Source: Eledone cirrhosa
Lineage: Eukaryota
Assembly: GCA_964016885.1 (NCBI GenBank)
Contig: OZ024740.1
Span: forward strand, 83,266,001-83,330,000
DNA: 64,000 nucleotides
Direction: 5' to 3'
Positions within the stretch are counted from its first letter, which is position 1; every line of letters starts with the position of its first letter. A program made the position numbers and the translations under genes. The notes under the pieces are model-generated. The model made no database searches and was not told the DNA's origin. It was given only the letters and a program-made list of their open reading frames with translations. Shown here piece by piece: positions 1 to 64,000 of this stretch.

Positions 1-379
1 CTGTAATACGATGAATTGACCAACTCTACCTTCTTCTTAGTCCTTTCATTACAATTCCATGATTTAGTCTTTGTATGGCGGGCAGATCCCTTTCTCGACA
101 TTAATGATGGTTTTGTCATGGCTTCTTTATGTAACCCGGCCCTATTTCTTCGCGTCTACCCGGGGAATAACTACATCGCACGTCTAAAGAAACATTTCCT
201 TCCTGTCTCTTTATATATATATATGATATTCCATGCAGTTTTTATGTTCAGCATCTGAAGAAGTTTATTCTTAACTTATCTATAATTCACATATATATTT
301 CTGTGTAAATTCTAAATGTTTAATAGAAAATGTGAAAATGTTTTTCTCGTATCAATATAGTTATGATGAGATGTTTATT

Positions 380-1100
380 CATGATTCGTCAGGAAATGGA
401 AAAAAATTAGTTAGGAAATGGAAAAATAAGTTCATCAAACATTTTCTAGAAATCCTATGCTTAAATAGATCCTTATCCGTTGACCTTTTAAAAACATTCA
501 CCATTCAGTTAAAATGATAGGTTTGTGGTTAAGAAACATTCTATGTTCCCCATAATGAATGTTCTCTAGCTCAATAATGTTGCCATGCAGTATAGAATGT
601 TCCGTTTTGATGTGTGAGTTATTGCATGAATTAGAGTTCAAATATGTGGCATTTTGTAAAATGTCTCTTGTAATTCTGCTGTTAAATATTTACAGAAATA
701 TATCTGAAAAAGTTAGTTCTTTCTCATTAGTTTCTGCTGTGAATCCAAGTGATGTCTGTAGGGTGCACTGTGCCGAAATGTATACAGAACCGGTTTTACT
801 TTCTCCCAACGTGTATATCAGTCATTCACCAAGCGTTTATATTTCCTGGAGATGTATTCCTTGAAAATGCATGATATAACCTTTCTTCTAGAAAACCTAT
901 TGCATTTCACATCCTTGGAGCCTGTTTAAGGCAACGCATGTCATCTCATACATAACATAAAATATGTGGACATGGACATTTAATAAACAAAGTTATAAAA
1001 GTCTCAGGGTATGTTATTGTGATTGTGCTCTTGCAACAGATGGTCATACTTGGAGATCAACTAGTCTCAGTACCTACATGTTTTTTGTTTCATTTGTGTA
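380..1100 (-). pseudogene. Highly decayed Penelope-like element RT/thumb remnant
   Basis: Minus-strand translation near 620-750 reads FTAETNEKELTFSDIFL*IFNSRITRDILQNATYLNSNS, resembling the PLE thumb motif (FT.E......FLD.....YL..S); many stops and frameshifts; boundaries approximate. Confidence 0.45.
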
Positions 1101-2423
1101 TTAATGGCTTTCTTGTAATCCATAGAATTTGTCTGCATTACTTGGAAGTTGCATACATAATCCATTTAGTTTTTGTTCTTTTCTGAACGAGTTTGAATAT
1201 TCTTTCATGAATGATTTAATTCCCCGTCTCCTTTTAGTAGTAGTTCACATCTGTAAAGTGTTCCTTAAATCTATCTTTACAAACACCCCTATTTACAACG
1301 ACAGTTACCTAAGTCGTTGTTAGATTCTTTTAGAATATTTGATTTATCATTTTCAATATGCATATGATTTCTCACTCTCTCTTTTAAATATGTTTATACA
1401 TGCCAATGGGAAATTTAGTAATTGTGTCTAAATATGTATCGAAATATTAATCTGATTTAATTCTCTTTATGGAATCATTTTCAACTTTCATGGTGCAATC
1501 ACACTAGAAACATTTTAATTTTGTGATATTTGATATTGTATAGGAGTAAACTAAAAAGAAACTCTTCAATAATAAATCATGTTTTTTAGGTTTCCTTTCA
1601 TTAATTCTGTGACTTGTAAGTTAACATTGTGTGCGCTGCGTTTAGTTTATTTATTTCATCAGTTTAGATGGTTTGTTGTAATTACCTATCTCTTACTGTT
1701 ATCTGGTGTATCTTGACATTTCGATATGTGTTAAGATTCCATCAAAACCCCTTAATAATCTTCCCAATCCGCGAGGAAAGACACAATCAAATGCATATTA
1801 TACTCATATGGTATAGTAAAAATATACAATTGGACGCGCTGAATTGTAAAATTCTAAATCAAACAGCGCAACTGGATTCTAGACTTCCATCGTTTACAAT
1901 CAACGTTGAACTAGGAACACAAGCTGTTTCAACGCAAAGGTATATAAGACCTGTCTGTTTAAATATATATTTAAAGAAGATACGTTTAAAACTTGAAATG
2001 TTATAGAGGTATGGATAGATTATACACTTTTGTTGTTTAATTCACGTTTTAATGTTGGAATGTATTAAATAACACCATCCGAACAAAAGCTATTCAACTT
2101 AGTAACTCCAGTACTGTCATATCTCATGATTATTAAAAGCTATTTCTTGCGTATTTCTTCGGAAATTGTGAGAATGTAGACCGCATCTGATGAAGGTATG
2201 TGTATTGTTCTCAATAAATGGGGGATTACATAAATAAGACATGTTTACACGCTTAAATATATAGAAATACACGGCTACTTACACATTTTTTGCATCTTCA
2301 TTTGAAATGTTAAAAGTCACATGTATTTTACGTAAATAGGCTGATAAATACAATAAATATAATGCATGTCGTATGCAGATGTTTCCAATACATTATAAGT
2401 AATTTGCAATTGTATATATATAT

Positions 2424-3521
2424 ATACAAATGAATATATGATAGGGATAAACACTGATACAAGTATACATGTGTGTGCATTGCAAATGACCAAGTTAGCT
2501 AGATTGAAAAATACTAATTAAAATAATACGGTTTGCCTGTCTCGATTTAAAATAATAAATCAATAAAAACAAACCTATATTGGCAATAGCCGTGATACCC
2601 GGATAAATTTTAAATTTTAAATTTTAAATTTGTTTCGCAACAATTAAGTGAAATTTCATATTCCTGTGCTCTTCACCAGGTATCCAGAAATTCGTAAGAA
2701 GACTGAGAGAAATGTGTTGTTGAACGCACATGTGTCGCAGTGTCTAGCACGTCCTATACTCGTGTCGCTAAAAATAGCAGCCGGTTTTATGGGACTAAAA
2801 ATTAGCTCAACGCATGGAGCCGAGAATATTATATATAGAGTTATAAACTCGAATAGTCTTTTACAATTAAATAGCGCAAAGAAAGGAATATTTCTGAGCC
2901 GTGTAATACAATTGATAGGGTAAACACTGATACAAGTATACATGTGTTTGCATTGCAAATGACCAAGTTAGCTAGATTGAAAAATACTAATTAAAATAAT
3001 ACGGTTTGCCTGTCTCGATTTAAAATAATAAATCAATAAAAACAAACCTATATTGGCAATAGCCGTGATACCTGGACAAATTTTAAATTTTAAATTTTAA
3101 ATTTGTTTCGCAACAATTTGTTGAAATTTCCTATTCCTGTGCTCTTCTGCAGGTATCCAGAATTGGTAAGTTTCACTTCAAAATACTTAAGAAGACTGAG
3201 AGAAATGTGTTGTTGAACGCACATGTGTCGCAGTGTCTAGCACGTCTTATACTCGTGTCGCTAAAAATAGCAGCCGGTTTTATGGGACTAAAAATTTGCT
3301 CAACGCATGGAGCTGAGAATATTATATATAGAGTTATAAACTCAAATAGGCTTTTACAATTAAATAGTTCAAAGAAAGGAATATTTCTGAGCCGTGTAAT
3401 ACAAATGAATATATGATAGGGATAAACACTGATACAAGTATACATGTGTTTGAATTGCAAATGACCAAGTTAGCTAGATTGAAAAATACTAATTAAAATA
3501 ATACGGTTTGCCTGTCTCGAT
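2424..3521. repeat. Tandem array (~2.3 units) of a ~470-500 bp non-coding repeat; a related copy lies at ~36830-37135
   Basis: AAACACTGATACAAGTATACATGTG recurs at ~2449, ~2922 and ~3424; the third unit is cut off by the Tx1 fragment at ~3523; the duplicated ORFs 2656-2958 and 3173-3460 reflect the repeat. Confidence 0.9.
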
Positions 3522-3522
3522 T

Positions 3523-4024
3523 TGGAATGTTGCCAGGTACTCACTGCCCCCTACCAAGCAGGTAATGCGATCAGTGGTACTTCCACTCTCGAGTTCTATA
3601 GCGGATTAGTGGTGGGCAAATGCGATGACGCACTCGGAGAGGTTTTGGTCCTCGACGAGGTCGAACTGACCAGTCTGTACCGGAGGACTTTCGAGCCGGG
3701 GACGATGGACAATTTCCAGAAATCGCTCGCTTGGCAGTGCTACCGGAGAGCACTGCCCGTTCGGGATAAACTCTACAGGCACGGAACTGCTGTCAGACAG
3801 ACCTGCCCAAGATGCGCACAGAACGACGAAACCGCTCTGCATGCACTTGTACGAGCATTACTGACTTATGGAGTTATGTCGAACAGCTACTGTCGCGTGT
3901 GAAACGAATCCGGCTATCGGCCGAGTCCATAGTTAAGATCGACCCGCCACCTTCCTTAGGTCAGGAAGAGCAGGACATTTTCCTCTGCCTGGTGGCCGTT
4001 GCGAAAGAGGTTATATGGTGGACC
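3523..4024 (+). mobile_element. Fragment of a diverged Tx1-like ORF2 C-terminus (zinc-finger region), truncated at both ends
   Basis: Translation MDNFQKSLAWQCYRRALPVRDKLYRHG..CPRCAQNDETALHALV and ..VAVAKEVIWWT aligns with the C-terminus of ORF 4357-7776; frameshifted; stops abruptly at (AAT)n. Confidence 0.9.
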
Positions 4025-4027
4025 AAC

Positions 4028-4093
<66 letters not shown>
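4025..4093. repeat. (AAT)n microsatellite, 3' flank/tail of the Tx1 element
   Basis: AAC followed by about 22 perfect AAT units. Confidence 0.98.
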
Positions 4094-4095
<2 letters not shown>

Positions 4096-4356
4096 TTTCT
4101 TTATTAACCACAAGGGTTTACATAAAGTAGACATTAAGGACAGTGCAGGACAATGCAGGACGGTACAAATGGGCATTTCTGCGTGTAAAAAAAACAAAAA
4201 CAGAGGATGTAACAAAAATAACAATGAAAATAACAATGAAAAATTCCCCAATAGGGGGGAGACTTCGGAGGGACATTTGTGGAGAAAGCCCAGTAAAAAG
4301 CCACAATGACCCTGACCACCAAGGCAAGTGCCCTCTCCCAGTTTTCCACCTTTAGT

Positions 4357-7300
4357 TTACAGATATATACTCAGAGTCGGCCCATTCACTCGGGCCATTC
4401 TTGCTTCTCTCACCCATCTTTCAACAAAATGCTGGGAAGAGAGCACTTCCTTCTCTACTCTGATTTTCCTTTTCAAATGAAATTTGAAAAAGTCAATCAG
4501 AGCATCACCGAAGAGGTAAGTGCTCGTCTTCAGCCCTTTCAAACGTGTCCACCATACTATCTCTTTCGCCATGGCCACCAGACAGATAAAAACTGCCTGC
4601 CCTTCCCGGCTAAAGGAGGAGGGCGGGGCAATCCTCACGATAGACTCAGATGATAGCTGGATCCGTCCTAAACGCGACAGCAGGTGTTCGACATAAACCC
4701 ACAAGTCAGCAATTTTCGGACACTGGACGAGTGCGTGCAGGACGGTTTCGTCGCCCTGCGCGCATCTCGGACATGCCCGGCTGACGGCACCTCCATGCCT
4801 GTAGAGTTTATCCCGAACTGGCAAGGCTCCTCGGTAGCACTGCCAGGCCAGAGATTTCTGGAAGTTGTCCATAGGCCCTGGCCCGAAAGTTCTTCCGAAG
4901 AGATTGGCTAGTTGATTTTCGTCGACGCCTAGAGTTTCCCCAAGTACGTCGTCGCTCTTCCCCTCCACTAATCCTCTATAGAACGCCGAGGTGGAGTTTC
5001 CACCGATCACATTGCCCGATTGGTCGAGGGCTGTGAGCGCCTGAAGACATTCCAGTCTCCAGGCGCTCCCTCTCGGTCTTCGCTTGACCCAGGACTGCAG
5101 CTCCGTCAAGGAAACGAGCTGGGGAAAAACGCGTCTAGCAAACGGCGACCACACCTGATCACCGTCGAGGAAGAGGTGGAGATGTCGTAGCCTGAGCGCG
5201 TGCCTGCGCATCATCAGCCACGGCATGCCCAGCCCTCCACGTAGCGGGTGTTGACAACAGATGGACCGCCTGACCATCGGAGCACGTCCCTTCCACAAAA
5301 AGCGAAAGAGCAAACGCTCCAGCGCAGTCAGGCGAGGCTTAGGACAGGGTACGACGGTTAGGCGGTAGCAGATGACAGACGCGATGTACGCGTTAGCCAC
5401 CTCCGCTCGACCTTTCAGGGATAGCTTCCTCTCCGCCCATTTCTGGGTGAGAGAAGCCACCCTGCTCGTCACCTCGTCCCAGTTTTTGTCCGTCTGGAGG
5501 TCCGGACCGAACCAGACCCCTAGCAATTTAACCGGTCCGTCCGTCCAGCGCCCGACGACGCTGTTGGACGGCATGGACCTGCCTCTCCAGGTGCCGAGCT
5601 GCAGGCCCACTGACTTTTCCTGGTTGATCATTGCTCCTGTCACCACTTCGTATTCTCTTAGTGTAGTGCCGATCGCCTCGATGTGTTTGGCGTTCGACAC
5701 CACTACGGTGACATCGTCCGCATATGCTGACACGGATCTTCCGCATCCTAGTTCGCGCGGGACTCCCCTCAACGTCTCCAGTTTGTGCAGTAATGGCTCG
5801 AGAGTCAATACGTACAAGAGGGACGAGAGGGGACATCCTTGGCGGACCGAGCGCATGATGTTGAACGGTTCCGACAGGTGACCGTTCACTCTCACCACAG
5901 AGCAGATGTCGCTGTGCATGGCAGCGATCCAGCCTCTGAAGACGGGCCCAAAGCCAGCCGCCCTCAGGACTGCCGCTAGGTAACGATGGTCGACCCTATC
6001 GAAAGCTTTCGACTGATCTAAATTGATCAAGGACCCACCCGTGCCAGGTTCCCTAGCTACCCTCTCTACGATGAATCGCATGAGGTGGAGGTTGTCGTGG
6101 ATGGATCTGTCGGGAATGGCGCATGTCTGCGCCTCTCCCACCAGACCACCAACGACAAGCGCCAACCTCTTTGCTAGCACCTTGGCCAAAATCTTAAACT
6201 CTGTGTTTAGCAGAGTTATGGGCCGGAAATTGTCTATGTTATCCCCCTTGTTCGGATCCTTTCTCAGCAGTGCCACCGCTCCTCGGCTCACAGAACTGGG
6301 AATTCTCCCGTTCTGTTGCCAGTTGCAGTAGACGTCCGCCAAGAGGCCTCCGAACAAGTCTGGCATCTGTACGTAAAGTTCATAGGGCAGACCATCCAAA
6401 CCAGGCGATTTACCCCTTGTGCAGCCAGTCATTGCCTCCCGTACTTCAGCGGCTGTTATCGGCTTTTCGCAACACTTCGCCTCAGTGGCCGAGAGCCGCG
6501 GCAGTCCGTCGAGGTAGACACTAAAGTCCATCCCTCTACCCGGCCCCCCGCTGCCCCCGAACAGCTGAGCGAAGTGTCGCTGAAAAGCTTCACACATTTG
6601 CCCGGGATCGAGTAGCATGCGCCCGTCGTGGTCCACCAAAGACCGGATCGTGGCTTTGTTGCCACGACGCGCCTCCGCCACTCGGGCCCATTGAACGGCT
6701 TTCGTCCCCTCGTGTCTGAGAGCACGCACCCTAGCTCTGACAACGCAGCCTTCGTGCTTTGCATTGAAGAATTGGTCAAGGGCCAATTTCGCCGCAAGCA
6801 CGTCGGTCGCAATGCCTTTGCTAAGCGCCTCGTCTAATTTTCTAACTAGTTCTCCCTCTGCTCTATTTTTCTCTATTGCTAAAGCCTTACTAAACCTAAT
6901 CGATTCTATTCTAATCGCTCTTTTCAGAGCAAACCACCACTTGTTGTTGACGATGGCCCCCGTCAACGCCCGCTTAACTAGTTCGCTAATCCGGTCTCTG
7001 TAGGCCTTGCGCACTGGTAAGGACGCGTTTAGCTTCCAGTAGCCGGGTCCTCGTCTATGAAGCCTATCTAAGTCAAGCACACAGGTCACGAATTTGTGGT
7101 CCGTGTAGCTGACTATCTTGAATTGTGGACAGCCTATGCTAGACCTATCTATTTCCCTACAAAATACTCTATCTAGATATGATCTGGATGACCCTATGCG
7201 GTTTGTCCAAGTCCACATTGGCACATACGGGAAATCCAATCGGTACCTGTCAGACAGTTCAAAACGCCTGAGCAGGTTGGTGAGGCTCTTGCACCCTCCA

Positions 7301-7776
7301 ACCCTATCCGCTAATCCCACACAGTCCCAGCGTGCATCTAAGATCCCGTTCCAGTCGCCCACTAACACTAAAGAGCGGGACGTTCCAAGAAAGGTCTCCA
7401 GACGCCGGAAGAAATCAGGCCGCCCTGCTCCTGTCGGGGCATAGACGGCCACTAGCCTGAAAGCTTGCCCGTCTCCGCTGGTCACGTCCAGCACCACCAG
7501 CTTACCCTCTGGGTCCAGGAAGATGGCCCGTATGGCGAGATCCAAACCTCTCCGAAAAAGCACAGCAACTCCTCCACCCGATCCAGGACGGCTGGGAGAT
7601 GCGTACACATCGTAGCCGCCGAAGATCGGTGCGAAGGCCCGTGCTTCGGAGATTCTGGTCTCGCTGATGGCCACTACATCTATGTTTAGTGACCTGAGGT
7701 CGTTGAGCAGGTGACCCTGCTTCCATGACGACCCCAAGCCACGCGCATTTATGCTGCCTATTCTGAGTGAGGTCAT
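4357..7776 (-). CDS. Tx1-like ORF2: APE endonuclease, reverse transcriptase and C-terminal zinc finger (1139 aa)
   Basis: APE motifs SINARGL, ISET, VYAP, GDWN, YLDR, TDH; RT motifs KSPGLDG, FRPITLLN, DQSKAFDRV, VRQGCPLS, YADD; CPRC..ETVLHALVQC; no stops. Confidence 0.96.
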   Translation of the reverse strand: MTSLRIGSINARGLGSSWKQGHLLNDLRSLNIDVVAISETRISEARAFAPIFGGYDVYASPSRPGSGGGVAVLFRRGLDLAIRAIFLDPEGKLVVLDVTSGDGQAFRLVAVYAPTGAGRPDFFRRLETFLGTSRSLVLVGDWNGILDARWDCVGLADRVGGCKSLTNLLRRFELSDRYRLDFPYVPMWTWTNRIGSSRSYLDRVFCREIDRSSIGCPQFKIVSYTDHKFVTCVLDLDRLHRRGPGYWKLNASLPVRKAYRDRISELVKRALTGAIVNNKWWFALKRAIRIESIRFSKALAIEKNRAEGELVRKLDEALSKGIATDVLAAKLALDQFFNAKHEGCVVRARVRALRHEGTKAVQWARVAEARRGNKATIRSLVDHDGRMLLDPGQMCEAFQRHFAQLFGGSGGPGRGMDFSVYLDGLPRLSATEAKCCEKPITAAEVREAMTGCTRGKSPGLDGLPYELYVQMPDLFGGLLADVYCNWQQNGRIPSSVSRGAVALLRKDPNKGDNIDNFRPITLLNTEFKILAKVLAKRLALVVGGLVGEAQTCAIPDRSIHDNLHLMRFIVERVAREPGTGGSLINLDQSKAFDRVDHRYLAAVLRAAGFGPVFRGWIAAMHSDICSVVRVNGHLSEPFNIMRSVRQGCPLSSLLYVLTLEPLLHKLETLRGVPRELGCGRSVSAYADDVTVVVSNAKHIEAIGTTLREYEVVTGAMINQEKSVGLQLGTWRGRSMPSNSVVGRWTDGPVKLLGVWFGPDLQTDKNWDEVTSRVASLTQKWAERKLSLKGRAEVANAYIASVICYRLTVVPCPKPRLTALERLLFRFLWKGRAPMVRRSICCQHPLRGGLGMPWLMMRRHALRLRHLHLFLDGDQVWSPFARRVFPQLVSLTELQSWVKRRPRGSAWRLECLQALTALDQSGNVIGGNSTSAFYRGLVEGKSDDVLGETLGVDENQLANLFGRTFGPGPMDNFQKSLAWQCYRGALPVRDKLYRHGGAVSRACPRCAQGDETVLHALVQCPKIADLWVYVEHLLSRLGRIQLSSESIVRIAPPSSFSREGQAVFICLVAMAKEIVWWTRLKGLKTSTYLFGDALIDFFKFHLKRKIRVEKEVLSSQHFVERWVREARMARVNGPTLSIYL

Positions 7777-7810
7777 GTTTAAATAGAGTGGAAAAGATGG
7801 GAAAGACCAC

Positions 7811-9904
7811 TTACCGTACTTTTGGTAGAGGAGGGATGGTTTTTACATCCCTTTTCACTTGATCGTCTGGTGAAGGGACCGTTGAATCGTCCCTTCGGCT
7901 GGTCGTCGGCTCTTCTAAGAGAATGTCTGAATATACTCTTCGATTGATGGTTCCTCCTAGGTCCCTGAAATCACCAACTGCGTTGGGGAATTTCGTTTTA
8001 ATGTTTGTGTATTGTTTCTGTGCTATTTTTAGCAGTCTTATGTTAGTTGGCGTTTTGATTGGTGCTGGTATTATGTAGTCCTGTTGTGAAATGTCTGTGT
8101 GTTCAATTATGTAAGTCATTAGTTTCTTGTTGTGTGTGTTTATTGCCGTGCATTTGTTTTTCTGGGGGTGGGGTGTGGTTCTGCTATTTTCTTGTCGTTG
8201 TTGCTGGGTGTGTGTGTTTTGTTGTTGTGTTTGCGATGTTGGTGCTTGTGGTGGTGGTGTTGAAGGTGTTGTTGGCGGTGGGGTTGTCGCCGGTGGTGAT
8301 GGTGGTGCTGGTGTGGGTGGTGATGGTGTTGGTGGTGTTGCTGCTGTGGGTCTCTTTGCAGTAGACTTTACCCTTTTCTCATTTCTTTCCTCCCTTTTCA
8401 AAGGCGACGATGCGCTGCTTCTGCGTTTGTGCCTTCTTGCGACCTTTTGCCATCCCTCTCCCACCTCACACTCCATGTCTGATTCTGTAAGGTCGGGGAG
8501 GGGTACCAGCTCCACTCTTTCACTTGTTGTTGTTGGTGATGTTTGCACTGGAGTCTCTGTTGCAGCTGCATTTGGTATTGCTGTTGTTGTTGTTAATATT
8601 TCCACTGCTGCTGCTGTCTTTGATTTCCGTGGAGTGGGTATGGGTGCCACGGACCTATCGTTCCTGGTTGCCGCTTGTCCTGTTGCTGGTAGCTGTGGAG
8701 CCGGATTCGGAAGGAGGGGGGTTTTCTCCTTTCTCAGGGTCTTCTCGTTGCAGAAGGCCCTGAGGTGAGTCTTCGATCCACAGCGAAAGCATTTCGGGCG
8801 TTTGCCCTCAACACTTATGGGCAGTTGAGTGCCGTTATCGAAGTCTATCACATCCGGGATAGCTTCGATGCACTCCTGGTTGGTTTGGATTAGCATCTCA
8901 ATGGAGGAGCCGACCCAATCTTCTCTTACTTTTTTCTGTACTTGCAGTACAGTTGTTTTGTCCTCGATTCCGACGAGGACAGATGCGGCCAGCCAAGAAG
9001 GGGTCATTCCGGGGGGGACGTGGGTCAGTTTGACCCTCACAATTTTTTGCCCGCAGTAGGAGGGCACCAACACCATTTCCTCGCTCCTTAGGGTCACTAC
9101 TGATTGGGCCTTTGCCTCCTGGGGTGTGGCAAAAAGTACGTCTACGGTGGCGTATTTTTTGCCTCGGGTGATGTGCGTTTTCCTCTGCCACACAGACCCC
9201 AAGGCTTTTTGTATTTGGGCCTCTGTGGCTCTTTCCACCCTACGGGATTTTGTACTTACTGTACGGTACGTGACCGTACAGTGCTCTTGGGTTTCGAAAA
9301 AATTTTTCGCTGCCTTGCAGATTGCTCGGTGTCCGTTCTTTGTCACCATCTTCTTCGCTTCCTCTAATTCCTCATTTGTTATGAGGATTGTTTCCAAGTT
9401 TTTCGCAATACCTGCAAATGAGATTGGTTTTTCTCTGCTGTTGTTGTTGTCGTCAGAGCTGCTGGTACTTTTGTTGCTGCAGGTACTACGACTACTGCCT
9501 CCGCCGCTGTTGCTGTGGTTGTTGTTGGTGTTGCTGCTGCTAATGCTGTTGTTGTTTATGCTGCTGGTGATGCTGTTGCGGCTGCTACTGTTGTTTTCAT
9601 TGTCACTGTTGCTGTTGTTATTACGGCTGCTACTGCTATTATTCCTGACGTCAGACGAATGAACTGGGTTTTCGTATTTCCCGCACACCTGTTTCGTCGC
9701 TGTCGTCGTCGTCGTGGAGAAACCTTGCACGCTTTGCACGAGACTTTTCTTTTCTTTCGTCGCTTGCGAAAGAGAAGGGAGGGAGAGAGACACATTTAAA
9801 GAAGGGAGGGAGAGAGACAATCTTCTCTCTGCTGTAGTGATGATTGAGGAAGAAGAAGACGGAATGAGTGGGAGTGACGTATGAAATTTCTTTTTCGTAG
9901 CCAT
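7811..9904 (-). CDS. Tx1-like ORF1 gag-like nucleic-acid-binding protein (~697 aa from the first ATG)
   Basis: Zinc knuckle CFRCGSKTHLRAFC (CX2CX4HX4C); upstream RRM-like region; N/S-rich and P/T/Q-rich low-complexity segments; first ATG at 9904 (the ORF track starts at an upstream TTG, 9937). Confidence 0.88.
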   Translation of the reverse strand: MATKKKFHTSLPLIPSSSSSIITTAERRLSLSLPSLNVSLSLPSLSQATKEKKSLVQSVQGFSTTTTTATKQVCGKYENPVHSSDVRNNSSSSRNNNSNSDNENNSSSRNSITSSINNNSISSSNTNNNHSNSGGGSSRSTCSNKSTSSSDDNNNSREKPISFAGIAKNLETILITNEELEEAKKMVTKNGHRAICKAAKNFFETQEHCTVTYRTVSTKSRRVERATEAQIQKALGSVWQRKTHITRGKKYATVDVLFATPQEAKAQSVVTLRSEEMVLVPSYCGQKIVRVKLTHVPPGMTPSWLAASVLVGIEDKTTVLQVQKKVREDWVGSSIEMLIQTNQECIEAIPDVIDFDNGTQLPISVEGKRPKCFRCGSKTHLRAFCNEKTLRKEKTPLLPNPAPQLPATGQAATRNDRSVAPIPTPRKSKTAAAVEILTTTTAIPNAAATETPVQTSPTTTSERVELVPLPDLTESDMECEVGEGWQKVARRHKRRSSASSPLKREERNEKRVKSTAKRPTAATPPTPSPPTPAPPSPPATTPPPTTPSTPPPQAPTSQTQQQNTHTQQQRQENSRTTPHPQKNKCTAINTHNKKLMTYIIEHTDISQQDYIIPAPIKTPTNIRLLKIAQKQYTNIKTKFPNAVGDFRDLGGTINRRVYSDILLEEPTTSRRDDSTVPSPDDQVKRDVKTIPPLPKVR

Positions 9905-10117
9905 GTTTTTTTGTTTAAAATGAAATTTTGGGTACAAAACCCCAATAACTGGTTATTTAACCCCGAAGGGCCAAATAACGGACAGAAAGACCCCTCTCAC
10001 GAGGAGGAGGGTGTCTTTATCAACAATTTGGTTCAAGTTTTAAACAATTTACAATTGTTTTAACGGTTAAAAATTACTATACCTTACAGAGCCGAGCCTC
10101 CGTCAACCATGGCATTC

Positions 10118-10156
<39 letters not shown>
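10118..10156. repeat. (AAT)n tract between the Tx1 5' end and the Dong-like element
   Basis: 13 AAT units. Confidence 0.97.
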
Positions 10157-10157
<1 letters not shown>

Positions 10158-11660
10158 GAGCTTGATCAAGAACAAACTTACAAATATCTAGGTGTTTGTG
10201 AAGGAGACGGAATCAAGCACTCGACAATGAGGGAAAGGATAAGGAAGGAATGTTACCGCAGAGTCAGAGCAAACTTAAGAACGGAATTGAATGCAAGGAA
10301 TAGGATCGATGCCATAAACACGCTTGCCATACCAGTAGTAACCTACAGTTACAATGTCATCAACTGGTCAAGCACAGAGATCCGTAGGCTCGATACAAAA
10401 ATCCGAAAATTCTTAACCATGCACAGAATGCATCACCCTAAGGCAGACATAGATAGAATATATCTCCCTAGGAAAGAAGGAGGACGTGGGTTAATCCAGT
10501 TAGACATTGCGTTGAAAACTGCAACAATTGGATTATCCACATATCTAAGGGAATCACATGATTGGATGATCAAACTCGTTTTGAAACACGAAAGCACCAA
10601 AAGATCATATTCCATTATAAAAGATGCACAAAGATACAGTAATGGACTACAAATTTCAGAAGTCCCATTTACTGCTGAAATGGAAAACACAGAAAAAGCA
10701 AAGCAGGTAAAAGTAACTGCAAAGAAAGAACTGCTACAGAAACTGGCTAAGAAATGGCAAGAAAAGCCTCTGTATGGAAAATACCCAGAGCGAGCTAACA
10801 ATCCTGATGTTGACAAAACTTTAACCCATCAGTGGTTGGCATCCTCTGGACTGAAATCGGAGACTGAAGGACTGATTATATCCGCACAAGATCAGTGTCT
10901 GCCAACAAAAAATTACCAAGCCAACATAATAAAAAATGGGTGCAGCCCATTATGCCGTGTATGCAAAAAACAACCAGAGACCATTGACCATATAATTTCA
11001 ATGTGCAGTCCTATAGCTCCAACCGAATACCTAAACAGGCATGACAGAGCTGCACAATACATACATTGGATAATGTGTAAGCATTTTGACCTGCCCCATC
11101 AAAAGAATTGGTGGGAGCATCAACCACCTCCCATACTTGAAAAAGATCACATCTCAATCTTGTGGAACTTTAGCATCCAAACAGACCGAAAAATAGATGC
11201 AAATAGACCTGATATAATATTGAAGGACTTTCAAAGGAGGGTATGCCTGCTAATTGATATGTCTGTTCCAATAGACAAGAATGTATCTATAAAAACATTT
11301 GAAAAATTGAGCAAGTATAAGGACCTGGAGATAGAAATTGGAAAAATGTGGAAATTGAGAACTAAAACAATACCAGTGGTTGTAGGCGCTCTGGGAATGA
11401 TACCTAAGGGGTCTAACGACTACTTATCGCAAATCCCAGGAAACCCGCGTATAGGAGAAATACAAAAGATAGTACTAATGGGAACTGCCCATATACTAAG
11501 GAAGATCCTGTCAATATAAGTACATCACAAGTCTAAACACTAAGGATGCATGTGTGAATATGTGTGTTCTTTCTTGAACATGGCGGACCTTGTTGTCTCT
11601 TGAGGTCACTGGTTGTGACTTGGTGATAACTCGTATAAACATAAAGCAAGATAAATGCAA
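10157..11660 (+). mobile_element. 5'-truncated R4/Dong-clade element, family A
   Basis: Near-identical to ~17129-18631; flanked by (AAT)n at 10118-10156 and 11660-11684; 3' end GCAAGATAAATGCA. Confidence 0.93.
10227..11519 (+). CDS. Partial R4/Dong ORF: RT thumb, CCHC zinc finger and restriction-like endonuclease
   Basis: RIYLPRKEGGRGL, CRVCKKQPETIDHIISMC, RHD, RPDIILKD..IDMSVP..KLSKY, PVVVGALG; open frame but 5'-truncated. Confidence 0.9.
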   Translation: MRERIRKECYRRVRANLRTELNARNRIDAINTLAIPVVTYSYNVINWSSTEIRRLDTKIRKFLTMHRMHHPKADIDRIYLPRKEGGRGLIQLDIALKTATIGLSTYLRESHDWMIKLVLKHESTKRSYSIIKDAQRYSNGLQISEVPFTAEMENTEKAKQVKVTAKKELLQKLAKKWQEKPLYGKYPERANNPDVDKTLTHQWLASSGLKSETEGLIISAQDQCLPTKNYQANIIKNGCSPLCRVCKKQPETIDHIISMCSPIAPTEYLNRHDRAAQYIHWIMCKHFDLPHQKNWWEHQPPPILEKDHISILWNFSIQTDRKIDANRPDIILKDFQRRVCLLIDMSVPIDKNVSIKTFEKLSKYKDLEIEIGKMWKLRTKTIPVVVGALGMIPKGSNDYLSQIPGNPRIGEIQKIVLMGTAHILRKILSI

Positions 11661-11684
11661 ATAATAATAATAATAATAATAATA

Positions 11685-13667
11685 GTGGAAACTGTTGACG
11701 AGCATTGTGTCTGAGGAAATCTACCATCACCTCCACACAAACAACTTGTTGCCGGACGAACAGAAAGGATGCCGAAAGAAGTCACGTGGTACAAAGGACC
11801 AGTTGCTTATTGATAAGATGGTAATGGGGAATTGCAGGAGGAGACACACTGATCTTGCCATGGGATGGATAGACTACAGAAAGGCATTTGACATGGTGCC
11901 TCATTCCTGGATCACCAAAAGCCTGGAGATCTTCAGGGTGGCGGATAACATCAGACAGTTGCTGGGCAGGAGTATGGGGTCCTGGGAGACAGAGTTGACA
12001 TCAACTGGAGTATCCTTGGGAAGCGTGAAGATCAAGAGAGGTATCTTCCAGGGAGATAGCCTGTCCCCTCTGTTGTTCGTCCTTGCCCTGATGCCCTTGA
12101 CCATTATGCTGCGAAAAGTGAGAGCAGGATACAAGTTGGGAAGGGGAGAGCTTACCATCAATCACCTCCTCTTCATGGACGATCTTAAGCTCTTCGGGAA
12201 AAGTGAGAAGGAGTTGGATGTGCTTGTTGACACTGTCCGTATTTTCAGCAGTGATATATGTATGCAGTTTGGTATTGGTAAATGTGGAGTCATTGTGATG
12301 AGGAGGGGTAGGTTGAGCAGAAGTAACGGGATCCAGATACCAACAGGTGAGATGATAAAGGAAATTGACTCTGAGGAAGAATACAAGTATTTGGGCGTTC
12401 TTGAGGCTGATGGCATAAAGAACAAAAAAATGAAGGAATTGTTAAGAACTGAATACATTCGGAGAGTAAGGAGCAACAGCAGAAATGCCATAAGCGCAGT
12501 AAATTCCCGAGCTGTGTCTATTATTAGGTACAGTGCGGGAATTCTGAGATGGAATGTTGCTGAACAAAAAGAAATGGATAGGAAGACTAGGAAGCTATTG
12601 ACTATCTACAACATGTTCCACAAGAGGAGTGATGTCGATAGACTCTACCTAAGGAGATCTGAGGGTGGAAGAGGTCTTATCAGCATAGAGGACTGTGTTC
12701 AGATGGAGAAAAACAACCTATACAAATACGTGACCTATAGTAAGGAGCCAATGCTCAGAGCTGTACTGAAGGAGGGGACAGTAGGCCAGGGGATATCCAA
12801 GGAGGAAATAACATCAAGGAGGAAGAGCAGCCTTAAGGGAAAATCGCTTCATAGTACCTTCTTTGAGAAAACTGAATTTAGAGATCCACAGACATGGAAC
12901 TGGTTGAGAAGAGGAGACCTCAAAAAGGCTACAGAAGGAATGCTAATGGCTGCGCAGGAGCAGGCCCTCAAAACGAAGTGGTTGAAGCACCATATCTACA
13001 AGGAGGAGGCTAGCCCACTGTGCAGGATCTGTGGAGAGAGAGAGGAGACTGTGGCTCACATTGTGTCCGAGTGTAAACACCTAGCCCAGACCCACTATAA
13101 GGGCTGGAGACACGATGTGATGGGCAGGGTGATCCACTGGCACCTGTGCAAAGTAAACAATCTACCACATTCTGAGAAATGGTATGAGCATAGGCCAGAG
13201 GCGGTGATGGAGAACAGTCAGGTGAAGGTGCTGTGGGATTTTAGGATACAGACGGACAAAAAACTGGAACACAATAGACCTGACCTGGTGGTTGTGGACA
13301 AAGAAAAAAGATCGTGCCTGATTGTGGATGTGGCCTGCCCGTTCGACACGAGAGTGCAAGAGAAGGAGAGGGAGAAAATTAACCGATACCAGGACCTAAA
13401 GTGGGAGGTGAAAAGGATTTGGAACTGCCATGAAGTCAAAGTGATCCCGATTGTCATAGGCGCACTGGGGACTATCTCCAAAGGTTTCCAGGGATGGTTA
13501 AAGAAAATCGGCCCCTTCACGCTTTTTGGAACGCTTCAAAAGGCATGCTTGCTTGGAACGGCAAGAACCCTCCGATACGTCCTGAATATCTGAGGCTGCA
13601 GGTATTGGCTTGATATTCAATCCAACGGACTTTCCAGTTAACCAACATCAATGACTGAGATTCAAGG
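11685..13667 (+). mobile_element. 5'-truncated R4/Dong-clade element, family B (more GC-rich, diverged from family A)
   Basis: Starts directly after (AAT)n; ends TTCAAGG followed by AATAACAATAAC(AAT)n at 13668-13699. Confidence 0.93.
11695..13593 (+). CDS. Partial R4/Dong ORF: RT, CCHC zinc finger and RLE (632 aa open)
   Basis: [74 protein letters not shown]. Confidence 0.92.
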
Positions 13668-14546
13668 AATAACAATAACAATAATAATAATAATAATAAG
13701 ATAAGGGAAGAAGACGCACGAGGTGGTAGAATGTCATGAAATCGGTCCCGTAAGTTTTTGATTTTTAACATATTTAAATCAATTGTGAAATAACAATTCT
13801 TAGTACAAATGTTGCATAATCCACCGAATCAGGTCCCATAAAGTTTCGGATCCATATTATATTGTTGTATCGCTCCCATATTCAATTTTGTATTATATAT
13901 TTTGTATTCAAAAAAGAAAATGATTATAAATGGGAAAAAAAATACCCTCTGTCTACACTATATAGAACAGCCAAATAACCGCAATTTCACCAACACCAGA
14001 AGCTTGAAACACCACCTATCCCATCACACTAAATATAACAGCCAGATAACGGCAATTTCACCAGCATCATAATAATAATTACTATTATTATTGTCTCAAA
14101 TTTTAAAAAAAATGTTTAATTCCAATTTTACGGGAATATGTCAACACAAAATATAATAAAAATGTATATTAAACATACGAACACAAACTCATAGATACTA
14201 CATATCAGTAACCACAACGCCACCGCTGCCACCACCCCACCTCATCCATCATTGCTACCACTATCCCATCGTCGCCGCCACCACTCCTTCAATGCTAACA
14301 CCACTATTCCCCTGTTAACTTGAGAGAGAAAGGGGAAGGTGGCGGTATCACTAGACAAGGGAGAAGCTAGCAAAAGATATAAATAGATTGACTTAGTGAC
14401 CTGGCCACCGGCCAAACGTCAACATCAACAACTATGGGACTGCTGGCTCACCCCTTCCTCAGCAACAATATAAAAGCCCCGGCACCACCACCGACATAGC
14501 CAACAACAATAACAGCCAACTACAACAAAAAGTATATTATATTATT

Positions 14547-14600
14547 GTAATGCACTGGGTGATTGCTGGCCTTGTGCCTGGAGTGGAGACAATTATTAAT
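14547..14600 (+). mobile_element. 3' fragment of the tRNA-derived SINE family
   Basis: GTAATGCACTGGGTGATTGCTGGCCTTGTGCC..GAGACAATTATT matches the SINE 3' ends at ~28094-28143 and ~41683-41727. Confidence 0.8.
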
Positions 14601-14681
14601 AATTTCATTCTTAAGCCACGCAATGCTCACATTAAGGAACCACTCATGATAATAACAATTTAAAAAAACAACAAAAAGAAA

Positions 14682-17600
14682 ACCCCGTGACCAAGAAATA
14701 CCGGGATGGCGGCCGGCGGGGAATAGCCGTGTCTCTAGGGGAGAACGACCCCTCTAGTCTTGATTGACACTCGTTCTAGAAGTGGTAACACGAAATGATT
14801 ACCCCTTGGCGGATAAGGATAAAACGCGACAAAATAAAGTAAATGTCTAATGATAAAATCTCATACCGGATCGGCAGTCACCCGGGTAAAAAAGGGCCGC
14901 GTCCCTCAGAGAGGAACCAGACTGGGGTCGAAAAATCAGCTAATGGTTCAAACCTTCCCATCACTTCGGAGATGGAGACCTCCCATAACCGGAATACTCC
15001 TACGGTTGGCCCTCCATGCTCACCACCAAGAAATCCAAAGAAAAAGAGAGAAAAATGGTCAAGGGAAGATCATAAAGAAGTCCTTGAGGCTTTCTACACT
15101 GCCATGTACTACCCATCAAATACATCGAATACAGAACAGACATATATCAACTGGAAAAAGAAACATCCCGAAAACCGAGGCTATATTGACAGTAACAGAC
15201 TAGCCAATATACGAAGAAATATTGTAAGAAAAAAGTTACTAACTGATATAGAAATTGATCAGATCAAGCTATTAGCACAAAGTCAGCGAAGGGAAAATGA
15301 AACATGTGTCAGTGAAAACGAGGTAAACTGTAACACTTCGAATCCCAGGGTTGGGGCGGAATCACTGGCAACAGAACAAATTAAAGAAAGGATCGAAAAA
15401 GTGGAGGGAGTGCATGCTCAGGATGAAACTCCAAATGAAAATAATGAGATCGTAAATGATAAAGAAATGAATGAGAATGAACTTGCCAACTTGAAGGATG
15501 AAATTATGATCGAATGGATGAAAATGAAAGAATCTGACATGGGTCAACGAGACACCCTCCCTAAGATCCAGAACTCCAAACAGAACCAAAAGATAATACA
15601 CAAGACTAACATAATTCTCAAAAACATTATCATCACAAACAAACTAAACATTACTTATTTAAATCATCTATATTATGCATCGGCTAAAGTCACCACTCAC
15701 TTATGTGGAGACAAGATGAAAAAACAAAGGAATTCCCACAAGAAATCTACTTGGCAAGAGAACATCAATCGCCAAATAAATCTTCTCCGATCTGACATAG
15801 AAATTTTAACAAACTATAAAGTAGGTGAACATGTTAAACAAACTAAACTTAGAAAATTGAAAAAAAGTACAGTATAATATCAACATGTGACATAGACATG
15901 CTGATAGAAATAATCAAGCAAAAAGTGTCGGCCAAAGCTGCTCGTATAAGGCGCTTTGAAAAACGATCTAGATTCTATAAGGACAATAATATGTTCAAAA
16001 GCAACCAAAGAAACTTCTACAGAAAAATTGGTAAGTCAACAATAACTGCTAAATCAATACCACCCAAGGAGGAAATGCAAGAATTCTGGGAAAAGATCTG
16101 GGCCGAAGAAAAAGTTCATAACATACATGCCCCATGGATAGACAGACAAATGAAAGATACAGATCACCTTGAGGAACAAACATGGGAAAATATAACAGTT
16201 GAACAGTTGCGCTTGGCTCTAAGAAAAACCAGCAAATGGAAATCCCCAGGAAAAGACAAAATACAAAACTTTTGGATAAATGCCTTCACAGAGTCTCATG
16301 AGCTGTTAGCCCAAATTTACAATGAAATAGTTAAGGAGCCAGAAAAGATACCATCATGGCTAGTTAATGGCATTACATTCCTGCTTGCAAAGAATGATGA
16401 GACAAACAATCCCAAAAATTACAGACCGATAACTTGCTTTACCACAATGTATAACATTTTAACATCAGTCCTAACTGAATACACATATGACCACCTGATA
16501 ACAAATGACCTATTTCCCATTGAGCAGAAAGGGTGTAAACGAGGCTCATATGGCTGTAGGGATCAGCTTCTGGTTAACAAAATGATACTGGAAGATTGTC
16601 ATAATAGACACCAAAATCTATCGATTGCTTGGATAGATTATAAAAAAGCATTCGATAGTTTGCCACACAGTTGGATTGAAAAATGTTTAGAGATTTTCAA
16701 AATATCCCCCGTTGTCAGGAGTTTTTTGTCATTCATTATGAAGACATGGAAAACGACACTCCTTTTGAATAGTGAAACAAAATCACTGGAAGCTGGAGAA
16801 GTTAATATTAATTGTGGAATTTTTCAGGGTGACTCTTTATCACCGCTTTTATTCTGCATCGCACTTATACCATTAAGTAAAATGCTCAATGAAACAAAAC
16901 ATGGATATAAAGTCTATGACAAAACCATTAATCACCTGTTCTACATGGATGACCTGAAGCTATTTGCAAAAAATGATGAACAATTTCAAGGGCTATTATC
17001 TACTGTGAAGCAGTTCAGTGATGACATTAAAATGGAGTTTGGACTAGATAAATGCGCCAAAGCAACGTTCACCAGAGGAAAGCTGCTGAAGAGTTCAGAC
17101 ATTAGTCTTGATCGGGGGAACGTGATAAGAGAACTTGATCAAGAAAAAACTTACAAATATCTAGGTGTTTGTGAAGGAGACGGAATCAAGCATTCGACAA
17201 TGAGGGAAAGGATAAGGAAGGAATGTTACCGCAGAGTAAGAGCAATCTTAAGAACGGAATTGAATGCAAGGAATAGGATCGATGCCATAAACACGCTTGC
17301 CATACCAGTAGTAACCTACAGTTACAATGTCATCAACTGGTGAAGCACAGAGATCCGTAGGCTCGATACAAAAATTCGAAAATTCTTAACCATGCACAGA
17401 ATGCATCACCCTAAGGCAGATATAGATAGCATATATCTCCCTGGGGAAGAAGGAGGACGTGGGTTAATCCAGTTAGACATTGCGTTGAAAACTGCAAATA
17501 TTGGATAATCTACATATCTAGGGGAATCACATGATTGGATGATCAAACTCGTTTTGAAACACGAAAGCATCAAAAGATCATATTCCATTACAAAAGATGC

Positions 17601-18635
17601 ACAAAGATACAGTAATGGACTACAAATTTCAGAAGTCCCATTTACTGCTGAAATGGAAAACACAGAAAAAGCAAAGCAGGTAAAAGTAACTGCAAAGAAA
17701 GAACTGCTACAGAAACTGGCTAAGAAATGGCAAGAAAAGCCTCTGTATGGAAAATACCCAGAGCGAGCTAACAACCCTGATGTTGACAACACTTTAACCC
17801 ATCAGTGGTTGGCATCCTCTGGACTGAAATCGGAGACTGAAGGACTGATTATATCAGCACAAGATCAGTGTCTGCCAACAAAAAATTACCAAGCCAACAT
17901 AATAAAAAATGGATGCAGCCCATTATGCCGTGTATGCAAAAAACAACCAGAGACCATTGACCATATAATTTCAATGTGCAGTCCTATAGCTCCAACCGAA
18001 TACCTAAACAGGTATGACAGAGCTGCACAATACATACATTGGATAATGTGTAAGCATTTTGACCTGCCCCATCAAAAGTATTGGTGGGAGCATCAACCAC
18101 CTTTCATACTTGAAAAAGATCACATCTCAATCTTGTGGAACTTTAGCATCCATACAGACCGAAAAATAGATGCAAATAGACCTGATATAATATTGAAGGA
18201 CTTTAAAAAGAGGGTATGCCTGCTAATTGATATGTCTGTTCCAATAGACAAGAATGTATCTATAAAAACATTTGAAAAATTGAGCAAGTATAAGGACCTG
18301 GAGATAGAAATTGGAAAAATGTGGAAATTGAGAACTAAAACAATACCAGTGGTTGTAGGCGCTCTGGGAATGATACCTAGGGGTCTAATGACTACTTATC
18401 GCAAATCCCAGGAAACCAGCGTATAGGAGAAATACAAAAGATAGTACTAATGGGAACTGCCCATATACTAAGGAAGATTCTGTCAATATAAGTACATCAC
18501 AAGTCTAAACACTAAAGATGCATGTATGAATATGTATGTTCTTTCTTGAACATGGCGGACCTTGTTGTCTCTTGAGGTCACTGGTTGTCACTTGGTGATA
18601 ACTCGTATGAACATAAAGCAAGATAAATGCAACTG
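14682..18635 (+). mobile_element. Near full-length R4/Dong-clade element, family A
   Basis: GC-rich 5' UTR, one long disrupted ORF, 3' UTR as in 11520-11660, (TAA)n tail at 18636-18656; 5' boundary approximate. Confidence 0.92.
14843..18491 (+). pseudogene. Disrupted R4/Dong polyprotein (N-terminal Myb-like motif, RT, CCHC, RLE)
   Basis: KWSREDHKEVLEAFY N-terminal motif; [24 protein letters not shown]; frameshift in the A-run near 15865, TGA at 17341 (TCA in the sister copy), 1-bp deletion near 18378. Confidence 0.9.
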
Positions 18636-18727
18636 TAATAATAATAATAATAATAAATGTGAAGACTAAAATACAAAGAGGACTCGATAAGGATAAATAT
18701 ATATCAAATATATAAGAACCATAGGGC

Positions 18728-18810
18728 AAATATTTCAGAAGTTCCCTTTAAGGGTGAAAGCAGCGATTCTTTGCTTAACATTTGATCAGTTATTTTAATA
18801 AATATATTAA
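18728..18810 (-). repeat. Short dispersed repeat (~80 bp) next to TA runs; other copies at ~48516-48595, ~55306-55390, ~59725-59790 (+)
   Basis: Shared core TTAAGCAAAGAATCGCTGCTTTCACCCTTAA.GGGATCTTCTGAAA. Confidence 0.85.
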
Positions 18811-18815
18811 TATTA

Positions 18816-19310
18816 TGTACATACTTATATTTAAGTAACAGCCGTACTAAGAGTGGGAAATGACATTTCGTTTCATTTTTTCCGTTTATCGTTTTCGGTG
18901 TACCCGGCCGATTAACCTACTCGATATGCAAATTGGGGTACTCAGCCGTTAATATGCATAAGGTAAGTATATACGTTCAACAATCTGGCAGGAAGGTATA
19001 CGTTGCTGACGATAGCTAATAAGCTTCAAACTAGTACAGCGTTCCTTTGTCAGTGTTGAATAAACGAGCAACGATGGTTGCTAGACACTACGGCTTAATA
19101 CGGGATGTTTGTTTACAAACACACCGAGCATTATAATAAATGTTCGGTGAATCCATACGTACATATATATATATATGTTTGCATGTATGTATATATATAT
19201 ACATACTACTGTACGTCTGTATACATATATGTATGTACGTGTACATACTTATATTTAAGTAACAGCCGTACTAAGAGTGGGAAATGAAATTTCGTTTTAT
19301 TTTTTACGTT
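18816..19310. repeat. Non-autonomous repeat bounded by ~65-bp direct repeats; the internal part recurs inverted at ~47240-47435
   Basis: TGTACATACTTATATTTAAGTAACAGCCGTACTAAGAGTGGGAAATGA at ~18816 and ~19241; internal hairpin ACCGA.CATT..AATGTTCGGT near the TA-proximal end. Confidence 0.75.
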
Positions 19311-20968
19311 TATACATATGTATATATGTATGTTTTCTGGTTTTATAATTTCACAAATATTTGCCAATAGAGAGAGAGTCGGTTTCTAACATTTATTTAC
19401 AATACTCTCTCATTGGAATTTACACAACATCAACTAGATAGATATGTATGCATGTTGCATGTTATTGTATGTATGGATGGGTATGTTTTGAATTGTATGT
19501 GTGCATGTATATATGCTTAGTATCTGTACATGTGTACAAGCAGTTATTAGATGCACATTTTTGCCATCATTAAGTTTGCAAGTCCAAGAGAAATGCGATT
19601 TATAATTTCGGTTTCTTCTGTAGCTACAACTGAATACATTTTGTTTACCTTTCTCGTTCGTCTTCGGTACTCCACTGATGTTGTTGTTGTTGATGTTGTG
19701 TTCAGCCATGCTGTTTGTCGCAAATCCTTGTAAAATGAATTATGTATTTACTCGGATATCTCTACGAATTCGAATAAAAGGTGTCTTCAATAGATATAGT
19801 TAGAAGAATAACCAGTTAATCAACATGACTGGTAGTTGTGGCATTACTGTCGAAGATAGTATTCATCTTAAATCAAAATATGCGACTGATTGCGTTGACT
19901 GACTATGTATGTATGTGTGTATATATATATACACACACATGCACACACATAAACATATCTATACACACACATGTTAATTGCTCTCGTGTGTGTATAGATA
20001 TGTTTATGCATATGCGAGTGTTTGTATATATATGTATATTATTATTGTTGTTGTTGTCGTTATTATTATTGTTGTTATTATTATTATTATTGTTATTATT
20101 ATTGTTTTGTTTTTTTCCCCGTGCAATCACCATACTCGATAACGAGGGAGCATCCATCATCATGTATGTATGAATGTATGTGGAAAAAGAAGATTATAAT
20201 AAATTAATATTAAGGGAACTTAGAAAAAACTACAAAAAAAAGCGAGTATGACATCTCAATTATTAATAAAGAAGCCTTCAAAATTTTCTCTAGATTTGGA
20301 ATAGAACGCAGGACAAAACCTTTTACATCTAGTCCAACAAATCTAAATATGAAGGATCATAAAGACAGTTTTGAATCTGACGATCTGTCAAACTCAGATA
20401 CCCCTCTATATCTGATCTAGATGTTATCAGCAAAAACATCTTAGATAGGATTACACCATTCTTAAAATCTAGATTACACCTTAAACTATGGAATGTAACT
20501 TTCGGGTTCTCGATAGATGTTTATCTCGAACCCATAAATATTACCAGATCTGTAACAGACACACTAGCAAACTATCATACACAACAACTATAAATATTAC
20601 GCAAAATATGGCAAAAATTAATAATAGGAATCTTACAACGAATCAAATCGAAATAAGCCCCGACGCTAAAATGTGTAATATCCATAATTGCATGAGTAAT
20701 AATAATCGCATAAACCTAATAATAACATGGGTAATTGCAATTGTAAGAACAGTCTTTCATGCCTGTGAAATAATAACTGCCTTGTCCCTAATCTAGTGTA
20801 TTAAAGAATTGTTAAAACAAATGATAAGTCGTATATAGCTGTTACTTCCTCTACATTTAAGGTATAACCATACGCATACATTTTGAAGAATGGATGAGAA
20901 ATTTTCTCAACTTCCCTATGTCAGTTAATATGGTCTGCAATATACAAAAACTTAAATTAATCATTACC

Positions 20969-22382
20969 TTTGTTCATTCTTGGGTCTCTTTTTAGTAAAG
21001 GAATGTTCTGGAGGATGGTGTCGAATGCGTCATTGTTGAGGGGGTTGTGTGTGGAGATGTACGCAACAGAAACCTCTACCATACATCTACACACACAACC
21101 CCCTCAACAATGAGGCATTCGACACCATCCTCCAGAACATTCCTTTACTAAAAAGAGACCCAAGAATGAACAAAATCCTCTAAACACACAACATCATAAA
21201 GAGCAAGAGACAACCTATATCCATAAACAACATCCTCACACAAGCCAAAATACAACAAACCCTCAAAATGAACCTTACAGTAAAAACATGCGGAAGGCCC
21301 AACTGTGGCATATGCATACATCTAATAGAAGGTACAACATTCCATTTTAAACAAGGACAGCGTTTCACAGTTAAACACAACTTTACATGTGCATCTGAAA
21401 ACCTAATCTATGATTTGACCGGCTCAGGTTGTCAAGAGCACTACATAGGACAGACAAAAATCAGCCTCCGTCAACGTATGACCGTCCATAAATCACAAAT
21501 TAAAATACAGGAATACAGAAATATTTCATTTAGTAAACATATCGCCAATTGTGCTTACAACCAACATCCAAACTTTAAAATTTTCCCCATTTACAAATGG
21601 GGAAACATATTTCATTAACAAAATCCAACCTCTACTTAATGCTCTAAAATCGGACCAATCTAAATCTGCAACAAACAATCAAACATTTACAAGAGTTACC
21701 TCCCTCACACCCTACCTAATCCTTTTTCTTAAATAAATTAAATATCATCTAGCAAGAATTGCTTCCCCCTCTAAAAAGGGAAATCATGTCAAACCTCAGT
21801 CCACCATTTGCCTCCATCATGGAATCATGGATCAACTAAGCACTCTTGCTATATTAACACATTTGATCTGCTTAACTTCAAGAACTATGCCTGTAAATAA
21901 CATTATATTTTCTTCCCCATTGACTTTTTATGCTCTACATTACGCACGTTTTTTTTCTTCTTTCTTTTTTCTTTTTTTCTTTTTTTCTTTTTTCTTTTTT
22001 TCTTTTTTCTTTTTTCTTTTTTCTTTTTTCTTTTTTCTTTTTTCTTTTTTCTTTTTTCTTTTTTCTTTTCACTTCATAAACCTTGTTTGTAAATAGCATT
22101 ATACTTCTGCATATTCTCTTTAACATGTGTGACACCACACTAATACGTTTCACTATCATTTGATAATGCATAAAAATGTTAAAACCGGTAATAGACAATT
22201 ATTAAATATGTAAATAGATAAATAATTGCCATTGTTAAATAATAAATAAATCAACTAATACCTTAACACTTCACACAAAGTAAAACATTTCGTTTTAATC
22301 ATTTTCTAACCCAGAAAAAATAGAGAAACAAAAAAGGAAAGACAAATAGTTTTCTTCCTAATAATCGTCTCTTACTCCCTGT

Positions 22383-22414
<32 letters not shown>

Positions 22415-22681
22415 CCTAACTCGTGTGCTTCCTCTCCACATTTTATTATTATTATTATTATATATATATATGTATACACATATATATACATATATATATA
22501 TATAAGGATTAGAATACTGGAGCGTGTTTGAGTCAAACACCCTCTTCGTATTATAGAAATGACAGTATCTGCCGAAATTACCTCTTGTTGTTTTGATTGC
22601 CCTGATGAGTCCTTAATAGGACGAAACATTGTCGGCTAATAAAAACTGTTGATGTATTAAAGGATTCTTTGTTTTACTCTC

Positions 22682-22685
<4 letters not shown>
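20969..22685 (+). mobile_element. 5'-truncated Penelope-like element: GIY-YIG remnant, 5' inversion, 3' hammerhead
   Basis: 21268-21618 reads CGRPNCGIC..FTCASENLIY..CQEHYIGQTKISLRQRMTVH; inverted arm at 20969-21061; hammerhead at 22596-22640 followed by AATAAA and (TA)n. Confidence 0.82.
22596..22640 (+). ncRNA. Minimal type I hammerhead ribozyme
   Basis: ATTGCC-CTGATGA-GTCCT taat AGGAC-GAAA-C att GTC-GGCTAAT; intact core, 5-bp stem II, 2-bp stem III, predicted cut after C22633. Confidence 0.85.
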
Positions 22686-22767
<82 letters not shown>

Positions 22768-22794
22768 ACATATATATATATATGTATATATATA

Positions 22795-24282
<1,488 letters not shown>

Positions 24283-24524
24283 GAGAGAAGAAAAAATGTT
24301 TAGTAGTTGTGGACGTTACAGTCTTTTATTAATAAGGTTGTGATACATTTTTTAATGACAACATTGGGCACATAATTTCCCGGAACCAGTATCATGACCT
24401 CCCTAAGTAGCTTCGTTACTTAAGAAGGTTACCATGACGGCAAGGGAGCGGACACAGATGATGTTTTTTGAAGACCTCATCAGTACCCTTGAATTGAATT
24501 GTATTAAGCTTTAGCGTAAGTATA

Positions 24525-24571
<47 letters not shown>

Positions 24572-24574
<3 letters not shown>

Positions 24575-25062
24575 ATGATAAATTAACGGAGGCATAGGCC
24601 CTCGCTATTCCCTGTAAATAATGTGCTCAAAGGAGAAGAAATCCTTAGCTATTTAAAATACAATATGTTGAAAAGGTAACACACCAGAGAGAGATATCCA
24701 GTGTGCTATCAATAAAACAGCGTAAAAAACCACCAGTGTATGGAATCTATAACCTATGAAAGGCAGACTATAGACACGATAATTAAAAATATAAATTAAA
24801 GCGTAATTAAATCCCTCTATAAATATATAACACAAATACAAATCCAAAGATACTAATCCAAAGATATGTTTCACCAGTAATTTGTTGAAAGAAATGGGTT
24901 TGCATTGGTTCATCAGACAACACTAAGAGAATGTTAAATGTGACTGTCCAGCTACACGTGGGAGAAAGAAGTCACAGCGTGTTTAAGGTGGGTTTTTTCC
25001 CTGTTTTATTGATAGCGCATTGTATATCTCTCTTTGGTGTGTTACCTTTTCAACATATTGTA
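24572..25062 (-). repeat. TA-flanked non-autonomous repeat with an inverted partial duplication; second copy at 28921-29558
   Basis: ~25000-25062 is the reverse complement of ~24658-24720; the second copy repeats the body and carries direct and inverted end fragments; degenerate hammerhead-like motif on the minus strand. Confidence 0.75.
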
Positions 25063-25081
25063 TATATATATATATATATAT

Positions 25082-25725
25082 TAGAAAGTGAGGTTCTTTT
25101 TACAAAATGAAAAATAACCGAGGTGTCCTACACGAGTGAAAGTATAAAGAAAAAGAGATGAAATCGAAAATGCAACTGGAGACTTATTTTTTTTTTTAAA
25201 TATATATATTTATTTGGTTCCTTTACCGATTTCGCAGTTCTTCTGCTTTTCAAAAGGTGAGTTTAGATGGAGCGTCTGTTGTTTTTCTCACATCTGGTTG
25301 GTCTCTGAGTGTTACTTGTTTTATATGGAAAAAGTGGCTCGAAATGCCAGGTTTTTCGAGAAGTAATTTGATTGGTTTGTCAATAATTATAATAAATTTC
25401 GCGCCAGTTCGCGTTACAATAGTTCTTCAAATAAGAGGGGGGTTGTCACAGGTTGTTTTATCATATATGAGTGTTTGAATTTCTTTTTACTTGAAAAAAG
25501 GGGGCTCACGAAGGCTTTTTTTGGTTGGTTATAAATGAAATTATTCCTGTCACGTGAACAAGTTTTCATTAAAATTCCGTGCCCTTATTTGGAAATCCAT
25601 TCTGTAGCCTTTTTAGAGAATTTTATGATAGGTGAAAGATAATGGTCAAGAGAAAGGGATGGGAGAATTGTTCTGGTTCAGTGAATATGGTTAGTTCGCT
25701 GGGGTGTCAGAGTTCAGATTTTCTA
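25082..25725 (-). mobile_element. PLE 3' end / pseudo-LTR carrying a variant hammerhead; same family at ~58940-59715 (-) and ~59791-60082 (+)
   Basis: Long colinear similarity among the three copies; the minus strand near 59610-59640 reads ESRFVAIKKP, resembling the GIY-YIG C-terminus. Confidence 0.72.
25220..25257 (-). ncRNA. Hammerhead variant with a U3-A8 core
   Basis: Minus strand: CCTT-TTGAAAA-GCAG aagaa CTGC-GAAA-TCGGTA-AAGG. Confidence 0.62.
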
Positions 25726-25759
25726 TTGAATTAAAGATATGTATGTTTATTTGTGTGCT

Positions 25760-25794
<35 letters not shown>

Positions 25795-26132
25795 CTATTG
25801 GAAGATGATTCTATTAGTAGAAATGGGGAGGGAGTTGTGTGTGTGTGTGTATGGGTGTTATGTGTGTGTGCGCGAGTATGTTAAGATGGAGAGAATATAT
25901 ATTGTGTGTGTGTGTATATATGTGTGTAGGAAAGTGGTTCTATTAGTAGAAATGGGGGAGGAATTTGTGGGCGTGGGGGTTGTTATGTGTGTGCGTGGGT
26001 GTTATGTGTGTGGGAGTATGGTTAGCATGTTAAGATGGAGAGAATATATATATATATTGTGTGTGTGTGTGTAGGAAAATGATTCCTTTAGTAGGAATAT
26101 TTTTGAATGAACATATTTTCCTTACTTATTCG

Positions 26133-26173
<41 letters not shown>

Positions 26174-26390
26174 ATGTATGTACGTAAAAGGTAAACAGAA
26201 GTAACAACACAATCGGTACAGCATATGGAAGGGACATATAATAGGTTAACGCTTGATATAGCAGGAAGAGTGTCTTAACGTGTCAAAATATCACCCTCCT
26301 CACCAAGCAACCCAGGTGCGGTTGACAGTTTAGTCGCTGACGACTCGACCATGAGACACACACACATGCACACACATATACATTTATATG

Positions 26391-26476
<86 letters not shown>

Positions 26477-27602
26477 CGTTGGCAAATCACTGATGAGGGA
26501 CTCATTTTATAACATGTTATCCATGTGCAACCTGCAGTATTCTTCTCCCCATTTTTTCACATATATATATATATACATATATATATACAGCTAAGCTCCC
26601 ACCGCTTCGACAGCTTTACCCACTCTACTAACCTAAGTATTGAGTATCCTGCTGCGTTATGGTCCACCTGGTATCGTACCACAGCCTTTTGTTATACATA
26701 TATACATATAGTCAAGCTTTCATTTTATTCATCGGCTAGGGGTGTTGGGTCATTAAATATATTCTAAACGGGCTAAATAAACTGCAAGAGAAAATATGTC
26801 GAAAATAGATCTTGTAATTTCAGGACAAATATATCTTCCATATCCATATATATTAATTTACATTAATATTCTGGTTTAAATCCGCAAGCACAAATATATA
26901 CTTAATATAGCAGTAAACAGCCCCAAGTATGTTATTTCTGGCGCTTCATTATATTTTCCCCATGTTAGAAGTAAAATTTATTTTAGAAGATTTTCATCCA
27001 TTTAAGAATTTCTTCAGAAGTTGTTTTAAACGTATCATGGCATTGTAGATATACATCATATACAAATAATTGTGCATACTTATATATTTACACCGACACC
27101 ATGTTAGGGAAGCTTCATGCCTTTAGGTTTGCGAATAATTGATCTGTTGTTGGGATATATGTGAGACAAAAACGAAACATGAAAAAGAAAAGACGGACAT
27201 TTACGGTAGTCTTGCGAGAAAATGCGAGATAAGTACGAACAAAATTGAGATTAGCAATTAATGGACAGCAGACAATGCTTTCACATATGCAACATGAGAT
27301 GAAGTTGAGATGTGAAGCGACAGAATTATGAACAACTGTGAAAGCTTGCAGTGGAACGGTCAGATGAATGTGATATCTGTAGTAAGCAGAAAAAGTAGTG
27401 GATAGAAAATTAGATGGCAATAGGGGAAGGGGGACTCTCGTGAGTATAAAGATATAAATGTTTATACAATGAGATGTTGTGTCGGTGTGGTTACTTAGAA
27501 ATAGAACATTAGCTGAAAATATATACTTAGAGAGAACAAACGATATATAAATCCTTACCTTGCCAGACACATTGTGGCAGTGCGGACCTAATGATTAAGA
27601 CA

Positions 27603-27702
27603 GTACTGCACGTAGATGCCAGTTTGCAAAACAGATGCTTGAATTCCACCAACAGATCGATCATGCAATCCGTTGTGCAAACTGGCATGACAAGTGCAGT
27701 AC
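27603..27702. ncRNA. Unique ~100-nt imperfect stem-loop (pre-miRNA-like / dsRNA)
   Basis: GTACTGCAC/GTGCAGTAC (9 bp) plus ATGCCAGTTTGCA/TGCAAACTGGCAT (13 bp) plus further pairs; ~18-25 nt loop. Confidence 0.45.
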
Positions 27703-27953
27703 CAACTATATGCGCAAAAATGTATGACAGCAAGATGACTTACGGGGTAAAGTTGTTTCTGTCAATTGTTCTGTGTAACGGTGCATTTCTTTATGATGAC
27801 TTATTTTTATATATCCACGCCAACCCGCATCTACTTAATATATAAATATAATAGAGTAACAGCTCATTCACATTCTTCTATATACTTCATTTAATACTTG
27901 TTTGATTAATTGGAATATATTATGTGTATCTTGGGAATATTATTTCTTTTGCA

Positions 27954-28138
27954 GAGCGGTGGATTGGCAGTATCGGTTGTGGGTCGGACGCCATGCTTTC
28001 CAGAATAGTTAGGTCCCTTTACGGTCTGAGTTCAAAACCCGCCGAGGTTCACTTTGCTTTTCATCCTTACGGGGTCGATAAAATAAAGTATCAGTAATGC
28101 ATTGGGTAATTGCTGGCCTTGTGCCTAAAGTAGAAACA
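27954..28138 (+). mobile_element. tRNA-derived SINE with a Meta-type central domain (octopus OK-like)
   Basis: B-box GAGTTCAAAACCC; core CTTTCATCCTTACGGGGTCGATAAAATAAAGTA; 15-bp TSD ATTATTTCTT(T/A)TGCA at 27939-27953 and 28139-28153. Confidence 0.9.
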
Positions 28139-28729
28139 ATTATTTCTTATGCATTTTAATTAGCTTCCTTGCAATAAATCTCATGCTCATACCTAGGGAT
28201 CTATATCGATAGTGTAAGTCATGGTTTGTTTATTAATTTCTGTAATGTACACAAGATTTGCTTGGTGTGAATAATATGATTTTAAACTGCTTTATCGATG
28301 AAATATTCGGATTCTCCGAAAAGTGAGTAAAGCGTGACATTTGTAATATCCACAGTGTTAACTCTCCTAAAGTACTGAATATATACGGAATGGAAATAAA
28401 ATTGGAACACTAATTACTTTTGATAATTGATATAATATTATTTAAATGGTGCAACATCACATACCCACAAGTCCCACATGCACATGTACACAAAAATATA
28501 TTAATCATATGCCACCAGTACTTTGAGAAAACAACACCATACTTCGGGACAGGAAATATCAAAGGACCAAAATAACGGTGTAACACTTTGTTCCACCATT
28601 ATGTTTTTCTGATTTTTCTGTTCAAATCCTAGCTGTTTGATGGGGGTCATAGCTTCTAAATAATGGGTATCACCGAAATTTAATATGAATAAATTAAGTT
28701 AATTTTAAACTGCTGACCTACACGTCTTG

Positions 28730-28783
<54 letters not shown>

Positions 28784-28784
28784 C

Positions 28785-28817
<33 letters not shown>

Positions 28818-28850
28818 GAGAGAGAGAGATATATATATATATAGAGAGAG

Positions 28851-28924
<74 letters not shown>

Positions 28925-29556
28925 ATAAATTAACGGACCCATAAACTCTCGCTATTCCCTGTCAATAATGTGCTCAAAGGAGAAGGAATCCTGAACTATT
29001 TAAATACAATATGTTGAAAAGATAACACACTAGAAAGAGAGATAGTGCCCCATCAATAAAACAGGGAAACACCACCAGTGTAAGGAATCTATAACTTATG
29101 AAAGGCAGGGTAGACACACGATAATTAAAAATATAAATTAAAGTGTAAATACGTACCTCTATAATTATATAACACACATGTAAAAATCCAAAGATATCTG
29201 TTTCGCCAATAAGTTGTTGACTGAAATGAAATAGCACATGGTTCATCGGCGTATGTAGGGCTATAAATTTCAGAAAACTAAGAGAATTTAAAGGGACGTG
29301 GGAGAGAGAAGTCACAGCGTGTTTAGGGCAGTGAACCAGTGGTGTCTGAGGGACGAGCTGCTAGAATGGGCAGCCCAAAACCACTCACGGAAGTGTGCTC
29401 CACCAAAGAAAGAGAGAGGAAAGACTGTTATAAGGAGCGAAATATCACGATAAATAAACGAAGCCATAGACTCTCGCTATTCCCTGTCAATAATGTGCTC
29501 AAACGAGAAGGAATGCGCACTATCTCTCTCTAGTGTGTTACCTTTTCAACATATTG

Positions 29557-29590
<34 letters not shown>

Positions 29591-32500
29591 CGTGTGTGTG
29601 TGTGTATGTGTGCCTGTCGGGCACGCAAGAAGATAAACATGTTTTTGCTTAGAGTATATCACATAAACGGATATTTTAACTGAATATTTCGTTCCATAAC
29701 TTCAATAAATGCATATAGTACATCTTGGATTGCATAAGGGAGCCATGAAAATAATTATAATGAATAAAGACTTCATGAAATCACAGGATCTTTCCTAATG
29801 TTATTCTTATATAATTATATACATATATATATATTTCTTCAAAACTATAGATGTTTTGCCTCAACGATTGAATAGTATATGTAGTATGAAGTCGTATAGA
29901 AAGTTAATTGCATTCCTGCAATTATGTTGTATTTATTTCTGGAACCTCTTAGAATATGTTATATAGATTTCATATAAGACGTACCATGTTAAGAAACAAA
30001 TCACAAAATAAAAGATTCATAATACTACTGTTGATATGTAAACTTGAGAAAATGAGTTGTTTTTACCACATTTGTTTACCTTCTTATTATTTGGAATTTT
30101 GTTTAGCTGTGACAGTATTCGTGTAGAATAGTTTCCTGCAGTAACTTACGAAAATGACTAAGCTCTTATTTCAATTATTTATTGGGAAATGTCATTTATC
30201 ATTTCTGTAAGTTTTTTACCAAAAAATATGCATACTATGTCGACTTAAATGCGCAAAAGATTAACATATTTTGCTTGCTGTACGGTTATCTGCTGACGAT
30301 TATTTAGCAAGATATTTATGGAATACAGTCTTTTCATATAATTACATCTATAGTTTACTAAATGACTTTTAGGTATACATTCTTAATTTTATTATGCTTA
30401 CATGGAAGATAAGATATTTTATATATACTTAATAATCTCGATAATATAATTTAGATTTGCAATATTAATATTACGTTTTATACCGTAGGCGTAAACACCT
30501 TAACATTTTAGTTCCGACCCCTTGCCTTCACAGTTCAAATACTACTGAGATCAAGTTATTCTTCGTATCCGTGTTGCGAGAAGAGTTGACACACATGTTA
30601 CCGTGTTCAACGAGTTGAACTTTAGTGTTTTTTCCAGCCATTTCCGATATCAAAACAAATGATTGCATGGGGGTTAGACAAAACATGACGCATAATGTAT
30701 CAACTGTGGGATCGTACGTTTGGCAATAATGCAGATGAGATTTCTTGTGAGACAATACGTTTTCTCCCTCTCGGATATTCGAAAGAAGTCACTAGTAGTG
30801 TCGCTCCTTGCTTAACTGAAATTTAAAACAGAATTCTCTTCAACCGAGAAGCTCTAATTCGTTTTAGGCGATCTTCGTTTTAGGCGAATCTCTTTCTAGG
30901 CGATCACAAACGAATGCCTCATGTGCGAGACTGTCTACGAATGTTGTTTTCTTGCAATATTTTTACTATGTACTGAAAACGGATTTACTGTAGCCACTTT
31001 AACACATTATAAGCTAATATAGAAAACCTTATGTAATAGACCAGCATGCTCACTGAATCTTCTCACACTACGACTTTATCAGTGATGTATAGATTCGTGC
31101 TCGTGTTCGTATCAGTATCAATCTTAGGTTTTAAATATCCTTTAATCTTCTGAAAGTTTCAAATAAGATAGACCTGTCACCAATATCTGACAAGAGACAC
31201 CATACATTTATGCGATAATTTTGAGGAATTTTGTTAGATTAAAATGTGCTATACGCCTAAGGAACAAATTTCTAGTTTATGTTTTACAGATAATAATATG
31301 CAATGTTTTAATCTAGTTCATAACAGCAATACTCAATATGTGAGTTTTATTGGTGACTTTTCTCTATTACAATGTATCTAATACACCTATGATATTAATG
31401 GAAACTTTCCAAGTCTTTGTAAACTCTTGTTAAATTTATTCGTTTTCTGAAGCTATACTTATATGTATAAAACATGACAAAATATAATCTATTCAGAATC
31501 ATTCTTGCATTTACTTTTCTATCATTTGACTACACCATCATATTCAGATAATTTTCAATTATATATTATGCTACATTCCAGAAATGTAAAGGGGGGAATG
31601 TTAACATACAAGATGTGAAATATCTTGTATGTTTAAAATGTTCTGAAGTTGTTTTAAATAAACTGTGTTAGCGAAGACATCGTCAAAAAAAGGAAAAAGA
31701 ATAATTCACTAAATCCTCTATATTTTGTGGTCGAGTTTGGGGAATATCATTGACACATTTTAAATGACAGTATTTAATTCTCTAATTCATTTGAGATACC
31801 CAAATCTGTTGTTTTTGACAGCTTGTTGATCACATCATCCAAAACATGCCAGTTTCTTTATTCATTTTCGTTGTTCGATAATGGCTAAAAATACACACAA
31901 TAATTGAGTTGGCATTTAGGGAATATTTGCCAACTTAATTCAATCAGTGAAAAAATAATTTGTCGTTCATTTCTTTTATATATTTCCTTTTTCAACTACT
32001 TTTTAAACTGTTATACAGGCTTTTTAATAGTCTATATTCTTGTATCTATCATTTCATGTTTAAATATGGGCATGGACGTTTCTTTAGGCTAATATTTGAC
32101 CAGGCTATTGGAAATATTCTGAGTGCCCGTATCGTCAATGTTAGTCAATGACTGTTAAGTTAAGTATATCAAGACACATAATCATCAGCTGATTTATTTA
32201 AGACACATATGTTCCCATATTCATACGCGCCTCTATATGCGTTTACATTGATATAGATACGATTGAAATGAAATATAACTCAAAGAAAAATATGAGCTTC
32301 GTCACTGCGACTTTCACATTTACAGAGTAGTTATCTGCAGACATTGTATTATTGTTTCCCGACTTGGGTATCGTCTTTTTCATCAATAATTCCATGGGCA
32401 CTGAACAAGAATAACCTGACTGAAACATGGGATGATTTGTCATTAGTACTTGAAAATGCCAATTTACATTATTCATATTCGTTGCACATTTATACCCATT

Positions 32501-34001
32501 CACATTTGATAAAAAATCTACCTTCTTGTCAGAATTTACTGCTGGTAAAATTCTTTTAATATCCGTTTTACAATATGACGGCATTAAACGAAGTATATAT
32601 AATTTATTATACGGGAATATTTTAATCATAAATCAAAGCTGATAGTCGATATTAATATGCATGTAGGGATGCATAATCCCAGTTTCTCAGGGCGGTGAAC
32701 TCACAGAATTATTCCCTGCAATTTTATATGAGTTCTGTCTTCAAATCTCATCGAAAACTTCTGTGCCACGTACCCCTTTGGGTTTGATCATTTACTGTGT
32801 GCAGTTGATTGGCGAAATTATTAAATCACGGAAGATCTTAGGGACAAAGCATGATGAAAATGCTCGGAGTTGCGACTGACAAAATGTAAAATTATTCGAA
32901 ATACCAATGGGCATATAGTTTCTTATTTTAATTAATAACACACTTTTATACCCATGAAAATGAGGTTGTACTCTATGAAAACATAAATAAAACCGTTCTT
33001 TGTTTATTTCTCTAACTACAATCCATTTCGACTGTATGTTCTTCTTTTATTTATAACTTTTGTTTTATTCTTTGCCGTGATACTTTGCTATGTTATGTGT
33101 ATATATATATAGAGAATATTCGTTCATGAACCTGTATGGAAATATGTTAGCAGTGTACTTAACATCGGAAAGGAATTCTGCAGCGAACATCATGACAGGA
33201 AACCTTACGGTTGAATTTGATATGTGGCAATATGTGGTATAGAAAATACAACGAACAATAAACAGCATTTTTCTAAGAGTTAATTAAACCTGCAATACTT
33301 TCTAGCGGAAAGGAAATATATGAATTCTTTGTTGGCATTTTTGTATTTATTTCACAGCAAAACCTTTTCCTGATAAATATTCTGCCATTGGCTTTAGATA
33401 TGAGTTCAAGAATTTCATATTGATTGTTTCGGGATTAGTAAAGAAAATAATCAACGAAAGTGTGTTTCTTGGCTAAAACATTCAATAATTATAGACGAAA
33501 TAACATATGATGATCATAGAAATACATTAACCATTATCAAAAGACAGTGACATGTTAATCACGCATTGTTTTCACCTCATTTTAAGTGAAATTAATAATA
33601 TCGACCAATAGATTCATTGGAGGTCATATGGTTTTTGCCAGATAATCAGTTGAATTATTAATATGATAATCAGTTGAATTCTTAAATATTATTTTCTTAC
33701 GGAAATTCAGATGGCAATGCCCAATTTCTATGATTCTAAATACAAACATGGCTACATTTAAGGAAATTATCATTATTTACATTTAATTTTAAATAGCCAA
33801 TCTATAACGTTGATTTATGCTGATTGACATAAAACACAGATAATTTAGATACATCGTTCAATTATTGTAAAAAGATATTCCAATTTAAAATCATGTAGAT
33901 TTCTTTTTAGTGTCTGTTTTATTATATGAGATTACAAATTAAATATTGAGTCATAACAGGCAATTGTATTTAAAATCATTATACTTCATTGCATTAAATA
34001 T

Positions 34002-34330
34002 ACTAGCAGAAAAACCACGCTTCGGGTGGTTTTCTGCTAGCTTGTGTAGTCTGTTGATAACATACGCAAGTATATATGAATGTAGATATGATACATTAAA
34101 TAAAACCGTAATTGACAATATATACAGGAATTGAACGAAGACTGTATTACACTGTTTTATGTAATCAGTAAAGTAATCCATGATACATTAAAAGAAGACG
34201 ATATTATATATAAACTGCATTAGGAGAAAATTAGTGACAGAGATATATGAATATTTATTTAAATGATCGCTAATCGAAAGTGTTGACATTTGAAAATTTT
34301 AAATAAGTGAATCTTTAAATAAGTAATAAA
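34002..34330. repeat. Dispersed repeat with terminal hairpin CTAGCAGAAAAACCAC..GTGGTTTTCTGCTAG; inverted copy at ~41430-42010
   Basis: ~34050-34330 is the reverse complement of ~41430-41960 (that copy is interrupted by a SINE); the hairpin is bounded by CTAG, which is Helitron-like but unproven. Confidence 0.7.
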
Positions 34331-35211
34331 ATATATTTAATGACAGCCACGAAATTTAGTAGATAAATTATGTAACATTCATTATTTATTCAAAGTAATC
34401 CAACTTATTTTACTAAGAGTATAACAAATTATAAACGGTACGCAGTCCCGCGCTTCTTACTTTATTATAGTTTAGATTTTATTACGCTTAAATCAATACT
34501 TCAGATATATTTCGAATAGAGTTAATCATCATGAGGAAGATGTTACAATCATGTCAATATATTGTCAGTTTCCAAAGAAACATTAGAAACACATGAACTG
34601 ACACAATTAGGAAGATTATAAAATATCTTCTTTCAATTGATAGTAGATTGGGGCCACATTTTGATTTTTTTTTACTTATTTTGGTACGGGAAATAGTTGG
34701 TGGGTTTCAACGTGATCCTCGAATGATACAGAGATGGAAATATTTTGATATACATCCATATGTCTGATTTGCAGATCGATAATGGTGCGAAGGCTATCAC
34801 ATTGTTATTTCATACAAAATATATTCCTTCTGTTGATAACAGGCATACACGTATAATACACAGATCGCGATATGTAGAAACCTCCTTCAGAATCAACCTT
34901 TCCAAGTAAAACGACCGAGAGCTCATATTCGCCCCAACTCCTATAATATACAACAATTAACTTCCATTTCATATATATATATATGTGTGTGTGTATGTGT
35001 GTGTTTGTATGTGTGCGTGCGCTCACACGTGTGTATATACATAACATAATCTGCATTTAAAATTCGTTCCTAGTGCTAGTAAATGCTGTATGTGAGTAGG
35101 TATATATTTGGTGAAAAACCTAAAGCATTGGGGTTTTCTTTACAAATTAAGTATTATAGGGAAAATAGAGTTTGAAAAATGCAATGACTGACCTTTTGGT
35201 TATTTAGAAGG

Positions 35212-35414
<203 letters not shown>

Positions 35415-35604
35415 CATGCACACTATTGGTCCTTTTCTCGTTTAGATTAGCAATCGGAAGGCTATTTCATTGTGAACTATCTTTCGTTGCATATTATTTG
35501 AAAACCTTTTTATTTTCGTACGCTTTTCTCCTGACCTCGTTTCTTCTGACCTTCGTTAAATAATTGATTTGTCTGCCTCTCTGTTTTGTTCCCGTCCAAA
35601 TTTG

Positions 35605-35715
<111 letters not shown>

Positions 35716-35882
35716 AATAAAAGGCAGAGTTAATAATTCATACTGATACCCTGTAATTAACATGCTCAAAGTATAAATACTGATCATTTTAATAATATAT
35801 ATAATAATAAAGACATTAAATCGTGTGTCTAAAATTAAGAGGGTTGGCTTTTGCCTTAGGTGTTTGTTTCATGTAATCTATT

Positions 35883-35967
35883 CTCTCGCTGATGAGGCTC
35901 ACGGATTATCTGTTACAAACACAAATCTCAGGACGAAACAGATTAAATCCATAATCTGTCCCGGAGA
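35883..35967 (+). ncRNA. Hammerhead-like motif with a long stem III
   Basis: CTCTCG-CTGATGA-(39 nt, imperfect stem II)-GAAA; stem III ACAGATTA/TAATCTGT, GUC triplet, then CCGGAGA. Confidence 0.55.
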
Positions 35968-36131
35968 TGTAATAGTTATTGAGGCGGTCTGTATATATTT
36001 TATATTATTTTATGTATATATCTGTTTGCTTCTGATTAAATTTCTCAAACAAATGTGGTATTTCAACCCTCGTAATTTTAGACACATGATTTACTTTGTT
36101 TATTACAACATATACTATTATATATATATAT

Positions 36132-36205
<74 letters not shown>

Positions 36206-36482
36206 ATGTATATATAATGTATTTTGCAATACACTTTATGCTTAATTAAAAGCATTTTGAAGACCGTAAGCTATTGTTTTAAAGTAGTGACAAATTCACT
36301 CACTTTGATCTCAGCAAACAGGGGAGATAAGCCGACAATACATGTTTTGCTTTTGTTGAAGCTTATGAAGGCCAACTATCCCGCCTGTCTACTGAGATCA
36401 ATGATGTTATATTCTTATAGAAATCTAGTAAATAATCAGGAGCTGATTATGCAGAGCGGTTGTTGGTCAGGCAGAAATTAAA

Positions 36483-36766
36483 AATTAGAGCTCTGAAATA
36501 GCAATATATATATGGATGTATATATAATGTATTTTGCAATACACTTTATGCTTAATTAAAAGCATTTTGAAGACCGTAAGCTATTGTTTTAAAGTAGTGA
36601 CAAATTCGGCTTATCTCTCCTCTTTGCTGAGATCAAAGTGAGTGAATTTGTCACTACTTTAAAACAATAGCTTACGGTCTTCAAAATGCTTTTATTTAAG
36701 CATAAAATGTATTGCAAAATACATTATATATACATCCATATATATATTGCTATTTCAGAGCTCCAA

Positions 36767-36768
<2 letters not shown>
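36483..36768. repeat. Fold-back inverted repeat, ~125-bp arms
   Basis: 36483-36607 pairs with 36644-36768 almost perfectly; arm sequence also occurs directly at ~36200-36297; the spacer is the reverse complement of ~36298-36333. Confidence 0.9.
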
Positions 36769-36805
<37 letters not shown>

Positions 36806-37689
36806 TATATTGAGTTAGAAACTAAAAATAGTCTTTTACAATAAAATAGCGCAAAGAAGGGAATCTTTCTGAGCCGTGTAATACGATTGAATATATGAGA
36901 AGGATGAACACCGATACAAGTATACATGTGTTCGAATTGCAAATGACAAAGTTAGCTATGGTGAAAAATACTAATTTAAAACAATATGGTTTGCCTGTCT
37001 CGATTTAAAGTAATAAATCAATAAAAATAAAATTAGTATTAAAATTAGTATTCTTCAAACTAGCTAACTTGGTCATTTGCAATTGGAACACATGTATACT
37101 TGTATCGGTGTTCATCCCTCTCATATATTCAATTGTGTATATATATATATATAAAGGTTTGGAGTTGGAAGGCCAAAACAATGCAGGCATGGATATAGAA
37201 TATAAATGCAAATGCAAAAGATATTGTTGACAATTAGTCTTTTACCTTAAATTTATTTAAATATCCTCAATTTTCGAGATAATATCTCTTCTTCGGAAGG
37301 AAGTAATGGGGTTAATCCAGTGTTCTAATTAGCTTGCCAAGTCATGCTGACAGGAAATGGTATAGAGGTTCCATTCTATCTCTAATGTCAAAGAGTGAAG
37401 ATTAGGTGGATAAAGAGTTGTCTTCCTTTAAAAGGGTTTTGTACATGTATGTTTAAGTGTATGGGAGAATACGTGAAGGCGTAAGTATGTGTGTCTGTGT
37501 GTGTGAGTGTGAGAGGATATGTCTATATGTAAATGTGGTGGCTAGATGTTCTATCATGTTAAAACTGGTCTTTGTGTATGTATGTGTGAGAGAGAATAAG
37601 TAGAGGTGCGAGCGTGTGTGTGAGGGGGGGTGTAAGTGTGGGGCTAGGTGTTCTATCGTGTTACAAATTGAAATAGCCGACTGCCCACT

Positions 37690-38810
37690 TTCTATCACCT
37701 CGTCAAGACCCACAAGAATAGTACTAAGACACAAATAAGACCCATAGTCTCTAGCATAGAAGGACCCCTATACAAAACTCCTGGCTCCTCTCCCAGGTCT
37801 TCAAGCCTCTACTCTCCACCTTTCCCGGGCATGTCAGTAGCTCCGACGAGGTCATATGTAGACTACACCAACTCCAGCCAGAACAACTTAAATTAAATAG
37901 ATACGCCTTTAGCCTCGACGTTGTCTCCCTCTACACTACAGTCCCCGATCATCCAGCTGTCGATTTATTGACGGACTGCGTGGTCGCAGAGAACATCCAC
38001 TACTACGGGCTCCATCCGACGGACATACACCAACTTTTGTCCTTCACAGTGGACAACACGTACTTCACCTTCTACCACCACACATACAGACAGACAACAG
38101 GATTACCCATGGCATCCAGCCTATCGGGCCTGCTGACCATAACCTATATGAACCAGCTAGAATGCCGAGCCCTCAACACTTGCCATTCCCATACCTTCTT
38201 CACCCGATATGTAGATCACACACTCATCCTTACATCATCTCGTGAGAAGGCGGATAAAATAAATACGACATTCTCCAGCATGGATGCCAGTATAAAGTTC
38301 ATCATGGAACACCCTGATGACCGCGGATCCCTATCCCTACCGGACTTCCAACTCAGGGTAACAGAGGAAGGCAACATCCACACCTGCTTCTATAAAAAAC
38401 CGCCGGCAGGGATCTGTTCGTACATTTCAGATCGGCCCTCCCAGCCAGTGCTAAGTTCGGATACATAAGGAACGAACTAACACGTATACGCAAGAAATAC
38501 ACCGACGCAAGAGACCGAGACACACACACACCACACATTTCCTGGAAGTACTCAAACTGAACGGATACCAGACGTCCACCGCGAACCGTGCCAGAAACAA
38601 CAGAGGACACCACACCCGAGGCACTAACACCTGCTTCTTGAAGCTCCCACACTTCAGTGACGAAACAACAACAGCCATCCGTAAAGCTATCAGACGAGAG
38701 GGACTAGATATCCAACTAGCCCACTCAGGACCTTCTCTACGCGGACAGCTATCCAAAAGCCACTCCCCAGACATGACAGCCACAGCAGGCTACCCAACTG
38801 CCCCATCAAC
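37690..38810 (+). mobile_element. Penelope-like element RT remnant, truncated at the start of GIY-YIG
   Basis: IRPIVSS, FSLDVVSLYT, YRQTTGLPMASSLSGLL, TRYVDH, IKFIMEHP, YKKP; frameshifts; followed by three 38-bp tandem units at ~38805-38915. Confidence 0.87.
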
Positions 38811-40751
38811 GACATATATACCACTACTAAATTTAATTATATATCAACGACATATATACCACTACTAAATTTAATTATATATCAACGGCATATATACCAC
38901 TACTAAATTTAAATTTATATTGTTCTATATTTTTTATTGGTGTAATAACACATCTACTGTTTATATTAACTATTTATTCATCGGCGTTAGAGGTTATAGT
39001 ATTTTTTCATGACTTAACAGTGTTATAGTTAATATTTTATGTACATAGAATATAATGGTATGCCTGAGAAATGATTAATGATATAGAGGTATACTTTCAT
39101 TCATGACAATATTACTCCATTCATAAAGTAATCCGGAATATATTTATGATTAGTTAATTCCATGAACAGTGTTTACAGTTATTTATCAATAATGCTGTGC
39201 AAAGGTTTCTGTATATAGGTTTGTATGGATCTTGTAATGTATGGTATATTGTATTGGATACAATCTGGAATAAATTTCATTTAGAATAAAGCCTCTTCTC
39301 TAAATATGATTAAAATGAAGGAAGCACAATACATTTCTTTTGTTTCGGTAAAGATTGTTTATAGTTATCTTTTAAAAATATTGTAATACTGGTTACATTA
39401 TGAAGTTTGTTTGTCCAATATCCCATGTGGATTAAAGATTCCGAAGAACTTGCATGGCCAAAGGAAACACAAATTGAAATGGAATTGCAATTACATAAAA
39501 CAGCATGTGATTTATTTATTTCGTATGTTTTTTTCAATCAAACTTGCGATATATTTTGCAAAGTAAATAGCAAACACCTACCGAGATTTCAAGATTCCGA
39601 TTCAACTGAAACATTCATAATTCCTTCGTTTCGTCGGAGAAATACGATAAATCACTGATTACTTCGTTTTTGGCAACACTAACCAACTTTTGCTCAGCTT
39701 GAAAAATCCTATTACAAAACCTTAGGTAATTGGAAGGTAAAATTGTTAAATGGTTCTAGTGAGGAAACTCCTATCACAAAACATTTCTATATTATGCAGA
39801 ATGGGTAACAGATGTTTTCCAAATTTGTATATTGTAGGGAGTTGTTTTCAACGCAAGATTTTGGTGAGATATATTTATTTGCTTCACTGGTGGACAAGTA
39901 ATGATAATATCATTCCACTTATATTTATTGGTTATGTGTACAATATTTCATTATTCATTTAGAATTACGGTCTTAATCAGCATGAAAATATTTATGTAAT
40001 TCGTACAAGTAATATAGATTTCATTCAATACATACTACCGGATTCATATATTCCCGAATGTTCTCCTTGAAATTGTGATGACAATTTCGTACACGGAGTT
40101 GCTCCGCCCAACTTGAAAATTATAAAAACAATAAGTGACTGTGTAATACTCAAGGAAACCAGGTACACTTTCAAATTGACGCATGGCTATAGACATTTTT
40201 AGACATATGTCGCAACGTTGTAATTGGTATTAACATACTGATGGCTTTGTGTAAACCTAAGTTATAGTTTGGGATAACCGAGAAACATTCACCATCAAAA
40301 TAGTTACGCGCACTCAAATAATTGCCTGAGATATACTTGTTTTCAAATGGCTAGATGGATATGATTATAGACTATATCACATCAGTTGCATATTATCCTG
40401 TTGTTAAATTCGTTGAAAGCTGGTTCTAATTTTGAGAAAAAAACTGGATCTTCCATACATAAATACAATATGTGTTCAGCATCCTTTCCACCGGATTATC
40501 GTAATTATACCATATAACAGACGACACTGAGATTGTTCTTAATAACGAGCTCCATGGGCCAATGCTATGACGACAACAAGGATGTACAAGTGATTATGTA
40601 TCTCATGCAAAACCTCATCCTGTCGCTCTACACATTTTCTGGGCTGAGTTAACTGTATAATCGCTTGCTATTATTTGTTGTCTGGGTAGGGCGGTGGATT
40701 GACAGTATCGGTAGATACACACGCACACACACCACCACACACACACACACA

Positions 40752-40875
<124 letters not shown>

Positions 40876-41540
40876 ACAGAGAAAAACGAGGAAATTTCGT
40901 TTACATATTCTTTCTACTGTACATACTCTGCCTGTGCATTATGCATTCAGTGCATTATTTGGTACCAACACCCACGAGTATTTCATCGTATTACCTACAC
41001 TATATATATATATGTGTGTCTTTGTGTATGTGTGTGTGGGGGGAGGGGTATTGTTAATTAATCCATTATAGAGTATATAATATGTGTGTTAGTAACATTG
41101 ATCATTTGACGTAGGGTAGTTCTACTTTTATGATACCACGTTGGAGTGTTTCCTACGGTGTGTGGTAAACATGATAGATAAGAAGGCAGTATCTTTGAAT
41201 TTTACGGTATTCTGTTTATCACGTAATCGCTGTTACTTGGATGGCATTTACTATTTAATATTCCAACATGATTTTATCAGAAGGGTCCTTACTTGCATCT
41301 TAACTATAATAAAGAAACGAGTGCGGCACTGCGTCCAGAATATATTTGTTTATGCCGTTTGTAAAATAAGTTGGATTACTTGGAATAAATAAAGAATGAA
41401 TATTACATAATGTATGTGCTAAATTTCGTAACTCATGATTAAATATAGTTAATTTTATTGCTTATTTAACGATTCACTTCTTTAAAGTGTTCAAATGTCA
41501 AAACTTCCGGTTAGCGCCCGTTATATTATAACACTTATAA

Positions 41541-41727
41541 GGGCGGTGGATTGGCGGTATTGGTAGAGGGTCGGAGGCCATGCTTTGACGTATAGAGTTA
41601 CGGCCCTTGCCATTCTGAGTTCAAATCCCGCCGAGGTTAACTTTGCCTTTCATCCTTACGGGGTCGATAAAATAAAGTACCAGTAATGCACTGGGTATCT
41701 GCTGGCCTTGTGCCTAACGTAGAAACA
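41541..41727 (+). mobile_element. Full-length tRNA-derived SINE (same family) with a 21-bp TSD
   Basis: GGCGGTGGATTGGC head, GAGTTCAAATCCC B-box, Meta-type core; perfect TSD GTTATATTATAACACTTATAA at 41520-41540 and 41728-41748. Confidence 0.93.
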
Positions 41728-42115
41728 GTTATATTATAACACTTATAAAAACATCGCATATATTTCCGTCGCTAATTTTCTCCTAATGCAGTTTATATAT
41801 AATATCGTCTTTTTTTCATGTATCATGGATTACTTGACTGACTGCAGAAGAGAGTGTAACACAGTCTCTCTTCAATTTCTGTGTGTATTGTCAATTTCGA
41901 TTTTATTTGACATATCATATCTACATGCATATATACTTGCGTATAATATCAATATGCACACTACACATTCTAGCAGAAAAACTACCCGAACGGTGGTTTT
42001 TTCCTCTATTAAATATCAATGATGTCCGTGCTGATCCGATATAGCCGCTGACGCGCTTAGGCACCGTTTCTTCACTGCTCATCTAGGCTAAATTCAAACG
42101 TGCTGCCTTCTTATA

Positions 42116-42157
<42 letters not shown>

Positions 42158-44207
42158 AATGAGTTATTTGGTTTGTTGAATATTCAACAAGTTAATTTAC
42201 AACAGAGTAGAAGCACTCAACGAGTTCTTCATCGCATTTAAATATCAGTCAGTAAGAACTCATTATCACTTTACAATCAATATTCTTTAGATTCTAGGCT
42301 ATAATTCTTAGCAATTCCACTGACATCACTATATAATAACACTTCTGCGCTGATCACTACCTGAGAATTGTAAGATTCGAAACATGAATTAATGTAACGA
42401 ATACCAATTTAACACATTGGACTGCGCTGCTGTTTCAACACAACCATTGTAAATACACAACAGAAGGCGACAATATGTTACCGACATACAAGAGATTTAC
42501 TTATCTAATATTCTAACTTTAATAAGGTGAATCCATTTATACGATCGCCCTAATTGCAAACTACTTCATATTGTTCCAATACTGATTTGTTATTACCAAA
42601 TATCCCGCACAGTAACCAACGTTTCTATTTCATCATTATACCACACAATAGAATTTTGTCCGCATGAATATGTCGTTTTTCAGCCGGAATTTCAACGTAT
42701 TGATCTCACCCGCTTCGTAAGCACTGGCCACTACACAGCATTTACTCCAAGGTATAAATATGCGAAGCAAATCATGTGCCTCAACATATATGAATATAAT
42801 GAGATAAACGACTAATATATGTGTATTGTGATTGTTGCAGTAGTGAGTCAATATATAAGACAGCAACCTTTCTTGGTAGTATAAAAGGGTAAATCTACAT
42901 CCACCATACTCCAACATATATGTGTAATATATAATCGAAATCGGTAGAAGCGTAAGATAGCAAATATATATTGATATTAAGCGGTCTAATCAATAATCTG
43001 CCAACTCAGTTCAATAAATAATGTGATATTTCGCTACTAGCATATTTGAGAGAAGCAATTACATAGAATGGACAATAATTGTTAACCTAATTTCAAATGC
43101 AACATTGTAGTTTTTTCAAGAATACGGTTAGCAAATATTTCGCTCAGCGAATTGATTTCAGTTTTATAAATATATATTAATATATAAAACATATATGAAA
43201 CAACATTTTTAACAAAACCATTTTTCAATTTCCACTCCTTCTACGGAATCATCTACATAAACAATGTTATTGACATAATTTCGATTCAATGGCGCGAGAA
43301 ATGATTTAAATAGCACGTTCCATCAATACGTGGGTAATGTAATAATATATACCTAAATATATATTAACTTCAACATTTATAGTTAATGACCATCTATCCT
43401 TTTCAGAATAGATGTTTTCTTTCAAAATGTATCTTTATGTTCCCCATCAATTTAAAATGTCTGATCTACTTTACTAAATAATAATTGTATATATAACGCA
43501 ATTTATTTAAGAATACTTTTACAAAGAGAAAGAGAATTGTATATGCATATATATATATATATATCTGTGTGTGTATCATGTACATACATACTTGCATACA
43601 TACATACATACATACATACAAACATACATACATGCATACATACATACATATATAAGAAGTAAACATATTGAAAAGTAATCAATGAATTGTATTTGATGGA
43701 AATAAATGAGACTGAAAATTTGCTTACGCAAGCATTTTGTTCAGTGCGTTAATATCGGTACTTTAGCAATGCAATTAATGTGCTACTTTGTAAATTCGCA
43801 GGAGCATGCATATTCCTCACACTGTGTGGTATACTTAAAAGTAAGTACGAAGTAAACAAATCGCCTGTTCTATATATTACCAACATCTGAGGCTTAAGAA
43901 AATGTATTTCGGGCCATGTCAAAAATGTTAGCCATGGATTCAGCATTTGGAATAAGTAATCAGAATTGCAACTGCAAAGCCGTTGTTAACTCAGGCCATG
44001 TGTGCAACAAGCATGGCCTTTTAACTTACATGTATAACTCACCCGACGGACTTCGAAAAGATTCTGTCAGTCCATCTTGGTAAAATATACTTGTAGAATA
44101 TGCCACACAGCCGTTTGGTGGCCGAGACTGGATTACTGCGAGGCAGTTTCACGTATCAACACACACACATACTGACATATACCATGCACACGCACACGCA
44201 CGCATAC

Positions 44208-44268
<61 letters not shown>

Positions 44269-44529
44269 CACATACATACATGCATATACTTGTTGTTATT
44301 GTCAGTATGTGTGGTGAAGGAGGAGGTGCCTGAAAGCTAGTTGTTCATGTGAATCATGTGATGTAGACATCACGATCTTTAACAAACAAGAAATACTTGG
44401 TTATGTGTTTATATGTTTCTTTTTGGAGTACAGAAGTGTGCATTTTATATGTGCGTCACATACGTCCACAAATATATCGCCACATCTTAGAAGCGTAAGA
44501 AGGAATATAGGATATGATTTTGTATAATA

Positions 44530-44653
<124 letters not shown>

Positions 44654-45334
44654 CACTATGGATGTTTTAAACAGTGATCGTATCACTGTCATATCAGTAG
44701 ACGGTATACAACGCCAGATACACGTTTCAGGATGTGTTATCCAACAGCAGTCGCTTTATTCATTCAGACCTGAAAGAAAAATAAACTATAATCTCCATAG
44801 GTTTTGTGTATAAAACATTTGGTGGAAAAATTCTCTTGCATGTAACTCCTTCTTAAGTTGGTCGGGATTAGATTGTAGTAACAATCAATAACATGATATT
44901 AAATACATGCCATTTATAAATATTCTAAACATATAAACACTTTGTAATCAGACATTATACTTCAATCTGACTAGAGTTTGGGTAATTATGCCTGGCTGAA
45001 AATTAAGTGTTAAATGTGTGTAAATGTCAAACAGACCTAATTTAATGTATCAACTTCTAATTTTCTTTCCCTCTTTAAATCATTCAACCTCAAAATCGTT
45101 CAGTCCTATTCTTTATGTTCCTACATTTTAGCCATTATTTTAGGGGAAGAGGTTGTTATTTAAATACGGCGACCAACTATGGAACTACTTACTATACTCT
45201 GTTTTAACAGCTGGAGCCTATTGAAAAAATGTGTTTATGCTGGTTTACATATCATATGTAGTGCCTAGGAAGTTGTCTGACTTACGCAAAGAGGAAAAAT
45301 AAGAGTTAGCTACAATAATTGTCTCTACAGCTGC

Positions 45335-45336
45335 TG

Positions 45337-45409
<73 letters not shown>

Positions 45410-45444
45410 CACTACCACTACCACTACTACTACTACTACTACCA

Positions 45445-45477
<33 letters not shown>

Positions 45478-45600
45478 GTCATATCAACACTCCTAATAAT
45501 ACTGCAAATGCTGTGAACTAGGGAGAAAGGAGGAACAGAAGAAGAAGAAGAAGAAGAAGAAGAAGAAGAAGAAGAAGAAGAAGAAGAAGAAGAAGAAGAA
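45335..45600. repeat. Compound microsatellite (CTA/CCA)n plus (GAA)n
   Basis: Direct reading; the window also has dozens of (TA)n and (CA)n tracts and a T/C-rich tract at ~21950-22070. Confidence 0.95.
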
Positions 45601-45716
45601 GGGGAGATGAAGTAGAAGGAGGCCGATTGAATTTGAAGGAAATGTAGATTCAAACGTCTTCACTTGTAATGATGTAATGAATGGTTTTTTGCCGGGTACT
45701 ATGTTAGTATTTATAT

Positions 45717-45832
<116 letters not shown>

Positions 45833-47704
45833 GTATGTATGTATGTAGATATAAATATATATATATATCTGTATGTATCTATGTATGTATGTATATATGT
45901 GTGTATATGTGCTTGTGTATATACATATTGCCTCGGAAAACGCATTCATATTAGTGTGATTACTATTTACCTTGTCCTTCATCATTAATAACATATTGTT
46001 GTTTTCTCAGTTCTGCAAATGATGGTTTTCCTTTATGTATTTATTTATATATTTATTTAGTTCTTTCTTTGATTTTCCATTAGCTAGAAACTCTCTATAT
46101 ATGTATGAATATGAATAATGATTTTGTATATTCTTTTAACTGTCAGTTATATTTATCTATTTTTTTAATTTTTATTGTTATCTGTTGGAGAATTGGATTG
46201 GAATATTTCATATATTTGTTGTTGTTGTTATACTCTTTTGTTTTGTAAATATTTCTTGCTGCGTATCCCGGGTGATATATTTGACATATCTTTTTCTGAT
46301 GTACTTCCTCTCTCACTATATCGAAATCTATAGTAATTGCTTTGTAAGCAAAATATCTGTCTTTGGCAGGGTCATATATATGTGATAGGATTGTCTTGAT
46401 CTATGCCATCAAGGTTATTGTATTGGTGGCTCAACTAGTAATGCTAGTATAGTAGCAGCCTTTGTAGTAGTGGTAGTAGTGATATGCATAGCAATAACAA
46501 AAACAGTAAAACCAACATTGTAGTTACTCATTTGCTAAGTAATTCCAGAGAACAAATTCTCGACATTATATTTTATTTTAATAATAGATTCGTTTCGTTT
46601 TATCTGCAATAGGTTTCTTCGGATTAATTCTTTCCGAGGTACAAGGCATCTTAAAATGTGGATTAGCATATGGAGTTGAGGCCATGCTTCCAAAAGTATT
46701 TCATGATTTTAATGAACTCCTCAAAACAATAATTTGAAATATCTGGGTTTAGCTTGTATCAGATTATGCGCGGTATTATATATTGCAAATATCGCGATTT
46801 TTATGGCACTGAGACAATTTAAAGTGAATTTAATAATGACTATTTCTCTTTATACTGAGAAAAAAAAGGACAAATTGTTAAGCGATACTTTTGTTCCCCA
46901 TTTTCAACATGGATTATGCCTGTTGTTGGATAAGTAATCAATGTCAACCATGCGAACTGTGAATCAGCACCATGTATTTTGGTGTTTGCACACAGAGAAA
47001 CGTTAATGATTATGAAAACTCACCGCTCTCATCTCATGCCATCTGTCAAATCTTATGTGGTTTATTACATGGCTAAAAAGCTCTGTAGTCTACATAGAGC
47101 ACTCTCTTTTCCTTTACCTTTTCCTACGGAAACACTTCTTATATATATATATATATATAAGTATGTATACGTACATACATATATGTATACAGACGTACAG
47201 TAGTATTTATATATATACATACATGCACACATATATATATATGTACGTATGGCTTACCGAACATTTATTATAATGTTCGGTTTGTTTGTAAACAAACACC
47301 CCGAATTAAGCCGTACAGTGTTTAGGCAACCATCGTCGCCCTTTTCTTCAACATTGACAAAGGAACGATGAACTAGTTTCAAGCTTATTAGCTATCGTTA
47401 GCATCGTATACCTACCTGTCAGATGATTGAACGTTTGAAAGTATGTATAAACATGTACAAAAACACATGAATAAACACACACTCAAACACACACACAAAC
47501 ACCCCCCCCCCCCCCCACACACATATATATATATATTTATATATATATATTGAAAAAGCAAAATAAGATGCTAACGTTACATAAATCGTTGAATCATTAT
47601 AATTGTTTCCACGGTTCTCCATGCGATCGAGAAGTCCTTCATGCATTTGATGTTGTTATGAGAACGGTATCGTCAGATGATATTCGTTTATCATATATAT
47701 ATAT

Positions 47705-47751
<47 letters not shown>

Positions 47752-48255
47752 TAATAAAAAGAACGATTTGTTATGTCTTCATTACGTTTATAGAGTATAG
47801 GCGCGCGTTTCGCAATTGATCAACTGAAGTGTTGATGCGTATCGATTTAGCCCTATGTGTTTTGCATGCCTATTTCAACCGATCAGCTCAACATTTCCTT
47901 CCTCTTTCCTTTCAACCACGCTGAATATAAATTAAGAATACATCCAATTTTTCGTTATTCGGAAAAAGTAAAGTACCTCTAATAATTTCAGCAGACGATA
48001 TTTATATATATATATTTTATTACAACACAGATATCTAACGTTACATTACATATTACTGCAAACGGGAACATGATACAATGTACACATTTAATTGCGCTCA
48101 GGATAGACTGATTATCTGAAGCGAGTGAATGTATTCCATAGGAAATCTGTGTCAACATTGATTGCTTAGTAAATAGGCTCTATACAAACCACACAGTTAT
48201 ATACATACATATATATATATGTATGTATAAATATATCGCCCTGGTATATATATAT

Positions 48256-48325
48256 AGCCCCTGGACCGGGCGATGCCTTATGTCCTTGGGCAAGACAATT
48301 TATTTCACGTTGCTCCTTCTACCTG
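48256..48325 (+). mobile_element. Fragment of a second SINE type (CORE-like)
   Basis: TGTCCTTGGGCAAGACAATTTATTTCACGTTGCTCC resembles the CORE-SINE motif. Confidence 0.5.
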
Positions 48326-48452
48326 GAGTTGCGACCGATAGATAGTACTAGCAACTGGAAAGACCAACGGAAACATTGTTTCCTCGGTCCGATTTGACGA
48401 AAGTCGATCGATCCTTAATATATATATATAATGTGTGTGTGTGTTGTGTGTG

Positions 48453-48519
<67 letters not shown>

Positions 48520-48940
48520 TAAAATAACAGCTTAAAGTTTAAGCAAAGAATCGCTGCTTCCACCCTTAACGGGATCTTCTGAAACTAACAAAGTCAATCT
48601 GTAAACGCATAACTGGATATTTCAAAAAACGTTGCAACCGGAGGAAGACAGGAAGACGATACTTTGGTTCGTGGAAACGTTCGCTGGCAAAGAACGAGAA
48701 AAAACGAATAATACGTCATTAATAGGAGCGGTGAAAAACAATTACGCGCAAAGACAGAACCACGTTTATCGTATAAAAGAGGTCGTAGACTAATTTTCTC
48801 TTAGGTGGTGCATAGCGACGCTCTCTGGCAATGAACGAAAAAACGAAGAAGTAAGTCATATGTGGAGCGTGGAGAGCAATAGCACGCAAAGACAAAACCA
48901 CGTAAAGGGTATAGCAGAAGTCGTAGACTAAAATACACAG

Positions 48941-48971
<31 letters not shown>

Positions 48972-49062
48972 TATATATATATATATATATATTGTGTCGT
49001 CAAGTATGAAATGTGTATAAGCGTGTAGCCAATTTCTATAGATTTCGTACTTAACGACACAA

Positions 49063-49140
<78 letters not shown>

Positions 49141-49320
49141 TATTCAGGACAGCCGTGGCTGAGCTTCAGCCGTTTCGACCGGTAAATCTGCACTGGTTCG
49201 CATCTAGATTTCGAAATGGCTGGTGCTCAAACGTCGGGGTACTGAACCTTTTTCTATTACCTACTCTAGTTCCCCAAGTATTGAGTACTCTGGTGGCTTA
49301 TGGTCCACCTGTGTTTTTAC

Positions 49321-49354
<34 letters not shown>

Positions 49355-49358
<4 letters not shown>

Positions 49359-49547
49359 TGACAAATACAGTGAAGGAGGCAGAGGATTTGATGCGGGAGG
49401 TTGAGACTATGTCGATGAGTGTGGGGCTGAGAATGAATGAGACTAAAACAAAATATCTGGTAGAGAATGTTGAGAAGCCAGAGGGGATCACTAATGTAGG
49501 CGGGAAGCCGCTGGAATTGGTTGAGGACTTCCTGTATTTGGGAGCAA

Positions 49548-49550
<3 letters not shown>
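49355..49550 (+). pseudogene. Internal LINE RT fragment (RTE/L2-like) bounded by (TA)n on both sides
   Basis: VGLRMNETKTKYL..LELVEDFLYLGARI corresponds to RT domains 6-7. Confidence 0.75.
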
Positions 49551-49593
<43 letters not shown>

Positions 49594-49603
49594 TACGAAT
49601 GAC

Positions 49604-49856
49604 GTGTAGTAAGGAACCAGAAGGACCATAACGCACCAGAGTACTCAATACTTAGGGTAGTAGAGTGGGTAATAGGAAAATGTTTGACCCCTATGGCAGA
49701 GCTCAATCTTTTTCTACGGCTATTTCTGGTCCAGAAATAGCCGTCAAAAGAGCTTGATCTCTGCCGTCGGGGTCAAATATTTTGCTATTAGCCACTCTAC
49801 TACCCTAAGTATTGAGTACTCTGGTGCGTTATGGTCCATCTGGTTCCTTACTACAC
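49604..49856. repeat. 253-bp near-perfect palindrome (fold-back/MITE-like); single arms at ~26618-26690 and ~49250-49322
   Basis: GTGTAGTAAGGAACCAGA..CTTAGGGTAGTAGAGTGG mirrors CCACTCTACTACCCTAAG..TCTGGTTCCTTACTACAC; centre ACGGCTATTTCTGGTCCAGAAATAGCCGT. Confidence 0.9.
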
Positions 49857-49867
49857 CTCCTTCCTTA

Positions 49868-49992
<125 letters not shown>

Positions 49993-50142
49993 AATCATAT
50001 ATATATATGATAAAAATTGATGGCCAAATGACTTAAGTATGGAGATATAAAAGACACAGAAGCGAACACCACCCAAACAGTGAGTGTGTTCTCTTATTAT
50101 CTCTGGCAATAGTATTACAACAATATGACCATCCCCAAGTAA

Positions 50143-50207
<65 letters not shown>

Positions 50208-50588
50208 TACATGTATCTACCTATATATATATGACCTTTTTATCAATTACCATTAAACACCATCGAGAATAGTAGTTTGGCACCATTCTTCAGTGCCTTC
50301 ACGCTACTTAACTAGTCGCCAGTGTCTAGCTTTAACCATGCAAATTTACTTGACATTTCCAATTTCCGATTAATCTTAAATAATATTGTGTCAATTAACT
50401 TTCTTTTATTGTTTGTATGCATATGTTATTGTGTGTATGCATACGTACCTCATGATAAAACTGTGACAATTTCATTTATTTCAGAATATGAAATGATACC
50501 GTTACAATCCGTCGCCTGAGTTATTACCGTTGCTGCTGCATCGTAAGTCAATCATTACTCTATTCTGTTTTGTTTTAACTATAAACCG

Positions 50589-50752
<164 letters not shown>

Positions 50753-52268
50753 ATGTGTGTGTGTGTCTGATGGAAGCTAAGATGCTTCAATAGGGGGTAT
50801 GCCGGTTGACCACTCTGTGCTCTTACAGAGCAGAGTATGTTAGGATAGAAAACGAAAAATCAGTGATCTATCTGACCTCAATTTATTGTGTGTTACAATT
50901 GTTTCGCCGGCGGACAGCTCGAGACGCGATCATTTTGTGAATCTGTCTGATTCTGGACCCGCAGGTTCGACGGACACATCTAATGATTTCGGAGCGTATT
51001 CTATATATATCTATATATCTATATATATTTGTGGGTATGTGTCTGTATATATTGCTATTGTTTAATATTTATTGAAGCTTGAGAATATCACAATTACATT
51101 CGTAAGAGTCAGCGAATGTCTACTCGTGGTATAAACGATCAGTTTTGTTTAGTTCTCTTTGAACTTGCATTTGACATTCTAATTCACCATGAATAGCAAA
51201 CATTAAAATAAATTTGTGCTAAAAGGAATAGGTAATTCTCAATTCAGTGCCAGTATGTCTGGAAATTCTTGTACTAGCATACTAATATTAAAAACGTTTA
51301 TTATATGAAACGTTAAATATTGGGGATAGTTACGGAACACTATATTGAACTAAGGATCGAATTTACTTGATTATATTATTAATATGATTATGATATTGTG
51401 CAATATACTTGTGTTTGATGTAGATGATTGTCGTAAATTGAAATGGCACATGCTATTTACTGGATGATACCATTATGTGTTCCGTTTAATGTTGATACCA
51501 TTAGTGTTTATTTGCTTCAGTGCGTTTTATCCAACTTCAGATGTTACTAGAAAACTAGTTCAAAATATATCTTCAATTTTAGTAGTGCAACGTGTGCTTT
51601 GTTGCATATGTAACAATTTCTGGCAGGTAAATGGCAGGTAAACCAGCCAGGTAAATGTTTTCTATCCATGAAAACTAACTGACTAATCTAACCATGGTGT
51701 TGTAACTAAAAATCGTTTATGAAAGAAATATTTCGAAGCAGATGTGACTTAATATTCATAATATCTAACCATAGGATAAAAGCGTTCGATGAAACATATG
51801 ATATCAACTCTGCCAGCTGTGTTCAGTGTTAGGCAACAATTAAAAATCATTATATTCAAAACAAACTTCAGGCTCACTTTTAGATTACATATGTGCATTC
51901 TCAATGTATAATATTCATTATATGTTAATATAATTAAAATGATGGGTACGTTTAATAATGAAAATAAGCATATAACAATTTATAATGACTAATTTGATTT
52001 CCATATGCAAATCGTTTCAATCCTACCCAAGATTGCCTTTTGTCTAAAAGTATACTATTAAAGAAGTTCAATAGACATTTGCAGCTCAGCTTAATATTTC
52101 GTTTATTAGATAAGTACACTATAATTCATACGGAAAGTAGAGTATGGTGAGTTAATGCAGTAAACTTTTATGCATTAACGCAGCTTATCATTGAAAGGGT
52201 TTCGTAGGTAAATGAATTATTTCGAAATAATACACATATATTAGTTTTTACTGGGGCGTGTTTGAGCC

Positions 52269-54300
<2,032 letters not shown>

Positions 54301-54324
54301 ATTTCATATAAAATAATCTCGCAA

Positions 54325-54355
<31 letters not shown>

Positions 54356-54473
54356 AGTGAGTCTAGAAAAGGTAAAAGAAAAGAAAAAATAATAAGTATA
54401 AAAGTAGGTAAACATACATGCACACACACGCACACGAACACACATATACATACACACATATATATATACATAC

Positions 54474-54586
<113 letters not shown>

Positions 54587-54711
54587 CACATACATATACA
54601 CGTACACACATATGTACATATACATACACATACACACACACACATATATACACATATCCATACATACCCACACACACAAACACACACCCACACACACATA
54701 TATATATATAA

Positions 54712-54812
<101 letters not shown>

Positions 54813-55178
54813 ATCATACACGTACACACACGCACACACACACACATACATACACGCACACATACGCACACACAAACATAGACACATGAACACACACCCA
54901 CACACGCACACACACAATTAATTATAAGAAAAAATAATAACAAAATAAAAAAACCATGGACGACCATATAGGCCGTCACATAAAAACAAAAATAAAAAAT
55001 ACACGATTTAAGAAAACTAAAATCAAATCCATTACAAAGTTGACAGCGATTCAGGAAAGGACACAAACAAATGAACAAACACACGAGGTAAGCAATACAC
55101 ACAACCACACATATATACATATACATACACACATACACACACACATATATACATACACAGACATACACATATACATAT

Positions 55179-55235
<57 letters not shown>

Positions 55236-55407
55236 TGTATGTGCGTAATACTCATTCCTTGATGTATTCATTGAACCTTGTTTAAATCTTAAATATATAT
55301 ATATATTTATTAGAATAACAGATTAAAGTTTAAGCAAAGAATCGCTGCTTTCACCCTTAACGCGATCTTCTGAAACTAACAAGTTCAATCTTCAAATTTA
55401 ATATTAT

Positions 55408-55481
<74 letters not shown>

Positions 55482-55818
55482 GAAAATACACAAATATTAT
55501 GTATATATAAAAATAAAAGGTGAAAGGGATGAATAAATAGTTGGGAATACGACAAATAATAAATAAATAAATAAATAGATAAAGGTATAAATGTTTATAG
55601 CTCCTTTAGAGCACTCAACAAGATCCTGGAGGAAATAATCAATGAAAATAAACATTAAATAGCTCTGTATGTAAATATGCATATACATACACATATATAT
55701 ACACACACACACAACCATACAAATACACACATATATACATATACATACACATATATACATACCATATAGATTATATTTTTGTTTTTAAAATCCACTGTCA
55801 ATAAATACACCAGGATCT

Positions 55819-55879
55819 TTTCATTCTGATGACTGAGAACAAATTTTGTTTTGTTTCAAGAAACCACTGGTAAATGAAA
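55819..55879 (+). ncRNA. Type I hammerhead ribozyme
   Basis: Stem I TTTCATT/AATGAAA (7 bp), CTGATGA, stem II TGA(G)AACAAA/TTTGTTTCA, GAAA, stem III ACC act GGT, GUA triplet; the first stem II pair is a C/A mismatch. Confidence 0.72.
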
Positions 55880-55990
55880 CAGTTATCTTATGTTGTTTAT
55901 TACATAACTATTAAGCTCTGTAACCTACATGGAGCACTCTTTTTGCCTTGACTTTTACGACGGAATTACTTCATTTACACACACACACAG

Positions 55991-56059
<69 letters not shown>

Positions 56060-56087
56060 CATAGATGTATATATATATGTGTGTGTG

Positions 56088-56124
<37 letters not shown>

Positions 56125-56162
56125 TTAGATGTATATATATATAACTGTGTGTCTGTGTGTAT

Positions 56163-56253
<91 letters not shown>

Positions 56254-56257
56254 CATA

Positions 56258-58930
56258 AGAATGGGCCCAAACTATGCCAACCTTTTCGTTGGCCATGTTG
56301 AGACCCAAATCTTTACCCAGTACACCGGTCCCACGTCCGAACTGTACGGTCGTTACATCGACGACTGTATCGGAGCCACGACCCTCACTCGAGAACTGCT
56401 CGACTCCTTTCTCTCTTTCTTCTGCTCCTTCCACCCCTCCCTCCACTTCACCACCTCTATCTCCACCACCCACGTCCACTTCTTAGACATCTCCGTCACC
56501 TTCGACCCTCCCACCACTCCCTCGTCACCTCCGCCTTCTTCAAACCCACCGACTCCCACTCTACCTCAACTTCACCTCTTCCTACCCGACACACACTAAA
56601 CACACTATTCCCTACTCCCAACACCTCAGGATCCGCCGCCTCTGTAGCCGAGATGCTGACTTTGAGTCCCAGGCCCTTTCCCTAGTCAGCCATTTCATCG
56701 GCAGAGGTTACCTCCCTCTTCCACACCGCCCTCACTCGCGCCCGTGCGATCCACCGCTCCACCACCCTCAACCCACGCAACCGCACACCCACCCACCGTC
56801 TCCCCTTTCCCATCACCTACCACCCCTCCCGCTACCCCTCCACGCACCATCCTTCGCCTCTTCCAACGCCTCCAGTCCGAACCCTCCACCTCCCACATGT
56901 TCCCATCCCCACCACTCCCCTCCTTCAAACGCGCACGCAATCTCCGCACCCTCCTCGTCCGCACCCCCCAACCAACGCCCCCCGGTTCCCTTCCCTGTTC
57001 CAGGCTTCGTTGCAACACCTGTCTCCACATCACCGACACCACCACATTCCAGGTTCCCAGCGGCCACTCTCTCTCTGTCCGGCACGCCTCCGCTGGACCT
57101 CCTCTATGGACTTCGCTGCACGGAGTGTAGCGCAACTTACGTCGGACAGACTGGACGTCACCTGGCGGACCGTTTCACCGAACACCTCCGGGGTATTCCT
57201 CTCGGCAGGAGTTCCCCCGTCGCCCGCCACTTTGGCTCTCCTGGACATTCCACGCACCACCTCACAGTCTGTGGCTTACTCCAATGCCACGGAACACTCG
57301 CCACCCTCCTCAGGGTCGAACAACGCACCATCTTCACCCTACAGACCCACACTCCTCCCGGCCGGAACTCCCCACCCCTATTCCTTCAGCCTTCGACCGC
57401 CCTGTTCCTCCTTCTCAACCCCCCCACCCCCACACACATATCCCCCACTAACACCACTAACACACTCCTCCTTTTCACCGCCCACCCCGCAACTAACAAT
57501 ATTAACATCCCCCTTCTCCCCATCCCCCTATCACGCACACACCCACCGGTACATATATACAAGCACTCACACTATCCGCACACCCTATTACCACCACTAA
57601 CCCTCAGCCACACATCCACTCTCACCAGCCTACAACTAATACCAATAACATTCCCCCGACCCAACGCACACGAAAACACCCACACACCCACACCCACTTA
57701 CACCACCCACTCTTCACACCCTACCACCACTGACCCCCACTAACACACCCGCATTCAACCCTTTCCCCACCACCAGTATACTAACACCCACGAACACCCC
57801 CCTTCACCACAAACACACTCATCCAAACCCACACACACACACACACCAGTACACTACACTGCCTGCACCGTCCCCCACACCTTTCTCCCCCTCTCCCCGC
57901 TCCACCCACACCCCTTCACACACAGACACATCCCACTAACACCTCTACACACCCCTTCCTCCGCACGGCTCCCTCCCCACTCCACATTTCACACCTACCC
58001 ATCATTTCCCCTGTCCACTGCACCTCCGCACACACTGACACACTGACTTTCTTCCCCTGCTATTCTCCTTTACTGCGGCTATACCCTAACCCTCTGACCC
58101 CTTCTCCGCACATACAGACACACAGCCCTCACCACATGTCATTTTCCTCTACCCTCCTCCTTCCTTGACCCTCTGACCACTTCCTGTTGCGCGCGCACCC
58201 CACATCTCCCCTCTTCCGACCAACACAGCCACGGATTACACCCATTGACCATCGTTTCCACCATCAATTCTATCACAAGGAAAATATCCGGCACCCCACC
58301 ACACCCTCTACGAAACTACCTTAGGAACTTACCCACGGACATACACTCACAAAAAATTGTTTTCCAACCACGCCACCTACATCCACAATACGTATAAACA
58401 CCACACACACGTGCGTACTCCCACATATATACCCATTCAGCCTCCGGAATACTCCTACCCCCCACCCCTCTGACCCCTCCCCTCCACACGAGCACACACA
58501 CGCCGACCTACACCCCACCCACAACACACCTTTTTCTGAACATGGAACCTCGTTCTTCCCCCAACTATCACATTCACATACACACACACACACGTACACC
58601 TACACACATACACCACCTTCAGCCCTCCCCACTCGGACACCCGCCTCCCTCTCTGGACTCCACCCGACACCACCATACACGCCCCACACCCTTCCACCAC
58701 TTGTTTATCTTCACTTTTTTTTTTTTTTTTTTTATTTCTATCCCTTCCACCATTGTTCGTCCTCCCTCCCTTTTTCTAAATGTCTCTCCCCCACTCCCCT
58801 ACACACCCTCGGAACTCTCTTCCCACACACTTTTCGCCTGAAGAACGGCTTATGCCCGAAACATCATTCCCCACCCACCCCCCACTCTCAAGAGCGTGAA
58901 ACTAATAAACCTTTGTTCGTAGTGCCTCTA
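56258..58930 (+). mobile_element. 5'-truncated C-rich Penelope-like element (RT, GIY-YIG, long CA-rich 3' UTR, hammerhead)
   Basis: [35 protein letters not shown]; CSRLRCNTC; YVGQTGRHLADRFTEH; hammerhead near 58838, AATAAA near 58904; frameshifted. Confidence 0.9.
58835..58870 (+). ncRNA. Degenerate minimal hammerhead at the PLE 3' end
   Basis: CTGAAGA-A-CGGC ttat GCCC-GAAA-CATC; stem I is not supported. Confidence 0.5.
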
Positions 58931-59930
58931 TTTTGTTCCCGTTCCATTTTTCACTATATATAAGGAAAAAAGATGAAATCGAAAATGCAAATGGAGTATT
59001 ATGTATAAAAAATTATATATATTCATTTGGTTCCTTTACCGGTTTTGCAGTTCTTCTGCTTTTCAATTGTAGAGTTGAGATGGAGGGTCTGTGGTTTTTC
59101 TCACATCTGGTTGGTCTTTGAATGCTTCTTGTTTTATATGGAAAAAAAGGCTCGAAACGCCAGGTTTTTAGAGAAGTAATTTGATTGGTTGGTGAATAAA
59201 TATAATAAATTTCGCGCCAGTTCGTGTTACAGAGTTCTTTTAACAGGGGGGGGGGTCTCAGTTTGTTTTTTCACATATGAGTGAAGTTTGGTTGGTTGAT
59301 GCAGTCACGTGAATAAGCACATCAGTTTTCGCGCCAGTTTGTTTGAATTTCTTTTTACTTAAAAAAAGTGGCTCACGCAGGCTTTTCTTTTTTTATAAAT
59401 GTAATTTGATTGGTTATTAATGAAATTATGACTGTCACGTGAACAAGTTCATTAAATATCGCGCCCGTATTTGGAAATTTATTTTGTAGCCTTTTAGATA
59501 ATTTTATGACAAACAAAAGATAATGGTCAAGATCAATGGGGTGGGGAGAATTGTTCTGGTTCAGTGAATATGGCTGGTTTGCTGGGGTGTCAGAATTCAG
59601 ACTTTCACTGGTTTCTTGATAGCAACAAATCTGCTTTCAGTCGTCAGAATGAAAACATCTGATTGAAAAATAAGCCGACCGTCGGAAAAGTATTCTCAAA
59701 TGCTGGCTTGGCTCGCTTATATTATATATTAAAATAACAGATTAATGTTTAAGCAAAGAATCGCTGCTTTCTCCCTTAACGGGATCTTCACGAACTGGCG
59801 CGAAATTTATTATACTTATTCACCAACCAATCAAATTACTTCTCTAAAAACCTGGCGTTTCGGCCCCCCTTTTCCATATAAAAATAAGTAACATTCAAAG
59901 ACCAACCACAGACCCTCCATCTCAACTCTA

Positions 59931-59967
59931 CTTTTGAAAAGCAGAAGAACTGTGAAACCGGTAAAGG
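59931..59967 (+). ncRNA. Hammerhead variant with a U3-A8 core
   Basis: CTT-TTGAAAA-GCAG aagaa CTGT-GAAA-CCGGTA-AAG; palindromic ACCGGT stem III; AATAAA a few nt downstream. Confidence 0.65.
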
Positions 59968-60074
59968 AACCAAATAAATATATATAATTTTAAAAAAATA
60001 ATACTCCAGTTGCATTTGCGATTTCACTCGTGTAGGACACCTGGGTTATTTTTCATTTAAAAAAAAACCCTCAC

Positions 60075-60133
<59 letters not shown>

Positions 60134-61399
60134 AATACATATGTGCATATATATGTAACATACACAGTTAAAAAGGGGGATAAAGGTCCATACTAATCAA
60201 AGATTATATGTGAAATGTAAAAGTGGAAAAACACGGAAATATATGTAAAGCGTTTTTCTTCTTAATTTCTTTAATCCGACAGAGACAGGTGGGTATATAT
60301 CAATAGGTGAGGATGAAAAAATATTACGGAAATATACACTGCGATGTTGATAGATTTGAAATAGGAAATATTTAAGTAACATTGGATTGGTAATGACATT
60401 TCAATTGTGGATGGAATGAATAATCTCAAACGGTCCAGTAGATCACTGCTTGTGGTCGGTGTTAATGGTGATTGAAATCATTTTGTTGTGTAGATGAGTG
60501 TATAAAATATTTAGTGTATAATGTATTTACTTTTGAAAACAATGGTGCGTTATGGCCATGAGGTAAGGGTAGATATGAGAAAGACGTGAAAATGGGATAT
60601 GGAAGAAATAAAAAATACAAGGTAGCATAAAGAAAAGGAGATGGACATGGTGTAAAAAGTGGTGAGGATGATGAAGGGAAATCATTGATATTAGTGAAAC
60701 TATCAAAATCGGAGTTCGAGGAATGATGAATAGAACATAATTTAAGTGGATACGAGTCTGCATGATAGTTGGTGGAGGAGAATACAATATTTAGTGTATA
60801 ACATAATTACTTGAATAGGCAAGTGGTATTGTATATGGATTTAGGGTTATAATAAAGTTGAAAGTAATGGAATTATTGAGATAGCATGATAGATTGTTAA
60901 TAGTGATGGCGGGGGTGGAGTCAAGGAAATATTAAAATATATTAACAAATAAAAAATAAAATATATATTATAATTATTACTTATGCCAAGGAATGATGGC
61001 AATAATATCGGAGGAGAGAAATAGAAATAGCTCGTCGGCTACAATTATTTTCTGTTTTCCACTCTTCCAAAATATTAGCCCTCGAATTCGATTTCAACTT
61101 AATGATAAAACGAATGATAACCATCGTTTTCAGTCTGGATCTTCTCATGAGTGCATTATTCGCATGCAGAGAACTTGTCGAGTGTGACTCATCTTTCTGC
61201 CGCTTGTCTCTGTATTGTACTCGACCTTCCATGATTAATCTCCTGTTAATACCTTATCGAAGAACTTTGGTTCAATTACCATTTTCTAGCAAGTCCTGAC
61301 CTGACACATTCTCAGGCGGTTCGCATTTTGCTCCACAGACAAATGTTTAGGCAGTAGTTTAGTTCAGATTTTATACATGTGCAAACAGTCTGTAAAAAG

Positions 61400-61800
61400 T
61401 GTGAGAACTGCATTTTCCCCCAGGCCAATTTAAAAAAAAAACTTTACTTCTTGATTGAATGACATTTCCATAACCTTGTTTTAAGGTAAATGTTTCGTTG
61501 GCACATGTGTTAAGATTCACACAAGTGTGTGAACTCCATTTTCTTCCAACCCAATTTCCTCTGTCATCATCCTAATAGTTAAAAAGGGATATTTCGGTAT
61601 CACTGCTTGCATAACTGCCACATTTATTTCATCTGTTGATGAGACTAGCATTCCAGAACAAAGTTCGTCTTCAACATTTTCTCGGCCCTTTTGAAAAATG
61701 TGTGACTCTTAAACAGCGTTACTTCTTGCTTGAATAAAATTTCTATAAGCTAGCTTTAAAATAAATATTTCGTTGACAGATGTGTTAATATTCCCATATA
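61400..61800 (-). pseudogene. Decayed mariner transposase remnant
   Basis: Minus strand near 61620-61700 reads FQKGRENVEDELCSG..STDEINV, matching the mariner F..GR..VED..RSGRP motif; boundaries approximate. Confidence 0.6.
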
Positions 61801-62512
61801 ATTGGTTCGCCTATCGTTGTTCGATATTTTACTGCACCGCCAACGTAACAGATTTTATAAACACGTCTGTACATAAACAGCCATAACTCACGATTGACGC
61901 AATCCAGTATGACCGTATATACTCTTTATATTCAAACATAAAGGCATGCATCATTATTTTGTTAATATGTAAACTACAATGAAAGAATCCTGTTTATAGT
62001 TTAGAGTCTTGTTCTCTCTCAACAGAACTAAAACAAGATCATAGAAAAATTCATACAACGAATATAGTTGTTTCAGTGGTGTGGTGGGAGGTCAAGTATG
62101 TTCTGTTAGCCAAATAAACACCGTATTCCAAATATCTACAGATATATATCTTTCTTTCAACTACCCTATCAGAAAGACGTGAATCCAATATATACACGAT
62201 AAACGAAAAAATAAGAAAATATCTAGCCATATTTTTTCAAATAACATTGGAAGCATTTTATGTGAAACAGATATGAAAACAAGTATTATAATGCTGCAGT
62301 GATCTCGGAGACAAGATCCATGGAATGAAAGATGAAATATTGCAACAGCAAATATCTGCACGTAATAATGTATGAAAGATGTTGGCAGGTACAATATTCG
62401 AGCAACCCTATCTTCAAAATAGTATTACATTTTAATGTCGAAACATATACACACCAAAAACGTTTCCAGCAACATGAGAATTCAAGTCTTATTATGAAAT
62501 CATGTGGGACAC

Positions 62513-62698
62513 AATAATTGTCTCTACTTTAGGCACAAGGTCAGCACTTACCCAGTGCATTACTGGTACTTTATTTTATCGACCCCGTAAGGATGAAAGG
62601 CAAAGTCAACCTCGGCGGGATTTGAACTCAGAGCGTAAAGGGACTTAACTATGCTGGAAAGCATGGCGTCCGACCCTCTACTGATACTGCCAATCCAC
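62513..62698 (-). mobile_element. tRNA-derived SINE (same family)
   Basis: Reverse complement of the SINE at 41541-41727, ending GTAGAGACAATTATT. Confidence 0.9.
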
Positions 62699-64000
62699 AT
62701 GATTCCCAATATACATGAGATCCTAAAGGAAGGAAGTAACTTGTATAAATAGCACCACCTGGTAAAGAAAGCCGAGACTTTATCTTCGTATGTCTGTGCG
62801 CTAATAAATATAAACTATTCGATAAATAAAACCTCCTCGATAACGATAACTGTCCCGATTTCCAGTTAGAATACGTATTCAACGTAGATAAAATATTACA
62901 AAAGTACTTCCAAATTAATATATCTCACAGAGATAAAGCGCAACTCAACACTTAGAGAATAAGTTCATATCTGATGCACAAATATTGCTGACTATCAATA
63001 GTAAATAATCAATTTGCGTTCAATATCCAAATCTCTAATTTCATAAATTCCATTCGGTTTGTTCATTATATTATTATTTTAGTCATTTAATGATATCGGT
63101 AAGTTCAGTTTGAATTATATATTTTGGATAAAATAAATGTTGATGATGAAGTGTAGCTTCAGCTGTGCATGTTTTCTGGGTGTGGCAAACACAGAATATA
63201 CAGCTTCAAATACTCCACGATTCCATCAAGCCTATATTTTCTCTGTGATAAGGTTTACTTCAAGGTCCTGTCTATCTATTTGAATAAGATAATAACTTTG
63301 AAATGGTATTCCTGGCTACTGAAATAGCCGAGTACATACATGGACGGTTAACATCCTGTATATGTATAAGTAACTTTACTTCTGAAAATACCTTACGATA
63401 TTAATATTCTAACATATTTCCAAGGTGATAAGTTTACTTTTCAAGGATTCGTAACAAGATGTAACAGAAGTGAAAACGAAATTCATTTGTTTCGTAAAAC
63501 TCTAAGATATGACTCCGGATGATGCGACCTCGAAATCAAAACAAAAGCTCTGATAGAAAATTAAATAACTTGCAAATTATCAAGGGAAATCCAAGAAGGA
63601 CAGTGTAGGTTTTTAAAGTTCTGTATAGCGAAACATTATTTAACTTGTAGGAAAATGCTGGGAGGTAATATTTCCATAAGTCCTCTTTACTGAAATTACT
63701 GGAAAATGGCAACATTTTGGTAGAAATATGGCCGCAATTTAAACGCTCATTCCCTCGATGATATTTCTCGGTTTAATTACAAATGCGAACACTATTTTAT
63801 GACTAGATTGTAAAACTATAGGAATGACATTCTAAATAGTTTAATTAATGTTATAGGTAGTCACTCTTTAGAATCTCATTTTTTGTTTAAATTGAATAAG
63901 TGTGAAGGAAATTACCATTTCCATTGTGTATATATACCAGTGATAATTAAATGTGTTCAGAACTATTTGATGCTAAATACAATGCTCACACTTATTTTGA

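Follow-up and report, generated by a model that had tools for sequence, protein, structure and literature searches.

Structure of the array

The window (the whole analyzed stretch of 64,000 nt) contains an array in which one intact Tx1-type LINE on the minus strand and three R4/Dong-type LINEs on the plus strand alternate with five (AAT)n tracts (Table 1). All tracts expected by the original prediction at the junctions 4025, 10118, 11660, 13668 and 18636 have been found, with 22, 13, 8, about 10 and 7 units, respectively, and the predicted reading directions are confirmed, the APE-type Tx1 element reading into (ATT)n and the three RLE-type elements from two families into (AAT)n. AAT tracts of at least four units cover 0.22% of 200 kb sampled at 20 preset places; given this background, five tracts at five element junctions are not a matter of chance.

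Table 1. Elements and repeat tracts of the array (positions in the window)
Feature	Position	Strand	Comments
Tx1B fragment	3523..4024	+	matches ORF2 residues 902-1077; frameshifted; lacks the 3' end
AAC + (AAT)22	4025..4093 (AAC at 4025, repeats 4028-4093)	+	3' flank of Tx1A, which reads it as (ATT)n
Tx1A, full-length young Tx1-type LINE, 6024 bp	4094..10117	-	
Tx1A 3' hairpin	4100..4118	-	4-bp stem, loop CUUGU, then AAUAAA
Tx1A ORF2, 1139 aa	4357..7776	-	unbroken; APE endonuclease, RT, zinc finger
Tx1A ORF1, 697 aa	7811..9904	-	one CCHC zinc knuckle
(AAT)13	10118..10156	+	in-phase 5' flank of Tx1A; also 5' flank of truncated DongA
DongA copy 1, 5'-truncated	10157..11659	+	end of RT, CCHC, RLE
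(AAT)8	11660..11683	+	
DongB, 5'-truncated, second RLE family	11684..13667	+	RVT_1; best solved matches are R2 proteins
Imperfect AAT/AAC tract, about 10 units	13668..13704 (repeats 13668-13703)	+	
DongA copy 2, full length	13705..18635	+	starts right behind the tract at 13668
(TAA)7	18636..18656	+	joined to the host repeat, natively with 3-4 units here; likely seed tract of the array

The fragment at the left end is an internal piece of a second, older Tx1 family, Tx1B (75% identity to Tx1A, 63-68% in tblastn, with a zf-RVT domain match). Where it adjoins the first tract, its orientation is that of the Dong elements, and other copies of it continue into ORF2 at the point where the window copy meets the tract. 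As the fragment has no 3' end, this border cannot be counted among the insertion junctions. The array is fused at its left end, and thus the empty site of the window cannot be rebuilt.

An assembly artefact, with repeats joined at AAT tracts, is hardly credible: the window has no N and belongs to a 443-Mb contig, the truncation points are unique, the two DongA copies are 3% apart, and misjoins would not obey the strict orientation rule or produce duplications at many other places (see below).

Tx1A and its relatives

Tx1A has two ORFs, and its domains are APE, RT and zinc finger. Its ORF2 matches PF03372, PF00078 and PF13966 in Pfam, all six catalytic motifs of the APE endonuclease are present, and the best solved match is human L1 ORF2p (E 5e-52); ORF1 matches no Pfam family. 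The N-terminal APE, RT and C-terminal zinc finger in ORF2 and the separate ORF1 with a zinc knuckle are features of the Tx1 clade (L1 group), as is sequence-specific insertion with target-site duplication, the duplication being observed in truncated Tx1A copies only. The family is young, with 40 copies 100% identical across the last 407 bp; 30 of the 39 copies traced upstream share the same 5' base, and 30/39 of the youngest copies are full-length.

The fish elements Kibi, inserting in (TC)n, and Koshi, inserting in (TTC)n, are microsatellite-targeting LINEs of the Tx1 clade, and crocodilian Tx1 families reside in (TTCC)n/(TTTC)n (PMC4494074, PMC3812793). As described there, Kibi and Koshi share with Tx1A two ORFs, an APE endonuclease and a microsatellite target that is pyrimidine-rich on the sense strand. 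The target of Tx1A is not their (TC)n/(TTC)n but (ATT)n; read as (TTA)n, it is one base apart from that of Koshi, and Tx1A uses CTT tracts at a low rate (CTT units occur in 2 of the first 100 3' flanks, one of them being a CTT tract). Tx1A further differs from Kibi and Koshi, as they are described, in its invertebrate host, its thousands of copies and an in-phase 5' junction without duplication.

In the final RT tree, built from 50 of 114 rows (Dong and seven of the nine long rows being left out), Tx1A groups among relatives that include U2-, U1- and (TC)n-flanked elements, none of them named, the tree being unrooted. A 99/99 branch of this unrooted tree, which holds no named Kibi or Koshi, has Tx1A on one side together with two unnamed (TC)n-flanked elements. 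A quick RT tree with Dong as the outgroup was discarded, as long branches met in it. Tx1A works like Kibi and Koshi and is likely a sister lineage to them. All metagenome relatives are distant (24-41%), and none is flanked by ATT; the closest sister proteins come without names or DNA. Additional microsatellite targets are included in later surveys of Tx1 elements. No Tx1 element with an ATT/AAT target was found in the searchable text of papers.

Dong families

In all Dong elements of the window RT is followed by CCHC and then by a PD..D/ExK nuclease, consistent with the single-ORF layout of R4/Dong, and they reside in TAA repeats; judging by domain order and target, the RLE elements probably belong to this clade, their nearest full-length relatives bearing no names. 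The RLE stretch of DongB is aligned in its R2 matches. The two DongA copies are 97.0% identical over 1544 bp, while DongB shows 39.8% amino-acid identity to DongA. The ORF of DongA copy 2, starting from 14846, is interrupted first by a frameshift near 15860, then by a stop at 17341, and again further on.

The original prediction took it as known that Dong elements target TAA repeats, which is borne out here: 100/100 listed DongA 3' ends (4919 counted) and 99/100 listed DongB 3' ends (8379 counted) read into AAT. At the 5' side (1411 ends counted), 86 of 100 ends read by eye are flanked by AAT, 7 by AAG and 7 by other sequences, in variable phase, and 63/84 breakpoints come after (AAT)3+. Dong ends with an early tract break number only 15, too few to read duplications. 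Many DongB copies end in the first units of the AAT/AAC tract at 13668, and so these units are likely part of the RNA tail of DongB.

The R4-clade element Dong targets TAA repeats in silkworm, mosquito and the snail Biomphalaria (PMC3812793, PMC3774820), and octopus is reported to have abundant Dong-R4 elements with recent activity (PMC13282606). Apart from the differences given below, the Dong part of the present results is as expected. The elements described here resemble known Dong, as presented in those sources, in the single ORF, RT, CCHC, C-terminal PD..D/ExK nuclease, TAA target and variable 5' junctions. They differ in that two or more families, 40% identical, have the target and a short 5' motif in common. 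A further possible difference concerns the HDV-like ribozyme: Rfam gave only chance matches, and a home-made descriptor, uncalibrated on known ribozymes, detected none in DongA or among 20 5' ends of Dong.

Tx1A 3' junctions and target-site duplications

Among the first 100 of the 3581 Tx1A 3' ends counted genome-wide, 84 read into perfect (ATT)4 and 16 into near-ATT, the background frequency of (ATT)4 starts being 2.2e-4 per strand-base in the 200-kb sample; genome-wide, 0 ends are followed by AAT repeats. Mapping of the copies with their flanks, proposed as a check, thus gives opposite directions, Tx1A into ATT and Dong into AAT; insertion in random sequence or in either orientation, named as the refuting outcome, is not seen in the genome-wide flank counts.

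Duplications were counted by hand in those Tx1A copies of which both ends are visible and the 3' flank is imperfect. Truncated copies have duplications of 8-19 bp beginning with ATTATT and preceded by C or T in 15/15 cases (read by eye). The variant of the 3' flank is mirrored at the 5' side in 16/28 truncated copies, compared with 1/15 non-tandem full-length ones (p 0.0012); 12/28 truncated copies have no duplication. In 19 truncated copies with a long 3' tract, the 5' side has no tract in ten cases, ATT in eight and CTT in one, and five of these ten copies are fused to truncated Dong copies.

The duplications starting with ATTATT, together with the Dong 5' breakpoints after AAT, indicate that the repeat is the target and not only a tail. 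The alternative, that the tracts are RNA-encoded tails of elements inserting anywhere and the arrays arose by chance in a repeat-rich region, would be consistent with the conserved AAC/AAT units at the DongB end and with microsatellite tails being common in LINEs (PMC9115989, on RTE), but it is very improbable, being largely refuted by the tracts at the 5' flanks of truncated Dong and full-length Tx1A copies and opposed by the starting point of the duplications and by the clustering of the elements. In particular, 10/55 Tx1A ends are located at most 200 bp from a Dong 3' end, compared with 0.2 after jitter (50-fold).

5' junctions of full-length Tx1A

The start of full-length Tx1A copies is exactly in phase with a preceding tract of (ATT)5 or more: among 100 of the 2572 counted 5' ends, 96 have perfect in-phase (ATT)5 and four are near to it. 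Tracts of at most four units are found at 0/40 5' ends and 10/53 3' ends (13 rows fetched deliberately for short tracts were left out). Similarly, the tract is broken after two units in 15/2572 cases at the 5' end versus 144/3581 at the 3' end (p 8e-20), and 14 of these 15 are single-base variants of long tracts. Other Tx1 5' heads are also in phase (13/16, 4/4 and 1/2).

Tx1A shows two outcomes, a duplication if truncated and a seamless in-phase joint if full-length. The in-phase start and the missing ordinary duplication are what an RNA leader would give, and the junctions make it likely that the 5' end of full-length Tx1A is joined through annealing between the target and the copy of an (AUU)n RNA leader. 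A precedent is R2, whose RNA keeps 9-36 nt of the upstream 28S target, the uniform 5' junctions of such RNAs being explained by annealing of cDNA to the target (PMC3774820). R2 belongs to the RLE type and has a leader that an HDV-like ribozyme cuts, as shown in vitro; Tx1A is APE-type, its leader would follow from the junctions, and no ribozyme was found at its 5' end, leader included (only chance matches in Rfam; the home-made HDV descriptor is uncalibrated on known ribozymes).

Alternatively, the pure in-phase 5' tracts could result from recombination, gene conversion or unequal crossing-over after insertion, or from a leader of one or two units instead of about five. Tandem Tx1A arrays with identical spacers (at least six copies at C1:441.1 Mb and four at C2:188.06 Mb) agree with this, as do the 5' flank of copy L177, unlike that expected from its 3' flank, and the lack of support for propagation of leader variants, the rare ATG-unit variant (five copies) being unclustered on a tree of 73 5' regions. 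Eight full-length copies that duplicate the whole 24-60 bp spacer beside a neighbour's 5' end could equally be produced by unequal crossing-over. However, the pattern is present in isolated young copies (96/100), short tracts are lacking at the 5' side only, and in-phase starts also occur in unrelated Tx1 5' heads; moreover, one array starts with the 3'-truncated copy L319, whose junction lies at the same ATTATT, in better agreement with priming than with crossing-over. We consider this alternative unlikely.

The 3' hairpin and a tRNA-type SINE

The hairpin loop and stem are common to Tx1A, Tx1B, Tx1C and a tRNA-type SINE, in which the loop is CUUGU and the stem is changed but paired (hairpins were compared by a pattern count, which missed Tx1A, whose stem comes from a fold). 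The SINE occupies the same site, with duplications of 11-21 bp at ATTAT, and inserts at sites as short as ATTAT. With its LINE-like 3' end, same site and same duplication length, it has the features of a Tx1-mobilised SINE and, judging from these sequence features, likely borrows Tx1 proteins. No Tx1-SINE pair in cephalopods was found in the searchable papers.

Proposed growth of the arrays and choice of the target strand

Junctions of these kinds, with target-site duplications, are found at thousands of genomic places, which does not bear out the second refuting outcome either, that of AAT junctions as assembly joins; the interpretation given in the original prediction is supported. The claim that each insertion regenerates the target gains indirect support, as the host repeat at the right flank has 3-4 units in four other copies, compared with about 60 in the five tracts here.

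Our preferred reading, which we consider probable, is a pile-up of LINEs in one (AAT)n tract, with priming on opposite strands by Tx1 and Dong and 5' annealing of full-length Tx1A via a leader. A Tx1-type lineage sits in the repeat reading (ATT)n, and the Dong families reading (AAT)n; under the standard target-primed model, the opposite orientations imply opposite nicking and priming strands. Judging by the C or T before the duplications, the nick made by Tx1A would lie in the AAT strand, between T and A or between T and G, as L1 nicks TTTT/A; that of Dong would lie in the ATT strand. Tx1A transcripts may start inside the upstream tract. Each insertion would split one tract in two and add units by duplication, leader, Dong tail and later slippage, and the new tracts may serve as fresh landing sites for both lineages and the tRNA-type SINE.

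Pairing of the repeat-bearing RNA ends with the nicked target may supply part of the Tx1 specificity, and hence the convergence of two endonuclease folds is put forward here as a proposal. In the extreme form of this alternative, the Tx1 endonuclease is a relaxed L1-like T/A nicker, the site is selected when an (AUU)n tail of the RNA pairs with the nicked primer, and the RNAs, not the folds, have converged. AAUAAA lies 7 bases from the Tx1A end, so that processing would fall in the downstream tract; the 3' ends at sites with two units only, the short copies L120, L123, L124 and L139 with ATTATT at the 3' side and no 5' tract, the short sites used by the SINE with the same hairpin and the occasional use of CTT/AAG tracts point the same way. 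On the other hand, there is no extra tail between the element and a readable duplication (L092, L096, L138, L175), the Tx1L endonuclease is itself reported to be sequence-specific in vitro (PMC1950540), and the nearest target-labelled relatives reside in (TC)n, which makes a relaxed nicker somewhat unlikely.

Discussion

Convergence of APE and RLE elements on one target is already published for U2 snRNA genes, where Keno (Tx1, APE) and Utopia (RLE) represent parallel evolution of one site (PMC4640811). As described for that pair, the 3' flank is the same, hence one orientation, and the target is a gene, whereas here the orientations are opposite and a microsatellite is shared within one genome, in mixed nested arrays. 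TRAS1 and SART1 belong to the R1 clade. Opposite-strand use of one repeat is already published for these two LINEs, inserted in opposite directions in silkworm (TTAGG)n in one genome (PMC7265360); in that description both are APE-type, telomeric and poly(A)-tailed, while the present case combines APE with RLE, is interstitial and has no poly(A).

A broader reading is tentative, its chances being in our view a little short of even: an octopod Tx1 lineage, sister to Kibi and Koshi, took (ATT)n, brackets its RNA with repeats at both ends and joins the 5' end by annealing, and together with Dong and the SINE it forms a landing-pad-multiplying community of more than 16,000 counted LINE ends, by which long AAT microsatellites and LINE hotspots of octopods are in good part built.

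In the 200-kb sample, 5/10 AAT tracts of six or more units adjoin these elements. Octopod AAT microsatellite markers should be treated with caution, as they often abut them.

The results add (ATT)n to the targets of the Tx1 clade and provide an abundant SINE of octopods with a likely LINE partner. They also offer a way to explain the hotspots of Dong-R4 and L1-Tx1 that have been reported for octopus (PMC13282606). Moreover, a natural experiment is at hand, in which an APE and an RLE protein act on the opposite strands of a single trinucleotide repeat within the same nucleus and have left young copies in their thousands. The joining of the 5' end is the least understood step of LINE integration; the two outcomes seen in Tx1A make the annealing model directly testable and bear on full-length insertions from LINE-based gene writers. 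If true, the R2-like 5' annealing would be a trick not described for an APE-type LINE.

Elements and tracts of the array

The array described from the sequence is confirmed, and the original prediction, that two unrelated retrotransposon lineages share (AAT)n as a landing pad, is supported. All five AAT tracts were found at the junctions predicted (4025, 10118, 11660, 13668 and 18636). Tx1A, the young Tx1-type LINE of the array, encodes an ORF1 of 697 aa with a single zinc knuckle and an unbroken ORF2 of 1139 aa with an APE endonuclease (six catalytic motifs present), RT and zinc finger; the top solved-structure match of ORF2 is human L1 ORF2p, and its best named relative is an Argonauta hians protein (74% identical), which makes an octopod host likely. 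The three plus-strand R4/Dong-type elements carry RT, CCHC and a PD..D/ExK nuclease, with R2 proteins as top solved matches. Two of them, mutually 97.0% identical, form DongA, and the remaining one, DongB, has 39.8% amino-acid identity to DongA. The array had been drawn from 3523; its tract junctions stand, but the older Tx1 piece at its start is not an insertion junction, being internal and without a 3' end.

Features of the window and of related loci
Feature	Position or locus	Strand	Remarks
Host repeat in tandem	2424-3523		~480-bp period, 92% identical, related to 36800-37149
Older Tx1 family, internal piece	3523-4024	plus	without 3' end
Tx1A	4094-10117	minus	6024 bp, two ORFs
Last DongA copy	from 13705	plus	full length, ORF broken
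Short Dong 5' motif	13705-13765		also L331-L350
SINE 3' piece in DongA 5' UTR	14547-14613		also in DongA copies L035, L108
tRNA-head SINE copies	28094-28144, 41540-41730, 62513-62563		many other loci
RT fragment	37755-38465		Pfam RVT_1, E 7e-9
Frame with weak GIY-YIG match	56487-57740		E 0.03
Head-to-tail Tx1A arrays	C1:441.098-441.144 Mb; C2:188.05-188.08 Mb		contigs of the same genome
Metagenome Tx1-like elements, U1	L197, L201
Metagenome Tx1-like elements, U2	L199, L204, L207, L198, L202
Metagenome Tx1-like element, (TC)n	L219

The RT fragment and the GIY-YIG frame are perhaps Penelope-like.

Orientation rule and target

The orientation rule is genome-wide. In the 3.0 Gb searched, the 23-base motif by which Tx1A 3' ends were counted occurs 3581 times and is never followed by AAT repeats; among the first 100 by position, perfect (ATT)4 comes next in 84 and near-ATT in 16. 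DongA 3' ends (4919) are AAT-type in all of the 100 listed, and DongB 3' ends (8379) are AAT/AAC-type in 99 of the 100 listed and AAG in one. The background frequency of (ATT)4 starts is 2.2e-4 per strand-base in 200 kb drawn from 20 preset places, 0.22% of which is covered by tracts of at least 4 units. Contig 1 was analysed over its first 56.9 Mb (55 Tx1A and 172 Dong ends): a Dong end is present within 200 bp for 10 of the 55 Tx1A ends (jitter mean 0.2, maximum 3) and within 10 kb for 23 (jitter mean 7.9).

The AAT repeat is the target of Dong and Tx1A, and not a tail alone. For 63 of 84 raw Dong 5' breakpoints, a tract of at least (AAT)3 lies in the preceding 40 bases; 20 lack one, many of these being internal deletions or duplications, and one is ATT, where a SINE end joins DongB. 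Full-length Dong 5' ends (1411 counted) are variable in phase, and the 100 listed, read by eye, are preceded by AAT (86), AAG (7) or other sequence (7). Divergent Dong 5' UTRs (70-97% identical) retain one short motif with possible GGGA/UCCC pairing, in which no HDV fold was found (the window copy and L331-L350), and the DongA 5' UTR holds a fixed piece of the tRNA-head SINE 3' end.

In both lineages, (AAG)n/(CTT)n tracts accompany or replace AAT tracts (L047, L068, L079, L080, L085, L311, L137). ATT tracts are also adjoined by the end of another repeat, unrelated to the elements studied (L276:2090 and 4903; L151), a possible further user of the landing pad.

The prediction that each insertion regenerates target agrees with tracts flanking both sides and with ~60 units over the five tracts here, against 3-4 in four other copies of the right-flank host repeat. 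The first DongB tail units are likely copied from RNA, since their AAC variants recur at many loci; slippage may also add units. In the random 200-kb sample, 5 of 10 tracts of at least 6 units adjoin Tx1, Dong or SINE. A fusion at the left end of the array prevents reconstruction of the empty site.

The 5' junction of full-length Tx1A

Tx1A 5' ends number 2572, and among the first 100 a perfect (ATT)5 precedes 96 in exact phase and a near-perfect one precedes 4. A tract interrupted following its second unit is seen at 15 of 2572 5' ends versus 144 of 3581 3' ends (p 8e-20), and 14 of those 15 are long tracts with a single-base variant. Duplications are legible where the 3' flank is imperfect. 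Of the 23 such copies that are full length, 14 have a pure 5' tract that does not mirror the flank, 8 have a whole 24-60 bp spacer duplicated up to a neighbour's 5' end, and one is compatible with ordinary duplication. Three further Tx1 5' heads also begin in phase (13/16, 4/4 and 1/2), two of them leading into related ORF1s (38-63% identity). When the youngest copies were traced upstream, 30 of 39 were full length.

These junctions make it fairly probable that full-length Tx1A RNA carries an (AUU)n leader. It would comprise ~5 units, because the shortest ordinary 5' tract has 5 units (n=40, after exclusion of 13 rows fetched for short tracts), and the cDNA would anneal through it to the target, as in R2, where RNA retaining upstream target gives similarly uniform junctions (PMC3774820). 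Confidence is tempered because the argument comes from junctions, no ribozyme was found at Tx1A or Dong 5' ends, and a rare leader variant shows no clustering on a tree of 73 5' regions.

Tx1 subfamilies (L100, L163, L355, L359 and others) match Tx1A in ORF2 and at the 3' end and have another 5' half, switching at element position ~2259, directly before ORF2, with at least 4 different heads, which resembles 5' module swapping in L1. The tandem Tx1A arrays have identical imperfect ~50 bp spacers; the first unit of one (L319) is 3'-truncated at position 2114.

Truncated copies and the proposed nick

From 35 apparent Tx1A truncations with an imperfect 3' flank, 7 were excluded as non-junctions (subfamily breakpoints or rearrangements). 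By hand tally, 16 of the remaining 28 have an 8-19 bp duplication starting at ATTATT and containing non-repeat letters, with no extra tail between copy and duplication, and 12 have none; non-tandem full-length copies show such ordinary duplication in 1 of 15 (p 0.0012). Since C or T precedes the duplication in 15 of 15 distinct cases, Tx1A would cut the AAT strand between T and A or between T and G, resembling the TTTT/A nick described for L1 (PMC1950540).

A second sample, 40 copies chosen for absence of a 5' partner, comprised 6 full-length copies, 14 subfamilies with another 5' half, one off the edge and 19 truncated copies, the latter preceded by ATT (8), CTT (1) or no tract (10, of which 5 are fused to truncated Dong). 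None of the 10 tract-less copies has a duplication beyond the tract, which favours 5' deletion over random insertion with a long tail.

A SINE as third user

A SINE of ~185 nt has a tRNA-like head and a terminal hairpin whose loop, CUUGU, is common to Tx1A, Tx1B (the older Tx1 family of the piece at 3523-4024) and Tx1C. Stem sequences differ between the SINE and Tx1 families with pairing kept (80, 75 and 77 of 82 SINEs at three pairs; Tx1B 10/10 at four), the Tx1A stem being taken from a separate sequence reading and a fold instead of the pair count. The SINE is followed by ATT and has 11-21 bp duplications, including a 16-bp one inside a DongA tail. It likely borrows Tx1 proteins. Targeting by LINEs could be sharpened by RNA pairing beyond the nuclease alone, for which the shortest SINE sites, ATTAT, are the best argument. 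The SINE is very abundant with a relaxed site; a copy near 41703 has a ~21 bp duplication.

Relatives and precedents

In an unrooted RT tree of 50 stretches (64 of 114 rows of the first tree omitted), Tx1A clusters with the argonaut protein and a large sister group with support 100/100; this group (P0004-P0082; ENA assemblies) has RT identity of 47-54% and clusters of up to 732 members. Of the metagenome Tx1-like relatives, some sit next to U2 or U1 genes and two next to (TC)n, which lies on both sides of one and only 5' of the other; the U2-associated elements form two separate groups. Tx1A lies on the same side of a 99/99 branch as the (TC)n-flanked pair, apart from snRNA-flanked elements, which suggests a sister of Kibi/Koshi; by target it is no member, since these are described at (TC)n and (TTC)n (PMC4494074) and Tx1A is at (ATT)n.

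The principle has precedents. Dong is reported in TAA repeats, a snail included (PMC3812793); Keno and Utopia, an APE and an RLE element, use one site (PMC4640811); and TRAS1 and SART1 enter one repeat in opposite directions, as here (PMC7265360). In octopus, Dong-R4 and L1-Tx1 families are described as active and as forming hotspots, the target not being named in the available portions of the sources (PMC13282606; PMC9115989), and the available portions of PMC3747384, PMC4758252, PMC11203168, PMC8869645 and PMC3124438 hold nothing bearing on ATT-targeting Tx1. Neither such a Tx1 nor a cephalopod Tx1-SINE pair was found in the searchable literature, Repbase, supplements and figure labels aside. 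Apparently new are the (ATT)n target, its use alongside Dong on opposite strands within mixed arrays, a 5' joint likely made through a leader, and the SINE as partner.
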